This document shows, piece by piece, positions 1 through 64,000 of a stretch of DNA of 64,000 bases. Made by a program: the position numbers and the translations under genes. Source of the DNA: Escherichia phage vB_EfeM_pEP20. The stretch lies in the sequence record OQ743992. The stretch is one strand, 5' to 3'. The notes below the pieces were generated by a model that saw only the letters and a program-made list of their open reading frames with translations, did no database searches and was not told the origin of the DNA. Positions within the stretch are counted from its first letter, which is position 1; each line of letters starts with the position of its first letter.

Positions 1-600
1 GGTAGCCCTTAACATCCCTGTAACATCCCCTTTGCAGAATTTTAAAATATCATTAACAATCTCTTAACAGTTACTACATCTTCTTAACAACTCTTCAGAG
101 GTCTTAACAGTCTCTTAACAGTTTTAACAAGGGGGGTAACAGTTTCTTAACAAGTGCTGAATAGTCTTTACAGAGGCTTAACAGATGACTAACAAGAGCT
201 AACAAGTTAATTTTAAAGAGTTATTTTGTTAAGATAATTAACAAGTTCCTAACAAGTGTTTAATCTTTTTAACAAGCTATTAACATGGTCACTATCTCTT
301 CTCTTATCGTTCCCTTTTCTCTCTTAGTGATTCTCTAAACATACCTCTTAAAAGCTCTCTATAGCTCCTTGTAAGCTCTTTTTAGTCTCTTCCTAGTTAC
401 TACACCCCAACTGTACAGATACCTTTTTATAGAGCTTTACAGGAGCTTTTAAGGCTATGCCAAAGGCTCTTACAAGGCTTTTACGTGGTCTTAACAGAGA
501 TTTAACAAGGGGCTAACAAGTTGCTAACAAGTGCCTTAAAAGCATAACTATGTAGGGGTTGTTAAGAAATTGTTAAGAAAATGTTAAGGGGGCTAGCATT
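1..600. repeat. Iteron-like noncoding block: about 25 direct copies of TAACA(A/G), mostly (c)TTAACA(a/g)g, spaced 10-20 bp; no credible ORF
   Basis: Read directly: ttaacag/ttaacaa/ctaacaag recur at ~11, 22, 53, 64, 84, 103, 114, 124, 137, 147, 178, 190, 200, 237, 249, 269, 279, 491, 504, 514, 524, 562, 572, 583. Confidence 0.6.
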
Positions 601-601
601 T

Positions 602-641
602 ACGTAACTTTTAAGCTATCTATCACGTAACTTTTAAGCTA
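602..641. repeat. Two direct copies of 17-bp ACGTAACTTTTAAGCTA separated by 6 bp
   Basis: Exact duplicate read in sequence. Confidence 0.55.
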
Positions 642-1010
642 CTTCAAAGTAACTTTATAGCCCCCTATAACATACTTTTTAGTGACTATCAAGGGGATTG
701 TTTAGTAGTTCACAAGATACTAGCCAACCTATTAGCTTACACCCTTATAAGATTCTTTTAAGCCTCTATAAAGCCCTGTAAAGAGCTTTTAAGGGTGAGT
801 TAATGCAATCCCTTAAGTTAGGTTGATAAGGCTGTTATAGCGCTTTATAGAGCGTTTAAATGGGCCATCCCCTTTCTGGGGTTATTGGCTTATATTTAAG
901 TTGATTTGATAAAAGGCTATAGAGTAGACTATAGAGTTATTGCTTTTAAGGTCTGATAAGATTCTAGAAAGGCGAGGGAAAGGAATTGTATAAGGCTATT
1001 ACATAGACGT

Positions 1011-1044
1011 AAAAAAAAAAAAAAGCCCCTATGAGAAGGAGCTT
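1011..1044 (-). terminator. Intrinsic terminator closing the early ORFan cluster (minus strand)
   Basis: Minus-strand RNA: 7-bp stem AGCUCCU/AGGGGCU (one G-U pair) followed by U14 (A14 run at 1011-1024 on plus strand). Confidence 0.6.
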
Positions 1045-1081
1045 TTCAGGTATCTGGGGCTATTTAGCCCCGTTGCGTCGA

Positions 1082-1330
1082 TTAGTTGCAACCTTGTTTA
1101 TTGTAGTACAGGGAGACAATCAAATCACCCCAATAATGGTAATGATACTCATCGTTCAACGCCTCTTTTACTGCATCTTTCCAGAAGTCATCAGTAGGGT
1201 TATAGTCTGGGATAACTTGCTTGATAACTGTCTTCACTAATGAAAAGCATTCATCAGTTCCACCAATATCAAATTTAACGTCCAGAGTGTAGCAGCCATA
1301 AGAATTTACAATTGCGCGGATAGTTGCCAT
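1082..1330 (-). CDS. Hypothetical early protein (82 aa)
   Basis: ATG 8 nt after GGAGA within conserved type-A cassette; ends just before terminator. Confidence 0.5.
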   Translation of the reverse strand: MATIRAIVNSYGCYTLDVKFDIGGTDECFSLVKTVIKQVIPDYNPTDDFWKDAVKEALNDEYHYHYWGDLIVSLYYNKQGCN

Positions 1331-1403
1331 TTTTTGAATCTCCTAGTTTAAGGACTTTATTTAGTGGGGAAGCTCATTCCCTCCCCGTTGATTAGTAATT
1401 TAC
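1331..1403 (-). repeat. Type-A intergenic cassette (stem-loop GGGGAGGGAATGAgCTTCCCC, then RBS GGAGA, then ATG)
   Basis: About 70-bp element, near-identical at 5 sites. Confidence 0.6.
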
Positions 1404-1930
1404 AGATTTTTGATTGTCTCGTCAATATCTTTTTCAATATCTTTTAAAGTTTTTTCTAAGTTCTTGATATTGAAAGTTAAACCTTCTCCCAGTGTCTTAG
1501 AGTAACCGCTAGGACGTAAATCATAAAGCTCGATTTCTTCCACTAGAGAAAGGTTAACAGTCCAGCCACCTATGCCGTAGGCCATTGAAACGGTATTTAC
1601 AGGGGCTTTATAGAACTTGTTCAAGGACTTGATAGAACGTTCATAAGCCATTTTATAACCATTTAAAAGGTTTTTAACGTGATTGTGAACGTTTTTACAA
1701 TCATCTAAGTAAAGACCTAAAAACATCGGGAGAAGTTCCGCGACAGCTTGCATAAAGTGAGAAACTACCACAGTAGAAACATTACGACGATGGACGTAAT
1801 AAGCCCCGTTTTCTGATTTGGTGATTGTTGCAAAATGTACACCATTACAACGGAATTCATAGGTATCTTTAACAGGCTTTGACATAACACTATTTGAACG
1901 AATGAAGTTGATAGCTTTGAACTTGTTCAT
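1400..1930 (-). CDS. Hypothetical early protein (176 aa)
   Basis: Start moved to ATG (MNKFK...) that sits in the cassette RBS context; the track's longer 5' extension runs through the cassette. Confidence 0.5.
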   Translation of the reverse strand: MNKFKAINFIRSNSVMSKPVKDTYEFRCNGVHFATITKSENGAYYVHRRNVSTVVVSHFMQAVAELLPMFLGLYLDDCKNVHNHVKNLLNGYKMAYERSIKSLNKFYKAPVNTVSMAYGIGGWTVNLSLVEEIELYDLRPSGYSKTLGEGLTFNIKNLEKTLKDIEKDIDETIKNL

Positions 1931-2001
1931 TTTTGAATCTCCTAGTTTAAGGACTTCACTTAGTGGGGAGGTTATTGCCTTCCCGTTGATTAGTAATTTA
2001 C
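1931..2001 (-). repeat. Type-A intergenic cassette (degenerate stem-loop variant)
   Basis: Sequence similarity to the other type-A copies. Confidence 0.5.
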
Positions 2002-2152
2002 TTGTTTTGATAGTTGATTGCAAGTAATTTTTTGAGCTTATCTATAAAGAATCTTTTAAGTTAATCCCTTTTAGATAAACCCCCTCGAACAAAGTTACCA
2101 ATGTCAAGAGGGATTGTCAACATCTTTTTAAAAGTTTTTTGTAAGTTATTGA

Positions 2153-2494
2153 TTAACTGATGAATATTTTTTCAGGCTTTACATAGCTGATACGCTGACT
2201 TTTTAGCAGGCTATCCCATAACAAGGCGGCAATGTGCCCATATCCGGCCTCACGCAGCCCCTTCATCGTTTCAACTCGACTCTCAAAACGATTTGCGTAA
2301 TACTCGCTATTAAGTGTCGTTTTGTTCCCTTCGTTATCTGTATGGATGATTTGCATCACTTGAAAGGGGCTGACATCCTCGCCTTTGTTCCACTGCTCAA
2401 AGTATTTTAGGCACTGCATAGGTGACATCTTATCACTTACTTGAGTTGACCAAGATGAATCTTCTTTATCGGTAATTACAGTTACATAAGCCAT
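2153..2494 (-). CDS. Hypothetical early protein (113 aa)
   Basis: ORF plus cassette RBS. Confidence 0.5.
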   Translation of the reverse strand: MAYVTVITDKEDSSWSTQVSDKMSPMQCLKYFEQWNKGEDVSPFQVMQIIHTDNEGNKTTLNSEYYANRFESRVETMKGLREAGYGHIAALLWDSLLKSQRISYVKPEKIFIS

Positions 2495-2566
2495 TTTAGA
2501 ATCTCCTAGTTTAAGGATTTTATTTAGTGGGGAAGGTCATTCCCTCCCCGTTGATTGACAATTTAC
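2495..2566 (-). repeat. Type-A intergenic cassette
   Basis: ggggaaggtcattccctcccc hairpin plus GGAGA RBS. Confidence 0.6.
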
Positions 2567-2585
2567 AGATTTTTATCAGGCTTGT

Positions 2586-2819
2586 CTAGTCTTTTTCAAT
2601 GATAATTTCATATTGACCATCGACACTGTCAAAATAGACGCCGTCTTCATCTTCTGTCTTAAAGTAGCATTGAATATCATCACTGGCGGGATAGTCTTGT
2701 CTTGCTATCTGGCAAACTTGAATAGCATTTTCTTTACTCCCTGTAAACTCCTCAAGCCCTTTAAAATCACATGAATGACCATTACAAATAGAAAGGATAA
2801 GATAAACGGTTGTAAGCAT
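2586..2819 (-). CDS. Hypothetical small protein with hydrophobic N-terminus (77 aa)
   Basis: ORF; N-terminal MLTTVYLILSICNG; no cassette upstream. Confidence 0.4.
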   Translation of the reverse strand: MLTTVYLILSICNGHSCDFKGLEEFTGSKENAIQVCQIARQDYPASDDIQCYFKTEDEDGVYFDSVDGQYEIIIEKD

Positions 2820-2882
2820 GATTTAAGCCCTTTAAATGGCCCTGTATGGGCCTTAAGTTGGAAGTTGGTGTCTTTGTACTGA

Positions 2883-3446
2883 TTAACCTAAAAAGTCTTT
2901 TAAATTGCGCTCTGTGATGTTTGCCGTGATTTTATCCAGCAAGTCACAAAACACGGAACTATCACCGCTATTCTGTACAATTTTCGCCATACTTAACAAA
3001 TCATCGTCAACATAGCCTAAATTGCGGTTAGTTGCATCTGGTACAAAGAAAGGTGCATACATCGCACTAAATTTCGTCGAGTGAAGGCCAATAATCCAAT
3101 TTTTATCAAAGTGTCCGGTAAAGCTGGCGATATCGCTCATGTTGTCACAAGAATAATCATCCTCTAGCTCTTCCTCTGGGATATCCATCTCAATGACAAT
3201 TACGTCCTGCGTTTCCATTTGGAAAGCTGCCGTAATAAGCCCAGATTCTAAAGCGTTTTGAATGCAGCGTTCACGAATGTAAGAATCTTCCTCATCTTCC
3301 AGACATTCCGTTTTGATAATCTTGTTCATTGGGTAAACGTAGAAACAATCATCCATGTAGGAGCAGTTCCAGATTCCTTCTGGCTTGTCACCACCATTCA
3401 GCAAGTTTACAAAGTTTTTGAGGGTAGTGCCGTGATAGCATTTCAT
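2883..3446 (-). CDS. Putative PARP/diphtheria-toxin-like (H-Y-E class) ADP-ribosyltransferase-like protein (187 aa); tentative
   Basis: N-terminal YHGTTLKNFVNLLNGG resembles PARP HGSRTTNFAGILSQG and toxin SYHGT; followed by SYMDDCFYVY (compare YMFGKGIYF) and a candidate catalytic Glu in VIVIEMD; type-B cassette upstream. Confidence 0.4.
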   Translation of the reverse strand: MKCYHGTTLKNFVNLLNGGDKPEGIWNCSYMDDCFYVYPMNKIIKTECLEDEEDSYIRERCIQNALESGLITAAFQMETQDVIVIEMDIPEEELEDDYSCDNMSDIASFTGHFDKNWIIGLHSTKFSAMYAPFFVPDATNRNLGYVDDDLLSMAKIVQNSGDSSVFCDLLDKITANITERNLKDFLG

Positions 3447-3538
3447 TTTTGAATCTCCAGTTTAGGATTTAGCGGTAAAGCTCTTTATCTGGGGCTTAAG
3501 ATATCAACTTTTAAGCCCCCTGTAAAGTACTTTATTAC
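3447..3538 (-). repeat. Type-B intergenic cassette (palindrome GTAAAGTACTTTAC, hairpin GGGGCTTAA...TTAAGCCCC, RBS)
   Basis: About 90-bp element found at 6 sites. Confidence 0.6.
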
Positions 3539-3736
3539 TTAATTTTTGACAACTTTTAAAACTGCAAGATAACCTAAGCAATAAGAATCACCGAAGAGAG
3601 TTCTACCCATGAAAGAATCCTCTTTGATATCCTTTGCAGTGACAGTTTTTTCTACGCCGTGGGAAAGGACTACATCACCAACTTTGATGTCTTTGATGTG
3701 TGTTGTTTCAATGGTTAAGCCGTTAATAATAGCCAT
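3539..3736 (-). CDS. Hypothetical early protein (65 aa)
   Basis: ORF plus type-A cassette RBS. Confidence 0.45.
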   Translation of the reverse strand: MAIINGLTIETTHIKDIKVGDVVLSHGVEKTVTAKDIKEDSFMGRTLFGDSYCLGYLAVLKVVKN

Positions 3737-3808
3737 TTTAGAATCTCCTAGTTTAAGGACTTTATTTAGTGGGGAAGGTCATTCCCTCCCCGTTGATTAG
3801 TAATTTAC
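3737..3808 (-). repeat. Type-A intergenic cassette
   Basis: Near-identical to the 2495-2566 copy. Confidence 0.6.
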
Positions 3809-3839
3809 TTGTTTTAAAAACCAAAATCAAGAGGAATTT

Positions 3840-4244
3840 TTATAGTTCTGCGTAAATTGCGTCACAGATATCACGAAAATCATGATTTGTTAAATTACGT
3901 TGCAACCATGTTGCGAAAAAGTCAGCGATTGCAAAATTTGCGTCATACTCGACAGATAACCACACTTTAACAGCAAAACGAAACATTTTTAAATCAAGCT
4001 CTTTATTCATTACCTTAGATTTGCCTAACATGTCAGCCATTTCATATTGTGCACCGTCTAGCGTGATACCTGCTGCAACGTCAGCCAGTGAGTTTTTTAC
4101 GTTTTCAACGTCTAAGATAACACTTTGAATCTTCCCGATAATGTTGTGCAATGTCTCATCCGGTGCTGATGATGTAATAACATTAATCCGATTAACGGTC
4201 AAACGTGCTTTTAAGATTGATAACTCACGGTTATTAATAGCCAT
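3840..4244 (-). CDS. Hypothetical early protein (134 aa)
   Basis: ORF plus type-B cassette RBS. Confidence 0.5.
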   Translation of the reverse strand: MAINNRELSILKARLTVNRINVITSSAPDETLHNIIGKIQSVILDVENVKNSLADVAAGITLDGAQYEMADMLGKSKVMNKELDLKMFRFAVKVWLSVEYDANFAIADFFATWLQRNLTNHDFRDICDAIYAEL

Positions 4245-4329
4245 TTTAGAATCTCCAATTTAGGATTGAGTGATAAAGCTCTTTATCTGGGGCTTACTTT
4301 ATCGAACTATAAGCCCCTTGTAAAGTACT
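4245..4329 (-). repeat. Type-B intergenic cassette (variant loop)
   Basis: ggggcttactttatcgaactataagcccc hairpin plus gtaaagtactttat. Confidence 0.55.
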
Positions 4330-4602
4330 TTATGCTAAATGCAGCTTTTTGCCTTTTACTATGATGTAACTTGATGCACTATTGCCGCATACATCTTGAT
4401 AAATTCTACGCAAACGGCCTTCGTAGTATACTTTCCAGCTAGTTGGAATCTTTTTCCCGTATCCGGTAGCAGTTTTTTGGAATCCTGCAAGTTGCCAATC
4501 CAAAATGTGCTGTTCAGCTTGTAAATCCTCGAAGTGCATTACACCGTTCACATAGTGGCGTAGGGTTACGTTTAGAGTGCGACTGTTGTTAGCAGTATAC
4601 AT
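4330..4602 (-). CDS. Hypothetical early protein (90 aa)
   Basis: Start moved to ATG (MYTANN...) directly after a cassette-type GGAGA RBS. Confidence 0.45.
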   Translation of the reverse strand: MYTANNSRTLNVTLRHYVNGVMHFEDLQAEQHILDWQLAGFQKTATGYGKKIPTSWKVYYEGRLRRIYQDVCGNSASSYIIVKGKKLHLA

Positions 4603-4627
4603 TCTAGAATCTCCTAGTTTAAGGATT

Positions 4628-4786
4628 TTATTTTGACAGTTCACTAATTAAGACATCAAAGATTATATCATTATCTGCTACAGTTGCAACACCAGTGATA
4701 TAATCAATTTCTAAGATAACAACAACTTTCGTACATAAACCGTCATCTATATCATTCCAGACAACTTTATCACCTGCACAAAACAT
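4628..4786 (-). CDS. Small hypothetical protein (52 aa), absent from the ORF track (below its size cutoff)
   Basis: Hand translation MFCAGDKVVWNDIDDGLCTKVVVILEIDYITGVATVADNDIIFDVLISELSK; ATG preceded by type-A cassette RBS. Confidence 0.35.
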   Translation of the reverse strand: MFCAGDKVVWNDIDDGLCTKVVVILEIDYITGVATVADNDIIFDVLISELSK

Positions 4787-4856
4787 TTTTAGATTCTCCA
4801 GTTTAGGACTTTATTTAGTGGGGAAGGTCATTCCCGCCCCGTTGATGTGTAATTTA
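4787..4856 (-). repeat. Type-A intergenic cassette
   Basis: ggggaaggtcattcccgcccc hairpin plus RBS. Confidence 0.55.
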
Positions 4857-4875
4857 ATCTATCTGAAAACCAGTG

Positions 4876-5208
4876 TCAACAGTTTTGTTTTCGTTTGTTC
4901 AGTTCTTGGACAATTACAGTGTAATAGTCTTTTAAGTCACTGATATTTAAAGCATTTATCAGAGAGTTATAATCATCGACAAGCTGAAAATCATCTTTGA
5001 AAATGTCGCTGATTTGATAAGTTTTTGATTGAAATCTGAAGCTCATTTCTAACCGTTTTATTTGTTCATCACTTAAACGCTCCAGAAAACTCATTACAAG
5101 GCTATTATTGACCTGTTGCGTGATTGCCTTACTTGCCAGATTGTAGGCGCTGTACGCCTTATATAGCGCCATAATAGCAATGATTGCAGTGACTCCCATC
5201 ATTAACAT
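4876..5208 (-). CDS. Hypothetical membrane protein (110 aa, N-terminal TM helix)
   Basis: ORF; hydrophobic MLMMGVTAIIAIMALY; start overlaps the stop of the upstream gene. Confidence 0.45.
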   Translation of the reverse strand: MLMMGVTAIIAIMALYKAYSAYNLASKAITQQVNNSLVMSFLERLSDEQIKRLEMSFRFQSKTYQISDIFKDDFQLVDDYNSLINALNISDLKDYYTVIVQELNKRKQNC

Positions 5209-5498
5209 GGTGTTACCTCTTTACGTGACACTTTGCCATTTACAGTTATCTCATAGGATTCTAATAAATCGCTTTTAGACTTTACAGGACTTTTAAAAGT
5301 ATCATCATAGATATTAACTTGCAATACAGGTTTTTTATACTCCCTGCAACTATTCCATAAGCAAATCACTACACGACGGCCTTTTATTTTGCCGTGTAAC
5401 CATTCCATAACATCATGACTATTCCTTGATGTCTCGATAAAATCGATTTTATTGAGTAATTTGCTAAGGTTTTCCCTAACTTTATTTGATAATTTCAT
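5202..5498 (-). CDS. Hypothetical early protein (98 aa)
   Basis: ORF plus type-B cassette RBS. Confidence 0.5.
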   Translation of the reverse strand: MKLSNKVRENLSKLLNKIDFIETSRNSHDVMEWLHGKIKGRRVVICLWNSCREYKKPVLQVNIYDDTFKSPVKSKSDLLESYEITVNGKVSRKEVTPC

Positions 5499-5590
5499 TT
5501 TAGAATCTCCTAGTTTAAGGGTTTTATTTGATAAATCTCTTTATCTGGGGCTATCCTACCAGCTTGATAGCCCCGTGTAAAGAGGTCTAT
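5499..5590 (-). repeat. Type-B intergenic cassette (variant)
   Basis: ggggctatcctaccagcttgatagcccc hairpin plus RBS. Confidence 0.5.
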
Positions 5591-6103
5591 TTAGTCCTTA
5601 AAGATATTCATCACTGAATCTTTTAATGCTTCCAAGCGTTCTAATACTTCAGATTCTGCGTCTGCGTTGTTCACTTCCTCTTTTAGTCTGCCATCTAAAT
5701 CATCGCCGTCACTGTAGCACCAATCGAAAGCATAACCAATATAAAAACTGTCTAAAACAGTGTTACCATCTGCATCTACAACTTTCGCGGCAATGTTATA
5801 CTCTGAAGCCTCTAAATCTCTTTCTAGTTCTTTCTGTAAGCTGGTGTAAGCCTCTTTTGATGGATTTTCCCGACCTTGTTTTGCATAGTCACTAGAAAGC
5901 TGTTTAAGGCTGTAATGTAAAGGGATTGCATATTTAAATTCATTATGCTGATGGTTGGGATTTTTAATAGTTACACCGCCTTGATGGTCATCTGTAAACT
6001 GCCAATTATCAAGATTATGGCTTGCTTCAAAGCAGTTTACAGCTTCATAGATGATAGAAAATTTTTCTTTTACAACTTCAAAGGTAGCGTCTACAGTTTT
6101 CAT
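5591..6103 (-). CDS. Hypothetical early protein (170 aa, acidic C-terminus)
   Basis: ORF plus type-B cassette RBS. Confidence 0.5.
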   Translation of the reverse strand: MKTVDATFEVVKEKFSIIYEAVNCFEASHNLDNWQFTDDHQGGVTIKNPNHQHNEFKYAIPLHYSLKQLSSDYAKQGRENPSKEAYTSLQKELERDLEASEYNIAAKVVDADGNTVLDSFYIGYAFDWCYSDGDDLDGRLKEEVNNADAESEVLERLEALKDSVMNIFKD

Positions 6104-6193
6104 TTTTGAATCTCCTAGTTTAAGGATTGAGTGGTAAAGCTCTTTATCTGGGGCTTAAGATATCAGCTTTTAAGCCCCCTGTAAAGTACTTTA
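6104..6193 (-). repeat. Type-B intergenic cassette
   Basis: Same element as 3447-3538. Confidence 0.6.
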
Positions 6194-6451
6194 TCAGATT
6201 AAATTGCCAGTTAATGATAAGTGCATTTTATAGCCTTTTTTGGTAAACACGTTCACTTTACCGAGTGATTTTACACCTTTAAAAAGATTGTTTGAACTGC
6301 GTTTTAAGGTTATTTGCTTATCAGCCTTCACGCTCCACCTTACAGCAGATTGTTTTCCGTTGTCAACAACTTTCCCGCCTAACTTTTTCGCCATGATGCG
6401 AGCGTCATCACGAGTTTTTGCAGGAACTACAACGTTTTTGATAATAGCCAT
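6194..6451 (-). CDS. Hypothetical basic protein (85 aa)
   Basis: ORF plus type-B cassette RBS. Confidence 0.5.
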   Translation of the reverse strand: MAIIKNVVVPAKTRDDARIMAKKLGGKVVDNGKQSAVRWSVKADKQITLKRSSNNLFKGVKSLGKVNVFTKKGYKMHLSLTGNLI

Positions 6452-6539
6452 TTTAGAATCTCCAATTTAGGATTGAGTGATAAAGCTCTTTATCTGGGGC
6501 TTACTTTATCGAACTATAAGCCCCTTGTAAAGTACTTTA
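6452..6539 (-). repeat. Type-B intergenic cassette
   Basis: Near-identical to 4245-4329. Confidence 0.6.
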
Positions 6540-6920
6540 TCAGTTAATTTTGAATATTGTCACATAACCATCACTACCAATTATTTGAGACGCTCCAGCT
6601 TTCTCCACTGAATAGCCCATATTTTCAAGATGGTAAACAGCATCATCATAACCATATGCGCCACCTTGATAACGTCTCTTATTGCAGCTTATCAGGTTTT
6701 TACCACGTCCAGCAAGTGCATTCAATACGGCTTTTTCACTTGATAGCGTACCATCTAACATGGTTGCCGTGTAATGGTTGATTTTATTCCCGTTAATATC
6801 ATACTTAAAATTGAATGCGTGAACAACAATCAATTTGCCGTTAAATTTTTCATCAAGTGACTTCTCCAGTGCGTTGCGGAAGTTGTCTTTGTTGATGAAT
6901 TTCGGTGCACGATAAGCCAT
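6540..6920 (-). CDS. Hypothetical early protein (126 aa)
   Basis: ORF plus type-B cassette RBS. Confidence 0.5.
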   Translation of the reverse strand: MAYRAPKFINKDNFRNALEKSLDEKFNGKLIVVHAFNFKYDINGNKINHYTATMLDGTLSSEKAVLNALAGRGKNLISCNKRRYQGGAYGYDDAVYHLENMGYSVEKAGASQIIGSDGYVTIFKIN

Positions 6921-7009
6921 TTTTGAATCTCCTAGTTTAAGGTTAATGTAGTAAAGCTCTTTATCTGGGGCTTAAGATATCAGCTTTTAAGCCCCCTGTA
7001 AAGTACTTT
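6921..7009 (-). repeat. Type-B intergenic cassette
   Basis: Same element as 6104-6193. Confidence 0.6.
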
Positions 7010-7216
7010 TTATTTATCGTAGTAGTAAATTGCTGTCTGTCTTGTAAACTTCTTAGTGTTTCTTGTAAGGTAGCAATTAGAATTAATAGCCGTTTCTACA
7101 TAGTTGCAATAGTCGGCTTCTGATATTCTGGACCATACGCCACAGATTTTCATGTAAAAACGTTTTGCCTTTGTGTTAACGTTAGTTGTAACCATTAATT
7201 CACGATAGTAAGTCAT
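7010..7216 (-). CDS. Hypothetical early protein (68 aa)
   Basis: ORF; RBS ggaga plus a different upstream hairpin. Confidence 0.45.
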   Translation of the reverse strand: MTYYRELMVTTNVNTKAKRFYMKICGVWSRISEADYCNYVETAINSNCYLTRNTKKFTRQTAIYYYDK

Positions 7217-7472
7217 TTTTGGATTCTCCAGTTTAGGAAGTGGGCTGGCTTGCCCGTCTGATGCAAATATTAGATAACCATACTCAAAGAGTCAATAGGA
7301 ATTTTAAAAATATTTTTGCAAAAAACTGTAATGAAACGGGCGCACGCGACTACCACAAAACAGAACTACAATCAAGAATTATTTTTCAATCAGCTACAAA
7401 TTTTTCTGTTGACTTTTCTTTTCAGATGTGGTAGCCTTGTGAGAAATGGCGACATCCCCACCTGCACCCACC

Positions 7473-7651
7473 TACCTGCACAATTCTAAAATGATTTTTC
7501 TTGCCCGACCTGAGCGGGGTCTGCACGTTTTGAAAATAAAAAAACCCTTTGGAGATTACCTGCACAGTTTGAAAATGAATTTTCTCTTTGGAGTTCAAAA
7601 TTTTCTCTATAGATTTCTCTACAGAACTCTACCTGCACAAATCTGAAATGA
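7473..7651. promoter_or_regulatory. Three direct copies of 22-bp motif TACCTGCACA(a/g)(a/t)T(c/t)TGAAAATGA at ~7473, 7557 and 7630, in a 500-bp intergenic region
   Basis: Read directly; about 80-bp spacing; candidate promoter or operator sites between two minus-strand gene blocks. Confidence 0.4.
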
Positions 7652-7724
7652 AAAAGCCCTCCTTACCTGAAAAATTTACCAGATAAGAAAGGCTTAGTCT
7701 ATTGTGAATATACTACGAAGTTTC

Positions 7725-8510
7725 TTAGTTCTTTGCGTCTAAGAAGGTAAGCTCTGGTGAAGAGAAGATTAACTCAATATCCTCATCAGTTCTTGCATAG
7801 ATATAAGCATCTGCATCACTGCCAAATGTTACTGCAATTCTGTGATTGCTCTTCGACAGGTGGGTAACTAGAGCGTTACTTAGAGACATCTTTTCAACCG
7901 GAGGGTTACTTTGATGTATCTTGCCTTTTCTTCGTCTGAAGAGGGTAACTGCATCATTAGTGAACACTACTACACCTGCAAAGTATTCTGGTTCACAGTA
8001 GTTCTTCCAACCTGAGCGTAACTTGTGGTACATCTCTCCTTCATAGACATATAGATACACATCTACACTCTTCATCACTTGATTAATGATAACTGTGACG
8101 GCTTGAGGGTCTAGTCCACCGATACCTGCACCAATCATAGGTAACCCAACTTTCTTCAACTGATTGACTTCACAGTATCTGTTAAGCTGTTTCAAAGATG
8201 ACTCTAAAGCACTGTATCGGGCATCTTTACCAGTCTTAAGCTGAGTGTAAAGGTTAGCTATACGACCTTGTTTTAAACGTGCTACAGAGAAATTACCTAG
8301 CAAATTTTCACAGGGTTTGTAGCCTATACCACCTGCATACAGATAAACTTCTGTATCAGTCTCATATGCTTTTGGGTAAAGTTTAGAAATCTTGTCAGCG
8401 ATACCTGCACCCATTAAGTTCATACAGTTGCAACCGTGACCGATGACGTCAAACTTACCTTTATCAAATGCTGCAAAGATATCACCATTGATGATTTTTA
8501 CAATACCCAT
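7725..8510 (-). CDS. Macrodomain protein (TARG1/OARD1- and DarG-like N-terminal domain plus about 110-aa C-terminal domain of unknown function)
   Basis: GDIF...HGCNCMNLMGAGIA and LPMIGAGIGGL resemble TARG1 GDLF...MGAGIA and MPRIGCGL; last gene of a coupled operon. Confidence 0.6.
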   Translation of the reverse strand: MGIVKIINGDIFAAFDKGKFDVIGHGCNCMNLMGAGIADKISKLYPKAYETDTEVYLYAGGIGYKPCENLLGNFSVARLKQGRIANLYTQLKTGKDARYSALESSLKQLNRYCEVNQLKKVGLPMIGAGIGGLDPQAVTVIINQVMKSVDVYLYVYEGEMYHKLRSGWKNYCEPEYFAGVVVFTNDAVTLFRRRKGKIHQSNPPVEKMSLSNALVTHLSKSNHRIAVTFGSDADAYIYARTDEDIELIFSSPELTFLDAKN

Positions 8511-8711
8511 TTAACATCTCTCCCAAGATTCTTTATCTTCTGAAGGTTTTACACGTTGTCCTTCGTGGTCTACCCAGATACACCCGCAGCCTTCACAGAT
8601 TACTGGCATTGCATAACCAGCTTTAAAGTCGTCTTCAGTGATAAGACCTTTTAAGTCTCCTGTATCACGTCCGAACATTTCGATAGAACAGTCTTTGCAG
8701 AAGTCAGCCAC
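8511..8711 (-). CDS. Small Cys-rich (zinc-ribbon-like) protein (66 aa)
   Basis: CKDC...CEGCGC; GTG start overlapping the upstream stop; its stop abuts the macrodomain ATG. Confidence 0.45.
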   Translation of the reverse strand: MADFCKDCSIEMFGRDTGDLKGLITEDDFKAGYAMPVICEGCGCIWVDHEGQRVKPSEDKESWERC

Positions 8712-8937
8712 GAATAATTACCTCTTGAGTGATAATACCTTTACCACAACGACTTTTAAAATCTTCTAATGGTTCAGAGAAGAAGTCACGGAAATGGTTA
8801 CTACACTCACGTTTCAGCACCTTCTTGTAAGTTAACACATCTTTTTCTGCAAACGGGATGACTTCATTTCTCCCTATGAATACTGCTGAACTTACAATCT
8901 TACGAGTCTTTTTATTTCTGGCTAGTATTACTTTCAT
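8704..8937 (-). CDS. Hypothetical protein (77 aa)
   Basis: ORF in translationally coupled chain. Confidence 0.4.
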   Translation of the reverse strand: MKVILARNKKTRKIVSSAVFIGRNEVIPFAEKDVLTYKKVLKRECSNHFRDFFSEPLEDFKSRCGKGIITQEVIIRG

Positions 8938-9238
8938 AGTTTACCTTCTCAGTTAGCTCATATAAATCAACATGCTCAATATTGTCAATGTTGATATTAA
9001 TCTTTTTGAAACGTTCTATCACTTCGTTGTCAGTCATCCATATTAGACACCAATGATTCTGAATGGATTCTTCAAGAAGGTCAACACAATCTTTAAAAGT
9101 TTTTGTATCACTTCTCGTTCCGACTACTGCGATTGTTCCATATAACCACTTACCATTACCATAAGTTACTTGTGCTACACCAACTTCTTTATCATTCTCA
9201 TAGTAAACGGCTACAAAATCTCTTCCATTAATCTGCAT
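8912..9238 (-). CDS. Hypothetical protein (about 108 aa)
   Basis: Start moved to ATG (MQINGRDF...) preceded by GAGGAG 7 nt upstream. Confidence 0.4.
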   Translation of the reverse strand: MQINGRDFVAVYYENDKEVGVAQVTYGNGKWLYGTIAVVGTRSDTKTFKDCVDLLEESIQNHWCLIWMTDNEVIERFKKININIDNIEHVDLYELTEKVNYESNTSQK

Positions 9239-9542
9239 TTGTAAGCTCCTCTGTTGGTAACTCACCATTTTCAGCAAAGTACTGAAGGTATGGCAATAAC
9301 TCTTTCACCTGTTCTTGGTTGAGTTTCATTCTTTGGTTACCTACAAAATCTTTGCCTACTAATGCTGGGATATCAAGTGTTTTCCAGCCACCATCTAGGT
9401 ACTGAACAGAGACCTCTTTAGCACCTAACCAGATACATGGTTCATATGATGAACTTTCTTGTAAAGTACAAATCTCTCCTTTAGCATCTTTAAATTCTGC
9501 ATAAGAAAATCCACGATTTGTTGGCTGGAATTGCATAATCAT
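9228..9542 (-). CDS. Hypothetical protein (104 aa)
   Basis: ATGA start/stop overlap with the upstream gene. Confidence 0.45.
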   Translation of the reverse strand: MIMQFQPTNRGFSYAEFKDAKGEICTLQESSSYEPCIWLGAKEVSVQYLDGGWKTLDIPALVGKDFVGNQRMKLNQEQVKELLPYLQYFAENGELPTEELTNAD

Positions 9543-9808
9543 TTCCTCGTTTTAAGAACTGCTAAGATTTCTTTAGAGTCTGGTAAGAACCATGTGTAGT
9601 GATTCTCTTTGATTTCTGGATGAGTGTCAACCTTTATTTTGCACTCTTTACCAACATGCTTAAGCTGTGCTGTGACACCTTGCATAAAGATATGGCACAT
9701 CACGTTATCCATAATGGTTGGTGAGAAATCAACCCGCATATAAGTTTCTTTTGGTCGTGGTAGTAGTAAGTACCCTTCTACATAGAAAGTATCTTCATTC
9801 TCTGTCAT
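9539..9808 (-). CDS. Hypothetical protein (89 aa)
   Basis: ATGA overlap with the lipoprotein gene stop. Confidence 0.45.
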   Translation of the reverse strand: MTENEDTFYVEGYLLLPRPKETYMRVDFSPTIMDNVMCHIFMQGVTAQLKHVGKECKIKVDTHPEIKENHYTWFLPDSKEILAVLKTRK

Positions 9809-10074
9809 TGCTGTTTGTTTCCTAATAAAATCATATCAATAAGGTTATTAGCTTTGATTGTGCACTGGTAAAAACCATCACGATAAAACTCAAGGGCTGC
9901 TGCCACATCGCTGCCAGTATTACCTTTGACAGTGAATCTTGATTCTTCTTGAGTGTACTTGTCACTCTCACTTACTTGGGAGTTTTTGAATGTACTGTTC
10001 ACTTTGTTCGTTGAACACCCTGACATAATTATCAGTAACACAAACATTATAAAACTCTGGCTTAGTCTTTTCAT
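9805..10074 (-). CDS. Lipoprotein (signal peptide plus lipobox IMSGC); o-spanin-like position, embedded in the 3' end of the upstream TM-protein gene
   Basis: MKRLSQSFIMFVLLIIMSGC; own RBS AGAGGT; 107-nt out-of-frame overlap with 9968-10315. Confidence 0.45.
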   Translation of the reverse strand: MKRLSQSFIMFVLLIIMSGCSTNKVNSTFKNSQVSESDKYTQEESRFTVKGNTGSDVAAALEFYRDGFYQCTIKANNLIDMILLGNKQQ

Positions 10075-10315
10075 ACGTTAGTACCTCTTTTGTGTGCTTA
10101 TTCTTAGCAAGCACATCTTTCAAATCATTTTTGTAATTGGTGCTGAGTGTGGCTAAACCTTCCTGATAAGCATCTTTAGCAACACTTATTAGTTTCTCAT
10201 TATTTAGCTCAGCTTCAGCAACTTGGTAGTCTCTGTAAGAGTATCCTCCCCAGACACCTGCCCCAACTAAGAAAACAATTATGAAAGTAGCTTGGCAGAA
10301 CTCTTTAAATGTCAT
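9968..10315 (-). CDS. N-terminally membrane-anchored coiled-coil protein (i-spanin-like), 115 aa
   Basis: TM helix FIIVFLVGAGVWGG then helical region; RBS caGGAGAttgttaaATG; first gene after a terminator. Confidence 0.4.
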   Translation of the reverse strand: MTFKEFCQATFIIVFLVGAGVWGGYSYRDYQVAEAELNNEKLISVAKDAYQEGLATLSTNYKNDLKDVLAKNKHTKEVLTYEKTKPEFYNVCVTDNYVRVFNEQSEQYIQKLPSK

Positions 10316-10334
10316 TTAACAATCTCCTGAAATG

Positions 10335-10355
10335 AAAAAGGCTCCCGAAGGAGCC
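10335..10355 (-). terminator. Intrinsic terminator (GGCUCC-UUCG-GGAGCC then U5)
   Basis: Perfect 6-bp stem with tetraloop followed by a U run on minus-strand RNA. Confidence 0.55.
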
Positions 10356-10367
10356 TGTATCTTAACC

Positions 10368-10832
10368 TTAACCGAGGACTTTAGCAAGGACATTTGCAGC
10401 CATCGAAGAAGCTTTTGCAGCAGCAGCTACTCCAGCTTTGACGGTGCTATCCTTGATAGCAGATACCGTTGCAGCATCAGTAAAGAGATAAGTAGTTGTT
10501 TTAGAACCACTTGTAAAGGAAAGCATAAGAGCAGTTTCCAGATTGAAAGAGCGATACGGAGCACCTTCTTTAACGATACCTTCAGCACCTAACTCTGAAG
10601 CCATACCCATATCATAGATAGTCATCAGGTTTTCTTTGTGTGCAGTCGTTGAACCAGCACCTTTGACGTGTTTCTTAACATTCAGAAGAGCACGATACTC
10701 TCGGATGTTACCGTCTGCTTTTACATTGACAGCACGGAAGATTTTACCCTCAAAGTTGCTTTTGATAATGTTACGAACTACTTCAGATTTGTTTGCCGTA
10801 ACATCCAGTGCTACCGTAATGATATTGTTCAT
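10368..10832 (-). CDS. Hypothetical protein (154 aa, Ala-rich amphipathic C-terminus)
   Basis: ORF. Confidence 0.45.
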   Translation of the reverse strand: MNNIITVALDVTANKSEVVRNIIKSNFEGKIFRAVNVKADGNIREYRALLNVKKHVKGAGSTTAHKENLMTIYDMGMASELGAEGIVKEGAPYRSFNLETALMLSFTSGSKTTTYLFTDAATVSAIKDSTVKAGVAAAAKASSMAANVLAKVLG

Positions 10833-10842
10833 AAGTTTTCTC

Positions 10843-11538
10843 TCAATGTTTTACTAACATAGTTTTAATGTGCGGAAGGATTCTGTTTACCTTCTGAACA
10901 TTCTTCTCTGTATCTTCTATAAAACATACTATATTAAAGTAAGGAAGAATGCAAGACTGAATCATCCTCACTTTCAAACTTTCTGCATTTATAGAGTTAG
11001 TTCCAAAACCACGCATAAAAAGCATGTAATCATGCTCTATGTTATGCCTTAAAAACATCTCAGTAGGTATTCTCTGAGATTCACCTCTAGCTGTCAAGAG
11101 TCCAATGGCAGCATGATTAGCAATTGCATCAATGATACTGAAAACATACGTTGGTTTTGCTCTTACAGAGTCAAGAAGATTAGTGTACTGTGAGAATGAC
11201 CCATCAGTCAATTCCGTTGAGCAATCTTCGTGATTAAAATTTGTAAGAACACCATCAATATCTGCTAAGATGAGGTTACCTTTTTCTACAAGGTCTTTAT
11301 TGACTATGACTAAACTGTCACGTCTTACACCTATAGATTGTCCAGTCTCTTTGTCCACAACGTTCACAATTAGTTCTGATGTGTGGAACTCTTCAAGTGA
11401 ACATACAACTTCTCTTGCAGTATCTTCAAAATCTCTGCACTGTTCTGGAGTCCATACACAGGAATCAAGACCTAACTCATGAGAATGCAAGTCGTAAGCA
11501 TGGCACAGTACTTCATCAGACTTTCTTAATTTTTTCAT
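10843..11538 (-). CDS. HAD-superfamily phosphatase-like protein (231 aa)
   Basis: Motif I ILADIDGVLT (DxDG) and LLTARGE. Confidence 0.5.
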   Translation of the reverse strand: MKKLRKSDEVLCHAYDLHSHELGLDSCVWTPEQCRDFEDTAREVVCSLEEFHTSELIVNVVDKETGQSIGVRRDSLVIVNKDLVEKGNLILADIDGVLTNFNHEDCSTELTDGSFSQYTNLLDSVRAKPTYVFSIIDAIANHAAIGLLTARGESQRIPTEMFLRHNIEHDYMLFMRGFGTNSINAESLKVRMIQSCILPYFNIVCFIEDTEKNVQKVNRILPHIKTMLVKH

Positions 11539-12064
11539 GATTTACCTTAGAAATGTTTGTTGCAAATTCACATTGAGCGATGACTTTCATGTTGTTATAG
11601 ACATCTTGAGAGTATTTCTTAGCTTTAGGAATTTTGTACGAATACCCAGCATTATAAGATGCTAGAACTTTTTGTAAAGTCTTCTTTGACTTTGGCTGAC
11701 CATGTACCTTCGTCCAAAACTCAAGCTCTTTGTGTGTTTCTTTTGCGGCATAATCAAAATCTTTTAAAAGTTTCTTTTTAGCCACATTAGGACTAATTTT
11801 GTTACGCTTTACAACAGTCTTCAAGTGATTCTGGAAAATACCATAGTCATGGGTCTTTTTATTCTCTACCTTCAGACCTAACTCTGACTCTTGTAAGGCT
11901 ATAGCAGCTAGAGTGATACCCCAACCTTTACCCATATTATTCTCACCATACTGGTAAGCTTTTAACATGTTTACTTTTTGGCTAATTGATAGCTCTGGGC
12001 AGTCAACTGCATAAGATAAGTGTGCTGTAAACATTAAGCACAAACCTAGAATCAATTTCTTCAT
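11516..12064 (-). CDS. Secreted lytic transglycosylase (SLT-domain) protein with cleavable signal peptide
   Basis: MKKLILGLCLMFTAHLSYA signal; QESELG...DYGIFQ and ASYNAGYSY resemble SLT motifs ES...GLMQ and AYNAG. Confidence 0.55.
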   Translation of the reverse strand: MKKLILGLCLMFTAHLSYAVDCPELSISQKVNMLKAYQYGENNMGKGWGITLAAIALQESELGLKVENKKTHDYGIFQNHLKTVVKRNKISPNVAKKKLLKDFDYAAKETHKELEFWTKVHGQPKSKKTLQKVLASYNAGYSYKIPKAKKYSQDVYNNMKVIAQCEFATNISKVNHEKIKKV

Positions 12065-12126
12065 TGGTTCTCCTGTTTAGTTTATCGTGACATCAATTAT
12101 ACAGCACTCTGCACAAAATACAAATA

Positions 12127-12151
12127 AAAAAGGCCGCCGAAGCAGCCTTTT
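12127..12151 (-). terminator. Intrinsic terminator after rIIB (GGCUGC-UUCG-GCGGCC then U6AU3)
   Basis: Stem-loop plus U run on minus-strand RNA. Confidence 0.55.
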
Positions 12152-12164
12152 AAGAAATTACTTA

Positions 12165-13274
12165 TTAGATTTCACGTTTACGTTGAGAGATGAGTTCACC
12201 AGCAGTACCAACGATGACATGCAAAGCCTCAGTCTTACCGTCCCATGCTTTCAGCACTTTACGTTGGTTATCAACGATTGCTGTAACTTCATAACGAGAT
12301 GAACGCATCTTCATATCGTTGTAATCAGTTGGAACAGATACAACATCTCGTGGATGGACACGAACCTTCAGAATTGTATCACCTGAGAAGCAGCGAACAT
12401 AATCCCAAGCACCAACATGAAGACCCTGAGAGCAAGTCACGTTACGGTTATTATCAACCATCCAACGTGGCATTTCTACAATGTTACCCAAATCATTAGG
12501 TACTTTGTATGTGCGGGAGTCAACCAGCTTGCCTTCATGAGTAGAGACTTTCTTCCAGCCAATGATGTAGCCTTCTTCATCAATCTCAACATCAAGGTGA
12601 GATACGAATCCCCAAAGTTGTTCTACAGAATCTTTAGATGGGTTTTCCATCAGTTTTTCGAAGAACATTACAAGTCGTTCAAAGCCTTTATCACCAGCCT
12701 TCATCATGTGAAGAATACGGTCAACCAGAGTAGAACGCATCTCAATAGCACCGTAGAATAGCTTGTCACCTTTGATTGTGATAGCCCCCTGAGTGAAGTT
12801 TTCGATAGACTTACGAATGTTCATCAGTTCGAAAGCTTTCTTATACTCACCGGATACAACAGCCATTACGATTTCTTTGTAGTTCGGATGGGTAGATTCA
12901 ACGATTTCAGAATCTGCACCGAAAGTCATGATAACAGAGTCACCAGTAATCATGTACTCAATCTGGTTGCCATTCTGCATAGCTTCATGCAGTTTATTTA
13001 CTGGAGCTTTCTGTACATCCTTGTTAACAGCCTTTTTAACTGGCTTGTCAGCTTTCTTTTTAACTGATTTAGCAACTTGCTTCAAAGTCTTCGTAGCTGG
13101 TTTAGAAGCTACCTTTTTCTTACCTTTTAAGGTTGCTTCATGACGCTCTACAGCACGACCAACTGAACGGGTTGAAGTGTTGAACTTCTGTGCAATCGCT
13201 GTTTTAGTCAGCTTACCTTCTTTAACCAGTTCGTAAATTTCTGCATCAATCTGTGCTTTAGTTTTAGTAGTCAT
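12165..13274 (-). CDS. rIIB: rIIB-like protein (369 aa)
   Basis: Immediately downstream of rIIA; C-terminal VHPRDVVSVPTDYNDMKMR matches my recollection of T4 rIIB. Confidence 0.7.
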   Translation of the reverse strand: MTTKTKAQIDAEIYELVKEGKLTKTAIAQKFNTSTRSVGRAVERHEATLKGKKKVASKPATKTLKQVAKSVKKKADKPVKKAVNKDVQKAPVNKLHEAMQNGNQIEYMITGDSVIMTFGADSEIVESTHPNYKEIVMAVVSGEYKKAFELMNIRKSIENFTQGAITIKGDKLFYGAIEMRSTLVDRILHMMKAGDKGFERLVMFFEKLMENPSKDSVEQLWGFVSHLDVEIDEEGYIIGWKKVSTHEGKLVDSRTYKVPNDLGNIVEMPRWMVDNNRNVTCSQGLHVGAWDYVRCFSGDTILKVRVHPRDVVSVPTDYNDMKMRSSRYEVTAIVDNQRKVLKAWDGKTEALHVIVGTAGELISQRKREI

Positions 13275-13353
13275 CTTATTACTCTCTCTTGTTAGTTAAT
13301 AAATCATTTTGTAAGGCTATTCTAAGGGGCTTTGAAGCCCCTTGTCAAACACT

Positions 13354-15720
13354 TTAATCGTAAATTGTAGTACCTTCTGGAACACACTTCACATCAAAGC
13401 CTAAGAACTTACTCACTTCGATGGGTGACACTTTATTCCAATCTAAATGGGAAAGCAAGAAGTTTTCTTGTTTTCTTTTTGAAAGGTAGTTTGTCAGTTT
13501 GATAACCATGCGGTCACCCGCTTTCTTAATCTTTTTGTACAGTTTTGTATCATTGTCAAGGCATGACTTCAAATCCTGAAGAACACTGATAGTATAAGTG
13601 TATGCAAACGGTGCAGCCACATACTGAATCTTACCAAACATTGCCTCAACAGCATTCTCATTACCTTCTAAGAAGATGGTTTTGTTTGTATCTCGTGAAT
13701 AGCAATACCCGCGAGAAATCTTCCTGTTATTGAATGTAAAGTTTCTGGCAATAATCCAGCTACTTGTAAGGTCAAGAACACCATTCATGTAGATGCGTGT
13801 CATATATCTGTTATGATTAATCCAATGAACATCAGTTAAGCTATCGTTCAAGAGCTTCTCATCTACTTCAATCCAGTCTTCTGGTATCTTTTTCCAATTT
13901 GCTTTTCGGAAAACATAGACTGTCTTTCCAATAACATTCGCAACTGACTTAGCTACATCTTCTGGAGATGAGCAAAAACACTCACCATCAACTGTGTCAC
14001 CAACTGCCTTAATGTAAAGCTGAGGCTCTTCAATTGTGTCTAAGTCTTCTGATACCTCTTTGTAGGAAGCTACACCTTCTGCTGGAACAGCTTTCCAGAG
14101 TTTTACAACACCTCTTACAGCTTCTTTACGCTGGTAATGGTGTTCCTTATCAGACATTTTCACAATCTTTAACAAGCTTTTATCAAGTTTGTGCAGATTG
14201 ATTAAGTCATCTAACTCTTTTTCAGTAGAGAATACAAAGACAATACCATTGTATCTGTGAAACAGACTTGACTCACTGGCATAGTCTCGACATGCACCAC
14301 GCAAGATTTGGTTGCGTCCTACAGTCTTCTCAGTACCGTTTTTATTGCGACGGTCATTTATAATAAACAAAAACTGTTCAATTTGGCTTTTACGCATTGC
14401 GCCAAAGATATTGAACATACTTGCCTCTTGAGTGTAGGAAAGTGCTGTTGCACGAATCTTACTCTCTAAAGAGTTGAACTTGACATAAGCAACTGGGTCA
14501 TAAAGGTAATCTACTTTAGGGATGTTGTTTCCATTCCTATCAACCTTAATATTACCTTTACCATCACGTTCATAAATAACTGAGCCGTCTTCTGCGTAGA
14601 TAATTCCACGACGAATGTTTAGCAATTCTTCTTCCATAGAATCAAGCTTAACGCCTCCCCACTCTAGCTTTGGGCATACAGCATTAAACATCTCTCGTGA
14701 GTTCAAACGTAACTCAGCATAAGCCTGTGCAGCATCCATGAGTGTAGGTTGACTATTAACTTTCTTGATAACATCCTTTGTAATTGCTTCAGTTATCTTT
14801 TTAGTAGCCTCAATGATAACATTTTTTGTCGTATCATTCATCTGCAATGCTTCACGAGAAGCTGCAATAGCAACTGAACCAATAGGCATGTAGATGTTTA
14901 CAAGGTCTACGCTCCTACGGAAAAATTCTGGCAAGACTTTGAAGAAATCATCACCAAGTAATGCTTCCATGTTCACTGGATAGGCAATATTACCCATCAC
15001 CACATTAAACTCTGTCCTGTTACCACTAGAACGCCAGCTTTGCTTATGAATCATGGCATCATAAACACCTTCTTCACGGGCAATGACATTCATATCTGCT
15101 AATACATCGTCATACTCGATATTGCTTTCTGGTTTTACAGCAAAGTATGAGTATACGTGACCAGCTTCTTCAAAGAACTTTGAGATACGATGGTCAGCAA
15201 CTGCTACACGTACAGCTAAACCATTAGGTTCTTTTGTTGGGTTAGTGGTTAGCTTAGTCACTTGAGGAATACCATTCTCAAGATAAACAGAGTATTTATT
15301 AACAACACCATCAACGTAGCTCGATACTGTGAATGACTGAGCAATTGCAAACGGTGACTTTGAGCCGATACCCATTGCACCAATGTAGTCATTAGAGTCA
15401 TTCTTTGTAGAAGCCCCGTAGTTCAGATACAGACTCATCACTTTGTCATGAGTTAATCCAGTTCCAAAATCACGAACTTCAAAGTAAGGCTCAAAACGAG
15501 TAGGTAAATGCACATGGAACGGGATGTTCTCTTTTCCAGCTTCTTTCTGAGCATCTACTGCGTTACATGACAGTTCACGAATGACTGCCCTTTCTTTAAA
15601 GGTATATACACCAGAACTCAAAAGACTGAACATTTCAGGTGTCATTGTAATCTGTGCTTGAGACGTCTCTAAAGAAGTTGAGCTTTTAATCACTTCTGCG
15701 TGGTCGTTTACCATGCGCAT
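13354..15720 (-). CDS. rIIA: rIIA-like protein (788 aa, GHKL ATPase-like N-terminus)
   Basis: RELSCNAVDAQ (compare T4 RELITNMIDAH) and IGAMGIGSKSPFAIAQSFTVSSY (compare T4 IGGFGLGSKSPF...SITSY). Confidence 0.8.
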   Translation of the reverse strand: MRMVNDHAEVIKSSTSLETSQAQITMTPEMFSLLSSGVYTFKERAVIRELSCNAVDAQKEAGKENIPFHVHLPTRFEPYFEVRDFGTGLTHDKVMSLYLNYGASTKNDSNDYIGAMGIGSKSPFAIAQSFTVSSYVDGVVNKYSVYLENGIPQVTKLTTNPTKEPNGLAVRVAVADHRISKFFEEAGHVYSYFAVKPESNIEYDDVLADMNVIAREEGVYDAMIHKQSWRSSGNRTEFNVVMGNIAYPVNMEALLGDDFFKVLPEFFRRSVDLVNIYMPIGSVAIAASREALQMNDTTKNVIIEATKKITEAITKDVIKKVNSQPTLMDAAQAYAELRLNSREMFNAVCPKLEWGGVKLDSMEEELLNIRRGIIYAEDGSVIYERDGKGNIKVDRNGNNIPKVDYLYDPVAYVKFNSLESKIRATALSYTQEASMFNIFGAMRKSQIEQFLFIINDRRNKNGTEKTVGRNQILRGACRDYASESSLFHRYNGIVFVFSTEKELDDLINLHKLDKSLLKIVKMSDKEHHYQRKEAVRGVVKLWKAVPAEGVASYKEVSEDLDTIEEPQLYIKAVGDTVDGECFCSSPEDVAKSVANVIGKTVYVFRKANWKKIPEDWIEVDEKLLNDSLTDVHWINHNRYMTRIYMNGVLDLTSSWIIARNFTFNNRKISRGYCYSRDTNKTIFLEGNENAVEAMFGKIQYVAAPFAYTYTISVLQDLKSCLDNDTKLYKKIKKAGDRMVIKLTNYLSKRKQENFLLSHLDWNKVSPIEVSKFLGFDVKCVPEGTTIYD

Positions 15721-15748
15721 AATACTTTCCTCTTAGTTTACTGTTAAA

Positions 15749-15925
15749 TTACTTATTAAACATTTTACCAGAACCGCCACACATAGGGCAACAACCTGCT
15801 CTTGTATACCCTTCTCCATTACAGTAGTCACACTTCTTGTACTCTGCATAGTACTTGCAAAGAAGGTAAACAAACACTGCTACACTACCAAGTGACAGTA
15901 AAATTTCTATCCAATATGCTTGCAT
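15749..15925 (-). CDS. Small membrane-anchored protein with two CxxCxGxG (DnaJ-type zinc-finger-like) motifs, 58 aa; absent from the ORF track
   Basis: Hand translation MQAYWIEILLSLGSVAVFVYLLCKYYAEYKKCDYCNGEGYTRAGCCPMCGGSGKMFNK. Confidence 0.35.
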   Translation of the reverse strand: MQAYWIEILLSLGSVAVFVYLLCKYYAEYKKCDYCNGEGYTRAGCCPMCGGSGKMFNK

Positions 15926-16242
15926 GACTCACCTCTCATATTCTTGTAAAGGATAAAGCTTCTGTCATGGACGATACTTGTAGATACTGCAAAGTTACTT
16001 TCAAGCATCTGTTTGTTTGGATTGTAGAAGCTTTCTTTAAACTCGTCAAGTGCAAATTGGTGATTGTCTGGAAGACCCTTTACACACACCTTTATTGTGA
16101 TTGCTGCTGCAACCTTGCCAGTCAGTTCTTCTTTAGCTGCTACTAAAATTTTGTTAAGGAACTTATGACCATCTTCAGGCTTCTTGATGTTCTCCCAACG
16201 TTCTTCTAAGACAATGTTGATGTTCATCTCTTTGATTTTCAT
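15907..16242 (-). CDS. Hypothetical protein (111 aa)
   Basis: ORF with RBS ggaga. Confidence 0.45.
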   Translation of the reverse strand: MKIKEMNINIVLEERWENIKKPEDGHKFLNKILVAAKEELTGKVAAAITIKVCVKGLPDNHQFALDEFKESFYNPNKQMLESNFAVSTSIVHDRSFILYKNMRGESCKHIG

Positions 16243-16260
16243 AGTTTTCTCCAGAAATTA

Positions 16261-16285
16261 AAAAGGCTCCCGTAGGAGCCTCTTA
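16261..16285 (-). terminator. Intrinsic terminator after the NAMPT-like gene (GGCUCC-UACG-GGAGCC then U5)
   Basis: Stem-loop plus U run on minus-strand RNA. Confidence 0.55.
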
Positions 16286-16295
16286 TCATATACTT

Positions 16296-18077
16296 TTAAA
16301 GTTGCTTGTCAATATTATTTCGAATATCACCAAGAGTTGTGTAACCATACTGCTCAGAATCACTAAAGACTAAGCGTAGAGCGCAAGCTGGATGTTCAAG
16401 TGCATCTTCAAAGCTTTGGAATCCATAGCCATCTACAGCTTTCAGTTTATCACCATCCCACATAGGTGCTACACCACCAAAAGCAGACTTCTTAACACCA
16501 CTATCTGTTTTAGGGTCTTTTGCAATCATAATCTCTTTACCACCAATGCTTGCAAGAGTTGCTTTAACAGCAAATGCAAAGGTGTCACGAGTCATGTACT
16601 GGTAAGTGTAAGAGCCTACGCCAAACACTACGTTAGAGCTTGCAAAACCCATTTCATACAGACGCTTCAGGATTTCGTTTGCACGTTCCAGTGTGATAGA
16701 GTCACCATAGATAAGGCCAATGTGCTCATCCAGTACCTTAAAACCTTTGGAGTTGATAGTCCCTCCGAAGATGTTATACAGGGTCTTAATAGCCCCATCA
16801 ATCTCTGCTACAGGACGTGTTACAACGTTTGCAGAGCCAACCATATAAGCATTTTTCAACATCACTGTATCGGCAACTTCAAAGTCTTCTCTGTCAACAA
16901 CCATTTCGTAGCCTTCTGACAGTAGCCATCCAGCAATACCATAACTGATGTTTTCAAGCTTCATGTTCAGAACAGCATTCAACATCGTGTCGCTGGCTTC
17001 AAGCTTGCTTAAGTGTTCGTAATAAGCCTTTTTAGCACACTCTAAATGGATTGCTTTGTATCCTGTGACAATATGTACAGGGTCTCCAGAATCAGGACGA
17101 ATTACCAGTTTGCCATCACGTCCCATAATCTCTTTGCGGAGTTCTGGTAATATGACTGATACAGTCCTCCAGAAATTATAAGTATCTGAGACAACACTTG
17201 CAATACCAGTTGGGTAAGTCTCTGTTAAAAAACGATGGAAGGTTTGTAACTCACCTTTAAAACGTCTTTCATCTTCAATCAACTCATTACCACCTTCCCA
17301 AGCAATGTTTGCACACATTACAGAGTGTTCAGTGGCTGGTACAGAGCTACCAATATCAGAGATTGGGTAGGACTGTCCATAGATACGTTTAGCTGTATAC
17401 ACAGCAGGGAAGCTATCAGTTCCTTTAAAGCTGGTTAAGTGACCTACAGCGTTAAATGCGTCATCAGTAAAGCCAGACATACCACGCATAGCGAAGTCAT
17501 GGCACTGATAAGGTAAATGTAAGTCGTTGTCACAAGTAAGGTCAGCCCACTTCTTACAGATACGTTTGTAGTGCAATGCAATAGTTGCAATGGTACAAGC
17601 CTTCCAAATCTCAGCAGAGAAAGCATCTTCCAGATACCCCGCTACCCAATGGAAACCTGAAACAGTGTTCTGGAAGACAATCATTGGTACACGCATAGGG
17701 ACAACTGTGCCTTCTTCTACAGCGTATACTTCAACTGGCAGATAACCTAAGTCGTGAAGTGCTTCCCAATGCTCTCGACCAATAGCATCTTTACCCAGAA
17801 CACCGTTCATGACTTCTAAGATTTCGTCAATTGCTTCTTTTTTGTCACGTTCGAAGAAGGTGGCGTTCCAGTGGTCTATCAGGTAATCTTTAACAAAACG
17901 CTGAATACCAAAAGCAACTACACCATCAATTGCTAAGGGGCTGTTAAACCATTTGTCGCTACGTGGTGTCAGGTTGAACATCAAGTACTCTGTTGCACTA
18001 GGATACTGGTAGATGTGACCAGATTTGTAAGCATCTGCGTTTAAACCTGCTGGTACTGCATAAAGTGATTTAGTCAT
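16296..18077 (-). CDS. Nicotinamide phosphoribosyltransferase family protein (NAMPT/NadV-like; candidate Namat of NARP1)
   Basis: N-terminal NADAYKSGHIYQYP matches NAMPT DSYKxxHxxQYP signature; 593 aa; adjacent to PRPP-synthetase-like gene. Confidence 0.75.
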   Translation of the reverse strand: MTKSLYAVPAGLNADAYKSGHIYQYPSATEYLMFNLTPRSDKWFNSPLAIDGVVAFGIQRFVKDYLIDHWNATFFERDKKEAIDEILEVMNGVLGKDAIGREHWEALHDLGYLPVEVYAVEEGTVVPMRVPMIVFQNTVSGFHWVAGYLEDAFSAEIWKACTIATIALHYKRICKKWADLTCDNDLHLPYQCHDFAMRGMSGFTDDAFNAVGHLTSFKGTDSFPAVYTAKRIYGQSYPISDIGSSVPATEHSVMCANIAWEGGNELIEDERRFKGELQTFHRFLTETYPTGIASVVSDTYNFWRTVSVILPELRKEIMGRDGKLVIRPDSGDPVHIVTGYKAIHLECAKKAYYEHLSKLEASDTMLNAVLNMKLENISYGIAGWLLSEGYEMVVDREDFEVADTVMLKNAYMVGSANVVTRPVAEIDGAIKTLYNIFGGTINSKGFKVLDEHIGLIYGDSITLERANEILKRLYEMGFASSNVVFGVGSYTYQYMTRDTFAFAVKATLASIGGKEIMIAKDPKTDSGVKKSAFGGVAPMWDGDKLKAVDGYGFQSFEDALEHPACALRLVFSDSEQYGYTTLGDIRNNIDKQL

Positions 18078-18122
18078 CTTTTAATCTCTCTCAAAATGGG
18101 GCTTTTAAGCCCCTATAAAGTT

Positions 18123-19004
18123 TTAATCAAGGTTGGCTACAGTAACTTGGCCATAATGTGTTAAGCCACGGTCTTTAGCTTCCCCTAAAGAGTTTGTAGT
18201 GTAGATGTGGTCAATGCCGTTGTCAAGAAGGTTTTCAACATCTTTAGAGAAGATACCATGTGTTACATAGAGTTCCACACGTTTTGCACCTGCTTCACGA
18301 AGATGTTTAGCTGCTTCTATGAAGGTTCGGCCCCCATCACAAATATCATCCAGAATCATGACGGTTTTATCTGTCAAATCAACATCATCAAGGATTCGCA
18401 TACCAGTAATTTCACCAGTCTTAAGGTTACGCACTTTAGACATTGTGATGTATGGTTTATCCACCTCTTTAGCAGTCTCTGCAATCTTCTTAGCAGCACC
18501 TGCATCTGGGGCTACTAAGTAATCAACCAGTGGGTCATTTGCATAGTGGACTGCAATTTCCTTTTGAGGAATACTCTGGAAGCAGTTAAATAGGTTATCT
18601 GGTACATAACTGTGAGGGTCAACTGCACAGACTGCATCAAAATCCATTGCATTAACCTGTTGTGCAAACACTTTCAAAGCTGCTGCATCGCCTTTAAACA
18701 TGTGACGGTCATAACGTGCATTTGGCAAATAGTAAAAGATAATGGTCTTCATAGCAAATTTATGAGGTACTAAATCATCAATTGCTTCTTTAGCAAGTGC
18801 CACAGCAAACAATGTGTCTTTATCATAACCTTTTACAATCATAATCACATTGTTGATGGATGATGCTGCATAAGCAGTGAAATCAACAAACTCTGGTGAA
18901 AAGTGTCCACCAATCTCACCAGAAGGGAATTGGATGATGTTAAACTCTTCTTCGTGAGTCCCTTTAGTGGGTGAATGGACTGTAACACGGATAGATGTTT
19001 TCAT
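18123..19004 (-). CDS. Ribose-phosphate pyrophosphokinase (PRPP synthetase)-like protein; candidate Adps of NARP1
   Basis: PRPP-binding loop VMILDDICDGGRT; start moved to ATG (MKTSIRV...); 293 aa. Confidence 0.7.
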   Translation of the reverse strand: MKTSIRVTVHSPTKGTHEEEFNIIQFPSGEIGGHFSPEFVDFTAYAASSINNVIMIVKGYDKDTLFAVALAKEAIDDLVPHKFAMKTIIFYYLPNARYDRHMFKGDAAALKVFAQQVNAMDFDAVCAVDPHSYVPDNLFNCFQSIPQKEIAVHYANDPLVDYLVAPDAGAAKKIAETAKEVDKPYITMSKVRNLKTGEITGMRILDDVDLTDKTVMILDDICDGGRTFIEAAKHLREAGAKRVELYVTHGIFSKDVENLLDNGIDHIYTTNSLGEAKDRGLTHYGQVTVANLD

Positions 19005-19015
19005 AGTTTTCTCTC

Positions 19016-19294
19016 TCAATCAAAAGTTACGTTTGTTACTGCCATTGCAGATTTGCATTTTGCAGGGTCTACAACGTGATAAAGCACACTACAGTTGCCT
19101 GTGCTGTCTGGTACAGGCTTTACCCATTGTTGCTTGACAGTTGGTTCTCCTAAATCTTTGTATGAACCATCTGTAAAATTGTTTACCATCTCAAGTGCAA
19201 TTGGTTCTGGAACATGACCTCGTATCATGTACATCTCACAACCATTACCACCTTCGCTAACTAATGGTAAAATCTCCCACTTTTCTTTAGCCAT
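19016..19294 (-). CDS. Hypothetical protein (92 aa)
   Basis: ORF; overlaps the HNH gene end by 8 nt. Confidence 0.4.
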   Translation of the reverse strand: MAKEKWEILPLVSEGGNGCEMYMIRGHVPEPIALEMVNNFTDGSYKDLGEPTVKQQWVKPVPDSTGNCSVLYHVVDPAKCKSAMAVTNVTFD

Positions 19295-19802
19295 TGTAAG
19301 TTGCCCTATAAACTGTCTCGAACTTCAACAGGAGAGATATTGCCAAATCTGTATAGTTGTTGTCAAGCACATCTGGCATATTATTTTTGATATATTTCTC
19401 TTGCTCTTCATAGGTCATCTTAGGGGTGCTTAGAAGGTTATTTCCTTGCTTCTGGTTATCAGCTTTAGTTTGGATAAACCAGTTTGCACAGTGATGTTCA
19501 CCACCTTTTGTAACAGGTTTGTGATGACCTAATGTGAAGGCTTGATTACCTGTATATCTGCAAAGTTTATTGAGTACTGTGATGGTGTTCTTCACAACAA
19601 AACATTCATACAGGTTATCTATGGTGTAATGTGGGTAATATCGGAATAATGCTCTTTCACGAGTGCTCTCACGATTCCAGAGAATCATGTGATTGGAGTT
19701 GGAAGGGTCGTATTGGTGGGAGTCAATGAACTCTTGACGTTCCTCAAAGCTGAGTCTTAGAACTGACATTGCAGCCGAACGTTTCAGGTTTGACAGATAC
19801 AT
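19287..19802 (-). CDS. HNH homing endonuclease-like protein (171 aa)
   Basis: LGHHKPVTKGGEHHCANWFIQTKADNQKQ resembles HNH motif HH..P...GG....N....C...N..K. Confidence 0.55.
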   Translation of the reverse strand: MYLSNLKRSAAMSVLRLSFEERQEFIDSHQYDPSNSNHMILWNRESTRERALFRYYPHYTIDNLYECFVVKNTITVLNKLCRYTGNQAFTLGHHKPVTKGGEHHCANWFIQTKADNQKQGNNLLSTPKMTYEEQEKYIKNNMPDVLDNNYTDLAISLLLKFETVYRATYNG

Positions 19803-19810
19803 ATTCTCTC

Positions 19811-19840
19811 CAAAATAAAAAGGGAACCTTTACAGTTCCC
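19811..19840 (-). terminator. Intrinsic terminator (GGGAAC stem then U5AU4)
   Basis: Stem-loop plus U run on minus-strand RNA. Confidence 0.5.
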
Positions 19841-19853
19841 TTATAGTATCTGT

Positions 19854-20174
19854 TTACTGAGCTACTTTCAAGATGCTTGTGAATGAAATCTCACTCTCAT
19901 CCATAAATTCTTTTGCTTCTCCAGTAACTTTTACAAAGTTATCTAGGCAGATAATTTTCTTATCTTTCTTGCTGTAGGTTAACTTAACCTTTTCAATATC
20001 TTTCTTAGAACTTTTCTCTTCATTAAAGAGTTTTACAGCTTCTTTGAATGGTAGATATGAGCCGTCATTATCACTAATGAATCCTGTACCACAATAGTAG
20101 TAGTTATACTCTTTAGCCATAAACTGGCACAGTACGAAAATCTGTAATTTACGAGTGTTATAAACTTTGCTCAT
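19854..20174 (-). CDS. Hypothetical protein (106 aa)
   Basis: ORF. Confidence 0.45.
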   Translation of the reverse strand: MSKVYNTRKLQIFVLCQFMAKEYNYYYCGTGFISDNDGSYLPFKEAVKLFNEEKSSKKDIEKVKLTYSKKDKKIICLDNFVKVTGEAKEFMDESEISFTSILKVAQ

Positions 20175-20176
20175 GA

Positions 20177-20443
20177 TTATTTAGCCTTCTTGTTACGTTT
20201 ACGGTTACGAGCTTTCTTAGCTGCTCGTTTAATAGCTGCTGCACCAGACTTGCGGTGGGCTTGTTTCTTACCACCTTTACCACGTCCAACGTAGATGTAA
20301 GGCTGCTGTTCAATTTGGCTTGTAAGAACCTGTGCAACCGCTGAAGCATCTACACCGACCTGCTTTCCAGCCATAGAAACAATTGCTGCTGCTTTTGCCA
20401 GCGCCTTCAAGAATCCAGCTTTCATATTACCTAAAATTCCCAT
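20177..20443 (-). CDS. Small protein with amphipathic N-terminus and very basic Lys/Arg-rich tail (88 aa)
   Basis: ...KRAAKKARNRKRNKKAK. Confidence 0.45.
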   Translation of the reverse strand: MGILGNMKAGFLKALAKAAAIVSMAGKQVGVDASAVAQVLTSQIEQQPYIYVGRGKGGKKQAHRKSGAAAIKRAAKKARNRKRNKKAK

Positions 20444-20458
20444 TTTTAGTCTCTCTCA

Positions 20459-20734
20459 TTATAGTTTAATACAGAACTTATGAAGTTCTTCTTCAGTGAT
20501 ACCAATTGGAGTGATACCTTCTCTGATGTTTTGAATCCTGTAGAAGTCTCCAAACTTATCTGATTCATGAATGTGAAAGGTAACGTTCTTCACCATCGTT
20601 GCAAGAGCACATAATGAATGTGCACCAAATTTTTCTCTCGTATAAATCATCCAAGCATCTAACTTGTTGATGTCGTAAGTCCACTTGCCAGAATAATCAC
20701 TCTGCTCGCCATTGACAATCACCTTGCCACCCAT
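20459..20734 (-). CDS. Hypothetical protein (91 aa) overlapping the nrdG 3' end
   Basis: Start moved to ATG with RBS GGAGAA 6 nt upstream; 38-nt overlap with nrdG. Confidence 0.4.
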   Translation of the reverse strand: MGGKVIVNGEQSDYSGKWTYDINKLDAWMIYTREKFGAHSLCALATMVKNVTFHIHESDKFGDFYRIQNIREGITPIGITEEELHKFCIKL

Positions 20735-21182
20735 ACTCTTTTCTCCATAGGTTTTGGTTATCAGAACCACGATACGGTTTAACTGTTGGTTTAGATGAAT
20801 CATACTTACCATCAATTACCACGTCAACATATTTCATCACATCTAGGTGAATTTTTTCGTGTAACTGGAATCCTGTCCAGAGCCAGATAGACTTCTCTGG
20901 GTAAACTGTTTTAATACGTTTGCATATGTTGGTAACCTCTTGAATATTTCTATCATCAAGAGGCTCTCCACCAAGTATTGACAACCCACTGATGGCCTCA
21001 TCATCCATTAATTTAATGATGCCGTAGAGGTTTGCATAAGTAAACTCTTTACCAGCATTAAACTTCCAAGACTCCCTGTTAAAGCAGCCTTCACAGTGAT
21101 GTTTGCAGCCAGCTACGAAGAGGCTTACACGAACCCCTTCACCATTAGCTGTGTCAAATGGTCTAATCTCCATGTAATTCAT
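20697..21182 (-). CDS. nrdG: Anaerobic ribonucleotide reductase activating protein (radical SAM)
   Basis: CKHHCEGC cluster (CxxxCxxC); C-terminus GSDNQNLW similar to NrdG; adjacent to nrdD. Confidence 0.75.
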   Translation of the reverse strand: MNYMEIRPFDTANGEGVRVSLFVAGCKHHCEGCFNRESWKFNAGKEFTYANLYGIIKLMDDEAISGLSILGGEPLDDRNIQEVTNICKRIKTVYPEKSIWLWTGFQLHEKIHLDVMKYVDVVIDGKYDSSKPTVKPYRGSDNQNLWRKEYGWQGDCQWRAE

Positions 21183-21217
21183 CTAGTTACCTCACCAATA
21201 TTATTTAAGCCTTTTAC

Positions 21218-21613
21218 TCATTCAAATACCACCTGACAAGGGACTTGTTTAGTAATAAATTCTTCACAGTGTTCTTTAATGAAGTTTTGTAATGGCACAC
21301 AGTCTTGTGCACACGTCATTAGCATAATGTACTCTGGATTCATAATATTTTCAATGGTGTAGAAGACAACATTGTCAAATAATTCATGACCGTCTTCTTC
21401 AGACCAAGTTCCAGTGACTATAGCTAATTTGTCAAGCAATTCATTAGGCAACGCTACACCATCTTCTACGGAATCACTTAGAACGTTGTCACCTATGTAC
21501 AATGTGAAGACCGTATGGAATGTTGAGTATCTTACGTGATTCTTTTCGCAAGAGCCACACTCTGAGGCGTAATCTTTAATCCACTCTAACTGTTTTTTGT
21601 TCAACTTAATCAT
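21218..21613 (-). CDS. Hypothetical protein (131 aa, Cys-containing)
   Basis: ORF. Confidence 0.45.
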   Translation of the reverse strand: MIKLNKKQLEWIKDYASECGSCEKNHVRYSTFHTVFTLYIGDNVLSDSVEDGVALPNELLDKLAIVTGTWSEEDGHELFDNVVFYTIENIMNPEYIMLMTCAQDCVPLQNFIKEHCEEFITKQVPCQVVFE

Positions 21614-21810
21614 AATTTCACCTTAGTTGGTAATGCACTGAATGCTATAGCTAACCCTAAAAATGGTTTGAAGCATGACCATAAATCCATCTGACCATGA
21701 TATGCGAAACTCCATTGTGGGTCTGAAAAACCCCATACCATAACACTAACTCCAAAAAAGAAGATTAGAATGTGAAGTATGTATATCAACGTTTTTGATA
21801 TTTTAAACAT
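21610..21810 (-). CDS. Small membrane protein (66 aa)
   Basis: Hydrophobic ILHILIFFFGVSVMVWGF. Confidence 0.35.
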   Translation of the reverse strand: MFKISKTLIYILHILIFFFGVSVMVWGFSDPQWSFAYHGQMDLWSCFKPFLGLAIAFSALPTKVKL

Positions 21811-21964
21811 TTTAACTTATCTCTCAACTCACAATAAGAGAGTCCTAAAAAGAACCCCAGTAAGACAGAACCTATGAACAGGCCAATGATGCTCTCTGCC
21901 ATATCTAACATCCAATAAAAAAGGTGATGTAAGCCTATCAAGACTCACACCACCTTGTCAAGTT

Positions 21965-24109
21965 TTACATAGAAACCCTGTCACGAATCTCAGCAATTTT
22001 TGCATCATTCATTCGGGATTCACCTTTAATCTTAGTCCACCCAAGATACCCACACACTCTGTTAATCACAGAGATGTCATGTGAATGACAAACCTCACAT
22101 TCTTCAACATCAGCCTTTGGTCTGTTGCCACAATGTTCGCAGATTGCTAAGTCAAAGTTAAGTCCCTGATAAAAGCCTTTCAACATCCCTCTTGTAATAC
22201 AACTTTTAAGTGCTGGTAAGTTTTCTGGGTTAGCTACCCTCACATACTGGATTCTGCCGCCTCTACAGATATGGAAGAATGGCTCTTCTAAGTCCTGCTT
22301 CTCAAATGGTGAGATATCTGCTGCAACATTCATATGGAAACTGTTTGTAAAATATTCCTTATCAGACACACCTTTGATAACGCCAAACATATCTCTGAAC
22401 TGTTTTAGTTGAGTTCCACAAAGTGATTCTGCTGGAGTACCATAGACGGCATATAAGAAGCCATCTTCATTTTTAAACTCTTCAGTTTTCATGTTAATAT
22501 ATGCCAGAACATCATATGCAAAACTATAGCTTCCAACTTCATGAAGTCGTTTACCCTCAGCAAGAACAGATAACTCATCAAGCGCAGTAACCCCAAAAGA
22601 AGCTGTGAAGGACTTCACGATATCCCAACCAACCTTGTCAGTAGGCTTCTTAGTCCCTTTGTACAGACCACCTTGTGTGAATGCAAGAGGGTTAGAACTT
22701 GCTGGCATATTAGCAATCATTTCGTAGCGTTTCTTGTGGAAGCTGCGAATCATCTCTAGGTACTTATCAAGCTCTTTCCAGAAATCTAAACCACTCTCTT
22801 TAGAATACTGGTAAATCATTGGTAAGTTCAAAGATACAGCACCAATGTTAGCACGACCAACGTAGAACTCTTCTCCATTCTCGTTAAGATATGGGGATAA
22901 GAAAGCTCTGCAACCCATCGGTGAAATTACCTTGCCAGAACGCTCAAAAGCCTCTGCTACAGCACCATGACCAGATACACTTAAGAAATCTGGATACATA
23001 GCTTTAGAGCAACACTCGATAGCTTTACTGTACAGTTGGCCTTGACAGATATTCTCATCGTGTCTCTTCTGGTCATGAATATAAACCAGTTTAGGGAATA
23101 CAACAGGCTTCTTACTCTTACCTTGTCCATTCATGCGAACATCAAGAATAGTGTTTGCAATCATGTATTGTAGTCGGTTGTCTTCATTAGACATGTCTGA
23201 GTCAAGCAAACCAAATGTTAAAGTTGTGAATGCGAAATCACCACGGCTACAAGGTACAGTATTTAGCTTCATCTCTAGTGACTGGAAGCCTTGAGTTAAT
23301 TCAATCTGTAGCTGCTCCATGACATAGTTATGGTAATGTTCTTTAGGAATACCGTAAGATGCTGCTTTCTCAGCATGATAGCGTAGAGACTTCTTAGCAT
23401 ACGGTACAAGCACCTTATCAATCTCTGCTAAAGTAAATCCACCAAATTGCTGTGCAGTTGCTGAAAGAACTACATCACCGATAACCTGTAAGGCTGACAG
23501 CACAGACTTTGGTTCACAGTATTCGATGCCAGACATTTCAAAGCCACCTTTCAGTACTTTACCAATGTCGAACAGGCAACAGTTAATACCACCAAAAATT
23601 AGGTCTCTTAAATCATGGATATAGATAAACCCTTTTTCAATGGCTTCAAGTTCCTCTGGTGTTAAATGGTACTGCTTAAAGATTTCTTTAGTCAGATAAC
23701 CACGAATAATTGAACCTTTTGTAGAAATTAAACTACTGTCAAAGTTAGCATTTTCACGGTCACCTAAGAAGAGTGTATCTCTAGTCTTTTGGTAAAGCTC
23801 ATCCCAATTTTGAGCAACCTCTTTACGGTAATTTCTATATGTTGAGTAAGACTCGTAAATCTCGTGGTTGACTTCTGCCAAAGCACCCTCAACAATACTG
23901 TGAATGTCATTTACCGAGATGAGCAAATTATTCTGCTTAGTGGACTTTACCAGAATCCTCATAAATGCTGACTCAAGAGCTTGGGTAACATCTGGTGGAA
24001 GTTCTTTATACCCAACCCTGTTAGCTGACTTAGTTACTGCTGCTAAAACTTTTTTGATATCAGGTTCTTCAAGTGAGCCATTCTTTTTAATAATCTGTAC
24101 TTTGTTCAT
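21965..24109 (-). CDS. nrdD: Anaerobic ribonucleoside-triphosphate reductase (class III, glycyl radical)
   Basis: C-terminal glycyl-radical motif RVCGYLG; zinc site CEHCG...CEVCHSHD; 714 aa. Confidence 0.85.
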   Translation of the reverse strand: MNKVQIIKKNGSLEEPDIKKVLAAVTKSANRVGYKELPPDVTQALESAFMRILVKSTKQNNLLISVNDIHSIVEGALAEVNHEIYESYSTYRNYRKEVAQNWDELYQKTRDTLFLGDRENANFDSSLISTKGSIIRGYLTKEIFKQYHLTPEELEAIEKGFIYIHDLRDLIFGGINCCLFDIGKVLKGGFEMSGIEYCEPKSVLSALQVIGDVVLSATAQQFGGFTLAEIDKVLVPYAKKSLRYHAEKAASYGIPKEHYHNYVMEQLQIELTQGFQSLEMKLNTVPCSRGDFAFTTLTFGLLDSDMSNEDNRLQYMIANTILDVRMNGQGKSKKPVVFPKLVYIHDQKRHDENICQGQLYSKAIECCSKAMYPDFLSVSGHGAVAEAFERSGKVISPMGCRAFLSPYLNENGEEFYVGRANIGAVSLNLPMIYQYSKESGLDFWKELDKYLEMIRSFHKKRYEMIANMPASSNPLAFTQGGLYKGTKKPTDKVGWDIVKSFTASFGVTALDELSVLAEGKRLHEVGSYSFAYDVLAYINMKTEEFKNEDGFLYAVYGTPAESLCGTQLKQFRDMFGVIKGVSDKEYFTNSFHMNVAADISPFEKQDLEEPFFHICRGGRIQYVRVANPENLPALKSCITRGMLKGFYQGLNFDLAICEHCGNRPKADVEECEVCHSHDISVINRVCGYLGWTKIKGESRMNDAKIAEIRDRVSM

Positions 24110-24127
24110 TATTGCCCCTTTACATGC

Positions 24128-24149
24128 TAAAAAGGTCTCCGAAGAGACC
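24128..24149 (-). terminator. Stem-loop plus U5 (GGUCUC-UUCG-GAGACC) between small membrane gene and nrdD
   Basis: Perfect hairpin followed by UUUUUAG on minus-strand RNA. Confidence 0.45.
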
Positions 24150-24157
24150 CTTTCATT

Positions 24158-24364
24158 TTAAATCTTTTTAGAAAACTTTGAAACGAGTTTTCTTAGTTTT
24201 TCAGTAATTCCTAGCTGTATCTCTAATATTTCAAAGATAACCCATAGTAACATGGCTCCAAACAATGAACCTTGTTCAAAATCAGTAAATAGGTTAACAA
24301 CAAGCATACCAATCACAATAGCTGGCGCATCAACAACCAAACCTTCCCAAAGGCGTTTAAGCAT
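24158..24364 (-). CDS. Small membrane protein (68 aa)
   Basis: Hydrophobic VVDAPAIVIGMLVVNLF. Confidence 0.35.
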   Translation of the reverse strand: MLKRLWEGLVVDAPAIVIGMLVVNLFTDFEQGSLFGAMLLWVIFEILEIQLGITEKLRKLVSKFSKKI

Positions 24365-24599
24365 TATTCACCTCTGCCATAAAATTCTGTAGTGTTCCAA
24401 CAGGTTTTAGATTTTGACCATCAGTTCTCATGATGAATGGCATCTGACGAACTGGCATCTGTGCAATATCCATCAGGTCTGATAACTCATAATCCTGCCC
24501 TAACATTCTCACAACATGGTTAATACCACGAGCCTTTGCAAAATTCTTTGCAGTCTCACACTGAGGGCATCCAGTTTTGGAGTAAATTACATAAGTCAT
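24357..24599 (-). CDS. nrdH: Glutaredoxin-like protein NrdH (80 aa)
   Basis: CPQC redox motif (YSKTGCPQCETAK); located between nrdB and nrdD. Confidence 0.65.
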   Translation of the reverse strand: MTYVIYSKTGCPQCETAKNFAKARGINHVVRMLGQDYELSDLMDIAQMPVRQMPFIMRTDGQNLKPVGTLQNFMAEVNNA

Positions 24600-25672
24600 T
24601 AAGGAACCTCTAAAAATCCACTATTCAAATCATCTACAACAGTATTCAATAAATACGCACCGTTCTGCTGCTCCTGATTAGCATTCTGCTCTTTATCAAT
24701 TTCCATCTTCTTAATCATATACTTCAAAGGTGGTTCTTTAGGAGCTACAAAATCTCTGGGAATGCCAAACATATCATACAGTGTGGCAGCATTATAGTAA
24801 ACCCACTCATGAAGAAGCTTTGTATTTAACCCAACTACAGCACGTCCTTCGGAGAAGATATAATACGACCATTTCTCTTCACTTTCAACTACTTCATCTA
24901 AGATTACTTTAATCTCTGGAAGAATTTGTTGGAAAGCTTTTTGCCACTCATCATCTCTTAAAGTTTCTTTTAAAACTTCAATATCAATTTTAGTGTGAAG
25001 GATTTCGTCAAGCATAATCTTCTGGACAGCTTGAGCAATACCTTGAAATTTATCTTGAGCATCAAGTGCAAAAGTACATGCAAAGGATGCCATAAAAGAA
25101 ATACCTTCAAGTGCAGTCACTGCAAATAGACCTTTTAGAATCACTTTATGGAAGTGCAAAGGGTCTTTATCCAGAAGTGAGTCACGGACATAACTCAGTC
25201 GATAGTTTATACCTTCATCCAGCAATTCTTCAAGAACACGATTCACAGTTTTTAATCGGTCTTGTACAGCAATGTTCTGGTTAATCTCATCTAAGATTGT
25301 TTCAGGATTTTTAATACACTGTCTTACAATCTCCGAGTAAGTAAGAGCATGTAGGTTTTCAATCTCAGACTGCTTCATAATTGCAGTTGCATAAATGTCA
25401 TCAGAGATGAATGGTGCAAAGGCAAACGCTAAGCTCTTAGCAACTTGGGTATCTGCTTCCCACTGCCACTTAAGAATCTCAAGCATTACACCTGACATTG
25501 ATGCTGGTACACTCTCAAAATCAAGACGTGATTGTTCAAAAGGGAACTCATCTTCTGACCAGTCTTGTGCTTTTTGTTGTTTATATAGCTCAAAGATTTT
25601 TGGGTAGTGCTTATTAAGTGAGTCGAATGTTTTTCTCTCACCACCTAAAAAGATTGGGTGTTGGTTAATCAT
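24599..25672 (-). CDS. nrdB: Ribonucleotide reductase class I small subunit
   Basis: Start moved to ATG (MINQHPIFLGG...); diiron-type helices; ATGA coupling with upstream gene; downstream of nrdA. Confidence 0.8.
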   Translation of the reverse strand: MINQHPIFLGGERKTFDSLNKHYPKIFELYKQQKAQDWSEDEFPFEQSRLDFESVPASMSGVMLEILKWQWEADTQVAKSLAFAFAPFISDDIYATAIMKQSEIENLHALTYSEIVRQCIKNPETILDEINQNIAVQDRLKTVNRVLEELLDEGINYRLSYVRDSLLDKDPLHFHKVILKGLFAVTALEGISFMASFACTFALDAQDKFQGIAQAVQKIMLDEILHTKIDIEVLKETLRDDEWQKAFQQILPEIKVILDEVVESEEKWSYYIFSEGRAVVGLNTKLLHEWVYYNAATLYDMFGIPRDFVAPKEPPLKYMIKKMEIDKEQNANQEQQNGAYLLNTVVDDLNSGFLEVP

Positions 25673-25926
25673 AGCGTGATTTCTCCTTTCTTTATCATCT
25701 CTAAGGCTTGTTTTCTGTCTAAAACTTCCCAATTTTCTTTGTTAAACATGTCATAAGGTCTTGCATAGATTTTACCATCTGCTGTAGAGATGTAAGAGAC
25801 ACCATCGACCCATGAGTCATCATTTTGTTTTATCATCACATCTGTGCTACTTACATAGTACAGTGTTTTCCGAGGTTTGTGGAGCAAGTATATGGGTCTC
25901 TCATGTTTTTCTATTAAGTCTTTCAT
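25669..25926 (-). CDS. Hypothetical protein (85 aa) between nrdA and nrdB
   Basis: Start moved to ATG (MKDLIEK...) after GGAGAA; stop overlaps nrdB start. Confidence 0.45.
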   Translation of the reverse strand: MKDLIEKHERPIYLLHKPRKTLYYVSSTDVMIKQNDDSWVDGVSYISTADGKIYARPYDMFNKENWEVLDRKQALEMIKKGEITL

Positions 25927-25981
25927 AGTTTCTCCAAAGTTAATTTTAGAGGGTCTTTTACGACCCTCATAGTTATTAAAA

Positions 25982-28216
25982 CTAAACACCACAACCCTCG
26001 CAATAAGCATCTTGCAGTGCAGATTTACCTACACCAATGCGACTGTTAAGGTAGTACATGGTTTTCATACCTACTGAGTTGGCATAAATCATGTACTTCA
26101 AAGCTTGAGCTAATGATACCTTCTTAGCTTTTGCGTAGTCAACATAGAAATCTGAAGAGATAGCTTGACCAGTGAACTTTTGAACAATTGCATAACAATC
26201 AATCAGGTCAAAGGTGTCAATATCCCAAGCAATTTCATAGACATACTTCAACTCTTCGTAATCTGGAACAATAAATAGTACGTTACCAGTTGCAGACTTT
26301 TTAGTTAAAATAAAGTCACGAATTGGATACAAGCCGTTTGTCGTATTAGTTGCCAGTGAAGAACTCTCATTAGGCATGTAAGCTTCTAATACAGAGTTAC
26401 GGATTCCACCATTTTCTTTAATACGTTGTGCTAAGTCATCCCAATCATAACGAAGTTTTGCATCATGCTTCTCATCAATCTTCCTGTTAGCTGTCTTCTG
26501 AGGAACCCAACCTTCAGGATACTTCGTGAACTGCATATACTCAGGTACACCACGCTCTTTAGCAAGTCTTAAAGAAGCTTCGTGTAAGTAGTAAGAGTGC
26601 ATTTCAGCAAGTTCATGAAGCTTCGTCTTACCTGCTCTTGAAGAATAGTTCACGTAGTTTTTTGCAAGGTAATGAGCCACATTTGTAAGGCCAATCCCAA
26701 CAGAGCGACGCTTCTGAACATGGTTGCGCATCGACGGATACGGATAATCCATAAGGTCAATAACGGAGTCAACCATTGCAAGAGCATAATAAGCAACGTC
26801 AGCGTATTCATCTTCTGAAATTCTCCCTGCAACCAAACTAGCTAGGAAGCAAAGAGCTACCTCACCATCCTCTTTCACAGCATCATCTCTGTAAAGGTCT
26901 GTCTCTTTCTCAAAGCCATACACTGGCAACACAATTTCCATACAAAGATTTGACATCTTCAAAGGCTCTTTGAATGGTGTATGTGTGTTTGCATTATTTG
27001 TGAAGAATGGATACACACGACCTGTTGCATAACGCTGCTGGATAAACAGTTTAGCAATTTCACGAGCCTTTACTCGTCTGTGCTTAACACCTGAATGTAC
27101 TGCGTGACCAACTGCCATAGCAAACTCATCAGCAGATGCTGTGTAGAACATGTCATAGAGTCTTGGTGCATCCTTGTAAGAGAATAGCAACCAGTCTGTA
27201 TCATATTGAACGCACTGCCAGAAATAATCATTTGTACCAAATGAGTAGTCCATCTCGTTAATACGTTTAGAAGGAACCGTTGTAGGGTGCTTCAAACGCA
27301 GTAAATCTTCAATCTGCGGGTCTAGAGCAGTGTAGAAGTTGTTAGCTGAACCACCACGGCTCTTCTGTTTGTTTGCCTCTACAGATGAACGTACAAGCTT
27401 GTAATAAGGCAGTTTACCCATATGCTCAATAGTATTTTGACGGATACCATCACCAATAGTGCGAGTCTCCATCAGCATTCCAATACCAGCTTGCTTTGTG
27501 GTCATGTCATAGGCAACCTTTGCGGCAATACCTAGAGATTCAGCAGTATCATTCGCTTTAATCAAACAGCATGACGCATAACCTGATTTAGTAGCTCTTA
27601 AACCATTCAGATAAGGCGTAGGAGCATTAATCTTCAGGTCAGATAGGTAAGTGTACAGCTTAATAACATCTTGTAGTCTACGGTGCTTTGGTTGCTTCTC
27701 AAAGGCTTTCATAGCCATACCCATAAACATAAACTGTGGTGACTCAAAAAGTCTTCCCGTTTTAATATCACGGATACCATACTTGTCTCTAAACTGTTTC
27801 AACACTGCATAGCCGTAAGATATATCTTTTGAGTGCACAATGTACCCTTGCAGATATTCAAGTTCTTCCTGAGAATAGTCCATCTTCTCCCAAAGTCCTG
27901 CTCTCTCCATATTTTTAACGAAGGTAACCAGCGTAGGAACCTTAGTAAAGCCTCCAAAGGCTTCTTTGTAGATAATACCCAGAAGTAGCCGTCCAGCCAT
28001 GTCTGAGTACTCTTGGGTTTGTTTATCAACACAAACATCAATCATGGCTTGGTGCATCTCTTTTGTAGTGCAACCCTCGTAGACACGCTTCATGGCTTCC
28101 ATAGTGACTTCTGACCAGATAATTCCACGCTTGTCTGCCCATGATGCCCACTTATTAAGTCTTTCTGGGTCAAAGCTTACTACTGTACCGTTTGATTTTT
28201 TAATTGTCTTAATCAT
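25982..28216 (-). CDS. nrdA: Ribonucleotide reductase class I large subunit
   Basis: 744 aa; N-terminal ATP-cone-like region; C-terminal CEGCGV redox pair; nrdA-nrdB synteny. Confidence 0.85.
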   Translation of the reverse strand: MIKTIKKSNGTVVSFDPERLNKWASWADKRGIIWSEVTMEAMKRVYEGCTTKEMHQAMIDVCVDKQTQEYSDMAGRLLLGIIYKEAFGGFTKVPTLVTFVKNMERAGLWEKMDYSQEELEYLQGYIVHSKDISYGYAVLKQFRDKYGIRDIKTGRLFESPQFMFMGMAMKAFEKQPKHRRLQDVIKLYTYLSDLKINAPTPYLNGLRATKSGYASCCLIKANDTAESLGIAAKVAYDMTTKQAGIGMLMETRTIGDGIRQNTIEHMGKLPYYKLVRSSVEANKQKSRGGSANNFYTALDPQIEDLLRLKHPTTVPSKRINEMDYSFGTNDYFWQCVQYDTDWLLFSYKDAPRLYDMFYTASADEFAMAVGHAVHSGVKHRRVKAREIAKLFIQQRYATGRVYPFFTNNANTHTPFKEPLKMSNLCMEIVLPVYGFEKETDLYRDDAVKEDGEVALCFLASLVAGRISEDEYADVAYYALAMVDSVIDLMDYPYPSMRNHVQKRRSVGIGLTNVAHYLAKNYVNYSSRAGKTKLHELAEMHSYYLHEASLRLAKERGVPEYMQFTKYPEGWVPQKTANRKIDEKHDAKLRYDWDDLAQRIKENGGIRNSVLEAYMPNESSSLATNTTNGLYPIRDFILTKKSATGNVLFIVPDYEELKYVYEIAWDIDTFDLIDCYAIVQKFTGQAISSDFYVDYAKAKKVSLAQALKYMIYANSVGMKTMYYLNSRIGVGKSALQDAYCEGCGV

Positions 28217-28235
28217 TTTTGAATCCTACAGGTGA

Positions 28236-28256
28236 AAAGAGCCTCCGAAGAGGCTC
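28236..28256 (-). promoter_or_regulatory. Stem-loop (GAGCCUC-UUCG-GAGGCUC) 20 nt upstream of the nrdA RBS; weak terminator or processing/stability element
   Basis: Perfect 7-bp stem followed by only U4. Confidence 0.4.
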
Positions 28257-28262
28257 CCTAGT

Positions 28263-28637
28263 TTAAATCTTGAAAATTTGCTCATTCTGCCACATATCGT
28301 AAAACTTATCACTTACTTTTGTGACTGAAGAAGTGTGCATACAATTCAGTAAGAACCATGAGGATGTATTATCCTCCATAAGTGTTTCAAGTTTTTGTGT
28401 GGCATTCACATCCATGTCTGAAACAACGTAATTACCTCGCATCTTGCAAACAATTCTTCCAAACAAGATTGCACTTCTACCTCTTCGGTCGTCACAGTAC
28501 ATAACTGTGTCTCCGTGCTTAACATCTTGTCCGATACTATCAACACCTAATTTAGCACCTGAGATAATGTCATCATAAGATAACTTTTTTTGCTTTAGAC
28601 ACGGTATTTCTCCAAGTTTCTTTTTAGATATAGCCAA
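28263..28637 (-). CDS. Hypothetical protein (124 aa)
   Basis: ORF. Confidence 0.4.
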   Translation of the reverse strand: MAISKKKLGEIPCLKQKKLSYDDIISGAKLGVDSIGQDVKHGDTVMYCDDRRGRSAILFGRIVCKMRGNYVVSDMDVNATQKLETLMEDNTSSWFLLNCMHTSSVTKVSDKFYDMWQNEQIFKI

Positions 28638-28927
28638 CCATAGTCAGTTCTTTCTACACCCATGAAGAGTGGAGCCATTACAACTTTACCAAAAGTATTC
28701 CTGTGTTGACAGATTTCAAAAGAATACTCTTTCTCAATATCAATCCCGTATTTGTATAGGACTGCTTTTAAAACTTGTTCATTATCCAGAAGTGTATCTG
28801 GAGTCTCACCATACTTCTCAAGTAACGGGTCATTCATAAACACCGTCATAGAGATATTGTAGTTTGAGAAGTGGCTCTTCTGAGCCACACCTTCTTTATT
28901 AATGTTCTGTGAATCCATTATAACCAA
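28595..28927 (-). CDS. Hypothetical protein (110 aa)
   Basis: ORF. Confidence 0.4.
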   Translation of the reverse strand: MVIMDSQNINKEGVAQKSHFSNYNISMTVFMNDPLLEKYGETPDTLLDNEQVLKAVLYKYGIDIEKEYSFEICQHRNTFGKVVMAPLFMGVERTDYGWLYLKRNLEKYRV

Positions 28928-29654
28928 CCCCTTTTAACCAGCACTTCAGGTTATTAGCATCATAATTCAGTTTCGGGTATGAGGTTACATGGAACTGCTC
29001 ACCATCATAGTAGACAATATCTGCAATCCATAGTCCGTTCTCTTTACAGAAATCTTTATCTGCTTTAGAGGTAATTGGATTAACTTCTACAAAACCATCT
29101 ACACCCAAATCCTTTAAGCTACATACAATACCTTTGCAGATAACGCATGTATCAGATACTACCACAAAAAGTTCTTGGCTTTCAAGTTCTACAATGTATT
29201 CACCAAGTTGAACTTTAGGGAGATTTGATTGCTTCATAATCTTCCCATCGGCTGCACGGGCAATCGCATACCACTCTTTACCATCAACTACTGACATTCT
29301 GATGATACACTCTTGACCAGTACGCTTCTCAATATCTGCAAGACGTTTTAAAGCTTCTTCATAGTCGTCTGTGTACTTCAGGTCATTATTATGGCAAACA
29401 GCTTCCATAGCACCATTGTGGTCATGTTGTGACAGATAAATTAGACCGTCAAGAACATATTGCAAATCTGCCTGAGCATCCAGTGTCTCAATGGGGTCTT
29501 TCTCTTCAATTGCTTTTACAAGCTCTTTTGCTTCTTCAAGCATACACAGAGACTGGGATTTCAAAGATTCCCAATACTCATCACTGTAAGGTTGCTTTTG
29601 GGTGTTTCCGCAACGAAGATTCCAGTTTTTTACTGATTCTCTTGAGTTAAACAT
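28899..29654 (-). CDS. Hypothetical protein (251 aa)
   Basis: ORF; no confident motif. Confidence 0.4.
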   Translation of the reverse strand: MFNSRESVKNWNLRCGNTQKQPYSDEYWESLKSQSLCMLEEAKELVKAIEEKDPIETLDAQADLQYVLDGLIYLSQHDHNGAMEAVCHNNDLKYTDDYEEALKRLADIEKRTGQECIIRMSVVDGKEWYAIARAADGKIMKQSNLPKVQLGEYIVELESQELFVVVSDTCVICKGIVCSLKDLGVDGFVEVNPITSKADKDFCKENGLWIADIVYYDGEQFHVTSYPKLNYDANNLKCWLKGVGYNGFTEH

Positions 29655-29892
29655 TCGGACTCCTTAAAAATCTATTAACTTTTAGCTCTCGTGTTTCAAT
29701 ATATTCCAGATGCTCACGTAACTCTTGACGTTTAAGCATTAGGTGCTGCATTTGAGATTCAACAGCTTCAACTTCTTTAATTATTGACTCTCTGGCATTT
29801 GCAAGAATGCGCTCAAGTTCTTCAATCTTGCTGTCAACCTTTGCTACATGGCTCACAGCTTTACTTTTGTTAAACATTTTATTCTCTCTCAA
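29647..29892 (-). CDS. Small coiled-coil protein (81 aa)
   Basis: ORF; charged heptad-like sequence. Confidence 0.4.
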   Translation of the reverse strand: MRENKMFNKSKAVSHVAKVDSKIEELERILANARESIIKEVEAVESQMQHLMLKRQELREHLEYIETRELKVNRFLRSPNV

Positions 29893-29898
29893 TAGTTA

Positions 29899-30396
29899 TC
29901 AAGCACAGTTTGATTTCATTACCTTATGGATTCTTTTTTCAGCATCTTCATAAGTTTCTTTAGTAATAAACTTAATTGCTGCAATATTGGCATTGTAGAA
30001 GAGTCTGAGCTTAGAGTCAATCCTTTTTGTCATGACATCGAATTTATGTTGAAGGTTTGCTTCGCCATAAACTAGACCACCTTTCGTGTAGTAGGTTTGG
30101 ATAATGTAAAAGTCAAAAAATTCTTTTCCAAAGCTCTCAATATCCTTTTTAATATACTCAGAAGAAGTCTCATAAGTCATCCAATCACTCTCCTTAGTGA
30201 CTACCTTCTTCCGAGTCTTACCAGCAACTTTTCTTTTGGTCACACTATTAAGCTGTTTCTTTCCGATATAATATTGTCCGGTTTTCTTACAGTGTACTAA
30301 ATAGACAAAGCCAAAATGTTTAGTGGGGTCAACTTCCCCACATAAAGATACCCAATGACCATAGGTAGGACAATTGCCAAATCCTTTAATCTTCAT
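29899..30396 (-). CDS. Putative GIY-YIG-type homing endonuclease-like protein (165 aa)
   Basis: FGFVYLVHCKKTGQYYIGKK resembles the GIY-x10-YIG motif. Confidence 0.4.
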   Translation of the reverse strand: MKIKGFGNCPTYGHWVSLCGEVDPTKHFGFVYLVHCKKTGQYYIGKKQLNSVTKRKVAGKTRKKVVTKESDWMTYETSSEYIKKDIESFGKEFFDFYIIQTYYTKGGLVYGEANLQHKFDVMTKRIDSKLRLFYNANIAAIKFITKETYEDAEKRIHKVMKSNCA

Positions 30397-31426
30397 TCAT
30401 ACACGGCTCCCAATTATATTTCTTAAAAGAGAAATTATCTTTTGGATTTCTCTCTTGATATGCTATCCAGAAATGCTGCTCCATTAACTCTAATGGTGTC
30501 TTTGTGATAGTCTGTCCATCCCATGATACATAGGTGTATGACTCTTTTTTAGCATAGAGTTCATAGATAGCATCAAGGCACTCTTTATAGGTCTCTTTAC
30601 CATCTAAAGCATTCATCACAGCTACTTTACCAGCACCTTTAAGGCCGAAGTAGTTATCTGCATTATCCCCAGCAACAGCCTGATAACACAAGAATTTAAA
30701 ACCTACACCAACTGTTTTTGCAGCTTTTGGTTTTGATTTGATAGGACAATCCCAGATATCTCCAACATTATTGTCAGCAATAAAAATTAGTGGTGACTTC
30801 TCATAGGTCATATCAATACAATAAGTCCCTTCAGCTTGTCGAAGGTCTTTGTCAATACTCATAAGAGCAGCCTTCTTACCCATCTTTTCAGCTTTAGCAA
30901 TTACGATGGAGTCGGCTTCGAAGCCTCCCTTTAAGAGCTTGAACTCTGGTCTTGACAGAAGATATTCACGACAAGCAACTAAGTGTGTTGGTGTGACAGC
31001 ATCTTTACGGTTACCTTGATATTGGTGCTCAAGACCTTTCACGTCTTTATGTTTATGTACACCTTTCTCTGTTAAGTAACCTACCCAAGTTCTTTCTTTA
31101 CCAACAACCTTAAGCCATTCCTGAAGAACCTGCTGAGTAGCCATGATAGCTTCTTTTTCACTCTTAGCTTCTTTCCAAGTCTGTCTTTCCCATTCATCTT
31201 CATCAAATGCTAGGCCAAGCTCTTCTACAAGGATTCTCTGGTCTGCTAACCATCTTGCAGCATCTTTTGCATTATCAAATGGTTCAGATTCTTCTGCTGT
31301 GAGTTTATTGACATATTTATATTTTGCTTTCTCAACTACACAAGCACCTTTATAGGCAATACTATCAGAGTCAATAAAGACATGTGTAACTGAATCGGGA
31401 AGTTTTGTTAGCGTATACTTCTCCAT
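30386..31426 (-). CDS. 5'-3' exonuclease / flap endonuclease (T4 RNase H-like)
   Basis: VFIDSDSIAYKG (compare T4 ICLIDFSQIA), GFEADSIVIA (EADD-type motif), SIDKD. Confidence 0.6.
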   Translation of the reverse strand: MEKYTLTKLPDSVTHVFIDSDSIAYKGACVVEKAKYKYVNKLTAEESEPFDNAKDAARWLADQRILVEELGLAFDEDEWERQTWKEAKSEKEAIMATQQVLQEWLKVVGKERTWVGYLTEKGVHKHKDVKGLEHQYQGNRKDAVTPTHLVACREYLLSRPEFKLLKGGFEADSIVIAKAEKMGKKAALMSIDKDLRQAEGTYCIDMTYEKSPLIFIADNNVGDIWDCPIKSKPKAAKTVGVGFKFLCYQAVAGDNADNYFGLKGAGKVAVMNALDGKETYKECLDAIYELYAKKESYTYVSWDGQTITKTPLELMEQHFWIAYQERNPKDNFSFKKYNWEPCMNED

Positions 31427-31488
31427 TGTGACTCTCCATATGAAAAAGCCCCATACTAAGTACAGGGCTTTAAAGTAACTTTTAGAGA

Positions 31489-32346
31489 TTAGTCTTCTGT
31501 ATCGAAGTCTTCATCTCCTTCGTCATCTGGGTCTGGCAAGTCTTCGTCGTCACCATCATCAGAATCATTCGAAGGTTTGTGGTCTTTTGCGTCTTCTTCA
31601 GTGATTTCACCGTTATCTTCAACACCATCAAGACCAAGCATAGCCAGTTCGTCTTCATCCAGTTCAGGTTCGCCATTAGCACCGTTACCACCAGTGTAAG
31701 GTACAAGGGTATCAATGATAAACTGTTCCTGAATAGGTTTTGTCAGAACATTGTTCTCAAAGGTGTAGAAGTGAGTAGAAAGAATCACACTACCAAAAGA
31801 ACCATTACCAACTGCAATATCTGGATGAATTACATCATAGTTCTTGTCATCTTCATGCTTATCAGATGCTTGAGCTTTGATTTTCTTCATCGGCTGTTTA
31901 ACAGCTACACGCTTACCATTTACTTCTTCAATCAGCATTACAGGGAATGACTGTTTAGCTGTCCACACAGCACCATCTTTATAAGCTGCTGCACGACTTA
32001 CTTTCAAGATGTAGTAAGTGTCTGCTTCAAAAGGTGGTTTGCAACCAAACTTCTCTTCGAAGTCATCTGCATCAACTGCTTCAGTAGTAACTTTATCCCA
32101 ACCTTCTGGGTTTTTCTTAGACTTAGTGAACTCTTTAAACAGCTTGTTACCATCTTCTGCCAGAATTGAAACACTATAGTTGCAGTCTTTTCCTGGGAAT
32201 TTCTTATCAATGGATTTACCTTTTCCCGGACGTGGTGAAGTGTTCAGGTAATAAAACCAAACATCTTTCAGCAGGTAACGCAGAGTTTGACGTTCAGTAC
32301 CATTGTACTTCTCTACCGGAGCTTTCATTTTAACAACTTTAGACAT
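31489..32346 (-). CDS. Putative ssDNA-binding protein (T7 gp2.5-like architecture: globular domain plus acidic C-terminal tail)
   Basis: C-terminal DDGDDEDLPDPDDEGDEDFDTED; located between primase-helicase and FEN. Confidence 0.45.
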   Translation of the reverse strand: MSKVVKMKAPVEKYNGTERQTLRYLLKDVWFYYLNTSPRPGKGKSIDKKFPGKDCNYSVSILAEDGNKLFKEFTKSKKNPEGWDKVTTEAVDADDFEEKFGCKPPFEADTYYILKVSRAAAYKDGAVWTAKQSFPVMLIEEVNGKRVAVKQPMKKIKAQASDKHEDDKNYDVIHPDIAVGNGSFGSVILSTHFYTFENNVLTKPIQEQFIIDTLVPYTGGNGANGEPELDEDELAMLGLDGVEDNGEITEEDAKDHKPSNDSDDGDDEDLPDPDDEGDEDFDTED

Positions 32347-32418
32347 TATTTAAACCTCTATCTCAATTTATGAAGAGTACCAATTCTAATTTGTTGATAC
32401 TCTATTGTCAAACATTAA

Positions 32419-32568
32419 TTACTGGAAGTTGTGCTTATCTTTAGAAGCTGCTTTACGTGCAGTTTTTCCAGTTCTTACACGCTTCTCTTCATAGTATTTT
32501 GCTGGTTTTCCAGCAGTGGCTTTTAAGGAATCCCCAAAAACTTTTTCAAATGCTTTAGAGTGTTTCAT
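32419..32568 (-). CDS. Small basic protein (49 aa), absent from the ORF track
   Basis: Hand translation MKHSKAFEKVFGDSLKATAGKPAKYYEEKRVRTGKTARKAASKDKHNFQ; RBS GGAGAA; ATGA overlap with upstream stop. Confidence 0.3.
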   Translation of the reverse strand: MKHSKAFEKVFGDSLKATAGKPAKYYEEKRVRTGKTARKAASKDKHNFQ

Positions 32569-32846
32569 GATATTCTCCGATATACTTGATATTCAAACAC
32601 ATTTTCTTTAATTATAAACAGCCAACCAATATTATGTCGAGGTATAGTAATAGTGACTGTTATTATACTGTGATGGAACTTTTCTTCTACCTCAACGCCT
32701 CCATCACATTTCATGTAGAGCATTCTATAGAACCTATCAACCTTTGTCAAACACTCTTCCTGAAATTCATTTAAACTTTTTTCTTCAAAGAAGGGTATGA
32801 ACCCCTCTCTTTTATAACTATCACTCAGTTTCGAATGGGCAGTCAT
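32565..32846 (-). CDS. Hypothetical protein (about 93 aa)
   Basis: Start moved to ATG (MTAHSK...) 6 nt after GAGG; overlaps primase-helicase 3' end. Confidence 0.35.
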   Translation of the reverse strand: MTAHSKLSDSYKREGFIPFFEEKSLNEFQEECLTKVDRFYRMLYMKCDGGVEVEEKFHHSIITVTITIPRHNIGWLFIIKENVFEYQVYRRIS

Positions 32847-34806
32847 CTGCATCCTCACTTAATACAGGTGGAATCGTTGAGCTTTGACGCTGCTCTTCAG
32901 TATAAACTTCACCAGTCTCACGGTCAAACACTTCATCCTCGTAATGAGGTAAGGAGTCATCATAATGGTCTTCAGCTTCACCAATACCAAACTGTTGACG
33001 AATATTCTCTGCTGCACCATCAATGTCAACACCACACCCAGAAGCTTTGATAAGACGTCCTGTGTCTGGATTGTACCAAGTATGACCAGCGATACCTGTT
33101 GACTTACCATGACGACGACACTTAGTTAACTTGATTTTTGTCAAGTTTTTCTTAACAGGGTCTGGGTCAACCTTGTTACGCATTAACAGAATGTTGTTCA
33201 TGGAAATCTGGAAGTATGCACCAGAACCCTTAATGTCCTCTTCAGAGATATCTCCACCTTCAGAGTTAGCTTTCTGACCACCTGCACTCTTACGAACGTG
33301 ACAGACGTTAACCTGTGCATACTGATAGCGTTTGCAACGACGCAGTAGTTCAGACAAAACTTCCTCTTCATCAGTATCAGAACGTGACAGAGCCAACGTA
33401 ATAGGGTCAAGAATAATAATCTTACAGTCTAAACTGTTAACAAGATAGTCAACAAATTCCAGCAGGTTATCTTGGTCAATTGCCCCTTGATGGTCAACGA
33501 TATGGATACGACGGCCTTTAGATAGTTCTGCGTGTGCTTCCTTCAATTCATCCCAATCACGTTCGTCATAAGGAATCTCAGAAATCTGCTTGCTTAGGTG
33601 AATTGCACAGAGCATCTCCATCAACTCTTCATAGGTGTCTTCTACAGGAATTACACCGATATTGTAATCAGTTTCTTTCCAAGCTGAATAAATCATCTCA
33701 CGAGTGTAAGCTGACTTACCTACTGAAGATGGTGCTGCAATAGTTGTAATCTCACCTAAACCATAACCACCATAAGTCAGCCTGTTCAAATCCCCGAAAG
33801 ATTCTGGGAAAGGAATCAATGGAATCTGACCACGATTCTTCATTGCCTCAAAACCATCTGCAAAGTTCTTGATACCAGCAGGACAGTAACGAGGTGCATT
33901 GTAGATACGCTGCTTAAATCCTTCCAGAACTGTGTCTTTCTCTTTATAGAACTTTGTCCACCATTCATTAAGGTCTTTTACACCTTCTGGATACTGGAAC
34001 AAACGAACCTTCTCAATAGGTAAGATGCCAGCAGCCTCTTTTGTTGCTTTAGCACCTGCTTCATCGTTATCAAAGCACAAGTAAATCTCATCAAATGATG
34101 TGATGTACTGATAGTTGTCTTTGATAGACTTAATGTTTGCACCTGATGGAACAGATACGTGACAGTAATTCTTACGACGAGACTTATCTTTAATTGCCAG
34201 AGAAGTCATGTAGATAGCTGTCGCACATTCCATCTCACCTTCCCAGATGAATAGTCGGTTCCCACCTTCTGGAGCAATCCATGAACCGAACATTGCCAGT
34301 TCACCTTTAATATCTCCAACACCACCTGAAAAGTCTTTTAACTTACCACGTAGGTGTTCTTTTGGATGGTCTTCTGGGTAACGGTGACGAACACGGTAAC
34401 CAACATGTTCTAGCTTGCCATCTTCATTACGTTTGTAAGTCGGATAGAAATGTGCATCAATTTCACCGTCACTATCAATGTCAACCTTAATACCTAAACG
34501 CTCAAGGACTTTTGCAGGAATCTTCCTGTCTTTCAAATCCATTGCTTCTAGGTTTTCTTTTACATCATCTAAATCCATTCCACGGAAAGTACGGTTTTTA
34601 TTATCTGAACCAGTAGAATAAGTGCTCACGATTTGTCCTTTATCAAAATCCCACTCTGGGAAACCTTTGTTACAGCTAAAGCAAGTCATCGAATAAGAAC
34701 CATCGTCATGATGGTAGATTGAACCCGCATCTGATGAACCACAACGTGGACATGCACAATGACCAATAAACTGACCAGCCTCTTTCAATTTACGACCTTT
34801 AGACAT
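32821..34806 (-). CDS. DNA primase-helicase (T7 gp4-like: zinc ribbon, primase/TOPRIM region, DnaB-type helicase)
   Basis: CACPRCGSSD...CFSC zinc finger; Walker A GEITTIAAPSSVGKS; start moved to ATG (MSKGRK...). Confidence 0.75.
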   Translation of the reverse strand: MSKGRKLKEAGQFIGHCACPRCGSSDAGSIYHHDDGSYSMTCFSCNKGFPEWDFDKGQIVSTYSTGSDNKNRTFRGMDLDDVKENLEAMDLKDRKIPAKVLERLGIKVDIDSDGEIDAHFYPTYKRNEDGKLEHVGYRVRHRYPEDHPKEHLRGKLKDFSGGVGDIKGELAMFGSWIAPEGGNRLFIWEGEMECATAIYMTSLAIKDKSRRKNYCHVSVPSGANIKSIKDNYQYITSFDEIYLCFDNDEAGAKATKEAAGILPIEKVRLFQYPEGVKDLNEWWTKFYKEKDTVLEGFKQRIYNAPRYCPAGIKNFADGFEAMKNRGQIPLIPFPESFGDLNRLTYGGYGLGEITTIAAPSSVGKSAYTREMIYSAWKETDYNIGVIPVEDTYEELMEMLCAIHLSKQISEIPYDERDWDELKEAHAELSKGRRIHIVDHQGAIDQDNLLEFVDYLVNSLDCKIIILDPITLALSRSDTDEEEVLSELLRRCKRYQYAQVNVCHVRKSAGGQKANSEGGDISEEDIKGSGAYFQISMNNILLMRNKVDPDPVKKNLTKIKLTKCRRHGKSTGIAGHTWYNPDTGRLIKASGCGVDIDGAAENIRQQFGIGEAEDHYDDSLPHYEDEVFDRETGEVYTEEQRQSSTIPPVLSEDADDCPFETE

Positions 34807-34999
34807 TAGCACCTCTTCGTTGCAGTTCTGCCTTCAATCCATTTTCAATCTTGTCCAGTTCATGAATCTCATCTGCAATCTCTTTCCTTCGTGATTCAAC
34901 TCTCTTAAGACGTTCAATCATTACCTCATTGGAAAGAGATGAGAGTTCCACTAAACGATGGTCAATAACCTTAAAATTATCTTTTACTCTCATCTTCAT
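34799..34999 (-). CDS. Small coiled-coil protein (66 aa)
   Basis: ORF; stop overlaps primase start. Confidence 0.4.
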   Translation of the reverse strand: MKMRVKDNFKVIDHRLVELSSLSNEVMIERLKRVESRRKEIADEIHELDKIENGLKAELQRRGANV

Positions 35000-35007
35000 T
35001 CTCTCTT

Positions 35008-35751
35008 TTAAATTTTCAGGATAGCTCTTAGCTTACTTTCAAGGTCTGCAAGAGTACCATTATTATGGATAATGTCACGCGCATATTTGGTAGAAATTCC
35101 ATTTTCTGAAACATGTGATGAAACCTTGTCCACATTGTCTCTTTTTACTTCAATAGTCTGGTGTGCAAATCTACTCAGCCACTCAGCTTCAGAGTCAAAC
35201 CTTAAGTCACTGATTAAAACAACACCCTCTTGATTCATAAGTGAACAAGATTCAAAGAAGCGAGCCATTCGTTTTTCAAGGTCTTTAGCCCAGAATTTGT
35301 CACCCATAACTTTACGGATAACTTCGGTGCCCCAAATCTGTTGAATCTGTCTTGATGAGAATTTATACTTTTTACTAAATCCAAGACGTGTTAATATGGT
35401 AGGTTTAGCAACCTTCTTCAGTTCCATAATTAATCGTCCTGTTAACTCTGACATAAGTTTGAAGTCCGTATGGTAACGTTCGCCTCTGAAGGTAAACTCC
35501 ATAGCTTCTGTAACTTTGAACAGGAGTTCAGAGTATGATAAATCAAAAACCTGTGGAATCTCTTTAGTTTCACCGTACAGGTCATTCCAAGTCAGGTCAA
35601 ATATCTTTGATGCAGAGAGTTTAAGATTATCTGCATAGGCCATCACTTCAACATTGTAGCCGTACTCATCCTCTAAGATGTTCTTCACAATAGAACATGA
35701 AGTGTCTTTTCCAGAACGTGCCTTTCCAGTAAATGCAATAATATTACTCAT
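35008..35751 (-). CDS. Deoxynucleoside monophosphate kinase (T4 gp1-like)
   Basis: P-loop FTGKARSGKDT (compare T4 LSGVKRSGKDT); C-terminus NNGTLADLESKLRAILKI resembles T4 gp1 C-terminus. Confidence 0.7.
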   Translation of the reverse strand: MSNIIAFTGKARSGKDTSCSIVKNILEDEYGYNVEVMAYADNLKLSASKIFDLTWNDLYGETKEIPQVFDLSYSELLFKVTEAMEFTFRGERYHTDFKLMSELTGRLIMELKKVAKPTILTRLGFSKKYKFSSRQIQQIWGTEVIRKVMGDKFWAKDLEKRMARFFESCSLMNQEGVVLISDLRFDSEAEWLSRFAHQTIEVKRDNVDKVSSHVSENGISTKYARDIIHNNGTLADLESKLRAILKI

Positions 35752-35812
35752 TCTATCTCCCTTAATTACTAAAAAGCCCCCAACTAAGGAGGCTTGTAAG
35801 ATTTATAAAGAC

Positions 35813-36625
35813 TTAGTGCAGTTGGTCACTAGTAATCTGTGATTGCTCTTTTTCAGCCATAGCTGAGACTTGCTTCACAAAATCGTCACCAAAGTTAATG
35901 CGCAGTTTTTCTTCAATGATTGAAGCGCCAATGTTTACCAAAACATCATTGATTGCTTGCATACTGACACCACCAGTCATCTCCTCAACGAACTCAATGG
36001 TTACCCCCAACATCTGAGAAAGTTGGATTAGTGCAACGATATTCATCATTGTAGAGATAGCTGGAATCATCAGAGCAACCTTCACCTGTAGCGGTTCTAC
36101 ATCAGCTACAGAGTCATCTTTCACAGCTTCTGCTAAAGAGTCTTTAGTTTGCTGGATAATCTCTTTGATTCGTGGGTTTAACTCTTCTACACCCCAATCA
36201 AGTTTTTCATATCGTGACAGCTTCTCTTCCATTCGCTTCTCAAGAGCAGCCATAACAGCACTTGTTGACGAAATTAACAGGTCAACTAGCTCATCATAAC
36301 CTAAGAGCAGTAGTGAGTCTTTTTCTTCAGAGGTCATGGCAATATAGTCATTTTTCTGCATCTCATAGAAAATGAACTCTGCAAGAGCATCAACACCTAC
36401 AACGATAGATGCTAAAGCAAGTGTTTTATCACACAGCATCATATTAACCTGTTCTGCAAAAGCACCGTTATCAGACTTGTCTTTAGGCAAGTTATAGCTT
36501 GCAGGCATAAACTGTTCTGTGTAGTTGTTTCCACGAAGAATCATAGCCATGCTTTCTACGGCATTGATTAAGAATGCTTCGCCAATACCTTTTTCTTCAA
36601 GCATCTGGTCTACAGTAGTGTTCAT
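35813..36625 (-). CDS. Hypothetical protein (270 aa)
   Basis: ORF. Confidence 0.5.
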   Translation of the reverse strand: MNTTVDQMLEEKGIGEAFLINAVESMAMILRGNNYTEQFMPASYNLPKDKSDNGAFAEQVNMMLCDKTLALASIVVGVDALAEFIFYEMQKNDYIAMTSEEKDSLLLLGYDELVDLLISSTSAVMAALEKRMEEKLSRYEKLDWGVEELNPRIKEIIQQTKDSLAEAVKDDSVADVEPLQVKVALMIPAISTMMNIVALIQLSQMLGVTIEFVEEMTGGVSMQAINDVLVNIGASIIEEKLRINFGDDFVKQVSAMAEKEQSQITSDQLH

Positions 36626-36626
36626 A

Positions 36627-37049
36627 TTATTTCTCTCTCAGTTGGTTAAGTTTCTTTCTAGAACATTTTAAGTTTTCGGATGAAGAAAAGTCAAGTGTCT
36701 TTTCAGAACGTGGATAGTAATGTCTATCCCAAGAAGTTTCAACATCATTAATCAGTGACGCTAGATTACACAGGTCTGTACCACTTTGCAACCTCTTTTT
36801 AAGAGAATCTAGTAAAGCAACCGTGTCTTTAGCTTTACGTCTAGCTGTAGCAACATCTTTCATATGCTCAAATACAGAGCATTTTAAGTCATCTTCGTAG
36901 TCTTCAGACAACTCTATTTCATGTTGTATATCAACCATTCTCCTGTGATGGTGAGCATATTCCCGTTGAGCAGCAATGTCAAGTTCTTCCAACTTCTGCA
37001 AAGCCCTAACAAAGTCAGCTATGTCTGGGTGAACAAACATTTTCTGCAT
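36627..37049 (-). CDS. Hypothetical protein (140 aa)
   Basis: ORF; first gene of the minus-strand unit diverging from the DNA polymerase gene. Confidence 0.5.
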   Translation of the reverse strand: MQKMFVHPDIADFVRALQKLEELDIAAQREYAHHHRRMVDIQHEIELSEDYEDDLKCSVFEHMKDVATARRKAKDTVALLDSLKKRLQSGTDLCNLASLINDVETSWDRHYYPRSEKTLDFSSSENLKCSRKKLNQLREK

Positions 37050-37306
37050 GTAAGCCTCTTTTAAGTAACTATTAAGTTTTAATCTTTTATCTTAACGTAT
37101 TCTATACGTTATACTTTAAAGCTTTTTAAAAGCTATTAAATAATCTTTTAAGAGTTTTAAAGTATCTGTATAGTTAAACTGTTAAGTAACCTTTTAAGTA
37201 AAAACCCACTTCGCAAAGATTAACACCTTGTCAAGTACATTGTCAACTTGCTTTTTATAATTTTTTGCAGTAATGTATGAGGTTAATGATTTTAGAGGGA
37301 GTAAAA

Positions 37307-39449
37307 ATGGAAAACGTAGATTTTAAAAACTTACATTTAGTTGGTGATACAGAAACTGATGGTTTACTCCTTGAGTTCACTAAAGTACACGTAATGGCTT
37401 TCGCAGACTATAAATCTGACGATGAAGAGCCACCTGTATGGGTCTTTACAGATGAGCCTATCCTCGGTCACAAGTATACCAAGTACATTAAGGGTGGTTT
37501 GCGTGAAGGTGTTGAGTTTGCGTTAAAGGCAAAACGGCTTTGCATCCATAATGGTCTGGGTTATGACTGGTGGGTTTTCAATCACATTGCACCTGATTTA
37601 TGGAACTTTGATAATCCAAAGTGTAAGCCGTGGAGTAATTTCTTTCAGGATTCTCTTATCCAGTCTCGTGTTCAGTGGATGGATAGACCAACTCCAAAAG
37701 GCTATAAAGGTGCTCATGGCTTGGCAGCGTGGGGTGCTCGTGTTGGTGTTCGTAAACCAGAGATTGAACATTGGGGTGTGTGGAATGCAGAAATCTTCAC
37801 TCGTGTTGTAGAAGATATCCGTATTAACGCCAAAACTAAACGTGCACTGGATAATGAATATCTCAAACTTAAGAAGTGTGGTATAGACACTTATGAAACC
37901 TATATGAGAGCTAAAGAAACATCTTTCTGGATGAGTCAACAAGCTATCAATGGTTGGAAAGCTGATAAAGAGCTTATGGAGTTCCATGTAAAGGAACTTG
38001 ACAAGTTGACTAATGAGCTTGCTTCAGAAGTTGAACCACATCTTCCTCCAACTATTAAGACCAAAGGTAAAGTCACTGGAGAAGAGTTTGCAAAAGCTTG
38101 GAATGAATATGTTGAAACATTCGGTCATGCAGATGGACTGAAGAGAATTACAAAGTACCCTAAGACGAAGTATCGCCAACAGGTACGTAACGGTGAGATG
38201 CAGACATACGAAATCAAGCCATTTGGGAAGCCAACTACAAAGATTTTTAACATTGAAAAGCGGAATTGCTATACACCAACCAACTCCGTAACTGGTGAAG
38301 AGTACAAGGAAGGTTTTGTAGCAATGAAGGATGCTCGTGCAATTTGCAATGAGTTGAATGCAAAGATTGGTAAGAAGTGCAAAGACTGGAAGCCAGTAAA
38401 AACAGTTAAAACTGTGAAGTACTATAACAGCCATGTTGTTAACCACTTTGAACTTGAGTCAAGTCGCTACACAGGTTTGATTGATGCACCATATACACCA
38501 ATTGAGTTCGAAGTTTCTCGTATGACTCAGGTAGCAGTTGTTAAAGACTACTTGAAATCAGTTGGTTGGATTCCAGATGACTGGAACTACAAGAAAGACT
38601 CAGATGGTCGTCCTGTTAAGGTTTGTCGCTTCAAAGACAACAAAAAGATGATTACAAAACATCCTAAGTGGGATGAGATGGTGGAACGGTGTGGTTTGAG
38701 TTATGTTGAACACGAAGGTGTCCAGTACATTGAACATAACTGGTCTGTTAAGAAGTACACAGATTTGCTTGAGCCTTGCTTAATCCGTACTTCACCAAAA
38801 CTTACTGAATCATCTTATGACACGATTGAAGGTGAGCTTGGACAGAAGATTGCGAAATACTATACTTTGATGCACCGACGTAGAACTATTGAGAACTCAA
38901 AAGATGATGAAAAAGGTTGGTTGAACCAGATTCGTCCTGATGGTCGCCTTAGTGCTGGTGCAATGGTGTTTGGTACTTCAACTGGACGTATGACACAATA
39001 TGGTATTGTAAACGTGCCGTCTGGTGCTGCTGTCTATGGAGCACCTATGAGGGAGGTCTGGACTTGTGAAGAAGGTACTAATATTGTTTCAGCCGACATG
39101 AATAGCGCCCAACTTGTGCTACTGTGTAACTTTATGGGCGATAAAGATTTCACTAAAGCGGTGACAGAGGGTAAAGAAGAGGTTGAATTTGTCAAACAAG
39201 AGGATGGTAGATACTATTGCAAACATTTTGACCAGTATCTAAACCCAGCTATTGACAAGTATTTACATTATGATTCTGAAAATGACTTATACGTGGTGTA
39301 CTCAGGGACTGATGCACACACTTTGAATAGTATCTACTTCAGTCTTAATAAAGAGGAAGACATCTTGACATGTCGAGCTACTCAGGATACAAGTCTTCTT
39401 CAAGAAATTAGTAAAGGTCGTAAGAAAGCCAAAAATGGCATCTATGCGT
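37307..39449 (+). CDS. DNA polymerase, family A (T7 gp5-like), exon 1 (3'-5' exonuclease and most of the polymerase domain, to within motif B)
   Basis: N-terminal HLVGDTETDGL exonuclease motif; ends RKKAKNGIYA (compare T7 RDNAKTFIYGF) at a T; RBS GAGGGAG; continues at 40252. Confidence 0.75.
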
Positions 39450-40251
39450 CAGTGGCGCATGTAAAACGTTGTGAATTGCTGGAAGCCTAAGTCTGTAAAG
39501 ATATGGTAATCAGCAGCGAAGTCTCTGTTAGGACTCCTAAAACAAAGGAGAGAGACAATGGCAGGTTACGAAGAGAGATTATGCACTGAGTGTGGTACGG
39601 AGTTTAAACCATATCAATACAATCAGAAACGGTGCAGAAGTTGTGTATTAAAGTTTGACAGAAGGGCAGAACACAGGGTTCTTACTAAGAAATGCCCTAG
39701 TTGTGAGAAGGTGTTCATGCCGAGAACAGCAAGGCAAGTTTATTGTTCGTCACATTGCGGTGAGAAAGGTAGAGTTAAGAATTACTACCTAAGAACATAT
39801 GGATTGGAAAGAGGAGAGGTTGAGGCTCTACTCCGTGACTGTGATTACAAATGTCAAATTTGTGGCGGTGAAGGTTTTATCATGAATGGTTCACGACACA
39901 AGGCTAAACTTGTTGTTGACCATGACCATAAAACCGGAAAGGTAAGAGGTATGTTATGCCACAATTGCAACAGAGCTTTGGGGTTGCTTGCAGATAGTGT
40001 TGATAACATGCAAAGAGCAATTGACTATCTAAGCAAATGATATAACTATAGAGATTCCTAACAGAGAAACGTTCAGAGACTATCGAAAAGCATACTTAAC
40101 GTATGAACTGAGTAGAGTAGGGTGGTAAGCTAATGACCATTCCCAAGTGCAACGGTAGTATTACTACTACGTGATATAGTCCGACACTCCGTAGAAATGC
40201 GGAGAAGTTCATAAGAGAACTGGTACACCTTGCGAGTGTATTGACCAGATG
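39450..40251 (+). mobile_element. Intervening sequence in the polymerase gene, probably a group I intron, carrying an HNH endonuclease ORF
   Basis: Polymerase homology resumes in frame 802 bp downstream; 5' exon ends in T and insert ends in G; internal ORF has its own RBS. Confidence 0.6.
39558..40040 (+). CDS. HNH homing endonuclease (intron-encoded)
   Basis: Zinc-finger CxxC pairs plus VDHDHKTGKVRGMLCHNCNRALG HNH motif; RBS AAGGAG. Confidence 0.75.
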   Translation: MAGYEERLCTECGTEFKPYQYNQKRCRSCVLKFDRRAEHRVLTKKCPSCEKVFMPRTARQVYCSSHCGEKGRVKNYYLRTYGLERGEVEALLRDCDYKCQICGGEGFIMNGSRHKAKLVVDHDHKTGKVRGMLCHNCNRALGLLADSVDNMQRAIDYLSK

Positions 40252-40808
40252 TATTGTTCGGTGCAGGTGATGAGAAGTTTGCTAAGACGATTAAAGCATC
40301 TACAACTGAGGAAGGTGCTTTAACTAAGCAAACATACTTTGTACGTCTCCCTAAAATTAAGAAGCTGCTGGATAATTTAGAAGCAGACTTCAAAGCCACT
40401 AAGAAGGCTCTTGAAGAGGTATTTGGTAAGACTGCCGCAATCTCTAAAGGGGGTTTTGTAAAGGTTGCTGGAGCTTGGTTGTGGTGTAAATCTCCACATA
40501 AGTTATTGAATTATTTGCTTATGGGTTCTGAAAGTCAGGTTCAGAATGAAGCCATCAACCTTGCTTGTAGAAGAACTTGTGAAGAGGGTCTTACAAAGTT
40601 GAATGGTCGAAAACCAGCTATTGGCGCTAGATTGCTTTTAGCATATCACGATGAGAATAGTTGGGAGTGCCCAGAAGACATGACGCAGGATGTTAAAGCA
40701 GTAATTGACTGGATGTATGGTCAAGCGTCAAGAAATTTAGGGCTTAAGAAAGAAACGCTTGTTACGGGCACTGGTAAGGTTGGTAAAAGCTGGCTTGAAG
40801 TACACTAA
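40252..40808 (+). CDS. DNA polymerase, family A, exon 2 (rest of motif B to motif C and C-terminus)
   Basis: (L)LFGAGDEKF (compare T7 LYGAGDEKIG), SPHKLLNYLL (compare SPHAALNTLL), AYHDENSWEC motif C (compare WVHDEIQVGC), C-terminal GKSWLEVH (compare GPNWAICH). Confidence 0.75.
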
Positions 40809-40869
40809 TTAGTATTGACAAGGTGCTCATGGAAGAGTACCTTATACAATATCTTGTATAGGAGGACAT

Positions 40870-41088
40870 ATGACACTTTCAGAGATTGAAGTTCAGTTGC
40901 AATGTGCAGGTTATTCTCAAAAAGAGATTGAAGGGATGTTTATTGTTCTTTGCAGTAGCTGTAGGAATTTGAAGGTAAACCCTGAAGTTCTACGTAGAGT
41001 AGATATCTTTATTGCTGGAGGTAAAATCGCAAAAGATAAGACAGGCTACTTAAAAGGTGAGCGTGTAAATATTGAGAGTTTACTATGA
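40870..41088 (+). CDS. Small protein (72 aa), paralog of 41291-41503
   Basis: RBS AGGAGG; shared C-terminal IAGGKIAKDKTGYLKGERVNIE with the paralog. Confidence 0.5.
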   Translation: MTLSEIEVQLQCAGYSQKEIEGMFIVLCSSCRNLKVNPEVLRRVDIFIAGGKIAKDKTGYLKGERVNIESLL

Positions 41089-41294
41089 GCCACCGTGGAA
41101 GAACCCATGCAGCAATGATGAAAGGTGCTTCAAAGGAAACTATCAAGAACCGTAAGCAGAAGTTGTTTGAGAGAATGAACAGGCTAATTGACAATTCATC
41201 TCTTTCAGGTTCTGAGAAGGTTTTCTTGAAAGGTAATCTGAAAAGCATTGCACAAGAACTTATTGATATTGAATATTGGAGACATCAAAAATGA
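41085..41294 (+). CDS. Small basic protein (69 aa)
   Basis: ORF; overlapping start/stop with neighbours. Confidence 0.4.
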   Translation: MSHRGRTHAAMMKGASKETIKNRKQKLFERMNRLIDNSSLSGSEKVFLKGNLKSIAQELIDIEYWRHQK

Positions 41295-41503
41295 CACTTG
41301 CAGACGTTATTCAGCAACTTCACGATAATTGCTACACTCCAGAGTTGATTCAAGAGATGCTTATTGTGGTGATGCCTAGTAAGTTCGTAAAAGGTTTTAA
41401 TAGTGAATCTTTAAAGTCTGCGCATATCCTTATTGTTGACGGTAAGATTGCAAGAGACCGCACAGGAGTCCTTAAGGGTGAACGTATCAGTATTGACCTC
41501 TGA
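41291..41503 (+). CDS. Small protein (70 aa), paralog of 40870-41088
   Basis: Start moved to ATG (MTLADV...) after GGAGA; C-terminal IVDGKIARDRTGVLKGERISID. Confidence 0.5.
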   Translation: MTLADVIQQLHDNCYTPELIQEMLIVVMPSKFVKGFNSESLKSAHILIVDGKIARDRTGVLKGERISIDL

Positions 41504-41520
41504 GTATTGGGAACACCAAA

Positions 41521-41676
41521 ATGAAACGCAAAGTAAAATTATTTAGTTTATATGGGAGAGTCGGTAAAGGTTTTGATTGGCAACTGCTACGCTCAGATGT
41601 TAAAAGCAACGAATTAGCACAACTCATCATAAACTACCGGCGTACATACAGAGAAGTAGAACATCGTGAACAATAA
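41521..41676 (+). CDS. Small basic protein (51 aa), absent from the ORF track
   Basis: Hand translation MKRKVKLFSLYGRVGKGFDWQLLRSDVKSNELAQLIINYRRTYREVEHREQ; weak RBS. Confidence 0.3.
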   Translation: MKRKVKLFSLYGRVGKGFDWQLLRSDVKSNELAQLIINYRRTYREVEHREQ

Positions 41677-41691
41677 AACAGGAGATGTGTT

Positions 41692-41928
41692 ATGTGGAAA
41701 GCAGTAATTACACTTGGTGTTATTTTTCTAACTGGCTGCAACCCTTCTTATGAAGATAAGAATGCTTCTTATAGCCTCCCACCAGAAATGCAAGATTGTA
41801 AGGTCTATAAGTTACATGGTGATGCCATAAGCAGAGATATTGTTGTTGTCAGATGTCCAAACTCTCAAACAACAACATCTTATAGCTATGGCAAAAATGG
41901 TCAATCACACACTACTGTTATTGAGTGA
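41692..41928 (+). CDS. Small lipoprotein (78 aa)
   Basis: Signal peptide plus lipobox VIFLTGC; RBS AGGAG. Confidence 0.5.
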   Translation: MWKAVITLGVIFLTGCNPSYEDKNASYSLPPEMQDCKVYKLHGDAISRDIVVVRCPNSQTTTSYSYGKNGQSHTTVIE

Positions 41929-41938
41929 GGTTTTCAAG

Positions 41939-42145
41939 ATGGAAGTCCTAGTAAACTATATCTATTGTTATGATGTTGTTCACTCCACTACAACCGTAGC
42001 TCAACGTAATCCAATCGTCCCACGAGAAGGTGAGTTGGTTCGCATCGAGGGTTGGACTTACACTGTGGGAAGCATCATTCATAAGTTTGATGTTGCTGGT
42101 GATGTTCAAGTTATCGACGTAGAGATTGGTGGTAAGAGAAAATGA
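41939..42145 (+). CDS. Hypothetical protein (68 aa)
   Basis: Start moved to ATG (MEVLVN...) after GTGAGG. Confidence 0.4.
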   Translation: MEVLVNYIYCYDVVHSTTTVAQRNPIVPREGELVRIEGWTYTVGSIIHKFDVAGDVQVIDVEIGGKRK

Positions 42146-42333
42146 ACAAAGAAGACAAGCATAAAAATGCTGTACGAACTCCTGATGGAAAGGTTCAATC
42201 CTTCATCCTGACAGTTGGTGGAAAGCCGTTTCGTTGCCACTGCGGAGCAAACTGTTTTCATAAACCAGATAAAAATGACTTAGAGCTTTACGCATGTAAT
42301 GCTTGCAATACTTGGTATCACTCAGAGGAATAA
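42142..42333 (+). CDS. Small zinc-ribbon protein (63 aa)
   Basis: CHCGANCFHK...CNACNTWYH. Confidence 0.45.
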   Translation: MNKEDKHKNAVRTPDGKVQSFILTVGGKPFRCHCGANCFHKPDKNDLELYACNACNTWYHSEE

Positions 42334-42334
42334 A

Positions 42335-43438
42335 ATGACAATACTGTACAAACAAAATAAAGACGGCTCTTTTAACGTCTGGTCATGCGTTGCTGTAGGT
42401 GACAAAGTTATTACAACCTACGGTAAAGAAAATGGCAAGATGATGTTTGAAGAGTACACAGTAGAACCGAAAAACATCGGTAAAAAGAATGAGCGTAACG
42501 CTGAACAGCAAGCTCTCTTTGAAGTTGCTGCTAAGTATAAAAAGCAAGTTGACCGCAAAGGCTATGCTTACACAAAAGAGTCTGCACAGAATACTGAGAA
42601 GGTAGGTGTGCAGCTTGCTCATGATGCTGCAAAGGTTAGTCATGCAAAGTATTTGAAATTCCCTGCTGATGCTCAACCGAAGCTTGATGGTGTCCGTTGT
42701 AGGATTTCGAGGCACTTAAGCATTGGTAGTGTATTTACAGCATACTCTCGTGAGAATACTGTTTATAAAATCCCTACTGAACTAATACCTGACATTATGG
42801 CAATGTTAAGGCTCCACAAAGATGTTGATGAATTTGATGGAGAGATTTATGCTCATGGGTGGGACTTAGAAGATATCGTCTCCATGATTAAAAATGAAGA
42901 CAATCCTGACAGACACTTGCTCAAGTTTTACTGGTACGATATCTGTGACAGTACTAAGACGTGGCCTGAGCGTAGAGATATTATTGAGACTTCACCACTG
43001 AATGACTTTAGAGACGGCTGTAAAGTTGTTCCTGTTAAGTCTCGTCGTGTAAATTCTTGGGAAGAGTTTGATGAAGCTCATGATAAGTGGGTTGAAGCCA
43101 AGTTTGAAGGTGCAATGTACCGTTCAATCTCTGAAGACTCCTTCTATGAGTGTTGTCACCGTTCATACTTCTTGATTAAGCACAAGAAGATGCACACTGA
43201 AGAGTTTAAAGTGACTGGTGTAAAGACTGATAAGCGTGGTCATGGCAAGTTCGTTGTAGAGACTCTTCCTAACGTCTTTGTAGATGTCTCATGGAAGACT
43301 ACTCATGAGAAGAAACAGTATCTTGCTGAACATCCTGAAGAGTTTATCGGGAAACCTTTGACGGTTCAGTTCCAGAAGATGACTCGTAAAGGTTCTTTAC
43401 AGTTCCCTGTTGGCCTCGTTATACGAGATTATGAATAA
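42335..43438 (+). CDS. ATP-dependent DNA ligase
   Basis: Adenylation motif I KLDGVR (KxDGxR); RBS AGAGGA; 367 aa. Confidence 0.7.
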   Translation: MTILYKQNKDGSFNVWSCVAVGDKVITTYGKENGKMMFEEYTVEPKNIGKKNERNAEQQALFEVAAKYKKQVDRKGYAYTKESAQNTEKVGVQLAHDAAKVSHAKYLKFPADAQPKLDGVRCRISRHLSIGSVFTAYSRENTVYKIPTELIPDIMAMLRLHKDVDEFDGEIYAHGWDLEDIVSMIKNEDNPDRHLLKFYWYDICDSTKTWPERRDIIETSPLNDFRDGCKVVPVKSRRVNSWEEFDEAHDKWVEAKFEGAMYRSISEDSFYECCHRSYFLIKHKKMHTEEFKVTGVKTDKRGHGKFVVETLPNVFVDVSWKTTHEKKQYLAEHPEEFIGKPLTVQFQKMTRKGSLQFPVGLVIRDYE

Positions 43439-43444
43439 AAGTTG

Positions 43445-43472
43445 TTGACATAGAAAATTTGGTGAGTATACT
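43445..43472 (+). promoter_or_regulatory. Sigma70-like promoter (TTGACA, 16 bp, TATACT)
   Basis: Read directly downstream of the ligase stop. Confidence 0.4.
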
Positions 43473-43535
43473 GAGCAGCATAAACCAACTGGTACTCACC
43501 AGCATCACTTAAGAATCTTTAAGAGGGGTTTTTAA

Positions 43536-43635
43536 GTGAGGTATGGTAAGGCGCGGTGAGGTCAGGTAATGTGATGTTTGGTTTGGTGCGGTGATGTGCT
43601 GTCCGGTAATGTCCGGTGCGGTAAGGTATGGGTAG
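43536..43635. repeat. Pentanucleotide-periodic array 1: about 19 units of NNGGT
   Basis: gaggt atggt aaggc gcggt gaggt caggt aatgt gatgt ttggt ttggt gcggt gatgt gctgt ccggt aatgt ccggt gcggt aaggt atggg. Confidence 0.6.
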
Positions 43636-43700
43636 TTAGTCTCAGCTACATTAAAATGAAACTTACCTTTTTAAAAGGTCTTTAAGAGGGTTTTTTAATA

Positions 43701-43770
43701 AGGTCTGGTGTAGTAGGGTTGGGCATGGTATAGTCCGGTGTGGTGTGGCACGGTATGGGTGGATGGTAGT
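43701..43770. repeat. Pentanucleotide-periodic array 2: about 14 units of NNGGT
   Basis: aaggt ctggt gtagt agggt tgggc atggt atagt ccggt gtggt gtggc acggt atggg tggat ggtag. Confidence 0.6.
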
Positions 43771-43848
43771 AGCCACGTTAAAAATCTACCAAGTTTCTAA
43801 AGAGTCTTCTGTTGAGGGTTCTTTACAAACAACTTAACAATCAACTAA

Positions 43849-44454
<606 letters not shown>

Positions 44455-44456
44455 TT

Positions 44457-44897
44457 ATGAATACAAAAGCATTAGCAGCAAAGTTTAGTTACGGTGACAC
44501 TGTATCACATTCTGAGATGGACACCTTCTTAGGTATTGTGAAGCCAACTTATCAAGGCGACATTGTTAAGTACGAAGATGAAATGAAGGCTTATGCACTT
44601 ACACGTCTAAACCGACTTGAGAAGTTTATTGAGAAGCTTCTTAAAGAAGAGAAGATTTATCTGGTTGCTTCAATGGGTGTTGGTTATCGTGTGGTTGAAC
44701 CTAAACATCAAGCAACTATTGCAAAACGTAAAATGTCTGGTAAGATTGGTCGAGCTTTAAAGCAAGCCACTCAAGCTATTGAGAATGTGAACACTATGGA
44801 ACTTAGCCATCAAGAACGCTCACGACTGATTGAACAGCAAAACCACTTAGCTGCTATGAAAGCTAACATTAACAAGCAACGTAGAAAACCTTTCTAA
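44457..44897 (+). CDS. Hypothetical protein (146 aa)
   Basis: ORF 3 nt after upstream stop. Confidence 0.5.
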   Translation: MNTKALAAKFSYGDTVSHSEMDTFLGIVKPTYQGDIVKYEDEMKAYALTRLNRLEKFIEKLLKEEKIYLVASMGVGYRVVEPKHQATIAKRKMSGKIGRALKQATQAIENVNTMELSHQERSRLIEQQNHLAAMKANINKQRRKPF

Positions 44898-44908
44898 GTT
44901 GACTAGGT

Positions 44909-44931
44909 AGCCTCTTCGGAGGCTCCTTTTT
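44909..44931 (+). terminator. Intrinsic terminator (AGCCUC-UUCG-GAGGCU then U5)
   Basis: Hairpin plus U run immediately after the 44457-44897 stop. Confidence 0.55.
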
Positions 44932-44960
44932 AAAAGGTCTTTAAACAGGGTCTTTTAATA

Positions 44961-45026
44961 AGGTGCGGTGCTGTCCTGTTCTGTAGTGTCTGGTAAGACC
45001 TAGTAATGTTCGGTCAGGTATGGGTA
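44961..45026. repeat. Pentanucleotide-periodic array 3: about 13 units of NNGGT
   Basis: aaggt gcggt gctgt cctgt tctgt agtgt ctggt aagac ctagt aatgt tcggt caggt atggg. Confidence 0.6.
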
Positions 45027-45090
45027 GTTAGTCTCAGCTACATTAAAATGAGACTTACATCACTTAAGAGTCTTTTAAGAGGGTTTTTAA

Positions 45091-45176
45091 GTGAGGTGTG
45101 GCACGGTAATGTTAGGTAGGGTCAGGTCAGGTCAGGTGAGGTAAGGTAAGGTAATGTATGGAAGGATGGCAGTAGC
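45091..45176. repeat. Pentanucleotide-periodic array 4: about 16 units of NNGGT, including GGTCA x3
   Basis: gaggt gtggc acggt aatgt taggt agggt caggt caggt caggt gaggt aaggt aaggt aatgt atgga. Confidence 0.6.
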
Positions 45177-45212
45177 CTTATAAAAAATCTGCCAAATAAG
45201 CTATAAAATCTG

Positions 45213-45241
45213 TTGACAAGTCAGGTGTTATAGCCTATTTT
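45213..45241 (+). promoter_or_regulatory. Sigma70-like promoter (TTGACA, 17 bp, TATTTT)
   Basis: Read directly; about 45 bp upstream of the ATG at 45286. Confidence 0.4.
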
Positions 45242-45285
45242 TATACTCAATGTAATACAAAATTTAATATAGCTTTGAGGTTATT

Positions 45286-45669
45286 ATGAAAAAGGTTTTA
45301 TTAGCCGCTGCAATGGTTATGGCAATGAATTTACCAGTCAATGCAACAGAACTTCCAAATGTAGACTTATCAGGTGTTCCAGAAGACACTTGTCAGATTG
45401 TTAAAGGTGTTGCTTTGGCTAATGGTGAGTTACTTAAACCAATCTCTGAAGAGTCTTTAACAGAGATGACTGACAAGGTAACTGACTATCAGTATCGTGT
45501 TCTTGGAGAGTATTTCCTGCAATCTGCAAATATTAAAGAAAAGCACCATGATGATATTGATGTACAGACTATGCTTAATCATCGTATTCAGTTTAAAGAA
45601 GATTTGATGCAAAAAGCTATGTATGGTGTTGAGTATTTCTTAGAAAACAGAAGCTGCACAGGTATTTGA
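45286..45669 (+). CDS. Secreted/periplasmic hypothetical protein (127 aa)
   Basis: Signal peptide MKKVLLAAAMVMAMNLPVNA; RBS GAGG. Confidence 0.5.
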   Translation: MKKVLLAAAMVMAMNLPVNATELPNVDLSGVPEDTCQIVKGVALANGELLKPISEESLTEMTDKVTDYQYRVLGEYFLQSANIKEKHHDDIDVQTMLNHRIQFKEDLMQKAMYGVEYFLENRSCTGI

Positions 45670-45670
45670 T

Positions 45671-45883
45671 ATGGCTCTTAAAAAGTTACATCCCAGAAGC
45701 GGTTATGGTAAGATAATTGATGATACAGATGGCTTTACAGTCTTTACAGTTATCTGTCAAGATGATTCACAGATTGAGAAGACTCTTGATGATTATCTTA
45801 ACGATGTACGTGAAAAGGTTAGGGCTACAAACATAGATTCATTGATTGACACTTCACGTAAACGGAAGAAGAAAGATGAATGA
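45671..45883 (+). CDS. Hypothetical protein (70 aa)
   Basis: ORF. Confidence 0.4.
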   Translation: MALKKLHPRSGYGKIIDDTDGFTVFTVICQDDSQIEKTLDDYLNDVREKVRATNIDSLIDTSRKRKKKDE

Positions 45884-46175
45884 GGTTTTTGACCCTTATG
45901 CTCCACAAGATGGTTGGGAGGCTGACAGAGAGGCTGAAATGGAGAGTTATATTTGTCCAATGGATGTAGACGAAATGAGAGATTTCGTTGCACATCGTTT
46001 TAAGAGAGAGATTAAATCCAGAGGTCTTTCTCAAGAGCAAGTTGCTAAAATTTGTGGTATCTCTCAGGCTCGTGTATCCAACATAATTAATCTCACTGGT
46101 AATGTCTCTCTTGAGTTTATGTTGGAAGTATGTGAAAAATTTGGTGTTAATTTTAATTTAAGGCTGGCAGATTAA
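45876..46175 (+). CDS. Putative helix-turn-helix DNA-binding protein (99 aa)
   Basis: LSQEQVAKICGISQARVSNII is XRE-like HTH; start moved to ATG overlapping upstream stop. Confidence 0.45.
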   Translation: MNEVFDPYAPQDGWEADREAEMESYICPMDVDEMRDFVAHRFKREIKSRGLSQEQVAKICGISQARVSNIINLTGNVSLEFMLEVCEKFGVNFNLRLAD

Positions 46176-46176
46176 T

Positions 46177-46536
46177 ATGAAACGTGAAAACATTATCCAC
46201 TCTGAAAACTTCGCATTAGGTTTTTATGGTGTACCGACTCACCTTGAAAAGTATTATGGTGTGAAGATTCTTTCCAATCTCATTATGGCTTACAAAGATG
46301 GTAAGATTAAGCATACTGAGAAGAAACGTGTCATGGGTTATATGGCTGTAGGTTCAGCAATCTCTAACATTAAGCTGGAAACAACTAGCAGTCAGATTGT
46401 AAAAGACCACTTCATCAAAGAGCTTTACCAGAATCTTGATGGTGTAGATGTTCAGGCTGTTTGGCTGGATGTTGATGGTCACAACTACACAAGTTTCGTT
46501 TTCAAAAACGATGACATTAAGTGTCTGTTCCCATAA
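46177..46536 (+). CDS. Hypothetical protein (119 aa)
   Basis: ORF. Confidence 0.45.
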   Translation: MKRENIIHSENFALGFYGVPTHLEKYYGVKILSNLIMAYKDGKIKHTEKKRVMGYMAVGSAISNIKLETTSSQIVKDHFIKELYQNLDGVDVQAVWLDVDGHNYTSFVFKNDDIKCLFP

Positions 46537-46549
46537 TAGGTGATTAACT

Positions 46550-47065
46550 ATGATTGATATCTACTTACAAGATGCTCATGCAGATTTCCTTAAAGCGATG
46601 CTTAAAAAGTTTATGGCTTCACAGTATGAGAATGAAGCATCTTTTAAAATAGTTACATGTGGCGATGAAGCTGGTTTTGTTGAGATTGAACATGAAGGTT
46701 CTGGAAAGACTGTTTGTAAGTTACCGGATAGCATGTTCTCTAGCACATTCTTAACAAAGAATAGCATAAATGTTAAGCTTGTGCCTCAGATTGAAACATA
46801 CTCTGGTACAGATTACCCTAAAGGTTTTAAGTCACTGATGAAGTACTTCTTAGATGTCTTTGTGAGTAATCTTCTGAGAGAGGTAAAAGAAAGTCGTACA
46901 GTGTTGACTGTAGAGAATATGGGAGGCACTATTAGGGTTACTTCTGACTGTTTTGTTATGAGCCTCTTCGACTTCGTTCCTAAGAACTTTGATGGTATTC
47001 TGGATGAAGAAGACGACTGTGTAGACTTTATATTGGTTCTTGAGCCAGTTTTTGAGGTTAAATAG
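46550..47065 (+). CDS. Hypothetical protein (171 aa)
   Basis: ORF. Confidence 0.5.
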   Translation: MIDIYLQDAHADFLKAMLKKFMASQYENEASFKIVTCGDEAGFVEIEHEGSGKTVCKLPDSMFSSTFLTKNSINVKLVPQIETYSGTDYPKGFKSLMKYFLDVFVSNLLREVKESRTVLTVENMGGTIRVTSDCFVMSLFDFVPKNFDGILDEEDDCVDFILVLEPVFEVK

Positions 47066-47326
47066 ATGAAAATTGAACACTGCTATGAGTCTGATGGAAC
47101 ACCTATCCGTTGTCCACATTGTGGATGTACAGACTTGCAAGGTGAGGTAAGTGAAATAGTAAACGGTCATATCGCTGAAGAGAGTACAAGGTGTACAGGG
47201 TGTAATGAAATTATCGCTTTCTGGGCCTATGGTTCATACCAACCGTCTCCACATTTTATCTACCATCGTAGTAAAGCTGTGAAGATTGTTATCAACTGGT
47301 TTATTAAGAAAGGATTTACAAAATGA
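47066..47326 (+). CDS. Small zinc-ribbon protein (86 aa)
   Basis: CPHCGC...CTGCNE. Confidence 0.45.
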   Translation: MKIEHCYESDGTPIRCPHCGCTDLQGEVSEIVNGHIAEESTRCTGCNEIIAFWAYGSYQPSPHFIYHRSKAVKIVINWFIKKGFTK

Positions 47327-47868
47327 TTAAATTAATCTTTGCAAGTGGTGAAAATGGGGAGTTTGGTACTCCAACTGGTATGCCGTGGCCTAGACATAAA
47401 CAGGACATGCAAGAATTTAAGAGACTCACTAAAAACAACTTAGTGGTAATGGGTAATGAGACTTTTAAGACTCTGGGTAGTAAACCTTTACCAGAACGTG
47501 CAAACCTAATCTTAACAAACTCTGTACCATACTTAGGTATAGACTTTGGCAAAGATGATGTAATGTATGCTAAGACCAGTAAAGAGTCTTTTGGAGCATT
47601 TTTGAAGTATCTTGACAGCTCTATTGATGAAGATGTCTTTGTAATTGGTGGTGCAGGTATCCTTGTCAATGCTTTACCGTATGCTGATGTAGTGTTCCAT
47701 ACAGTTTTCCATAAAGTTACTGAAGAGGCCACTGTTCATTTACCTTTTGAAAACTTCTTTGAAAAGTTGTATGATAACCGTGTATTTACAAAGGTACAGT
47801 CAAAACCATCAGAGGATGGTAAAGCAACTTTTGAAATTTATGTTCCACAAGTAAAAGGACACTTTTGA
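47323..47868 (+). CDS. frd: Dihydrofolate reductase
   Basis: N-terminal IFASGENGEFG...MPW and VVMGNETFKTLGSKPLPERANLILT match DHFR signatures; adjacent to thymidylate synthase. Confidence 0.8.
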   Translation: MIKLIFASGENGEFGTPTGMPWPRHKQDMQEFKRLTKNNLVVMGNETFKTLGSKPLPERANLILTNSVPYLGIDFGKDDVMYAKTSKESFGAFLKYLDSSIDEDVFVIGGAGILVNALPYADVVFHTVFHKVTEEATVHLPFENFFEKLYDNRVFTKVQSKPSEDGKATFEIYVPQVKGHF

Positions 47869-47869
47869 T

Positions 47870-48769
47870 ATGTCACAAGCAGATTCAAGTTATAAAAATA
47901 TCCTGAACCATGTTTTATCAGTTGGTGAACTGCGTACTACACGAACTGGAGATGTTATCTCTGCATTTGCTCCACCTCAGTTTCGTTTTGATATGCGAAC
48001 TGGTTTCCCGCTCTTAACATCTAAACAGGTGTTTACACGGCAAGTTATTGGGGAAGCTCTATGGTTCCTGAACGGTGAGAATAAGCTGGGTGAACTTCGT
48101 TACCGTACTTGGGGTGAAAATGACGGAGAACGCTGGACTATCTGGTCAGATGATTTTAAACGCTGGTTAAGCTCTAACTATTCTTCTGAACAAGATTGGT
48201 TAGAGGATGCAGGTGGAAGAATCTACGGAGTTCAGTGGAGAAACTTTGAAGGTCATAATGGTTGTGTTGTAGACCAGTTAGAGACCTTAGTAACGAAGAT
48301 GAAGGGTGATATCACAGACCGTTACATGCTTGTTAATGCTTGGAATGCAGCAGATATTGCAGCAAACTTAATGGCTCTAGCACCTTGTCATGTTCTGTTT
48401 CAGATTTATATCACTAACGAGGGTGAAGTTGACTTACAATGGTATCAGCGTTCTGTAGACACCTTTTTAGGACTTCCGTTTAATATTGCATCTTATGGAT
48501 TTATTCTGGAAGTTCTTTGTAAGATGACTGGATACACTCCACGGTACTTGATAGGTGTTTTTGGAGATACTCAGATTTATCAGAATCATATGAAGCAGGT
48601 TTATGAACTGATGAACAATGAAGAGTTTCATGCACCGACTTTTGAGATTGGTTTACAGCTTAACACTTTAAGTGACTTAAAACATCTCACTGCAAGTGAC
48701 TTTATCGGTGGTATTAACAATTACCAACATGCAGGAAAGATTGAAGCACCTTTGTCAGTAGGTAAATAA
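47870..48769 (+). CDS. td: Thymidylate synthase
   Basis: Active-site LAPCHVLFQIY (PCH motif); 299 aa. Confidence 0.85.
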   Translation: MSQADSSYKNILNHVLSVGELRTTRTGDVISAFAPPQFRFDMRTGFPLLTSKQVFTRQVIGEALWFLNGENKLGELRYRTWGENDGERWTIWSDDFKRWLSSNYSSEQDWLEDAGGRIYGVQWRNFEGHNGCVVDQLETLVTKMKGDITDRYMLVNAWNAADIAANLMALAPCHVLFQIYITNEGEVDLQWYQRSVDTFLGLPFNIASYGFILEVLCKMTGYTPRYLIGVFGDTQIYQNHMKQVYELMNNEEFHAPTFEIGLQLNTLSDLKHLTASDFIGGINNYQHAGKIEAPLSVGK

Positions 48770-48772
48770 AAC

Positions 48773-48806
48773 AAAAAAAAAAAAAAGGCTCCCGTAAAAA
48801 GGAGCC
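48773..48806. terminator. Convergent terminator between td (plus) and the tail operon (minus): GGCTCC stem, strong for minus strand
   Basis: A14 run then hairpin GGCTCC...GGAGCC; on minus-strand RNA the hairpin is followed by U14. Confidence 0.65.
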
Positions 48807-48813
48807 TTAAACT

Positions 48814-49185
48814 TTACTTTTCAGTATTCTTTGTGTTCTTTTCAGTAATAGCTTGGAGAGCTGATACTGATTGAGCCAGATTGTTCACACTATCAGAGAA
48901 TTTATCAAGAGTCTTAGTAAGTTTTGCGTTCTCACCCTTAACATTCTCTAACTGAACTTTCTGGTTCTCCATCCCTAGCTGAAGCAGCCTCATATCAGAC
49001 TGTAAATCACGAATAGCTGAATAATTACTTTTGGAATAATTATCTAACTGCTGTAACTTTGTTGTGATAGACACTTCTTGTTTACCATCCGAAACTTGCA
49101 TGGTGGTATACATCCCAATAACACTAAAAATACCAACTACAATTGCACCAATATTATTTTTAAAAGCTTCCTCTAGCCACTTCAT
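48814..49185 (-). CDS. Membrane-anchored coiled-coil protein (123 aa)
   Basis: N-terminal TM IGAIVVGIFSVIGMY then heptad-rich region. Confidence 0.4.
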   Translation of the reverse strand: MKWLEEAFKNNIGAIVVGIFSVIGMYTTMQVSDGKQEVSITTKLQQLDNYSKSNYSAIRDLQSDMRLLQLGMENQKVQLENVKGENAKLTKTLDKFSDSVNNLAQSVSALQAITEKNTKNTEK

Positions 49186-49379
49186 TTATTCTCCCCCTTA
49201 AAAGCTTTTTCTAAGTTATCTACGAACTCATCATCAATAGGTGTGTCTGTTTTACTAGCAAGATATCTTGCAAGCCTAAAGAACACTTTCTCAATCATGT
49301 ATTCACTTAGAAGGGATAAAATGAGTTTCCAGAAGAAGCTACCTAGATTTTTTAGAAGAATTGCTAGGATTGTAGGCAT
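49182..49379 (-). CDS. Small membrane protein (65 aa), holin-like size
   Basis: Hydrophobic N-terminus; ATGA overlap with downstream gene. Confidence 0.35.
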   Translation of the reverse strand: MPTILAILLKNLGSFFWKLILSLLSEYMIEKVFFRLARYLASKTDTPIDDEFVDNLEKAFKGENK

Positions 49380-49458
49380 TTAATCACCTCATCAGCCAAG
49401 ATGGTGAGAATACCCATAAAGAATATTAACACCATCTTAACAATCAGTCAACAAGGGA

Positions 49459-51816
49459 TTAAGCAGTTCTTACCCAAGCCATTAACTTATAGAACTGGTT
49501 AGTAACACTAAATGCTGAACCAGAACCAGTACCACCTGTGTTACCGCTAACTGTGTGGCTGTGAGCACCAATACCAACAGTGTGCGCGTGGTTGCCAGTT
49601 GTGTTGGTTACACCTGTCCAAGTTCTTGACGCGTGGAAATCAGCAGCAGCACCGTAAGTGAAGTCAGAGCCTGTGAAGCCATGTGAAGCCTGAGCACTAC
49701 CCATCTGAAACGCACCGCCCGCAGTGTAGAATGCACTGTTATCACTTCTGAACCAACCAACCACACCAGAAATCTCCATGTTACCTCTATCGTGAGCATG
49801 GTTGCCAGTCGTATTTGTCGCCTTAGTACCATAATCAAATGATGAAGTGGTAGAAGAGAAACTATGCGTGTGTGAAGGTAAGTTACCAACAGATAACGTT
49901 ACAGAGTCTGAACCCCCAGTTGTAGCAACATCTGAACCGTTTGCTGCTGCAATTCTAATAGTTCTACCAACACCATTATTCAGGTACGTCCAAGTTAGAC
50001 CAGGAAGTGCTGTATTAGGGTTAACATTACTGTTAAACCACGTCACAATACCTACTGGATAGATTTTATTCAGGTCTGTAGAGTTACTAATTGCTTCTGC
50101 AATCTTCTGGTCAGTTTCAGCTTTAGTGTATGCACCAATCTCTGAAGGGGTAGGTTTCTGAGCTTCAGTGTAAACCTTAGACCATTCAACCTCAAAGCCA
50201 AGTGTGTCTCTGGCTGACCTGTACCACATCCCACCATTTTTCGATTCAAATCTTAATTGTGCAGATGGTGTTAGAGCTTTCGCATTAGAGGCCATGTGCA
50301 AGACTAAACGGTTTTGCCCGCTAGATTTTGTCTCAAGATAGATTCCTGAGGGTTGGTCCCAAGCCACACCACCAGCAGCCTCGGTCTTCGAAGCTCTGAA
50401 TGCTGACCAGAAATACTTTGAATCGGCTTCGGCTTTACCGTAATACCTTGCATCAAAGTTTGTGAAGTTGCTAGGTTGTACTTGACCACCAATTACTAAG
50501 TTTGCATTAATTGATACTTCGGAACCAATGCTTAGGCTTTTACCAGTTTTATAGTTATACAAACTAACAGTGTCACTACCGTCGTCATTGCCAACATACC
50601 ACCTATTCGTTCCATCATAATCCTTACCCCTAATGTAAAGTGCGGCGGTTGATTTTCCTTGTAACACGAGAGCTTCACCATTAGTGTTAATAACCTGCTT
50701 TGCAGTGAACGTGTTACTTCCATTAGTTCTTGCAATCGTACTTAATGTTGCTGCCGGAATATATCTAGAGTCGATGTTAGCCCAATCTGAAGGTTGAACT
50801 TGACCAGTGATTCTGACATTTTTATTTGCTGATACTCCAGCAGCATCTAAGACCAAAGAGGTGTTAGTGGTGTAGTTGTAGATAGTTACACCATCACCTG
50901 AGCTACCTTTACCAAAATACCATAAGTTCCCGCCTTCATAATCTTTTGCAAGTAGATACAGGGATTCGTTTGCTGATGCACATTGCAATGTGATAGCAGC
51001 AGCATTCGAGATAACACTCATAGTCCTAAATGTATTAGCACCTGTAAAAGTGTTATTACCAGCTAACTGTGCAAATCTCTGATTAGCGACTGTCTGAGTA
51101 AAGTATCTAGCATCTAAGTTAGAGAAATCTGAAGGTTGGACTTGACCAGTGATTCTAAGTGACTTATTAAATGCTGCTGTTGCATCAAGGGTTAACATTG
51201 CACCAGTAGCATGATTGTACAAATATACATTAGTACTGTTTGCATTTCCCTGTCCAACATACCAAGTTTGCTGGTTATTAGAATCTCTACCTTGAATATA
51301 TGAAGCACCTGCATTGGTTGCCTTCTTAAGAGTTAACTGCTCACCATCAGTTACGATTGCTTGCCTAATGCTGAAGTTATTTGTGACAGCAAGCCTTGCA
51401 TATCTTGCATCATTCTCTTCATTAGTTCTCATACCAAGTTCATTAGGGCTTGGTTTATTCAAAGTATGATAAACAGTTGCCGACCTTGAAGCATCTGCAA
51501 TAGTGAGTTTAAGACCATTTGAGTTAATTTTAAAAGTCTTTAAAATATCCCCAATAGTAATCTCAGAAGAATCTGTTGGGTCAAATACAGCCTTACCACC
51601 GTAAAGTAACTTGACAATACCTAAATCCCCCGTCATAGTGCTCCCAGCAATCTGAACAAACCTTTCTAGTTTGAAGGAAGCTAAGAAGTCTTGATAGGTC
51701 ATTCTACGGTCTTCGTCGCCCAACATTTCAGGTCTTTTCTTAACTCTGATGTGCAATAGGTCTTCTGAACGAATTGTGTCGATTGAGTTTAATTGACTCA
51801 ATTTGTAATCTGCCAT
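49459..51816 (-). CDS. Tail fibre protein (785 aa) with His-rich C-terminal module
   Basis: Repetitive Gly/Ser/Thr-rich sequence; HTHS/HAH motifs; C-terminus shared with next fibre gene (AFSV...W.RTA). Confidence 0.6.
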   Translation of the reverse strand: MADYKLSQLNSIDTIRSEDLLHIRVKKRPEMLGDEDRRMTYQDFLASFKLERFVQIAGSTMTGDLGIVKLLYGGKAVFDPTDSSEITIGDILKTFKINSNGLKLTIADASRSATVYHTLNKPSPNELGMRTNEENDARYARLAVTNNFSIRQAIVTDGEQLTLKKATNAGASYIQGRDSNNQQTWYVGQGNANSTNVYLYNHATGAMLTLDATAAFNKSLRITGQVQPSDFSNLDARYFTQTVANQRFAQLAGNNTFTGANTFRTMSVISNAAAITLQCASANESLYLLAKDYEGGNLWYFGKGSSGDGVTIYNYTTNTSLVLDAAGVSANKNVRITGQVQPSDWANIDSRYIPAATLSTIARTNGSNTFTAKQVINTNGEALVLQGKSTAALYIRGKDYDGTNRWYVGNDDGSDTVSLYNYKTGKSLSIGSEVSINANLVIGGQVQPSNFTNFDARYYGKAEADSKYFWSAFRASKTEAAGGVAWDQPSGIYLETKSSGQNRLVLHMASNAKALTPSAQLRFESKNGGMWYRSARDTLGFEVEWSKVYTEAQKPTPSEIGAYTKAETDQKIAEAISNSTDLNKIYPVGIVTWFNSNVNPNTALPGLTWTYLNNGVGRTIRIAAANGSDVATTGGSDSVTLSVGNLPSHTHSFSSTTSSFDYGTKATNTTGNHAHDRGNMEISGVVGWFRSDNSAFYTAGGAFQMGSAQASHGFTGSDFTYGAAADFHASRTWTGVTNTTGNHAHTVGIGAHSHTVSGNTGGTGSGSAFSVTNQFYKLMAWVRTA

Positions 51817-51862
51817 TATAAATTTTCCTCTTAAAAGGGGCTACAAAGCCCCTGTAAAGAAA

Positions 51863-53038
51863 TTAAGCTGTTCTCTGCCATACATATACGACAAAAGATG
51901 GCTGCTCAACACTGAAAGCTTGACCACCACCCACAGAACCAGATGTCCCTGAGTGTGTATGTTCAGAGTTAGAGACAGTAACAGTACCCGTATGACTGTG
52001 TGAACCAATATTAACAGTGTGGCTATGAGCACCAATTGCAACAGTATGGCTATGAGCACCAGATGATGCAGTTGTGCCTGAGAAGCTATGGGTGTGAGCA
52101 CCTGCTAAATCAGTATAAATATTATTATCAATCCCAGCATAAGCAGATGCAGTAATAGCATTTGACCCACTTCTATCATTACCCCTCAGTGGTACTCTAT
52201 GGTTATGGTTACCATCATTACTTGTCGTGCCGCTAAACGTATGAGTGTGAGCACCAGCACTATTAGTCGTTTTTGTACCGTAATCAAAAGTTGATGTACT
52301 TTTTGAACCATAATCAAAACTAGAGATAGATACGCTTGCAGAGTGTGTGTGACCACCACCTGTTAGATAGATAGAGTGAGTATGTGCTGGTAAATTATTA
52401 TTTGTTAATGCTACAGTCTGAGAACCAAACGTTGAACCAACAGGTCTAGAATCTGTATCATAACCAACTAGTGCTCTACCTTTAGAAACTAACTCCCAAG
52501 TACCTCCACAAAGCAAGTAAGTGGATGGGTTAGCAGAGTTAACAGATAGATGAATAGTCCCTACTGGATATGATGCTTGAATAGCTTTGTATAAATTATT
52601 CACTGCTCTCGCGGTAGCGTACTTATCAGCATCTTCGTTGTACAGGTTAGATGTTGTCCAGTTCTGAACATTACTTAAACCGACCTGTGCTTTAGTTGTA
52701 TTGTGTGGGTTACTTTTGTCGTCAATATGCTGCTGAATTAAGTTATTCACTTCATCTGACGACATAATTTGTAGATTAGCTCTTGCCTCAGCAACATTTA
52801 CAATGTCTGACAAGTTATTAGCTGCAACTAATTGAAGAGAGTTAATAACATTATCAAGACCTACTTGTGATTTAGTTACACCATGAGGGTTATTCCTCAA
52901 AGATGCGTGAGGTGATAACAACTGTTCAAGCGTACATCTTTTATCCTCAACACCTTGCTTAAGATGGAAGATATCACTCAAATCAATTGGTAAGGCCGCT
53001 TGTGGCAAGGCACTAATTTGAATTTCACCTACTGCCAT
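51863..53038 (-). CDS. Tail fibre protein (391 aa) with HxH repeats
   Basis: GAHTHSFSGTT, GAHSHTV repeats; C-terminal AFSVEQPSFVVYVWQRTA. Confidence 0.6.
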   Translation of the reverse strand: MAVGEIQISALPQAALPIDLSDIFHLKQGVEDKRCTLEQLLSPHASLRNNPHGVTKSQVGLDNVINSLQLVAANNLSDIVNVAEARANLQIMSSDEVNNLIQQHIDDKSNPHNTTKAQVGLSNVQNWTTSNLYNEDADKYATARAVNNLYKAIQASYPVGTIHLSVNSANPSTYLLCGGTWELVSKGRALVGYDTDSRPVGSTFGSQTVALTNNNLPAHTHSIYLTGGGHTHSASVSISSFDYGSKSTSTFDYGTKTTNSAGAHTHTFSGTTSNDGNHNHRVPLRGNDRSGSNAITASAYAGIDNNIYTDLAGAHTHSFSGTTASSGAHSHTVAIGAHSHTVNIGSHSHTGTVTVSNSEHTHSGTSGSVGGGQAFSVEQPSFVVYVWQRTA

Positions 53039-53040
53039 TA

Positions 53041-53343
53041 TTAAGCTCCTACATATTCATATGTGTAAAGGTTTCTTGTACTTGTTGATGCAGTCCCAGT
53101 CTCAGACTTAATCAGATTCCAGCCATTAGCCACTAAATCTGGTTGCTCGGTTGCATATGAGCGAACTTCACCAACAGTGCCATTTACTTTATTCAGCAGG
53201 TAGTTGATAATATAGTTGAACCACTGTCTACCCATAGGCTCACCCTTTAAAAGACCTGTCTCTTGAATTTCTGGTGGTGGTAAAACTTTTAACTGATTAC
53301 CATCAGTATCCACTTCATTTGTAGACCAATTTAAAACTGCCAT
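53041..53343 (-). CDS. Hypothetical tail/baseplate-associated protein (100 aa)
   Basis: ORF in tail module. Confidence 0.4.
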
Positions 53344-54197
53344 TAAGAATTTCCTTCTTGTTGTGATTTATCTTTTCTGCCTTTGACAATTTGTGCAACC
53401 TCAGCCATGATTCCATATGCACCACCTGCAACAGCTTCTTTACCAACGATGAAATATCCACTATTATTAGACCTATCTACAGTCATGTAATCATCACTCT
53501 GTGAGTTTGCTGTTCTGTCAACCTTAAAGTAACCATCAATAACACCAGTATCTGCAAGACTACCTACTAAGTTAGACTCCAGAGAGCCACCAGCGTTATT
53601 TGTGACAAGACCTCTGTTAGCATCAGTTACAAACCAGTTCTCTTTATCATCCACAATAGCAAGTGCTGAATCAGCAACCTCTACAGGTGTCCAAGCAGTC
53701 CCCTTTAAAGTAACATCTCTTAAGATAACAGCAGAACCAGTGGTTGTTGCAGAAATCTTTGATAGCGTATATGCAGCATCAAGAACGTTTTTTCTGGTGT
53801 TAATACGGATAACGATACCACCAGTCTTAGGAGTAATATGCTCAAAAATCTGAGAGAAAGTTGCACCATATAGCGTCATAATTGCTTTTTGCAAGAATGT
53901 TGGAGTAGTGTCAGAGCGTCTTAGGAAGATTTGGATATAAAGCATAGCTCTATATGTTTCATCATCAGCACCTAAAGGTCTAGGAACTTTAATCAGTGAG
54001 CCAATATTATCAAGTTGTTGGCCTACTGACGTCCTAATATTTCTCTCTGTGTGCATCTGCCAGCAAACATCCTCTAATGTTTGTAACTCATCAGTGATTG
54101 CTTTCAAGATACTTGTGTAGATAAACTTATCTTTAAACTGTGTTACAGTTCGTTCATCAAGTGTTTTGTAATAAACACTATCAATCTTTTCAAACAT
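53343..54197 (-). CDS. Putative baseplate wedge protein (284 aa)
   Basis: Position between baseplate-J-like gene and fibres. Confidence 0.4.
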
Positions 54198-54199
54198 TA

Positions 54200-55668
54200 T
54201 TACTCCTTAGTGATGGTATACTGGCTACTTTCCCAAACAGTATATTGGTCACCGTCAACAGTAATTCTTGCTGTAGTATACTGCCCGTCACTAGGTGGAA
54301 CTGATTGGTTATTTGATAATGCTACTTTAACTTCATTAATCTCAATACCTTTAATTACGTCATAGATATGTCCATAGGTTCTGTTAGGGATAACATCATT
54401 ACCAACCTTAAGAGTTCTTCCGTAGGCATTAATACCTTGTACAATGCTGTCTCTGATATCCTCTTCAGGGATTGTCAAGCTTTCTTCATCATATAAAGAG
54501 TAAGAGACTTTAACAAATGCGTATTTTGGTGTTGGTCTGCTGAAATAAATATTATGTGCCAAACCACCTAAATCATGGGCTGTACCAAAAATTGAGCCAT
54601 AAGCCCTAATACCAGCAGGTTTTGTATCCCAGATTGCTTGAGCTACATTATCATTTTGACCACCAACTACGACAATCTTAAAAGATTTTGGTGGGAGACC
54701 TTCTGAGTTTGTCTCTTCAGTATCATTTTCAACACCTGAAGCATCTGAGACACCTTGAACTCTTTTAACAGCAGCTACAATTGCATCTAAAGTCCCTACA
54801 CCAGTAACTGCTAAGGATTCTAAATATCTCTGTCTAAGTTCTGTGTCAGTTTCTTCGTTTCTACCAGTTGTTAAGTCATATCTGTTATAAATACTGTCAA
54901 GACCATCAACAGTTGTCTCAATCTCAATAAGCGTACCAGCCAAAGCAGGGGTAGCACCCACCTCTTCAGCTACTACATCTGAAATAGTTGTAATTTTTGT
55001 AAAGGTCAGAAATGTTGTCGCAGTGACAACCATAGGGTTTGTTCTGGCAATGATATCACCCTCATCTTTATAGACTCTCAATGATGCTCCATCATTAATG
55101 ACTTCTGCCTTTGCTACAATACCACCATTAATAGCTTCTGCTAATTTTGTTAGAAGTGTGGTGATTGTGTCTGATGAGGTTGGTTTATATGAGAAAATGA
55201 CGTTATCAATAATAATAACATAATCTGCATCAGTTCGTAAAGAGTTAACTTCAAGGACAGCTTCAACACAATATGATGGGGTTAGGGTAATGTTGTTAAC
55301 TGGATAAAAGATATTTCCGGCAGTACTTCTTAATCTTGTTGTTGAAGGAATGGTAGCACCAGTCGTTCCAGTAAACTCTACCTGACCTCTTGTTGCCTGT
55401 GCAACATATCTATATACAGCATTTAAAGCTGTAATATCATCAAGGTTAAAGCCTTCGGCCTTGTCAATTGTTCCACCGTCATAGACTTCTGATAGAATCT
55501 CATGGGTATCTGCTAAAGACCTTGCAATTGAAGCTAGGAAGAGTCCTAATTGACTATCTTCAGAAACGTCAAGGTTTGGTGAAATATCTCTAAGAAGTCT
55601 TGATTTGATATTATCAAAAATCTCCTGATATCTTAGAGTTTGTAATCCTGTTGTAGTTAGTCCTGCCA

Positions 55669-55669
<1 letters not shown>
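54200..55669 (-). CDS. Putative baseplate J-like protein (489 aa)
   Basis: Size and position (Mu/P2-like order). Confidence 0.45.
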
Positions 55670-61053
<5,384 letters not shown>

Positions 61054-61054
<1 letters not shown>

Positions 61055-61293
61055 TACATTTTTCCTGCTCTTCTAAGTTCGTTGTAAGCAATTTCCTCTT
61101 TATACGACCTCTGAATTTCAAGAAATTGTCTCAATGATAATAAATCAGAGAATGTCATAGCAAAGAGTTGGTCAAGTGTTTCTTTACACCCTTCCATACC
61201 ATAAATAGCAAGCACAAATTTCATCTCGTCTGCTTCTTCATAGGTTGCCTCTACAGCAGCATCAGTTAGTGGTGTCTGTAGAGTGTTACCCAT
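61054..61293 (-). CDS. Putative tail assembly chaperone (79 aa)
   Basis: Small ORF between tube and tape measure. Confidence 0.4.
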
Positions 61294-61295
61294 GT

Positions 61296-61694
61296 TTACT
61301 GAGAAGTTAGGCTTTTGAAAATGCTTGCTTCGAAAAAACTTCCGAAGTTTGCCTCCAGCGCAAATGCTAAGTAATCAATAAATTCACCATAGTTTGCTTG
61401 GAAGTATGTATCAATATTAAGTGGGAAGTCATCAACAGTTGCCCCTTGAAATAGCAGGGTAGCCATTTCTTCAAGGTTAATTTCTTCAATTCTGTCAAAA
61501 CAAGCCTCAACAAGTTCTTTAAATGGAACCATTGGAACTTCTTTCTTATCTTTATCAGTCAGACTTGATAGCATCTGTGCAAAAGTTGGAACAACAATTT
61601 TACCCAACTTCATAGACATCTTAATACCATCTCTTGCCCCAAGCAGAACGATATTTACTTTCTTACCATTAATTACTCTAGCTTCTGTTTTCAT
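61296..61694 (-). CDS. Putative tail assembly chaperone (132 aa)
   Basis: Position-based. Confidence 0.45.
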   Translation of the reverse strand: MKTEARVINGKKVNIVLLGARDGIKMSMKLGKIVVPTFAQMLSSLTDKDKKEVPMVPFKELVEACFDRIEEINLEEMATLLFQGATVDDFPLNIDTYFQANYGEFIDYLAFALEANFGSFFEASIFKSLTSQ

Positions 61695-61767
61695 TGTGAT
61701 TCCTTAATACTTTTAAAAGAAACAAAAAAGGGGAAGACCTTTTAAAGTCTCCCCCTTATAGGATTTA

Positions 61768-62214
61768 TTAAACACTTGACGCTGGAATTGTAGAAGTGTA
61801 GTCTAGCTTCTCACAACCAAAAATCCAAGTTTTAGAGTTCTGGTCACGACCAAGTTCAATCTGAGGTAGTTCCTGCAACCAAGCATTAATACCGGTTGCC
61901 AGAACAGAGCCTGATGGGTCGTAGATTACGAAGTTAGAAGAGATATCTTCTTCAAGTTCCATATTGTCTTGTTTAGCTTGAATTGCAGAAAGCATCTGAT
62001 TAGAGAGAGAAGTCTGCATTAGCTCAATCTCAATAGTACCTGTCTTGTCTGCATTTCTTGTCAGAGCAACCTGACCACCCGCACCTACAACTGGTGTGAT
62101 AAGTGGTGATGTTCTCTGTAGACGTAAGAATGAATCTGGAGCAAAGCCTTCAATAGCAATGCCGTTCCAGCTACATACAACGTCTTTAGGGGAATATTGC
62201 TGATACATAGCCAT
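61768..62214 (-). CDS. Putative tail tube protein (148 aa)
   Basis: Size and position after sheath. Confidence 0.5.
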   Translation of the reverse strand: MAMYQQYSPKDVVCSWNGIAIEGFAPDSFLRLQRTSPLITPVVGAGGQVALTRNADKTGTIEIELMQTSLSNQMLSAIQAKQDNMELEEDISSNFVIYDPSGSVLATGINAWLQELPQIELGRDQNSKTWIFGCEKLDYTSTIPASSV

Positions 62215-62229
62215 TCCAATTTACCTCTA

Positions 62230-63582
62230 TTATTCGTAAGCCACTGTACCTTTCAAGTCAACATCCAAGATAGCCCCTGCTAAGATACCTGAGAAGGTAA
62301 CATCTTTCAGGATACGAGCTTTCTTGTCTGCTAAAGCAACTTGAGAGGCTTTAGGAACATTAACTGTGTAAGATGACAGGAAGTTTCTGTTGACTGCTCT
62401 TTGTAGAGAGGTTTCAATGACTTGACGAATACGGGTAATACCAGTATCATCATAAGTAATCTTACCACCCTTCTGGTTAATTAGCAAGTCTCTCAGAGAA
62501 GTTTTCAGGTCTGATTCTAACCAGTCAACACCACGGATGATATCAATCCATTCCCCACCAGAAGTAATCCCTCTACGAACCACTGGAACACCACCATCAA
62601 GGTCAATAAAGTTACAGTGACGTGCATCTAAAGCTGACTTCTGAATACTTGTCAGAGGTCTCTGATTAGATGGTTGTAGAGAAGCAGCTACACCAGTTAA
62701 CTGTGCGTTACCCCAAGCAATTGAACCTGCATCATATGGAGCACCATAAGCAATGTATGCCATTTCTGGATAGTCTTCTGCTGCTGTGTGATGCCACAAG
62801 CAAACGGTACGAGTGTACTGACTCTTAGCAAGCTGTGCTGGAACATCATTTGAACTAGCTAATTCTGTACCTTGCAGTGCTGTTACATCAGAGTTAGCTG
62901 TAAAGAAAATCTTCTTACGAGCTTGAATCTCAGAAGCCATTGCTAAGACAAACTGTTGAGTTCTGTCTTCTGCTGCAATGAAATACCAGTCAGTTGAATA
63001 AGCTTCAATAGCTGCCAGAGCAGTCGATGCTGTGTCAGCAGTTGTACTTGCAATTGACACTGTTTGTGCTGTAGTAGTAACCTTCACGAAGTCGTTCACA
63101 CCAGCTTTGGTGATTACCATTGTTGCTGAACCGCCAGCACCAGTTACATTGACAGTGACCTTATCTTTAATTGTTGGGTCAGCTTCAATCTGTGTTTTGA
63201 ACTGCTGTAGCACTTTCTCAGCGGTATCTGATGTCTGTGCTGTATACTGGAATGGCTGGGAAACTCCACCGCTCACAGCTACAGTTAAAGAATAATCTGT
63301 GCTCTCAGCAACCTCATCAGGAATTGATACAGTGTACTGCATAGCACGTCTACCAATATAAAGCTGGGTTACTTTAGGAGTCTGACTCCAAAGTTGTTTA
63401 GCAGCCTTATATGCAGCAGAGTTTTCATCGAAATCTTCAGCAACTTCAGTTAAGGAAGTGTAACCACGGACTCTTTCTTCAAAGTTATCTGTTGAAGCTA
63501 AAAATAGTGGTAGCCCAAAACCTTCTCTTGTAGTTCCTGCGGTGTTCAATGTAATATCTACATTAACAATTGGATTCCACAT
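62230..63582 (-). CDS. Putative tail sheath protein (450 aa)
   Basis: Size and position before tube gene (contractile-tail order). Confidence 0.55.
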   Translation of the reverse strand: MWNPIVNVDITLNTAGTTREGFGLPLFLASTDNFEERVRGYTSLTEVAEDFDENSAAYKAAKQLWSQTPKVTQLYIGRRAMQYTVSIPDEVAESTDYSLTVAVSGGVSQPFQYTAQTSDTAEKVLQQFKTQIEADPTIKDKVTVNVTGAGGSATMVITKAGVNDFVKVTTTAQTVSIASTTADTASTALAAIEAYSTDWYFIAAEDRTQQFVLAMASEIQARKKIFFTANSDVTALQGTELASSNDVPAQLAKSQYTRTVCLWHHTAAEDYPEMAYIAYGAPYDAGSIAWGNAQLTGVAASLQPSNQRPLTSIQKSALDARHCNFIDLDGGVPVVRRGITSGGEWIDIIRGVDWLESDLKTSLRDLLINQKGGKITYDDTGITRIRQVIETSLQRAVNRNFLSSYTVNVPKASQVALADKKARILKDVTFSGILAGAILDVDLKGTVAYE

Positions 63583-63906
63583 TTATTTTACCCCTTTGGA
63601 GTCTACATCTAGATGGATAGTGTATTCTGGTGGCTCTTGCCCTTCTTCGTAAGCTAATTCACCATCAACAATGACACGCTCAATAATACTTCCACGTTCA
63701 TCCTTCAGGACTGAATTTTTTACAAGAGTTACAACAAGAGGCGCAGAATTTTCGAAATCTGTATTAAGATAAGTATAGTCATTTGGGATAGCTCCAGTGT
63801 CTAAAACTGTAGCTCCCGTCTCTTCAAGAATTAAATCCCTGACTGAACTCATCTCTAATCGTTGTTTAAGCTCAAGCATGATGCTGTGAGCACCTTTACC
63901 ATTCAC
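63583..63906 (-). CDS. Hypothetical structural protein (107 aa; start codon uncertain)
   Basis: Track start is a non-ATG codon; an upstream ORF continues past the window end. Confidence 0.35.
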   Translation of the reverse strand: MNGKGAHSIMLELKQRLEMSSVRDLILEETGATVLDTGAIPNDYTYLNTDFENSAPLVVTLVKNSVLKDERGSIIERVIVDGELAYEEGQEPPEYTIHLDVDSKGVK

Positions 63907-64000
63907 CGTAATTAGTACAGGAATCTGAAAAGCAATTCTGTAGCAAACTACATCATCCTCAACAAACTTATCAAGAACCCAACCATAAGGTGTTGCAGCA

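Follow-up and report, generated by a model that had tools for sequence, protein, structure and literature searches.

The ribonucleotide reductase locus and its hairpins

The window analysed here is a 64,000-nt stretch of the genome of Escherichia phage vB_EfeM_pEP20 (OQ743992), a Felixounavirus, that is, a Felix O1-like myovirus. Phages of this group are in therapeutic use and carry many terminators. Felix O1 has no gene for an RNA polymerase (PMC3185647), and a Felix O1-like phage would be transcribed by the host enzyme. The ribonucleotide reductase genes lie on the minus strand. The large subunit of the class Ia enzyme is encoded by nrdA (25982..28216, minus strand; Pfam Ribonuc_red_lgC, E = 7e-91), which starts at ATG 28216-28214 behind an AGGA Shine-Dalgarno sequence at 28227-28224. 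The interval between nrdA and nrdB holds a small ORF of 85 aa (orf85; 25669..25926, minus strand) that has no Pfam match; it starts at ATG 25926-25924 behind a GGAG Shine-Dalgarno sequence at 25935-25932, and its stop codon overlaps the nrdB start (ATGA). A long hairpin 3' of nrdD (21921..21956, minus strand; 16 pairs, dG -23 kcal/mol), followed by UUUUAUU, is likely the end of the transcription unit.

Two short hairpins flank nrdA, and both are present on the minus strand as perfect 7-bp stems, as a sequence-only reading of the window had proposed. Hairpin A, after nrdA, is GAGGGUC-GUAAAA-GACCCUC (25949..25968), with a 6-nt loop, five G-C pairs among the seven and a dG of about -12.6 kcal/mol. 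It lies 13 nt from the nrdA stop codon, 13 nt from the GGAG and 22 nt from ATG 25926. Hairpin B, before nrdA, has the core GAGCCUC-UUCG-GAGGCUC (28239-28256, minus strand), which can be extended to 10 pairs by two G.U pairs and an A-U pair (28236..28259); the hairpin reads GGAGCCUC-UUCG-GAGGCUCU-UUUC. It lies 6 nt from the upstream stop codon, 11 nt from the AGGA and 22 nt from the nrdA ATG at 28216. The distance of about 20 nt given in the sequence-only reading therefore applies to the start codons (22 nt in both cases), but not to the ribosome-binding sites (13 nt for A, 11 nt for B). The description of both hairpins as lacking U-tracts fits A, whose tail is UAAAAUUAAC (also given as UAAAAUUAACUUU) with two U among the first six, but not B, where a run of four U (28235..28238) directly follows the 7-bp stem.

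A genome-wide set of intercistronic hairpins

Hairpins A and B belong to a set of short GC-rich RNA stem-loops that is spread over the whole genome. The layout of the set is stop codon, hairpin, ribosome-binding site and start codon, within gaps of 45-55 nt between co-directional genes; the recurrence of a hairpin ahead of a ribosome-binding site is real and extends beyond this locus. The perfect stems begin 6-14 nt past the stop codon and finish 17-24 nt before the start codon, with one exception (13324-13343). By a heuristic gene model that takes the longest ORFs, the 8.4% of the DNA that is non-coding holds 8 of the 9 hairpins with stems of at least 7 bp (P about 2e-8) and 12 of the 15 GC-rich perfect hairpins with stems of at least 6 bp (P about 4e-11); the raw count of 9 is only about twice the expectation from shuffled sequence (4.1 +/- 2.1).

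Several members of the set have been catalogued in Felix O1. The hairpin GGUCUC-UUCG-GAGACC followed by U5, in the gap between a 68-aa ORF and nrdD (24134..24149, minus strand), is Felix O1 t116 and is annotated as a terminator in phages wV8 and Mordin. AGGCUCC-UUCG-GGAGCCU followed by UUUUCAUUUC (10339..10356, minus strand) is t5-like, and AGGCUCC-UACG-GGAGCCU followed by UUUUAAUUU (16264..16281, minus strand) belongs to the same family. Altogether, the window hairpins at 24134, 10339, 19820 and 48785 match t116, t5, t124 and t79/80, respectively. The core of hairpin B recurs on the plus strand at 44909..44924 (AGCCUC-UUCG-GAGGCU, then CCUUUUU), within a block of plus-strand genes and so again in the sense orientation. 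One further candidate, at 28871-28888, was set aside: it lies in coding sequence and is explained by a conserved peptide, VA.KSHFS.

All six hairpins of the C(UNCG)G type with stems of at least 5 bp are in the sense orientation relative to the local genes. This strand bias, together with G.U pairs that are usable only in the transcript, points to selection on RNA. Hyperstable C(UUCG)G hairpins were, according to a passage in PMC4371310, first found in T4 mRNA (Tuerk et al., 1988). Hairpin B and five others in the window share with these a UUCG or UACG loop closed by a C-G pair, whereas hairpin A, with its GUAAAA loop, does not belong to this class. A search of Rfam gave no match in the whole window at the gathering score, and none at E <= 1 within 25850-28350.

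Hairpin B has the features of an intrinsic terminator

With its GC-rich stem, 4-nt loop and U tract (UUUU), hairpin B has the make-up of an intrinsic terminator, contrary to the suggestion of the sequence-only reading that the hairpins serve some role other than termination. It is identical, letter for letter, to Felix O1 t111 (gagcctcttcggaggctctttt; Table 2 of PMC3185647), and it is annotated as a terminator in phage Mordin. The Felix O1 table, in which hairpin A is absent, is a TransTerm prediction made without transcript mapping (Whichard et al., 2010; PMC3185647). A search of the literature for transcriptome, Term-seq or transcript-end data on Felixounavirus found nothing useful. The calculated terminator index of hairpin B ranges from +6 to +35 over all lineages, comparable to t5, t116 and t124, and that of hairpin A is -35. 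Our built-in terminator scan, which asks for at least five T in eight, did not call hairpin B on the minus strand and called hairpin A solely on the non-transcribed strand.

Comparison among relatives shows which parts of hairpin B are kept. Five stem versions occur at the site (GAGCCUC, GGGUCUC, GGCAUC, GCUGCC and GGGACUC), and the UNCG loop and a run of U4-U6 are retained with all five; the exception is two relatives that have UUCUC in place of the U run. Over 12 variants, six of the seven pairs have changed on both sides and 100% of the cells remain paired, a level of covariation matched by none of 500 shuffles. The local fold itself is no better than that of shuffled sequence (z = -0.6). 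The stem in class-2 relatives includes the t116 sequence, and the covariation may in part reflect the exchange of entire terminator modules and not compensation step by step. Among the loci compared was a metagenomic one, L050, to which no phage record was closer than 70% nucleotide identity.

A precedent for a weak terminator in this part of a phage genome comes from T4. In mobE, just 3' of nrdA, T4 has an intrinsic terminator with a 9-bp stem, a 4-nt loop and a short poly(U), which terminates 30-50% of transcripts and is conserved with substitutions that keep the structure (Wilson and Edgell, 2009; PMC2790892). What the two share is a short poly(U) behind a short hairpin, in the nrdA-to-nrdB interval of a phage. 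The T4 terminator, however, sits 27 nt inside a homing-endonuclease gene, and it has no sequence relationship to the hairpins of the window.

Hairpin A is conserved in sequence but lacks a U-tract

Hairpin A has the stem and loop size of an intrinsic terminator but not the U-rich tract. It is not annotated. All 14 of its stem bases are unchanged in about 45 relatives, and the third-codon identity of nrdA to these phages is 0.56-0.69; its conservation is far above that of neutral sites. The hairpin is present in one copy per genome in 248 phage records. Taken alone, its local fold gives weak evidence (z = -2.4). The 13-nt spacer between the nrdA stop codon and the hairpin, UUUUAAUAACUAU (25969..25981, minus strand), has four polymorphic sites in relatives, at gap positions 4, 7, 10 and 13.

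Across related phages, four different hairpins occupy the site, and the main form shows no covariation. The three alternatives, each in another lineage, are GGGGCU-GAAA-AGCCCC followed by U4 (in L016, L017 and L052), GGUGGC-UGCAAG-GCCACC followed by UUCU, and GGGUCGG-UUAAGU-CCGACCC followed by AAC and U6. The GGGUC...GACCC core of hairpin A is also found in the distant Kolesnikvirus. A long-range helix enclosing hairpin A, with GAGGGUUGUGG pairing with CCACAAACCUC (z = -3.4), was considered and rejected; it is absent in L004, L005 and the class-2 relatives, and translation would melt the pairing.

Candidate promoters

No promoter was found by scanning between either hairpin and the next gene, and the 22 nt available are too short for one. 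A match seen by eye across hairpin A, TTGCGA-N17-TTTAAT, was rejected; its -10 hexamer does not have A as the second base, and its final T varies between T and C among relatives. A better candidate, TTGACT-N18-TATCAT (10 of 12 matches), lies within the 3' part of nrdA (26113..26142, minus strand). The two hexamers are unchanged in every Felixounavirus, Mooglevirus and L047 relative, although the spacer between them varies, and transcription from this site could run through hairpin A into the orf85-nrdB block. If this site is real, hairpin A also lies in a 5' leader, and a role at the 3' end would not be its sole job. The arrangement would differ from that in T4, where the nrdB promoter follows the terminator; here the candidate precedes hairpin A. 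NrdR boxes are AT-rich palindromes, unlike the GC-rich stems of A and B.

Proposed functions

Hairpins A and B are real, conserved and ordinary. With moderate confidence, we favour a reading in which B is an intrinsic terminator that is leaky and probably gated by translation, and A is a hairpin that protects a 3' end or causes pausing. Hairpin B would be a Rho-independent terminator that combines a C(UUCG)G hairpin with a short tail of four U. Since the 22 nt before nrdA leave no room for a promoter, it would have to be leaky, and it would most likely attenuate transcription into nrdA and protect the 3' end of the upstream mRNAs. Only 6 nt separate it from the preceding stop codon, and its 5' arm should therefore be covered by a ribosome that completes the upstream ORF; termination would then occur mainly on untranslated transcripts. 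The λ terminator tR2 is almost fully repressed when a stop codon lies a few bp ahead of it (Li et al., 2016; PMC4824070), and the range of strong repression in that series, a synthetic reporter with one terminator, covers the 6-14 nt that separate the window hairpins from their stop codons; similar repression may apply here. Hairpin A has a geometry like that of B, but with no U-tract efficient release of the polymerase is not expected; it would most likely be a barrier to 3'-to-5' exonucleases or a pause hairpin, and as such would decouple the fate of the nrdA message from that of the orf85-nrdB-grx block. The mRNA-stability role raised in the sequence-only reading is thus retained as the leading idea for the hairpin without a U-tract. 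What the sequences show is the existence, strand, placement and conservation of the hairpins, together with the covariation of B and its identity with a published predicted terminator; termination, leakiness and gating at B, like the stabilising or pausing role of A, are what we infer.

A rather unlikely alternative is that both hairpins act only after transcription, as 3' exonuclease barriers or, once RNase E has cut in their AU-rich flanks, as stabilisers of the 5' end, with polymerase released at neither. The flanks are indeed AU-rich and single-stranded, a good U run is missing from A and from some relatives of B, and the genes beyond every hairpin still need to be expressed; how transcription passes the many terminators was left unexplained by the Felix O1 authors (PMC3185647). 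However, a pure exonuclease barrier would need no U run, and U4-U6 has been kept over five unrelated stems at site B.

The constancy of the stem of A in the same phages in which that of B varies hints at a sequence-specific constraint beyond structure. Hairpin A might then be an operator, through which a phage or host protein or RNA controls orf85-nrdB translation or read-through, and its single copy and the core shared with Kolesnikvirus would agree with this. We nevertheless consider an operator improbable: generic hairpins take its place in three lineages with the same neighbouring genes, and neither a candidate binding protein nor an Rfam match was found.

The conservation of hairpin A would be explained differently if it were coding. 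In many GenBank/RefSeq records the small ORF starts at a GTG at 25989, where it overlaps the 3' end of nrdA, and the hairpin is wrongly buried in the extended ORF. No stop codon interrupts this frame across the gap in any relative that has the hairpin A sequence of the window, a 3-nt deletion in L047 preserves the frame, and all four sites that vary ahead of the hairpin fall at its third codon positions, a period-3 pattern that by our own count has a chance probability of about 0.07. The homologues from L016, L017 and L052, however, have a stop codon in that frame and lack a start further upstream, and their translation must therefore begin at the ATG after the Shine-Dalgarno sequence; the GGAG and this start codon are kept in all relatives, even where the upstream extension is impossible. 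The small protein is also highly divergent between lineages while the gap DNA is nearly identical, and changes 3' of the hairpin are non-synonymous in that frame. We give a coding origin of the conservation very little weight. Fusion of nrdA to the small ORF by a +1 frameshift was rejected as well: the +1 frame is open, yet the extension fails in the same three homologues, the protein diverges strongly where the gap does not, and GUU-UAG is, by our reasoning, a poor shift site. Placement of hairpin A in a coding sequence, by either route, is unlikely.

It is highly doubtful that the hairpins act at the DNA level, as conserved junctions for homologous recombination of gene modules. Locally, the most divergent genes are the small ORF that follows A and the ORF that precedes B, similarity breaks exactly at the hairpins, and hairpins appear to have been exchanged (t116 in the class-2 stem of B, and GGGGCU with U4 replacing A). 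Such a role proposed for the PeSL cassettes of T4, repeated units of an early promoter and a stem-loop, offers a precedent (PMC4122927), these being likewise conserved intergenic stem-loops at the boundaries of variable genes (PMC2839356, PMC4122927); A and B differ from them in not being repeated cassettes and in having no promoter hexamers in either gap. The sense-strand orientation of all six UNCG loops and the G.U pairs that form only in the transcript argue against a DNA-level function, and recombination could be a by-product. Features of the PeSL type are found instead in the early-region cassettes at 1300-7010.

Processing by RNase III, which the sequence-only reading had suggested by analogy with T7 early mRNAs, has next to nothing in its favour here. 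In T7 an internal loop or bulge directs single-strand cleavage at such sites. Two helical turns are the usual length of substrates of the E. coli enzyme; the minimal one, uR1.1, has 34 nt, and reactivity falls strongly when it is shortened further (PMC1540722). On this reading, cleavage of A and B by the host enzyme would yield stable monocistronic messages. Like T7 sites such as R1.1, A and B are intercistronic and ahead of ribosome-binding sites, and A lacks a U-tract. But they are hairpins of 18-24 nt whose perfect stems have 7 bp in A and, wobbles included, no more than 10 in B, as against about two turns with an internal loop in T7; 201-nt folds around each showed neither coaxial extension to that length nor a longer enclosing helix, and B bears a full terminator signature. 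Neither hairpin looks like an RNase III site, and processing is not supported.

Implications for Felix O1-like phages

Hairpin B had already been published as a predicted terminator, whereas hairpin A, strongly conserved in about 250 Felix O1-like genomes, had gone unannotated. Stop codons and hairpins are uniformly spaced, 6-14 nt apart, which leads to a testable idea, that masking by the ribosome permits read-through by the host polymerase. A bolder reading, to which we assign a low probability, is that hairpin A controls the nrdA:nrdB ratio in a sequence-specific manner and that the hairpin set as a whole is a translation-gated termination system; A would then be, for instance, an operator bound by a protein or a signal dedicated to pausing or anti-termination. 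If the set is translation-gated, the ribosome on each cistron would license transcription into the next, and this would answer the question, left open in the Felix O1 study (PMC3185647), of how transcription passes through so many terminators.

Stem-loops flanking nrdA

A 4.5-kb query around the nrdA hairpins matches 259 phage records (best identity 97.9%), nearly all of them Felixounavirus, the Felix O1-like myoviruses of Escherichia, Salmonella and Shigella. The minus strand carries the genes from 1 to ~37 kb of the window (38.8% G+C), and along the operon, with genes assigned by Pfam, the order on that strand is hairpin B (28239-28256), nrdA (25982-28216), hairpin A (25949-25968), an 85-aa ORF (orf85, 25669-25926), nrdB (24599-25672), glutaredoxin, a 68-aa ORF, a UUCG hairpin (24134-24149), nrdD (21965-24109) and a long hairpin followed by UUUUAUU (21921-21956). 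Genes of the orf85-nrdB-grx-orf68 block overlap, for example through ATGA, and the operon hairpins are confined to places with an intergenic gap.

On the transcript strand, both stem-loops lie where the sequence-only reading had placed them. Hairpin A, GAGGGUC-GUAAAA-GACCCUC (25968 to 25949), is 13 nt from the nrdA TAG, 13 nt from the following GGAG and 22 nt from the ATG. Hairpin B, GAGCCUC-UUCG-GAGGCUC (28256 to 28239), is 6 nt from the upstream TAA, 11 nt from AGGA and 22 nt from the nrdA ATG. Both had been described as lacking U-tracts, which is true of hairpin A (tail UAAAAUUAAC) and not of hairpin B (tail UUUUCACC), where pairing with an upstream AGG can extend the stem to 10 pairs (two G.U and one A-U).

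Hairpins across the window

Local folding alone (z = -2.4 for hairpin A, -0.6 for B) makes a weak case that the two exceed chance, and perfect GC-rich hairpins of at least 7 bp number 9 against 4.1 +/- 2.1 in dinucleotide shuffles (~2x). Their placement is decisive: 8 of the 9 (P ~2e-8), and 12 of the 15 of at least 6 bp (P ~4e-11), lie within the 8.4% of sequence that a longest-ORF gene model of the window leaves non-coding. Spacing from the stop codon to the perfect stem is uniformly 6-14 nt, and from stem end to the next start codon 17-24 nt, the exception being an intercistronic hairpin at 13324-13343 (-), AAGGGGCU-UCAA-AGCCCCUU followed by AGAAUAG, which is ~49 nt ahead of its start codon and, like hairpin A, has no U-tract. 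The same absence marks an intercistronic hairpin of -19 kcal/mol at 49380-49458 (-). A descriptive count, made without shuffle control, finds hairpins at least as stable as -9 kcal/mol in 28 of the 34 same-strand gaps that measure 20-170 nt. All six C(UNCG)G hairpins with stems of at least 5 bp carry UNCG in the sense orientation relative to the local genes; one such hairpin, at 44909, lies among plus-strand genes. Since UNCG is always on the sense strand and the G.U pairs are possible in the transcript only, the selected object is RNA rather than a DNA palindrome. One further perfect hairpin, GUGGCUC-AGAA-GAGCCAC at 28871-28888 (-), lies 10 nt past the stop of a MazG-like gene within the opening codons of the ORF that follows; relatives retain part of it, a retention explained by the conserved peptide encoded there, and we rejected it as a conserved RNA element.

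Hairpin B is a predicted terminator

Both stem-loops had been proposed to act in RNase III-type processing, mRNA stability or translation coupling rather than termination. By its sequence, hairpin B is an already published predicted terminator, listed for Felix O1 as 't111 gagcctcttcggaggctctttt, -16.1 kcal/mol' among 17 Rho-independent terminators from TransTerm (PMC3185647, Table 2), and phage Mordin has a 'terminator' annotated at the same place. Window hairpins at 24134, 10339, 19820 and 48785 match t116, t5, t124 and t79/80 of that table, and a t116 equivalent is annotated in phage wV8. The hairpin at 48785-48808, AAGGCUCC-N8-GGAGCCUU, lies between convergent genes and is flanked by A12 and, on the opposite side, by T12; on this sequence it is the predicted bidirectional terminator t79/t80.

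In phiEa104 and 45 related loci drawn from viral and metagenomic collections, five stems occupy the site upstream of nrdA (GAGCCUC, GGGUCUC, GGCAUC, GCUGCC and GGGACUC), each looped by UUCG or UACG and followed by U4-U6; two relatives have UUCUC instead of UUUU. All cells pair in the alignment of 12 variants, both sides change in 6 of 7 pairs, and neither shuffling nor sliding the register gives anything near the observed value. Because the t116 sequence is contained in the class-2 stem, module swapping may account for some of this covariation. The phiEa104 copy is ~110 nt, not 22 nt, upstream of nrdA. A terminator index from the d'Aubenton-Carafa formula is +6 to +35 for hairpin B in every lineage, +2 to +61 for the other catalogued terminators and -35 for hairpin A.

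RNase III-type processing, the earlier proposal, fails on length. Escherichia coli RNase III substrates typically span two helical turns, and shortening the minimal 34-nt hairpin uR1.1 further strongly lowers reactivity (PMC1540722); hairpins A and B have 7-10 pairs with no internal loop, and 201-nt folds contain no long enclosing helix around either. Only the early-region 'type A' two-tier cassettes (~19 pairs) are long enough. Two repeated intergenic cassette types lie between small early ORFs at 1331-7009 (-), with gaps ending at 7009, 6539, 6193, 5590, 4329 and 3538, and at 4875, 3839, 2585 and 1399. The type A upper stem covaries between copies (GGGGCUUAA/UUAAGCCCC versus GGGGCUAUC/GAUAGCCCC) and the cassette overlaps promoter-like hexamers, TTTACA-N17-TAnnnT; type B is GGGGAGGG-AAUGA-CCUUCCCC without a U-tract. 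These cassettes resemble the T4 PeSL promoter/stem-loop cassettes.

Hairpin A is conserved and probably non-coding

Hairpin A is the best-conserved local non-coding DNA: its stem is identical at 14 of 14 bases in every relative with this form, including lineages in which nrdA matches the window at 0.65-0.69 of third codon positions (0.56 in locus L047), and 28-30 of the first 30 nt of the nrdA-orf85 gap are conserved. It is absent from the Felix O1 terminator table (PMC3185647), and none of 40 sampled records gives it a regulatory annotation. Other lineages have different hairpins at the same spot: GGGGCU-GAAA-AGCCCC then UUUU (L016, L017, L052), GGUGGC-UGCAAG-GCCACC then UUCU (L050), and, with nrdB directly next, GGGUCGG-UUAAGU-CCGACCC then AAC and U6 (Kolesnikvirus phiEa104 and SB18). 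A hairpin right after nrdA is thus a constant of the subfamily, with the U-tract optional.

RefSeq and GenBank records give different starts for the small ORF that follows nrdA (25927-25989; also L001 7170-7490 and L036 3111-3449). About half of the sampled records start it at a GTG overlapping the nrdA end, as do RefSeq (BPS17W1) and Mordin, which puts hairpin A in coding sequence. That frame is open in all relatives with the window's form of the hairpin, four variable sites upstream of the hairpin are at its third codon positions, and L047 has an in-frame 3-nt deletion. Such a reading is nevertheless unlikely, because the homologues in L016, L017 and L052, which carry an in-frame stop and lack an upstream start, must begin at an ATG after a Shine-Dalgarno sequence; from that ATG all homologues read M-(K/L/I)-(D/E)-(L/R)-I, and whereas the gap DNA is nearly identical between lineages, the protein has diverged strongly. 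We conclude from these comparisons that hairpin A is non-coding, the start being mis-assigned in many records, and favour a start at ATG 25926. In wV8 (L014/L035, NC_012749, 75784-78332) nrdA is annotated as truncated, ending ~60 nt early, and the next ORF covers the nrdA tail and hairpin A; judged against all other relatives, this suggests a frameshift or an error in sequencing. The 201-nt fold around hairpin A at 25860-26060 (-) is unusually stable (z = -3.4) owing to long-range pairing of GAGGGUUGUGG (nrdA end) with CCACAAACCUC (small-ORF codons 14-18), which is not conserved in several close relatives.

Transcription past the hairpins

Felix O1 depends on the host polymerase, and its authors left unexplained how transcription passes many terminators (PMC3185647). 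The interval from hairpin B to nrdA has no room for a promoter, and strong consensus matches lie no nearer than 32.4-32.9 kb, so hairpin B would have to be leaky. Within 20000-34000, the 11 sigma-70-like matches that score 10 of 12 or higher all lie on the minus strand, the transcribed one, and three at 11 of 12 cluster at 32383-32750, upstream of a 285-aa ORF; the total is no higher than in shuffles. Inside nrdA, ~130 nt before the stop, TTGACT-N18-TATCAT (26113-26142, -) is promoter-like and may drive the orf85-nrdB block from within nrdA; T4 likewise has an internal promoter for nrdB. Both hexamers stay unchanged throughout the Felixounavirus, Mooglevirus and L047 relatives, the spacer differing at 10 of 18 bases in L047; the element is not conserved in Kolesnikvirus.

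In T4, 30-50% of transcripts end at a weak intrinsic terminator that has a short poly(U) and lies immediately downstream of nrdA (PMC2790892). The terminator tR2, when it follows a stop codon by a few bp, is repressed almost completely, recovering only beyond ~30 bp (PMC4824070). The 6-14-nt spacing of the window hairpins falls in that repressed range. On these precedents, hairpin B and its U-tract siblings would be leaky, translation-gated terminators that also cap the upstream mRNAs. Hairpin A would not terminate efficiently, and would instead act as a barrier to 3' exonucleases or make a pause more stable shortly ahead of the next RBS. We regard translation-gated termination at B and an exonuclease barrier or pausing at A as most likely; the strict sequence conservation of A lies outside this reading and leaves room for a sequence-specific partner.

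Hairpin B is thus already known, as a prediction, and hairpin A is a new, unannotated example of the intercistronic mRNA stem-loop, which is a familiar kind of element. The stop-hairpin-RBS layout is ordinary phage operon compaction.

Follow-up and report, generated by a model that had tools for sequence, protein, structure and literature searches.

Comparative identification of a group I intron with an Endonuclease VII-type gene in motif B of the family A DNA polymerase gene of Escherichia phage vB_EfeM_pEP20

Self-splicing group I introns of subgroup IA2 interrupt the DNA polymerase genes of the phages SPO1, SP82 and Bastille (encoding I-HmuI, I-HmuII and I-BasI), Pf-WMP3 (I-PfoP3I) and phiL7 (PMC3428280), and, as far as the summary in PMC3428280 goes, also that of phiI/W31 (I-TslI). 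The intron of Escherichia phage vB_EfeM_pEP20 (OQ743992) resembles these SPO1-type introns in its IA2 features, in its location at a highly conserved coding site of a family A polymerase gene of a virulent phage, in the placement of its endonuclease ORF in P6a and in the absence of helix P2, which some SPO1-type introns also lack (PMC3428280). The SPO1-type introns occupy sites equivalent to E. coli Pol I positions 674, 676 and 881 (PMC3428280), whereas that of pEP20 occupies motif B at the codon matching T7 F528; they encode canonical HNH nicking enzymes, whereas that of pEP20 encodes a protein of the Endonuclease VII or DHHRN type; and they have been shown to splice, whereas splicing of the pEP20 intron is predicted from sequence and covariation.

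The founding DHHRN homing endonuclease is F-CphI of cyanophage S-PM2 (PMC6083498). F-CphI, T4 endonuclease VII, Hpy99I and the product of the pEP20 ORF have in common a catalytic motif of the form CX2C ... DHDH ... R ... CX2C-N, which is C-terminal in F-CphI and the pEP20 protein but N-terminal in T4 endonuclease VII. F-CphI is encoded by a free-standing gene beside an intron-containing psbA, whereas the pEP20 enzyme is intron-encoded, with a zinc-ribbon-like N-terminal region of its own; T4 endonuclease VII is a junction resolvase and Hpy99I a restriction enzyme, whereas the pEP20 protein is a putative homing endonuclease. We know of no intron-encoded member of the Endonuclease VII-type family that has been biochemically characterised.

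The genome of pEP20 is that of a Felixounavirus (Felix O1-like), with a polymerase gene 97.9% identical to that of phage HK3. Its intron is an ordinary one, common in Felixounavirus and already recorded in close relatives: the Meda genome announcement reports that the DNA polymerase gene contains an intron lacking an HNH gene (PMC6486253), and the ORF proteins of JH2, EC6 and FSL SP-010 are listed as intron-encoded (Fang et al. 2018, PMC6083498). In the Meda record the polymerase is annotated as a joined CDS, which measures 2700 nt, exactly 900 codons, once the 268-nt intron is subtracted. Felixounavirus copies with the ORF (JH2, EC6, FSL SP-010, HK3) and without it (Meda, Mushroom, JLBYU28) share the insertion site and splice junction of pEP20. 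Between pEP20 and the other Felixounavirus copies there is no substantive difference, and splicing and homing are putative in all of them.

The window analysed is the whole stretch of 64,000 nucleotides of pEP20 DNA (Table 1). Exon 1, the ATG of which (37307) is preceded by a GAGGGAG Shine-Dalgarno sequence, ends in ...RKKAKNGIYA followed by U, the first base of a leucine codon, according to the ORF list and the sequence. Its reading frame remains open for 13 codons beyond the start of the insert, until it meets the TAA at 39488-39490. Joining 39449 to 40252 yields an 899-aa ORF without a stop (...KGRKKAKNGIYA[L]LFGAGDEKFAKTIKA), the junction of which (...KNGIYA/LLFGAGDEK) is identical in Shigella phage Sf15 and Salmonella phage FO1a, whose polymerase genes are uninterrupted. 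These intronless alleles differ in length from the pEP20 gene by exactly 802 nt, and the intronless site in the polymerases of Felix O1 and Sf15 reads ...AATGGTATCTATGCTTTGTTGTTCGGTGCAGG.... The final base of exon 1 is U39449 and that of the intron is G40251; because the flanking bases differ, sliding the pEP20 junction would alter conserved protein sequence, and the junction is thereby fixed. The same junction (TATGCGT/CAGTGG...CCAGATG/TATTG) is found in 12 other intron-bearing alleles. A preliminary description of this DNA had proposed an 802-bp insert at 39450-40251 that splits the polymerase in motif B, with a frame that stops after KAKNGIYA and resumes at LLFGAGDEK, motif C (AYHDE) and the C-terminus downstream, a 5' exon ending in U and an insert ending in G; the intronless alleles and the joined ORF bear out all of these particulars to the nucleotide, and motif C and the C-terminus both fall in exon 2 (40252-40808). 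Promoter-like or terminator-like sites were sought within the intron (39450-40251) and none were found.

Against PF00476 (DNA_pol_A; threshold 34.3) the spliced protein reaches 56.5 bits, with its best stretch at residues 680-895, which spans junction residue 715, whereas the separate fragments fall below the threshold (17.9 bits for exon 1, 26.0 for exon 2). Motifs A, B and C are contiguous in the spliced polymerase, as in T7-like members of family A, and it aligns to motif B of T7 gp5 (RDNAKTFIYGFLYGAGDEK) with the break inside the motif B helix, between the residues matching T7 G527 and F528. In E. coli Pol I numbering, we take the insertion site to be L764.

Table 1. Predicted features of the pEP20 polymerase locus, in positions of the 64,000-nucleotide window
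Feature	Position	Strand	Basis or remark
Exon 1, family A DNA polymerase	37307..39449	+	Exonuclease domain, motif A, first half of motif B
P1 helix	39443..39461	+	Exon UAUGCGU (39443-39449) with internal guide sequence GCGCAUG (39455-39461)
Group I intron, IA2 type, 802 nt	39450..40251	+	Exact insertion relative to intronless Sf15 and FO1a; Rfam on ORF-less copies
P10 5' strand CAGUG	39450..39454	+	Pairs with exon 2 UAUUG (40252-40256), 5/5 canonical
5' half of ribozyme core	39467..39533	+	Pairing check; Rfam alignment over P4-P6
P3 5' strand	39467-73	+	
P4	39477-82 with 39510-15	+	
P5/P5a	39486-94 with 39499-506	+	Capped by GNRA loop GUAA (39495-98)
P6 5' strand	39516-17	+	
P6a 5' strand	39522-33	+	
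Small hairpin CUCCU/AGGAG around endonuclease Shine-Dalgarno	39534..39550	+	Minimum-free-energy fold, -5.5 kcal/mol
Endonuclease ORF, 160 aa (483 nt)	39558..40040	+	PF02945 and PHROG 307 matches; in P6a loop
3' half of ribozyme	40056..40251	+	Pairing check; 96-99.5% identical in 96 phage records
P6a 3' strand	40056-67	+	
P6 3' strand	40071-72	+	
P7 5' strand	40078-83	+	
P7.1	40091-105	+	
P7.2	40120-44	+	
P3 3' strand	40148-54	+	
P8	40155-70	+	
P7 3' strand	40176-81	+	
P9 with GAAA loop	40187-204	+	
P9.1	40207-20	+	
P9.2	40223-41	+	
Terminal G of intron	40251	+	
Exon 2, family A DNA polymerase	40252..40808	+	Rest of motif B (LLFGAGDEK), motif C (AYHDE), C-terminus

Group I identity was tested with the Rfam covariance model RF00028, which has a gathering score of 50 bits. 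At this threshold no group I match was found in the entire 64-kb pEP20 stretch, and a relaxed search returned a partial match of 24.6 bits (E 7e-4) at 39477-39567, corresponding to the P4-P6 region; the score is most likely low because the 483-nt ORF occupies the P6a loop. The threshold is exceeded by the ORF-less alleles of JLBYU28 (64.2 bits) and Mushroom (62.3 bits), in which the parts of the ribozyme share 98.7-100% identity with their pEP20 counterparts. Group I features present in the pEP20 intron itself include P1 with 7/7 canonical pairs and a U39449.G39455 wobble at the splice site, P10 with the 3' exon, and the terminal G40251. Helices P1, P10 and P3 through P9.2 can all be drawn, with 92 of 93 pairs canonical and P2 absent. 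P7.1 and P7.2 lie between P7 and the 3' strand of P3 and the linker is GAGUAGAGUA, which are IA2 features by the published criterion (P7.1 and P7.2 in this position and a GUA-containing linker; PMC3428280); the subgroup was assigned on this helix criterion. By sequence comparison, the 802-nt insert is confirmed as a group I intron of IA2 type. The group I assignment of the preliminary description is upheld by the scores of the ORF-less alleles, by covariation, by the intronless alleles and by the DNA_pol_A score across the junction; of the checks that it had named, the P1-P9 fold was obtained for helices P1 and P3-P9.2 and the covariance-model match for the ORF-less copies, the pEP20 copy itself scoring below 50 bits.

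The comparative set consisted of six introns stripped of their ORFs from three phage groups, Felixounavirus with Pakpunavirus and a T7-like Yersinia phage as outgroups, and represents only three independent lineages. Unguided RNAalifold of the six introns recovers P1, P3, P4, P5, P6/P6a, P7.2, P8, P9 and P9.1, in a structure with 19 compensatory pairs. In P1 the pair of columns 6/21 is compensatory (C-G in Felixounavirus, G-C in Pakpunavirus), and in P6 the pairs of columns 81-119 and 82-118 are an invariant G.U and C-G in all six sequences. For an explicit structure including the P7 pseudoknot and P10, scored with the outer P6 pairs placed one column off (8% paired), 89.9% of cells are paired versus 82% in shuffles, and 18 pairs are altered on both sides versus 7.5 in shuffles, a result reached by 0 of 500 shuffles; slid controls are 28-48% paired. 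Covariation is present in P3, P4, P5 and P6a, exemplified by the P6a pair U39522-A40067, which is C-G in JLBYU28, BPS17W1 and HMD-P8. In the MAFFT alignment there are compensatory changes in P8, P9, P9.1 and P9.2, and the P8 pair U40159-A40166 is C-G among relatives; those of P7.2 are seen only in a hand-registered helix comparison. That comparison (50 of 50 pairs canonical, 31 compensatory) is illustrative only and partly circular because the strands were picked for complementarity. All 6 pairs of P7 (GACUAU/AUAGUC) are canonical in each of the six sequences, and P7 agrees with the Rfam consensus. Covariation is neutral on P7 and P7.1 because both are invariant among Felixounavirus copies; P7 is invariant in the two outgroups as well.

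The ORF within the intron starts with an ATG (39558) that follows an AAGGAG Shine-Dalgarno sequence at a distance of 8 nt. Its predicted product has CxxC zinc-ribbon-like motifs in the N-terminal part and an Endonuclease VII / DHHRN catalytic domain in the C-terminal part, where residues 79-159 match PF02945 (Endonuclease_7; E 2.2e-19, 69.6 bits versus a threshold of 23.6). It also matches PHROG 307 'endonuclease VII' (4.5e-41) and PHROG 1271 'HNH endonuclease' (1.5e-13). In an alignment with Hpy99I and T4 endonuclease VII the CxxC, DHDH, R and CxxC-N elements are conserved, and KCQIC...DHDH...VRG...CHNCN of the ORF matches residues C23/C26, D40-H43, R54 and C58/C61/N62 of the T4 enzyme, the roles of which are described in PMC6083498. 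Pfam matches at E <= 0.01 were confined to Endonuclease_7 and weak zinc ribbons, with no canonical HNH profile among them, and the central Asn of HNH is absent from proteins with the Endonuclease VII motif (Fang et al. 2018, PMC6083498). Judged by these motifs, the intron ORF is of the Endonuclease VII type (DHHRN family), within the same beta-beta-alpha-metal superfamily as HNH. What had been described as a free-standing HNH gene with its own ribosome-binding site does have that site (AAGGAG), but the gene is intron-encoded and of the Endonuclease VII type (PF02945) rather than canonical HNH. The dN/dS ratio of 0.05 versus the S.Kent allele indicates that the ORF is under strong purifying selection. 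Hairpins similar to the one around the Shine-Dalgarno sequence of the pEP20 ORF fold in the introns of SP-010, Pakpunavirus and the Yersinia phage, with energies not significantly below those of shuffles (z -0.3 to -2.3 in four introns); partial masking of the Shine-Dalgarno sequence by this predicted hairpin is only suggestive.

The pEP20-type polymerase intron is present in about 96 deposited phage genomes, about 56 of which are without the endonuclease ORF, and the entire intron is missing from about two-thirds of Ounavirinae polymerase genes; intronless records number about 200. Among the relatives there are empty sites, introns with the ORF, introns with a frameshifted ORF (VpaE1, 22-nt deletion) and introns with the ORF deleted (Mushroom and warpig; JLBYU28 and Meda), states that correspond, as read from the alleles, to every stage of a homing cycle. 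Across alleles the ribozyme halves are 96-100% identical and the endonuclease ORF 72-99.8%. Synonymous sites of the flanking exons are near saturation (pS 0.3-0.84), as are those of the ORF. The divergence of the ORF parallels that of the exons, for which long vertical inheritance is no worse an explanation than frequent recent homing.

Group I introns with Endonuclease VII-type ORFs are also located in polymerase motif B in Pakpunavirus (Pseudomonas phage PhL_UNISO_PA-DSM_ph0034) and in a T7-like (Berlin-like) Yersinia phage. They share the architecture of the pEP20 intron (P2 absent, ORF in P6a, P7.1/P7.2 and P9/P9.1/P9.2 present) and the core motifs GACUAUC and GAUAUAGUC, and their endonucleases are homologous to that of pEP20 with 41% and 51% identity, respectively. 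The codon and phase of the Pakpunavirus insertion correspond exactly to those of pEP20 (K-x3-Y-x-[codon, phase 1]), and the Yersinia-phage intron lies 11 nt upstream of the pEP20 site (T7 F524 codon, phase 2). The helices of both mostly differ from those of pEP20 in sequence, with compensatory changes, and the 3' end of the Pakpunavirus ORF overlaps the ribozyme core, unlike that of pEP20. With their ORFs in place, these two introns score 40.5 and 27 bits on RF00028. A speculative proposal, to which we give little weight, is that the three groups of phages carry one intron-endonuclease lineage that moved between unrelated phage groups into motif B codons with one 11-nt retargeting, and that the nearly invariant Felixounavirus ribozyme, set in an ORF and exons saturated at synonymous sites, reflects either an additional role of the RNA (e.g. 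gating polymerase expression) or repeated homogenisation of the ribozyme halves between phages independently of the ORF.

As a whole, the locus is very probably best explained by a spliced group I intron with a homing endonuclease gene and ligation of the exons into a message for the 899-aa polymerase. The polymerase gene would be transcribed as a single pre-mRNA, in which the insert is predicted by comparative analysis to fold as an IA2-like group I ribozyme. By analogy with the family, an external guanosine would attack 3' of U39449, held in P1 by the guide at 39455-39461, after which P10 would position exon 2 and the terminal G40251 would serve exon ligation. The ligated mRNA would encode a T7-like family A polymerase with motif B (the O-helix) intact. 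The endonuclease in the P6a loop would be translated from its own ribosome-binding site, perhaps partly masked by the small hairpin. As its family and the pattern of alleles suggest, it would most likely act in mixed infections, cleaving polymerase alleles that lack the intron close to the insertion site, and recombinational repair would copy the intron into the cut alleles, which constitutes homing. The optional ORF and intron, the strong purifying selection and the homologues in introns at the same site of other phages speak indirectly for such cleavage and transfer.

That the ORF encodes a Holliday-junction resolvase (a true endonuclease VII) or an RNA maturase, in an intron that is no longer mobile, is improbable. 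The Pfam and PHROG matches bear the name 'endonuclease VII', the T4 enzyme of that name is a resolvase, and the parallel divergence of ORF and exons is compatible with vertical inheritance of an immobile intron. However, the counts above show that the ORF is optional in intron-bearing genomes and the intron optional in Ounavirinae, and since both are dispensable among relatives, an essential resolvase is unlikely. A C-terminal motif behind zinc-ribbon-like modules, moreover, belongs to the endonuclease clade and not to the resolvase clade (Fang et al. 2018, PMC6083498), and relatives of the ORF occupy polymerase introns in Pakpunavirus (same site) and in a T7-like phage (neighbouring site).

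Still less probable is a splicing-dead relic, with a polymerase assembled non-covalently from exon 1 plus 13 residues and from exon 2 starting at TTG 40254. The records of HK3, JH2, VpaE1, Barry and other phages do have two polymerase CDSs flanking an 'endonuclease VII', and an in-frame TTG is present at 40254, but gene callers produce such annotations by default, and they are no evidence for a split polymerase. No Shine-Dalgarno-like sequence was found upstream of TTG 40254, the annotators' start of exon 2, and the division between the two polypeptides would fall within the helix of motif B. Nor would one expect a dead relic to keep its ribozyme 96-100% identical while neighbouring synonymous sites are near saturation, and such a relic is at odds with the ORF-less copies that exceed the Rfam threshold and with the intact splice-site U.G pair, P10 and terminal G. 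Readings of the insert as an intein, as a group II intron or as a site of translational bypass or frameshifting, for which nothing speaks besides the interruption itself, are scarcely credible: an intein is rejected by the length of 802 nt (3n+1), the stop of the exon frame after 13 codons and the ORF in another frame, a Pfam search of the pEP20 proteins at the locus found no Hint or intein domain, the insert has neither a reverse transcriptase ORF nor a group II Rfam match, and the Rfam and covariation results favour a group I fold over a group II intron or bypass.

The spliced group I intron proposed for pEP20 alters no existing concept. Motif B (the O-helix) would be a fourth intron insertion site among those catalogued in family A polymerases. 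The practical value of the finding lies in annotation: most of the inspected GenBank records of the phage group of pEP20 show a pair of genes named 'DNA polymerase' along with a stray 'endonuclease VII', where the correct annotation would be one spliced polymerase gene and an intron-encoded homing endonuclease. With empty sites and intact, frameshifted and deleted ORFs, the deposited genomes would provide a natural series for the homing cycle of an Endonuclease VII-type enzyme.

The polymerase gene of vB_EfeM_pEP20 is interrupted by an insert of 802 nucleotides (39450-40251) that is, on sequence criteria, a textbook mobile group I intron; that Felixounavirus polymerase genes contain an intron has already been noted in the literature. 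The first exon's reading frame begins with ATG at 37307 behind the Shine-Dalgarno sequence GAGGGAG, its exon part ends in ...KGRKKAKNGIYA, and it runs 13 codons into the insert to a TAA codon at 39488-39490; the second exon continues in a +1-shifted frame as (L)FGAGDEK...AYHDE... to 40808. With 39449 linked to 40252, the frame encodes 899 amino acids without an internal stop. A distant blastn survey with nucleotides 39250-40450 as query matched 337 records in three allele classes: the largest is intronless (33% of the query, spanning 396-398 nt, exactly 802 nt shorter), another has the intron without its endonuclease ORF (55-60% of the query, spanning 664-709 nt), and about 40 records with intron and ORF cover the entire query. 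The polymerases of the retrieved intronless Shigella phage Sf15 and Salmonella phage FO1a, each annotated as a single CDS, contain ...KGRKKAKNGIYALLFGAGDEKFAKTIKA... as does the spliced product over the junction. The boundaries, the exon-terminal U and intron-terminal G, and the restored frame of the preliminary description are all confirmed. U39449 is not the same base as G40251, nor C39450 the same as U40252, so only one junction is compatible with the conserved protein.

Against the Pfam DNA_pol_A profile, which has a threshold of 34.3 bits, the spliced product reaches 56.5 bits, and the strongest part of the match, residues 680-895, extends across junction residue 715; taken singly, the unspliced fragments fall short of the threshold (17.9 and 26.0 bits). 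Alignment with T7 gp5 from T7 position 517 (GRKKAKNGIYALLFGAGDEK versus TRDNAKTFIYGFLYGAGDEK) agrees with the earlier view that the gene is split inside a T7-like motif B; the intron therefore interrupts the codon corresponding to T7 F528 after its first base. The counterpart of T7 Y526, a tyrosine, lies four codons upstream. The TTG at 40254, which gene callers take as the start of 'DNA polymerase part 2', has no Shine-Dalgarno sequence in front of it.

The Felix O1 genome paper reported no introns, consistent with the empty polymerase site of FO1a. The Meda genome announcement described a DNA polymerase gene intron without an HNH endonuclease sequence (PMC6486253), and the Meda record has a joined CDS (2968 nt minus a 268-nt intron, leaving 2700 nt or 900 codons) that agrees with the junction placed here; most other relatives' records have two polymerase CDSs and an endonuclease. 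The ORF-bearing form of the intron is covered by Fang et al. 2018 (PMC6083498). In the literature searched, no experiments on splicing or cleavage were found for this intron.

At the gathering threshold, Rfam had no match in the entire 64 kb, to group I introns or any other family; a relaxed scan gave a single match to the group I intron family RF00028 (39477-39567, P4-P6, 24.6 bits). The low score is most likely due to the 483-nt ORF in the P6a loop. Alleles that naturally lack the ORF, with ribozyme parts 98.7-100% identical to those of the window, match RF00028 over its full length with 64.2 bits (JLBYU28) and 62.3 bits (Mushroom), exceeding the gathering score of 50. The structure drawn on the window's sequence, in which each pair was checked, has 92 canonical pairs out of 93 and lacks P2. 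With P7.1 and P7.2 joined by a GUA-containing linker, and with P6a housing an ORF, it shows the features by which phage polymerase introns are placed in subgroup IA2 (PMC3428280); the intron site differs from those catalogued in the same paper, which lie at positions 674, 676 and 881 of E. coli Pol I. No second group I intron-like signal was found in window positions 1-64000.

Coordinates of intron structural elements, Shine-Dalgarno (SD) hairpins and downstream HNH genes in the window and in relatives' polymerase loci (L numbers)
Feature	Coordinates	Remark
P1	39443-49 with 39455-61	splice-site pair U39449.G39455
P10	39450-54 with 40252-56	
P3	39467-73 with 40148-54	
P4	39477-82 with 39510-15	
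P5/P5a	39486-94 with 39499-506	GNRA loop cap
P6	39516-17 with 40071-72	
P6a	39522-33 with 40056-67	12 bp, surrounds ORF
P7	40078-83 with 40176-81	
P7.1	40091-105	
P7.2	40120-44	
P8	40155-70	
P9	40187-204	GAAA loop
P9.1	40207-20	
P9.2	40223-41	
Terminal G	40251	
SD hairpin, window	39534-39550	
SD hairpin, SP-010	L009 about 382-403	
SD hairpin, Pakpunavirus	L015 about 2424-2456	
SD hairpin, Yersinia phage	L014 about 2387-2423	
HNH gene 3′ of polymerase, Mushroom	L001 1654-1909	
HNH gene 3′ of polymerase, JLBYU28	L002 1626-1864	
HNH gene 3′ of polymerase, FO1a	L004 1336-1596	
HNH gene 3′ of polymerase, Meda	L016 1446-1589	

Changes among Felixounavirus ribozymes are few and located in loops (L5, L7.1, L8, the P7.2 bulge and J7/9), with compensatory replacement by C-G of U39522-A40067 in P6a and of U40159-A40166 in P8. 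Variation is greatest at the L5 tetraloop (39495-39498): the window has GUAA, S.Kent has GAGA, BPS17W1 and HMD-P8 have GGAA, and SP-010 and Barry have UAAA. That most alleles nevertheless keep GNRA suggests a tetraloop-receptor contact. Divergent introns were sought by tblastn with the endonuclease, and homologues were found in a Pseudomonas Pakpunavirus (L015, 2348-3056) and a T7-like Yersinia phage (L014, 2317-2996). Both have the architecture and conserved single-stranded motifs of the window's intron but different helix sequences; the Pakpunavirus intron interrupts the same codon in the same phase (AKNVKYG[C]TYG), whereas that of the Yersinia phage lies 11 nt upstream of the window's site (AKT[F]IYG, phase 2). 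From six introns stripped of their ORFs and aligned with MAFFT, representing only three independent lineages and misaligned in parts of P4, P7.2 and P9.2, RNAalifold, unguided by the drawn model, recovered P1, P3, P4, P5, P6/P6a, P7.2, P8, P9 and P9.1, with compensatory change at 19 pairs. When pairs were counted on the drawn structure, with the P7 pseudoknot and P10 included and outer P6 one column off (it is correct in the RNAalifold fold), 89.9% of cells held a standard pair (82.0% in shuffles) and 18 pairs had changed on both sides (7.5 in shuffles), neither value being reached by any of 500 shuffles; moving the 3′ partners by 1-3 columns left only 28-48% of cells paired. P7 is invariant, so covariation has no bearing on it. 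Fold, covariation and the Rfam scores of the ORF-less alleles together bear out the group I interpretation.

Identity to 11 other Felixounavirus alleles is 96-100% in the two halves of the ribozyme, 70-100% in the 190 nt of exon on either side of the intron, and 72-99.8% in the ORF. Synonymous differences in the flanking exons (192 codons) rise to pS 0.5-0.84 in most comparisons, and those of the ORF are saturated against SP-010 and Barry. The RNA is therefore far more constrained than adjacent silent sites; either nearly all bases of the near-invariant ribozyme are constrained, or its parts have been homogenised apart from the ORF. Against S.Kent the ORF has a dS of about 1.5 and a dN/dS of 0.05, and its product is therefore a protein under purifying selection. 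Divergence of the ORF parallels that of the exons, which suggests long co-inheritance in the lineages compared. The presence of the intron does not track exon similarity (flank identity to the window is 84.5% for intronless Sf15 and about 78% for intron-bearing SP-010), which points to gains or losses. The 3′ ribozyme half is found at 95% identity or higher in 96 records.

The ORF had been called a free-standing HNH gene. It does encode an endonuclease, but residues 79-159 match Pfam Endonuclease_7 (E 2.2e-19), no canonical HNH family was reported in the Pfam search, and the ORF is located in P6a, so that neither the HNH label nor the term free-standing can be retained. It also matches PHROG 307 'endonuclease VII' (4.5e-41), and its best relatives with solved structures are Hpy99I (1.7e-5) and T4 endonuclease VII, in alignments with which the CxxC, DHDH, R and CxxC-N residues are present. 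These residues are essential in F-CphI and define the DHHRN family (Fang et al. 2018, PMC6083498); the same study treats the JH2, EC6 and FSL SP-010 proteins as intron-encoded and lists in its supplementary table AGF88709, which is a CDS within the SP-010 copy of this intron. The N-terminal 78 residues, with four cysteine pairs resembling two zinc ribbons, presumably recognise the DNA.

Promoter and terminator prediction gave neither a sigma-70-like promoter nor an intrinsic terminator inside the intron. The ORF does have its own ribosome binding site, as proposed, in AGGAG (39546-50), which pairs with CUCCU (39534-38); on folding, a small hairpin enclosing the Shine-Dalgarno sequence was found in all four intron lineages examined, with statistically ordinary energies. 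Ribosome binding sites of intron ORFs in T4 are known to be masked, and the hairpin is a hint that translation of the endonuclease may be damped. The window's ORF stops 16 nt before P6a, whereas the last ~15 codons of the Pakpunavirus endonuclease gene (L015 2453-2926) overlap the P6a 3′ strand, P7 and P7.1 (the ribozyme 3′ half begins near 2880), and the P6a 3′ strand of the Yersinia phage lies within endonuclease coding sequence.

Of the 260 phage records matched by the polymerase region (37277-40808), nearly all belong to myophages of E. coli and Salmonella in Felixounavirus or elsewhere in Ounavirinae; the best match is Escherichia phage HK3 (97.9% identity over the full query). Felix O1-like polymerase sequence, in some cases with the intron, also occurs under the names Campylobacter phage A132/A126 and Staphylococcus phage SA1 (H41, H73, H172), probably in mislabelled or contaminated deposits. 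Neighbouring genes for ATP-dependent DNA ligase, an HTH protein, DHFR and thymidylate synthase fit a Felix O1-like replication module; the thymidylate synthase gene (47870-48769), well known for hosting an intron in T4, has no interruption. Immediately after the polymerase gene the window has only small ORFs, among them two paralogues (40870-41088 and 41291-41503; 42% identity over 69 aa, E 2e-16) with a 69-aa ORF between them, whereas a separate HNH endonuclease gene directly follows the polymerase stop codon in phages with ORF-less introns and in intronless FO1a. The latter gene could be a second, free-standing homing element that competes or cooperates at the polymerase locus.

The intron is present in about a third of sequenced relatives and absent from about two-thirds. 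In VpaE1, a 22-nt deletion has split the ORF into two annotated pieces; in Mushroom and warpig, the ORF was lost by a deletion with its ends in the similar sequences GACTCCTAA (39532-40) and GACTATCTAA (40023-32); and JLBYU28, BPS17W1, HMD-P8 and Meda have a 268-nt intron with a minimal P6 hairpin. Judged from these sequences, the empty, intact, frameshifted and ORF-deleted alleles are the series expected of a homing element.

Follow-up and report, generated by a model that had tools for sequence, protein, structure and literature searches.

We found that the two small proteins encoded on either side of one unrelated gene, directly behind the DNA polymerase gene of Escherichia phage vB_EfeM_pEP20, belong to an old family of two types, which is conserved and under selection and stands at the head of a recombining cassette of small genes. 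This part of the picture is well supported. As to what the proteins do, our favoured reading, which we hold at a probability of roughly 0.4 to 0.5 and which draws on analogy, is that both may be conditionally useful, non-enzymatic binders of a host, defence or competitor factor. We rank it before an accessory role in the replisome, followed by regulation through nucleic acid binding and, last, by a recent duplicate formed in an arms race.

The window, that is, the whole stretch of 64,000 nucleotides that was analysed (record OQ743992), comes from a Felix O1-like myovirus (Ounavirinae) of the genus Felixounavirus, and the region discussed here is the interval between the DNA polymerase and the DNA ligase genes. 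It matches 256 phage records, the best nucleotide match being Escherichia phage JH2 (94.7% over 2.1 kb). We call the two family members T1 and T2 and the gene between them G69; their JH2 counterparts gp060 (T1), gp061 (G69) and gp062 (T2) are each annotated as "hypothetical protein". The features are as follows.

40814-40866, plus strand: promoter-like element and 5' leader with ribosome binding site (TTGACA-N17-TACCTT, then TATACAATATCTTGTATA, AGGAGG)
40870-41088, plus strand: T1, 72 aa, phrog_4230, T1 type (Mooglevirus-like lineage); ORF and PHROG profile
41085-41294, plus strand: G69, 69 aa, very basic (pI 10.3), phrog_5180; ORF and PHROG profile
41291-41503, plus strand: T2, 70 aa, ATG at 41291, phrog_4230, T2 type (common Felixounavirus lineage); ORF and PHROG profile
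41521-42333, plus strand: rest of the variable small-gene cassette in the polymerase-ligase interval, downstream of T2; ORFs, listed singly below
41521-41676, plus strand: 51-aa basic protein, PHROG 2381; ORF
41692-41928, plus strand: 78-aa predicted lipoprotein, PHROG 902; ORF
41939-42145, plus strand: 68-aa protein (p68), PHROG 4427; ORF
42142-42333, plus strand: 63-aa Cys-rich protein, PHROG 5768; ORF

T1, G69 and T2 lie exactly where the sequence-only reading had placed them, and together they head the cassette directly 3' of the family-A DNA polymerase gene. A strong ribosome binding site (AGGAGG) precedes T1. The TGA stop of T1 overlaps the ATG of G69 in an ATGA at 41085-41088, and a second ATGA, at 41291-41294, joins the stop of G69 to the start of T2 in the same way, which suggests that the three genes may be translationally coupled. 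None of the four PHROGs downstream of T2, listed above in the order of their genes, has a functional annotation, and among 32 related loci each of the four genes is variably present or absent.

Two other features of the window lie close by. An HNH endonuclease ORF, with sub-threshold matches to group I introns on its flanks, interrupts the DNA polymerase gene. Just after the ligase gene, at 43.44-45.2 kb of the window, there is a locus matching VIPR, a system described only recently, with four arrays of YNNGG pentanucleotide repeats that have conserved leaders and tails. The arrays flank a 195-aa protein (97% identical to a SUSP1 protein) and a 146-aa protein; JH2 does not have this segment.

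The sequence-only reading had described the 72-aa and the 70-aa proteins as paralogues with a common C-terminal motif, separated by an unrelated gene, and all of this holds. The motif is found in both proteins (T1 IAGGKIAKDKTGYLKGERVNIE, T2 IVDGKIARDRTGVLKGERISID), and BLASTP aligns them without a gap at 29 of 69 identical positions (42%, E 2e-16). Their Smith-Waterman score of 120 compares with 22.2 +/- 4.3 for shuffled sequences (maximum 51, n = 2000; z = 22.9), so that the similarity is backed by alignment statistics. Furthermore, both match the HMM of phrog_4230 (T1 with E 7.4e-37 over residues 1-72, T2 with E 1.6e-41 over residues 1-69), and the AlphaFold2 models (pLDDT 90.4 for T1 and 93.1 for T2) have the same order of elements, namely helices at residues 3-12 and 17-21, a strand at 25-28, a helix at 38-43 and strands at 46-49 and 52-56, followed by the conserved loop. 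G69, on the other hand, gives z values of 1.2 and 0.9 against T1 and T2 in the shuffle test and falls into a different PHROG (phrog_5180, E 2e-46). Taken together, the homology tests, the PHROG profiles and the matching models confirm that T1 and T2 are homologous and have a compact alpha/beta fold in common. A search of all 917 six-frame ORFs of the window with the family profile found T1 and T2 and no further copy.

Named members of PHROG 4230 are Felix O1 ORF93 (Felix01p173), JH2 gp060 and gp062, UAB_Phi87 ORF99 and ORF101, Moogle gp37, Sf19 gp75 and SUSP1 AVU07_agp044; the last is also placed in phrog_4230 by the annotation table of a CRISPRi-ART study (PMC11879866). T1 and T2 are 86-100% identical to named members, and nothing sets the proteins of the window apart. 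For example, T1 is 97% identical to JH2 gp060 and 92% to gp75 of the Mooglevirus Sf19, and T2 is 93% identical to Felix O1 ORF93. G69 is 100% identical to Felix O1 ORF94 and 54% identical to gp83 of phage phiEa21-4. Our literature search on the function of Felix01p173, JH2_060 and phrog_4230 returned only tables with the entry "hypothetical protein", and in the literature we found no description of PHROG 4230 splitting into two types that can occur in tandem.

Next, we asked how the family is distributed. With tblastn it was found in about 252-254 phage records; of the 256 records matching the region, about 252-254 have one copy or more. Copy number, which the sequence-only reading had proposed to compare, does vary among relatives: both types occur, at two places, in about 34-35 of some 254 records (about 13%), and the rest have one type. 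A T1-type copy is missing from 187 records, which have the T2 type only or, in a few cases, a Michonne-type protein, and about 36 records are without a T2-type copy. Among the 32 loci studied in detail we see at least five configurations of presence and absence after the polymerase gene:

T1, G69, T2 (the tandem state): the window, JH2 and UAB_Phi87
G69, T2 (the commonest): includes Felix O1, with ORF94 and ORF93 after an HNH gene
T2 alone: VpaE1, SUSP1 and SUSP2
T1, G69: Moogle and Sf19
Michonne-type protein, G69: this protein is T1-like at its N-terminus and T2-like in its body

It is therefore well supported that the tandem state seen in the window is a minority configuration. The family is also narrow: of 1.84 billion representatives, only 13 have an E value of 1e-3 or lower. 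The Erwinia relative phiEa21-4 has homologous polymerase, ligase and G69 (gp83) genes and no member of the family, which rules out a family spanning all Ounavirinae. By these searches, the family is restricted to the Ounavirinae of enterobacteria; phage phiEco32 probably has a remote homologue.

The orthologues of all three genes are under purifying selection. Pairwise Nei-Gojobori comparisons gave a dN/dS of about 0.1 for T1, about 0.21 for T2 (0.15 over codons 1-66) and 0.06 for G69. There is also information on expression and requirement. In Felix O1 the transcript of ORF93, the T2 orthologue, was detected by RT-PCR with a peak at 25 min; the polymerase (ORF96), the ligase (ORF88), ORF89 and ORF90 belong to the same class (PMC3185647, Table 3). 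In SUSP1 the single-copy T2 orthologue AVU07_agp044, annotated as phrog_4230 and Felix01p173, was "Not Fit" in a transcriptome-wide CRISPRi-ART screen in laboratory E. coli K-12 (fitness -0.30, KS p 0.79, 6 guides; PMC11879866, supplementary file 16), while the polymerase scored 2.72 (p 0.009) and was "Fit" (PMC11879866). The T2-type protein thus appears to be dispensable in this laboratory host. Since the ligase was "Not Fit" as well and the authors report false negatives (PMC11879866), we take the screen as weak-to-moderate evidence of dispensability in K-12 and not as proof.

These data bear on the possibility that T1 and T2 serve the replisome as accessory or regulatory subunits, for example partners of the family-A polymerase or of the ligase, whose genes would be kept adjacent for co-expression and stoichiometry. 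The fixed position agrees with it: in Felix O1, VpaE1, Moogle, Michonne, Sf19, SUSP1 and three uncultured contigs a family gene follows the polymerase gene with 0-1 genes in between, and in the contigs the members are only 36-48% identical and still stand before the ligase gene. The 25-min peak alongside polymerase and ligase, the purifying selection and the presence of at least one copy in nearly every matching record point the same way; indeed, near-universal retention across three genera, synteny and co-expression would suit a replication-linked role equally well as the role that we favour. For an essential replisome component, however, one would expect loss to abolish growth, and the SUSP1 screen, with its false negatives, called a fitness effect for the polymerase and none for agp044. 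We consider a replisome subunit improbable.

The sequence upstream of T1 brings in a further candidate role. The 50 nt GTTGACAAGGTGCTCAKGGAAGAGTACCTTATACWRTATCTTRTATAGGAGG are nearly invariant in all 25 related loci that were compared (26 sequences, counting the window) and always lie directly 5' of the first gene, whether this is T1, G69 or T2; they are kept at the head of the cassette even where an HNH gene has been inserted after the polymerase. The element occurs once in the window. Its TTGACA is perfect and its -10-like TACCTT is weak (3 of 6 consensus positions), which is why a scan of the window for sigma-70 consensus promoters did not call it. We infer from its conservation and position that it may be the promoter and leader of the cassette. 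An imperfect palindrome 5' of T1, TATACAAtatcTTGTATA, was considered as an RNA hairpin, and we rejected it: its variants among the loci are mismatches and not compensatory, so that a conserved hairpin is not supported, and Rfam has no match there.

Potentially, T1 and T2 could be nucleic-acid-binding regulators, acting either on their own expression at the upstream element or the palindrome, or on the translation of the coupled operon. The 50-nt element is conserved also across its 17-nt spacer, which would suggest a bound factor, and the N-terminus is a helix-loop-helix in the AlphaFold2 models. On the other hand, the isoelectric points of 7.7 (T1) and 6.0 (T2) are neutral or slightly acidic, the Pfam, NCBIfam and PDB profile searches detected no HTH, RHH or other DNA-binding family, the variants of the palindrome do not compensate each other, and the very basic G69 makes the better candidate for binding nucleic acids. 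A regulatory role is, in our view, even less probable than a place in the replisome.

How the different configurations came about can be partly read from the 5' ends of the genes. T1 and T2 genes start with almost the same 14 nt, ATGACACTT[T/G]CAGA. Of the 11 T2-type genes that stand first in the cassette, 10 have the T1 triplet TCA as codon 4; of the 17 T2 genes behind G69, 16 have GCA. The two exceptions are the locus L030 and Felix O1 (locus L040); this signature is a single nucleotide and may trace to one ancestral event inherited by a clade. The T1-like codon 4 in T2-first genes points to a deletion between the near-identical 5' ends of the paralogues. Exchange with other phages is seen in the identities along the interval. 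Sf19 and Moogle are 98% identical in polC and 97% in the ligase, while T1, G69 and p68 reach 79%, 88% and 57%. Between the window and Sf19, polC and the ligase are 90% and 86% identical, and T1, G69 and p68 92%, 94% and 87%. The configurations may accordingly have arisen by recombination, with deletion between paralogue 5' ends as one route and exchange of the small-gene cassette between genera as a second one. Tandem paralogues would then be possible mediators of precise gene loss.

The sequence-only reading had spoken of a recent duplication with divergence of a kind that often marks arms-race genes. Spelled out, this would be a recent tandem duplication in place, with the copies diverging quickly in an arms race with a host target. 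The variation in copy number among close relatives is in line with this, and so is a single surface region. Site entropy in 125 proteins of the T2 type peaks at residues 24, 35, 38-43 (helix 3) and 67, and a variable patch made of residue 24 and the helix at 35-43, which we picked after seeing the data, has a dN/dS of 0.63 as compared with 0.06-0.10 elsewhere, a value that is still below 1. The N-terminal helices and the C-terminal hairpin and loop, GKIxKDxTGxLKGER, hardly vary, even among the most distant members. As the overall dN/dS is 0.15-0.21 for T2 and near 0.1 for T1, and the one patch chosen post hoc stays below 1, "arms race" is not supported as a description of these genes in general.

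Recency itself is contradicted by several results. The T1 and T2 genes are 55% identical in nucleotides, and the proposed comparison of the paralogues gives a dN of 0.60 with a pS of 0.57 and a dS of at least 1.07, which is near saturation. Each type has its own orthologues, about 64-100% identical, in different genera: T1-type proteins (64-97% identity) are found in some Felixounaviruses and Moogleviruses, T2-type proteins (84-96% identity) form more than 130 clusters, and the two types are separately conserved across Felixounavirus, Mooglevirus and Suspvirus. In a neighbour-joining tree the T2 and Michonne-type proteins form a clade with 92% bootstrap support and T1 is placed loosely beside distant family members of uncultured phages, so that the split between T1 and T2 is as deep as the split from these outgroup phages. 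The 92% identity between T1 of the window and the single copy of Sf19 means, moreover, that T1 was not born in this genome. From the nucleotide identity, the near-saturated synonymous sites, the separate orthologues and the deep split we conclude that the duplication is not recent; either it is old, or T1 and T2 arose in lineages of their own and came together later. A recent duplicate in an arms race is therefore very unlikely.

We also searched for resemblances to known proteins. T1 and T2 have no match in Pfam, no family-level match in NCBIfam, no match to a PADLOC defence model at E <= 1, and neither a profile match in the PDB nor a fold match among solved structures. One attractive lead was an origin of T2 from a fragment of the host LPS GlcNAc-transferase WaaK/RfaK, the enzyme behind the receptor sugar of Felix O1, with T2 interfering with receptor synthesis. 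T2 does match NCBIfam NF012028 (residues 4-53, E 2.6e-4) and the WaaK of the E. coli R2 core (BLASTP, 15 of 46 identities, pairwise E 3e-6). However, the NF012028 match scores 20 bits where the curated cut-off is 618, and only T2-type members match. Since the resemblance is confined to the T2 lineage and disappears at the profile level (probability of 2.7% for the family profile against WaaK), we reject this origin and give it next to no credence. Two further resemblances were discarded, the first by inspection. The DKTG of T1 recalls the phosphorylation motif of P-type ATPases; T2 has DRTG and gp100 of phiEco32 SRHG at this place, and 70 aa are too few for the fold. The 1484-aa repeat protein P0158 (E 5e-5, six stretches) matches through a low-complexity repeat with a similar hairpin-like motif, and we regard this match as spurious.

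One distant resemblance persisted. A Foldseek search of viral models (BFVD) returned an orthologue, a protein of EP335 and a 73-aa protein of phiEco32 (TM 0.6, probability 0.96); we equate this last entry, B0FIR2, with gp100 only by its length and by the hhalign result. In hhalign, gp100 (73 aa) aligns to the family profile with E 1e-4, HYLIIDGVLVKSRHG against HILIVDGKIARDRTG, and PHROG 4230 is its second-best PHROG (E 0.067), the link being below conventional significance in each single test. The other 73-aa protein of this phage, gp104, does not align to the family profile. Judged by sequence profile and predicted structure together, gp100 of phiEco32 (Kuravirus) is probably a remote homologue of PHROG 4230.

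We come back to our favoured reading, that T1 and T2 bind a factor that matters under some conditions only. Both proteins are small, featureless with respect to catalysis and near-neutral, and they combine an invariant hairpin with a variable helix, which is why we favour a binding protein. The co-expression with replication genes together with no apparent need in K-12, the absence from the Erwinia relative and the sharing with phiEco32 are the reasons for favouring a conditional role. The family, of about 70 aa and with an alpha/beta fold for which no relative has been solved, split long ago into the lineages of T1 and T2. A conserved partner would probably be contacted through the invariant beta-hairpin and loop at the C-terminus (GKIxKDxTGxLKGER), and helix 3, which varies, may tune specificity. 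The benefit would be conditional: the proteins probably act on a factor of the host, on a defence element or on a competitor, and would not be obligatory parts of the replisome. The two types could be redundant or differ in specificity.

That the mechanism is directed at the host is plausible, by exclusion and by analogy. The suggestion of the sequence-only reading that such proteins inhibit host factors likewise stays plausible and is indirectly favoured by the dispensability in K-12, the absence from phiEa21-4 and the homologue in phiEco32. In its most specific form, the idea would be that PHROG 4230 consists of small effectors with a new fold, of which every enterobacterial Felix O1-like phage needs at least one copy on its natural hosts, with T1 and T2 as specificity classes set by helix 3 that bind the same kind of target through the hairpin. 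Taken as a whole this is rather unlikely. If it were true, carrying both types would widen the range of hosts or rivals that a phage can handle, and the homologue in phiEco32, an unrelated coliphage, would tie the target to the host rather than to the phage.

So far, these are ordinary conserved small phage genes, which offer an experimental handle and no new mechanism. Felix O1-like phages are widely used for typing of Salmonella and E. coli, for biocontrol and for therapy, and most of their small genes are unannotated. The family is thus a concrete and cheap target for experiments on host range and counter-defence.

Finally, we compared the family with known systems. Like T1 and T2, phiEco32 gp100 has a TLS-hydrophobic N-terminal helix and a hairpin (HYLIIDGVLVKSRHG, cf. 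HILIVDGKIARDRTG); unlike them, it has an N-terminal extension of 18 residues and does not have the LKGER tail. Its gene lies away from the polymerase, among small uncharacterised genes upstream of the replication genes, a part of the phiEco32 genome that has been described as a likely host-takeover cluster (PMC8948821).

As regards genomic position and lifestyle, to which the likeness would be limited, T1 and T2 may be compared with the 5.x genes of phage T7; a resemblance in sequence or structure was not found. Genes 5.3-5.9 of T7 are small and directly follow the gene of a family-A DNA polymerase. Their expression goes with that of the replication genes, and they are dispensable in laboratory hosts; their products gp5.5, gp5.7 and gp5.9 bind the host factors H-NS, sigma-S RNA polymerase and RecBCD, respectively. 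T4-like and T5-like phages, in turn, have plastic regions that are rich in small ORFs and homing endonucleases. The polymerase-ligase interval of the Felix O1-like phages resembles these regions in that it varies gene by gene and draws insertions of HNH endonucleases. It differs from them in that, despite this flux, nearly all genomes keep one or two copies of one family.

The DNA polymerase gene (37277-40808) is interrupted by an ORF for an HNH endonuclease, so that the region reads as follows:

37277-39490: DNA polymerase part 1 (737 aa)
39558-40040: HNH endonuclease ORF inside the polymerase gene
40254-40808: DNA polymerase part 2 (184 aa)

On either side of the HNH ORF we find a match to a group I intron (39477-39567, E 0.0017; 39905-40204, E 0.93). 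Both matches are sub-threshold and suggest that the ORF may be an intron-borne homing endonuclease. The polymerase gene is unbroken in Felix O1 and the Moogleviruses, and records such as that of Escherichia phage JH2 carry two CDS annotated as 'DNA polymerase'.

Between the polymerase gene and the cassette, the run of small genes that precedes the ligase gene, there is a 50-nt element (40814-40866), which we compared with the equivalent position in 25 related loci. Conservation extends through the spacer of its putative promoter. TGCTCA precedes TATAC(A/T) by 13 nt, an arrangement that loosely resembles an activator-dependent middle promoter. Where an HNH gene is inserted after the polymerase, the element is always found downstream of that gene.

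The cassette is headed by the paralogs T1 and T2 and the unrelated gene G69 between them. G69, a conserved gene, is missing from the published table of UAB_Phi87 (JN225449). At its position the table lists ORF100 (55499-55813, 104 aa), which runs in the opposite direction; this is probably a misannotation. Residues 4-49 of T2 (41300-41450) show local similarity to residues 122-166 of WaaK from E. coli and Salmonella, with 15 identities in 46 positions and an NCBIfam E value of 2.6e-4. WaaK adds the GlcNAc that serves Felix O1 as receptor. We rejected the similarity as a lead: it is confined to the T2 lineage and without support at the level of the family. Two further cassette proteins are:

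41692-41928: 78-aa protein of PHROG 902, predicted lipoprotein
42142-42333: 63-aa protein with the paired Cys motifs CHCGANC ... CNAC

The lipoprotein prediction follows from the N-terminus of the 78-aa protein, MWKAVITLGVIFLTGC, a signal peptide with a lipobox; this protein might act in superinfection exclusion. The paired motifs of the 63-aa protein look like a putative zinc ribbon. The annotated start of the ligase (42299) falls within the 3' end of the 63-aa gene. Relatives differ in the presence of both proteins, and homologues of the 63-aa protein are duplicated in some.

Immediately 3' of the ligase gene lies a VIPR-like locus (43440-45200, +), with four arrays of the pentanucleotide repeats YNNGG/GGTNN:

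43445-43472: near-consensus promoter
~43537-43631, +: array 1, 19 units
~43700-43759, +: array 2
43867-44454, +: CDS, 195 aa
44457-44897, +: second CDS, 146 aa
~44960-45024, +: array 3
~45092-45161, +: array 4, 14 units

Every YNNGG array is preceded by the conserved leader ctttaagagggtttttaa and followed by a conserved tail of ~35 nt. Searches of the locus in Rfam and Pfam gave no match. The segment is not present in JH2; most of the related loci examined carry repeat arrays or the two proteins of 195 and 146 aa, which occur as a pair in 18-19 loci. The 195-aa protein and its counterpart in SUSP1, a relative with T2 alone, are 97% identical; the truncated match of the protein at L045 coincides with the SUSP1 gene AVU07_agp039. 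The layout agrees with that described for the vipr and vap genes and the vrRNAs (bioRxiv 10.64898/2026.04.26.720920), and the 195-aa protein is a candidate for the Vipr of that work.

Follow-up and report, generated by a model that had tools for sequence, protein, structure and literature searches.

The closest described systems are the tip of T4 gp37 and the paired baseplate fibres of the phages Bas63 and Sf14. T4 gp37 has seven HxH motifs, three on the outgoing and four on the returning strand, and these bind seven Fe ions in PDB 2XGF (Bartual et al. 2010, as cited in later papers); mutations that alter the host range of T4 lie in the gp37 head, between the two runs of motifs. Cryo-EM of Bas63 (Sci Adv 2025) showed the domain-level topology of the tips of its orthologues of our fibres: both fibres of the genus carry a collar/needle/head tip together with N-terminal baseplate-binding domains, with the tips as the most variable regions and with six motifs reported for the long fibre and 7 for the short one. 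The fibres of Sf14, a Mooglevirus, are 391 and 792 aa long and organised alike (Sf14 paper), and the GenBank record of Felix O1 already labels both fibre genes "GP37". A gp37-like tip in both fibres, conserved HxH motifs and variable tips are therefore already published for this genus.

Identification of the two fibre genes

The window (the whole stretch of 64,000 nucleotides that was analysed) is 91–96% identical in nucleotide sequence to Felixounavirus genomes, which identifies its source as a Felixounavirus (Felix O1-like myophage), and its 785-aa long fibre matches the tail fibre protein of Escherichia phage vB_EfeM_pEP20 at 100% identity. The 785-aa and 391-aa open reading frames lie exactly where the original prediction had placed them, both on the minus strand, in the following neighbourhood:

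53343..55669, minus: baseplate wedge genes, 284 aa and 489 aa, with fibre attachment sites (phrog_4017, Pfam Baseplate_J)
53041..53343, minus: 100-aa protein, probably the long-fibre platform (synteny and size only)
51863..53038, minus: short tail fibre gene, 391 aa (ORF; equivalent of Bas63 gp26 and Sf14 gp52)
49459..51816, minus: long tail fibre gene, 785 aa (ORF; equivalent of Bas63 gp27 and Sf14 gp53)

The gene order, running from wedge 2 (489 aa) through wedge 1 (284 aa), the 100-aa ORF and the short fibre to the long fibre, agrees with that of Bas63, whose wedges 1 and 2 have 285 and 489 aa (Bas63 cryo-EM paper, Sci Adv 2025). The wedge genes are assigned to phrog_4017 ('baseplate protein') and match Pfam Baseplate_J; full-length matches link the short fibre to phrog_2097 ('tail fiber protein', E=1.6e-138) and the long fibre to phrog_4277 (bit score 1298). 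Because sequence, gene order and size all agree with Bas63 gp26/gp27, we take the 391-aa and 785-aa genes to be the Felixounavirus short and long baseplate fibre orthologues; Sf14 gp52/gp53 are orthologous too, with the same order, similar sizes and the same domain plan. The 100-aa ORF falls in phrog_4141, a family without assigned function, and its product is probably the long-fibre platform, equivalent to Bas63 gp25 and analogous to T4 gp9. The two-fibre arrangement is old, since it is common to Felixounavirus, Mooglevirus and the Erwinia and Hafnia relatives. A promoter scan gave matches within shuffle expectation.

A common C-terminal module on otherwise different fibres

The two fibres had been proposed to diverge in their N-terminal and central parts and to end in a similar His-rich module, and the alignments bear this out. 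BLASTP aligned residues 586–785 of the 785-aa protein with residues 157–391 of the 391-aa protein (E=9e-19, 32% identity), and HHalign, applied to the two families of fibre homologs, gave a probability of 99.8% (E=4e-30). The N-terminal and central parts are without detectable similarity except for a short EDKRCT/EDRRMT motif, which was all that an hhalign comparison of the N-terminal profiles returned (E=0.012, probability 3.5%); the EDRRMT form of the long fibre has been noted in Sf14 (Sf14 paper). The quoted motifs are present, GAHTHSFSGTT as residues 313–323 of the 391-aa protein and GAHSHTV in both proteins, and the two chains end in AFSVTNQFYKLMAWVRTA and AFSVEQPSFVVYVWQRTA. We divide the fibres as follows:

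52385..52603, minus: short fibre collar, ~aa 146–218, YPVG...NLPAHTH (Pfam Gp10_C; PDB T4 gp10 and gp37)
52199..52384, minus: short fibre outgoing needle strand, HxH motifs 1–4 (motif count, conservation, gp37 alignment)
52097..52198, minus: short fibre head segment, ~aa 281–314, putative receptor-contacting tip (least conserved stretch)
51953..52096, minus: short fibre returning needle strand, HxH motifs 5–9 (aligns with T4 gp37 HSH966 through HGH998)
51863..51952, minus: short fibre C-terminal closing segment (...GGGQAFSVEQPSFVVYVWQRTA) and stop codon (orthologue conservation, gp37 alignment)
51367..51816, minus: long fibre N-terminal baseplate-binding region, aa 1–150 (90–100% conserved in 120 homologs)
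50407..51366, minus: long fibre beta-helix repeat shaft, aa 151–470 (Pfam gp37_trimer, three stretches)
50062..50406, minus: long fibre mid-fibre domain, aa 471–585, of the Pfam gp37_C / phage Mu fibre S type (Pfam, PDB)
49873..50061, minus: long fibre collar, aa 586–648 (aligns with the short fibre and T4 gp37 collars)
49792..49872, minus: long fibre outgoing needle, HxH motifs 1–2 (H649/651, H673/675) and SSFDYGTK (motif count, alignment)
49591..49791, minus: long fibre head segment, 67 aa (676–742), putative receptor-contacting tip (homolog variability)
49459..49590, minus: long fibre returning needle, closing segment and stop (HxH motifs 3–4; DNA identity)

Pfam matches on the long fibre comprise gp37_trimer three times, gp37_C, and a weak Gp10_C (E=7e-5, below the curated cut-off) on a collar that is 97–100% conserved in homologs. 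The shaft also resembles T7 gp17 (PDB 4A0T, E=0.0018), and the mid-fibre domain matches PF12604 (E=5e-14) and PDB 8JU3 (E=8e-18); fibres of the HY02 type, with 847 aa, have another module at that position. On the short fibre, Gp10_C covers residues 154–276 (E=9.7e-19), the FDYG[ST]K motif is duplicated in the outgoing strand, and the returning strand contains a tandem repeat of 27 nt (9 aa) at 52013–52066.

Each tip contains two runs of HxH motifs. In the long fibre there are four, two outgoing and two returning (H743/745 and H752/754 for the latter); the short fibre has nine, four outgoing (H219/221, H230/232, H264/266, H278/280) and five returning (H315/317, 329/331, 338/340, 347/349, 360/362). 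Neither count was reached in any of 5000 whole-protein shuffles, and when only the C-terminal segment was shuffled, four motifs were reached in 0.08% of cases for the long fibre and nine in 0% for the short one. The original prediction had been staked beforehand on conservation of these residues in homologs, and the histidines are indeed kept. In 120 homologs of the long fibre, each of the eight motif histidines is 100% conserved, versus 24–27% for the non-motif H712 and H728. For the short fibre, mean conservation among 72 orthologues is 0.91 for the motif histidines (0.61 to 1.0 on the outgoing strand) versus 0.42 for the remaining positions of that stretch. In both, conservation falls on the His, and the middle residue of the motif varies along with its surroundings.

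The number of motifs differs within the genus. A long-fibre tip with four HxH motifs and a large head is found here and in HY02, wV8, KEP2 and Sf14, whereas Felix O1 and humlepung have one with six motifs and a small head. We counted nine motifs in the short fibre of Felix O1, as compared with the 7 reported for Bas63, so either motif number varies in the genus or counting criteria differ.

Resemblance to the T4 gp37 tip

Both tips match PDB 2XGF, through residues 146–361 of the short fibre (E=2.8e-27) and residues 643–764 of the long fibre (E=1.1e-8); BLASTP scores against T4 gp37 are 95.5 and 47.4 bits, respectively. The alignment runs column by column through the collar, FDYGTK and the His boxes, and the repeats that had been called metal-site-like fall on the seven iron-binding HxH motifs of gp37. 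The common plan is a collar followed by a needle whose two strands, each with HxH motifs, enclose a head, and probably a C-terminal strand that leads back to the collar; the motifs SSFDYGTK and IGAHxHTV are also in common. The differences lie in the number of motifs (seven in T4, nine and four here) and in the heads, both of which are unrelated to the T4 head; the long fibre head is about twice as long, with a gap of 70 residues rather than 37. Furthermore, these are single-protein fibres on a simple baseplate, unlike the four-protein jointed fibre of T4. Both collars also resemble gp10/gp12 through Pfam Gp10_C, and the short fibre collar matches T4 gp10 structures as well, although in gp10 this domain serves baseplate architecture and here it precedes a receptor-binding needle.

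An AlphaFold2 monomer model of the short fibre, from a 70-sequence alignment, was of moderate confidence (pLDDT 69, pTM 0.32). The collar was well predicted (pLDDT 88–91), followed by a ladder of short strands flanking a low-confidence head (lowest at residues 286–305) and a final strand at residues 385–389. A Foldseek search of the PDB with this model retrieved the C-terminal domain of T4 gp10 (2FKK, probability 0.99, E=0.066) as top match; its structural matches concerned the collar only, 2XGF was not retrieved, and the needle hairpins led to pore-forming toxins. For the needle this comparison was uninformative, as is to be expected of a single chain from an intertwined trimer. A chain that doubles back is suggested by the gp37 alignment together with the strand pattern of this monomer model (pTM 0.32).

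The shared part had been taken for the receptor-binding tip itself; we instead assign it to the scaffold around that tip, which consists of collar, His-box needle and closing C-terminal strand, and the module common to both genes does not include the putative receptor-contacting head. The head segments, ~676–742 in the long fibre and ~281–314 in the short one, have no resemblance to each other and are the least conserved segments among homologs of either fibre (15–95% identity for the long fibre head; least conserved stretch among 72 orthologues for the short one).

Exchange of head cassettes and association with hosts

Compared block by block with six phages, the fibre DNA is a mosaic, with blocks 91–100% identical to different phages. 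The shaft blocks of the long fibre have been exchanged independently, with conserved QVQPSD... linkers between them and 91–100% DNA identity to different phages, and repeat 3 with the mid-fibre domain forms one block that is 95–100% identical to phage humlepung. The collar is 90–100% identical in DNA to all six of the phages compared, and the returning needle with the closing segment (...GSGSAFSVTNQFYKLMAWVRTA) 85–100%. Between these, the head cassette has its left junction in SSFDYGTK and its right junction in the HTVGIGAHSHTV His box, which holds HxH motifs 3–4. The short fibre head stands out by a drop in DNA identity, to 38–45% against Felix O1 and humlepung.

The long fibre head cassette has a counterpart in gene 37 of the Tequatrovirus CJY920, with 85.8% identity over 302 nt and 88–90% identity in amino acids (88% for the head itself), and with junctions at FDYGTK on the left and the GIGAHxH box on the right. 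The gp38 encoded next to that gene 37 is 99.5% identical to T4 gp38. Recombination at His boxes and conserved motifs is known from the T-even adhesins (Tetart et al. 1996, 1998); here the junctions are FDYGTK and GIGAHxH, and the exchange partner comes from another family (Ounavirinae versus Straboviridae). Of the proposal that the tip had been swapped or duplicated, swapping holds, in that sequence comparison places it between phages, with junctions in conserved motifs. That one fibre gene of this phage recently gave its tip to the other, by duplication or swap, is not supported, at 32% identity; the two tips are old paralogues.

The suggestion that the tips bear on host range is supported by the distribution of the heads, both of which occur almost only in phages from O157/STEC/Shigella hosts. 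The long fibre head was found in 59 phage records and residues 268–326 of the short fibre in 62, nearly all with such hosts; the query for the latter (window 52061–52237) took in the head and, on either side of it, one HxH motif. The long fibre head and the matching short fibre head could together specify an O157/STEC/Shigella-type LPS receptor, these hosts presumably sharing an R3-type core.

Tips without a detectable chaperone gene

T4 gp37 requires the chaperone gp38. A tblastn search with T4 gp38 found no homolog in the window (best E 0.78), and a search of the phage collection matched 348 records, with no Ounavirinae-sized genome among the 40 listed. Downstream of the long fibre lie two small ORFs, which gave only coiled-coil noise in a Pfam scan, without a chaperone signature. 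Since gp37 needs gp38 and none was found here, folding must differ in some respect. Tips of this family are present across unrelated phages, in Ur-lambda Stf, TuIa/TuIb gp37 and P2-like prophage fibres, but these have an adjacent Tfa/gp38 gene, which neither we (for gp38/Tfa-type genes) nor the Sf14 paper (for homologs of phage Mu fibre chaperones) detected beside fibres of the present type. An adjacent gp38/Tfa-type chaperone belongs to the T4/lambda subgroup as an accessory and is not part of the fold.

Model and alternatives

We are highly confident that these genes encode a short and a long baseplate fibre, each ending in a receptor-binding tip of the T4 gp37 type in which the scaffold is conserved and the heads are exchanged. 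By analogy with T4, Bas63 and Sf14, each fibre would be a homotrimer in which every chain passes through the collar, runs outward as a needle strand, forms a small distal head and comes back, giving a six-stranded beta needle, with the last ~20 residues (AFSV...W.RTA) re-entering the collar. In each HxH layer, six inward-facing histidines from the three chains would bind one axial metal ion (iron in T4), which predicts nine sites in the short fibre and four in the long one. Receptor specificity, for LPS-type receptors in this genus, would be expected in the head between the His boxes, and the same three phages suggest that the long fibre binds before the short one. The motifs that flank the head (FDYGTK and GIGAHxHTV), like the collar and the C-terminal strand, also act as homology patches for whole-head exchange, even between families.

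A recent duplication or gene conversion, by which the phage would carry the same receptor-binding tip twice, might be read from two adjacent genes on the same strand with similar C-terminal sequences and 86% identity over a 37-nt His-box stretch. Yet that stretch and a 17-nt FDYGTK patch are all the DNA they share, the module is only 32% identical in amino acids, and the head segments do not align. The short fibre tip, moreover, scores 95.5 bits against T4 gp37 and only 47.8 bits against the long fibre tip, and the two-fibre arrangement itself is old, all of which leaves such an event very improbable. We give just as little credence to the idea that the His-rich stretch is itself a receptor-binding or metal-scavenging surface, with exposed histidines rather than a buried metal core. 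Papers proposing that iron in phage fibres docks on siderophore receptors (the 'Trojan horse') lend it some appeal, but the HxH motifs in 2XGF coordinate iron along the needle, T4 host-range mutations lie in the head and not the needle, and Felixounaviruses are reported to target LPS. Histidines that stay the same from host to host, next to a head that varies, form the pattern of a scaffold and not of a specificity determinant.

In endosialidase and T5 pb1-type fibres, a C-terminal intramolecular chaperone is removed by cleavage once the trimer has formed, and the AFSV...W.RTA ending could be imagined in that role, being 96–100% conserved in 120 long-fibre homologs, and with no separate chaperone gene detected in the searches above. 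Against this, the fibre C-termini gave no Pfam match to peptidase S74 or an intramolecular chaperone domain at E<=0.1, and the segment has only ~25 aa. The ending, which is also kept in the short fibre orthologues, is the counterpart of the terminal ...NIAFNYIVRLA of T4 gp37, and a gp37-type chain returns to the collar and belongs to the mature structure. Cleavage is thus the least probable of these readings, and a closing strand within a conserved gp37-type scaffold remains the one we favour.

Implications

The gp37-type model would explain how two rigid, metal-stapled fibres are built and where their specificity probably resides. We also put forward, tentatively and with somewhat more doubt than belief, that the long fibre head cassette (the inner HxH pair plus the 67-aa head) is a portable receptor-binding unit between families. 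On that reading, the His-box needle would serve as a universal socket into which heads can be exchanged, and one and the same head would fold with a chaperone as well as without. Our additions to what was published are modest: precise cassette boundaries, head exchange with T4-like phages, and a clear association of both head types with the host group. For host-range engineering of Felix O1-like phages, which are used against Salmonella, O157 and Shigella, they indicate which segments to swap.

Two tail-fibre genes with a common gp37-type tip

The two tail-fibre genes adjoin one another, at the positions and with the motifs and endings that the original prediction gave them:

49459..51816, minus strand: long fibre, 785-aa ORF
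51863..53038, minus strand: short fibre, 391-aa ORF

Their C-termini, which had been proposed to be alike, align significantly by BLASTP (residues 586-785 of the long fibre with 157-391 of the short one; E=9e-19, 32% identity), and a profile-profile comparison of the two homolog families agrees (probability 99.8%, E=4e-30). The N-terminal and central parts diverge, as had also been suggested: outside the C-terminus, detectable likeness is limited to a short N-terminal motif, EDKRCT in the short fibre (52931-52948) and EDRRMT in the long one (51697-51714), with an hhalign E-value of 0.012. This motif pair lies in the baseplate-binding region and shows the same Cys/Met difference that was discussed for the Mooglevirus Sf14. 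HxH motifs are found at residues 649 and 673 before the head and 743 and 752 after it in the long fibre, and at 219, 230, 264 and 278 before and 315, 329, 338, 347 and 360 after in the short fibre; these counts, four and nine, were matched by none of 5000 whole-protein shuffles.

Both fibres also match PDB entry 2XGF, the crystal structure of the receptor-binding tip of T4 gp37: E=2.8e-27 over residues 146-361 for the short fibre and E=1.1e-8 over residues 643-764 for the long one. Both collars match Pfam Gp10_C, and the short-fibre collar matches T4 gp10 structures as well. In T4 gp37, the chain reverses at the head and runs back to the collar, and seven iron ions are held along the needle by HxH motifs, three before the head and four after it. 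When the sequences are aligned jointly, little or no variation is seen in the YPVG collar, SSFDYGTK, the HxH motifs, the IGAHxHTV box or a terminal R-x-A, and the "AFSV...W.RTA" ending noted in the two fibres aligns with T4 "...NIAFNYIVRLA", the collar-closing strand. This alignment with an iron-binding tip bears out the description of the HxH repeats as metal-site-like, the metal itself being predicted here. The feature is a textbook gp37-type tip, carried by the two fibres of this Felix O1-like phage; that it binds metal, takes the trimer topology and contacts the receptor is what we infer. An AlphaFold2 monomer model of the short fibre showed a confident collar and strand ladders beside a low-confidence head, and a Foldseek search with that model recovered the collar alone. 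Unlike in T4, neither the window nor the listed collection matches to gp38 yielded a chaperone gene of the gp38/Tfa type for this phage group.

A conserved scaffold around a variable head

The HxH histidines are kept in homologs of both proteins. Among 120 homologs of the long fibre, each of the eight motif histidines is conserved at 100%, as against 24-27% for the two non-motif histidines in the head. Among 72 orthologues of the short fibre, conservation of the motif histidines averages 0.91 vs 0.42 for other residues of the same stretch, and the middle residue of the motif is free to vary (S, T, N, A, D, Q, Y and others). Conservation is lowest, in either protein, in the stretch that separates the two HxH runs (short fibre ~281-314, long fibre ~676-742). 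Because this is the position of the T4 head, where host-range mutations map and which contacts LPS and OmpC, what the two genes have in common is the scaffold and not the receptor-contacting part. The suggestion of a shared receptor-binding tip therefore holds for the scaffold, which is homologous, but not for the head segments, which do not align with each other.

Exchange between phages rather than recent duplication within the genome

The original prediction was of a swapped or duplicated tip; a recent duplication of one tip from the other does not fit the data. The DNA common to the two genes amounts to two patches, one of 37 nt at a His box (86% identity) and one of 17 nt at FDYGTK, and nothing more; the short-fibre tip is closer to T4 gp37 (95.5 bits) than to the adjoining long-fibre tip (47.8 bits); and the two-fibre layout is seen throughout the Ounavirinae and in Erwinia and Hafnia relatives. 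Within the short-fibre needle there is a 27-nt tandem repeat (52013-52066; 2 copies, 85% match) encoding the 9-aa unit GAHSHTVxI. The number of HxH motifs in short-fibre orthologues is 6, 7 or 9, and therefore needle length seems to change by duplication, gain or loss of such units.

Swapping between phages, as distinct from swapping between the two genes of this genome, is evident. A sliding-window comparison of the long-fibre gene with six relatives gave a patchwork, and protein-level segment identities agree with it.

DNA identity of long-fibre gene segments to six relatives
~51390-51150, beta-helix repeat 1: HY02, DE17 and NBEco004 96-100% (93-96% in the leftmost 60-nt window)
~51390-51150, core of beta-helix repeat 1: KEP2, Felix O1 and humlepung 41-61%
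~51030-50850, beta-helix repeat 2: KEP2 and NBEco004 91-98%
~50730-50190, repeat 3 and Mu-S-like domain: humlepung 95-100%
50130-49890, collar: 90-100% in all six
~49830-49590, needle and head: KEP2 95-98%, others 31-85%
49530-49459, C-terminal end: 85-100% in all six

The shaft (50190-51390) consists of three successive blocks, separated by conserved QVQPSD... linkers. Each block has its own set of Felixounaviruses to which its DNA is 91-100% identical, with identity to the others at only 28-75%. This suggests that the variability of the beta-helix repeats, noted as unexplained in the cryo-EM paper on the Felixounavirus Bas63 (Sci Adv 2025), comes from cassette recombination. Two tip architectures of nearly equal total length occur in the long fibre: four HxH motifs with a 70-residue gap (this phage, HY02, DE17 and NBEco004), and six with a 34-35-residue gap (Felix O1 and humlepung).

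The long-fibre head cassette (the head with its flanking HxH motifs) also crosses family boundaries. Gene 37 (1078 aa) of the T4-like phage CJY920 (Tequatrovirus; 170.5 kb genome) carries it with 88-90% amino acid identity and 85.8% nucleotide identity over 302 nt (window 49550-49851, long-fibre residues ~665-756; L009 3974-4275). The junctions are SSFDYGTK on the left and HTVGIGAHxHTV on the right, the flanks are T4-type (collar, extra His boxes and C-terminus), and the accompanying gp38 is 99.5% identical to that of T4. The Mosigvirus ZQ3 has a version of the cassette with 64-69% amino acid identity. Exchange at conserved motifs was proposed by Tetart et al. as a mechanism for T-even adhesins.

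Host association of the heads

The long-fibre head alone, used as a query, matched 59 phage records, 57 of them Ounavirinae-sized and two from Straboviridae. Their hosts included O157:H7, STEC O103 and O111, and Shigella (20 records), with 2 Citrobacter and 1 Salmonella; none of the 59 was isolated on K-12 MG1655, the isolation host of 20-28 Felixounavirus records in the collection. The short-fibre head (residues 268-326, with one HxH motif on each side) matched 62 records, almost all from O157, STEC or Shigella host groups, with no K-12 MG1655 isolates among the 45 of these 62 that were listed. Among those same 45, the sole matches not of Ounavirinae size were weak ones (54% amino acid identity) to two ~350 kb jumbo E. 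coli phages, EJP2 (OQ411014) and TH47 (MT446416). These associations support the proposal that the tips bear on host range, with a role for both heads, as a correlation and not as proof. Felixounaviruses are reported to use LPS, not protein receptors.

Neighbourhood of the fibre genes

At the DNA level, the region shares 91-96% identity with Felixounavirus genomes, among them DE17, KEP2, HY02 and O157 typing phages, and the long-fibre protein is 100% identical to the one annotated as tail fibre in Escherichia phage vB_EfeM_pEP20. Going towards the fibres from upstream, the same strand carries the baseplate hub and spike (names from the HY02 record), a 139-aa wedge, a 489-aa Baseplate_J protein, a 284-aa baseplate protein and a 100-aa ORF, as in Bas63, where wedge 2 (489 aa), wedge 1 (285 aa) and platform gp25 precede short fibre gp26 and long fibre gp27. 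The ORF at the spike position and those downstream of the fibres have these coordinates:

56088..56711, minus strand: 207-aa ORF at the spike position, corresponding to the Bas63 puncture apparatus
48814-49379, minus strand: 65-aa and 123-aa ORFs downstream of the long fibre

The 207-aa protein ends in a further HxH motif, which matches the iron-binding di-histidine of the Bas63 (H188/H190) and Sf14 spikes. The 123-aa ORF, whose humlepung equivalent carries a holin annotation, has a coiled coil and, at its N-terminus, a hydrophobic segment; to judge from the gene numbers, it may be the counterpart of Sf14 gp55, a "holin or lysozyme" found in virions by mass spectrometry. In neither downstream ORF was a chaperone signature found. 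The late fibre/holin operon is separated by 44 nt from a convergent thymidylate synthase gene, and within this gap lies a strong hairpin like that of an intrinsic terminator (48808-48785, minus strand; 9 bp stem, then T10). GC skew changes sign at ~36-38 kb and ~48-50 kb, the second change coinciding with this convergent junction (~48.8 kb). The 64-kb window yielded no tRNA genes.

Relation to previous descriptions

The original observation is confirmed and its interpretation partly supported. It is real but already explained, because others had described its elements: the GenBank record of Felix O1 names both genes "putative tail fiber protein GP37", and wV8 gene 82 is annotated likewise; the Bas63 paper described such a tip for the two fibres of the genus, counted the HxH motifs and mapped the highest variability to the tips; and the Sf14 study described 391-aa and 792-aa fibres with EDRKCT/EDRKMT motifs and reported that Mu-type chaperones are absent. 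Novelty is low: this is not a new kind of system, and the useful details are the head cassette that crosses families and the link between head types and hosts.
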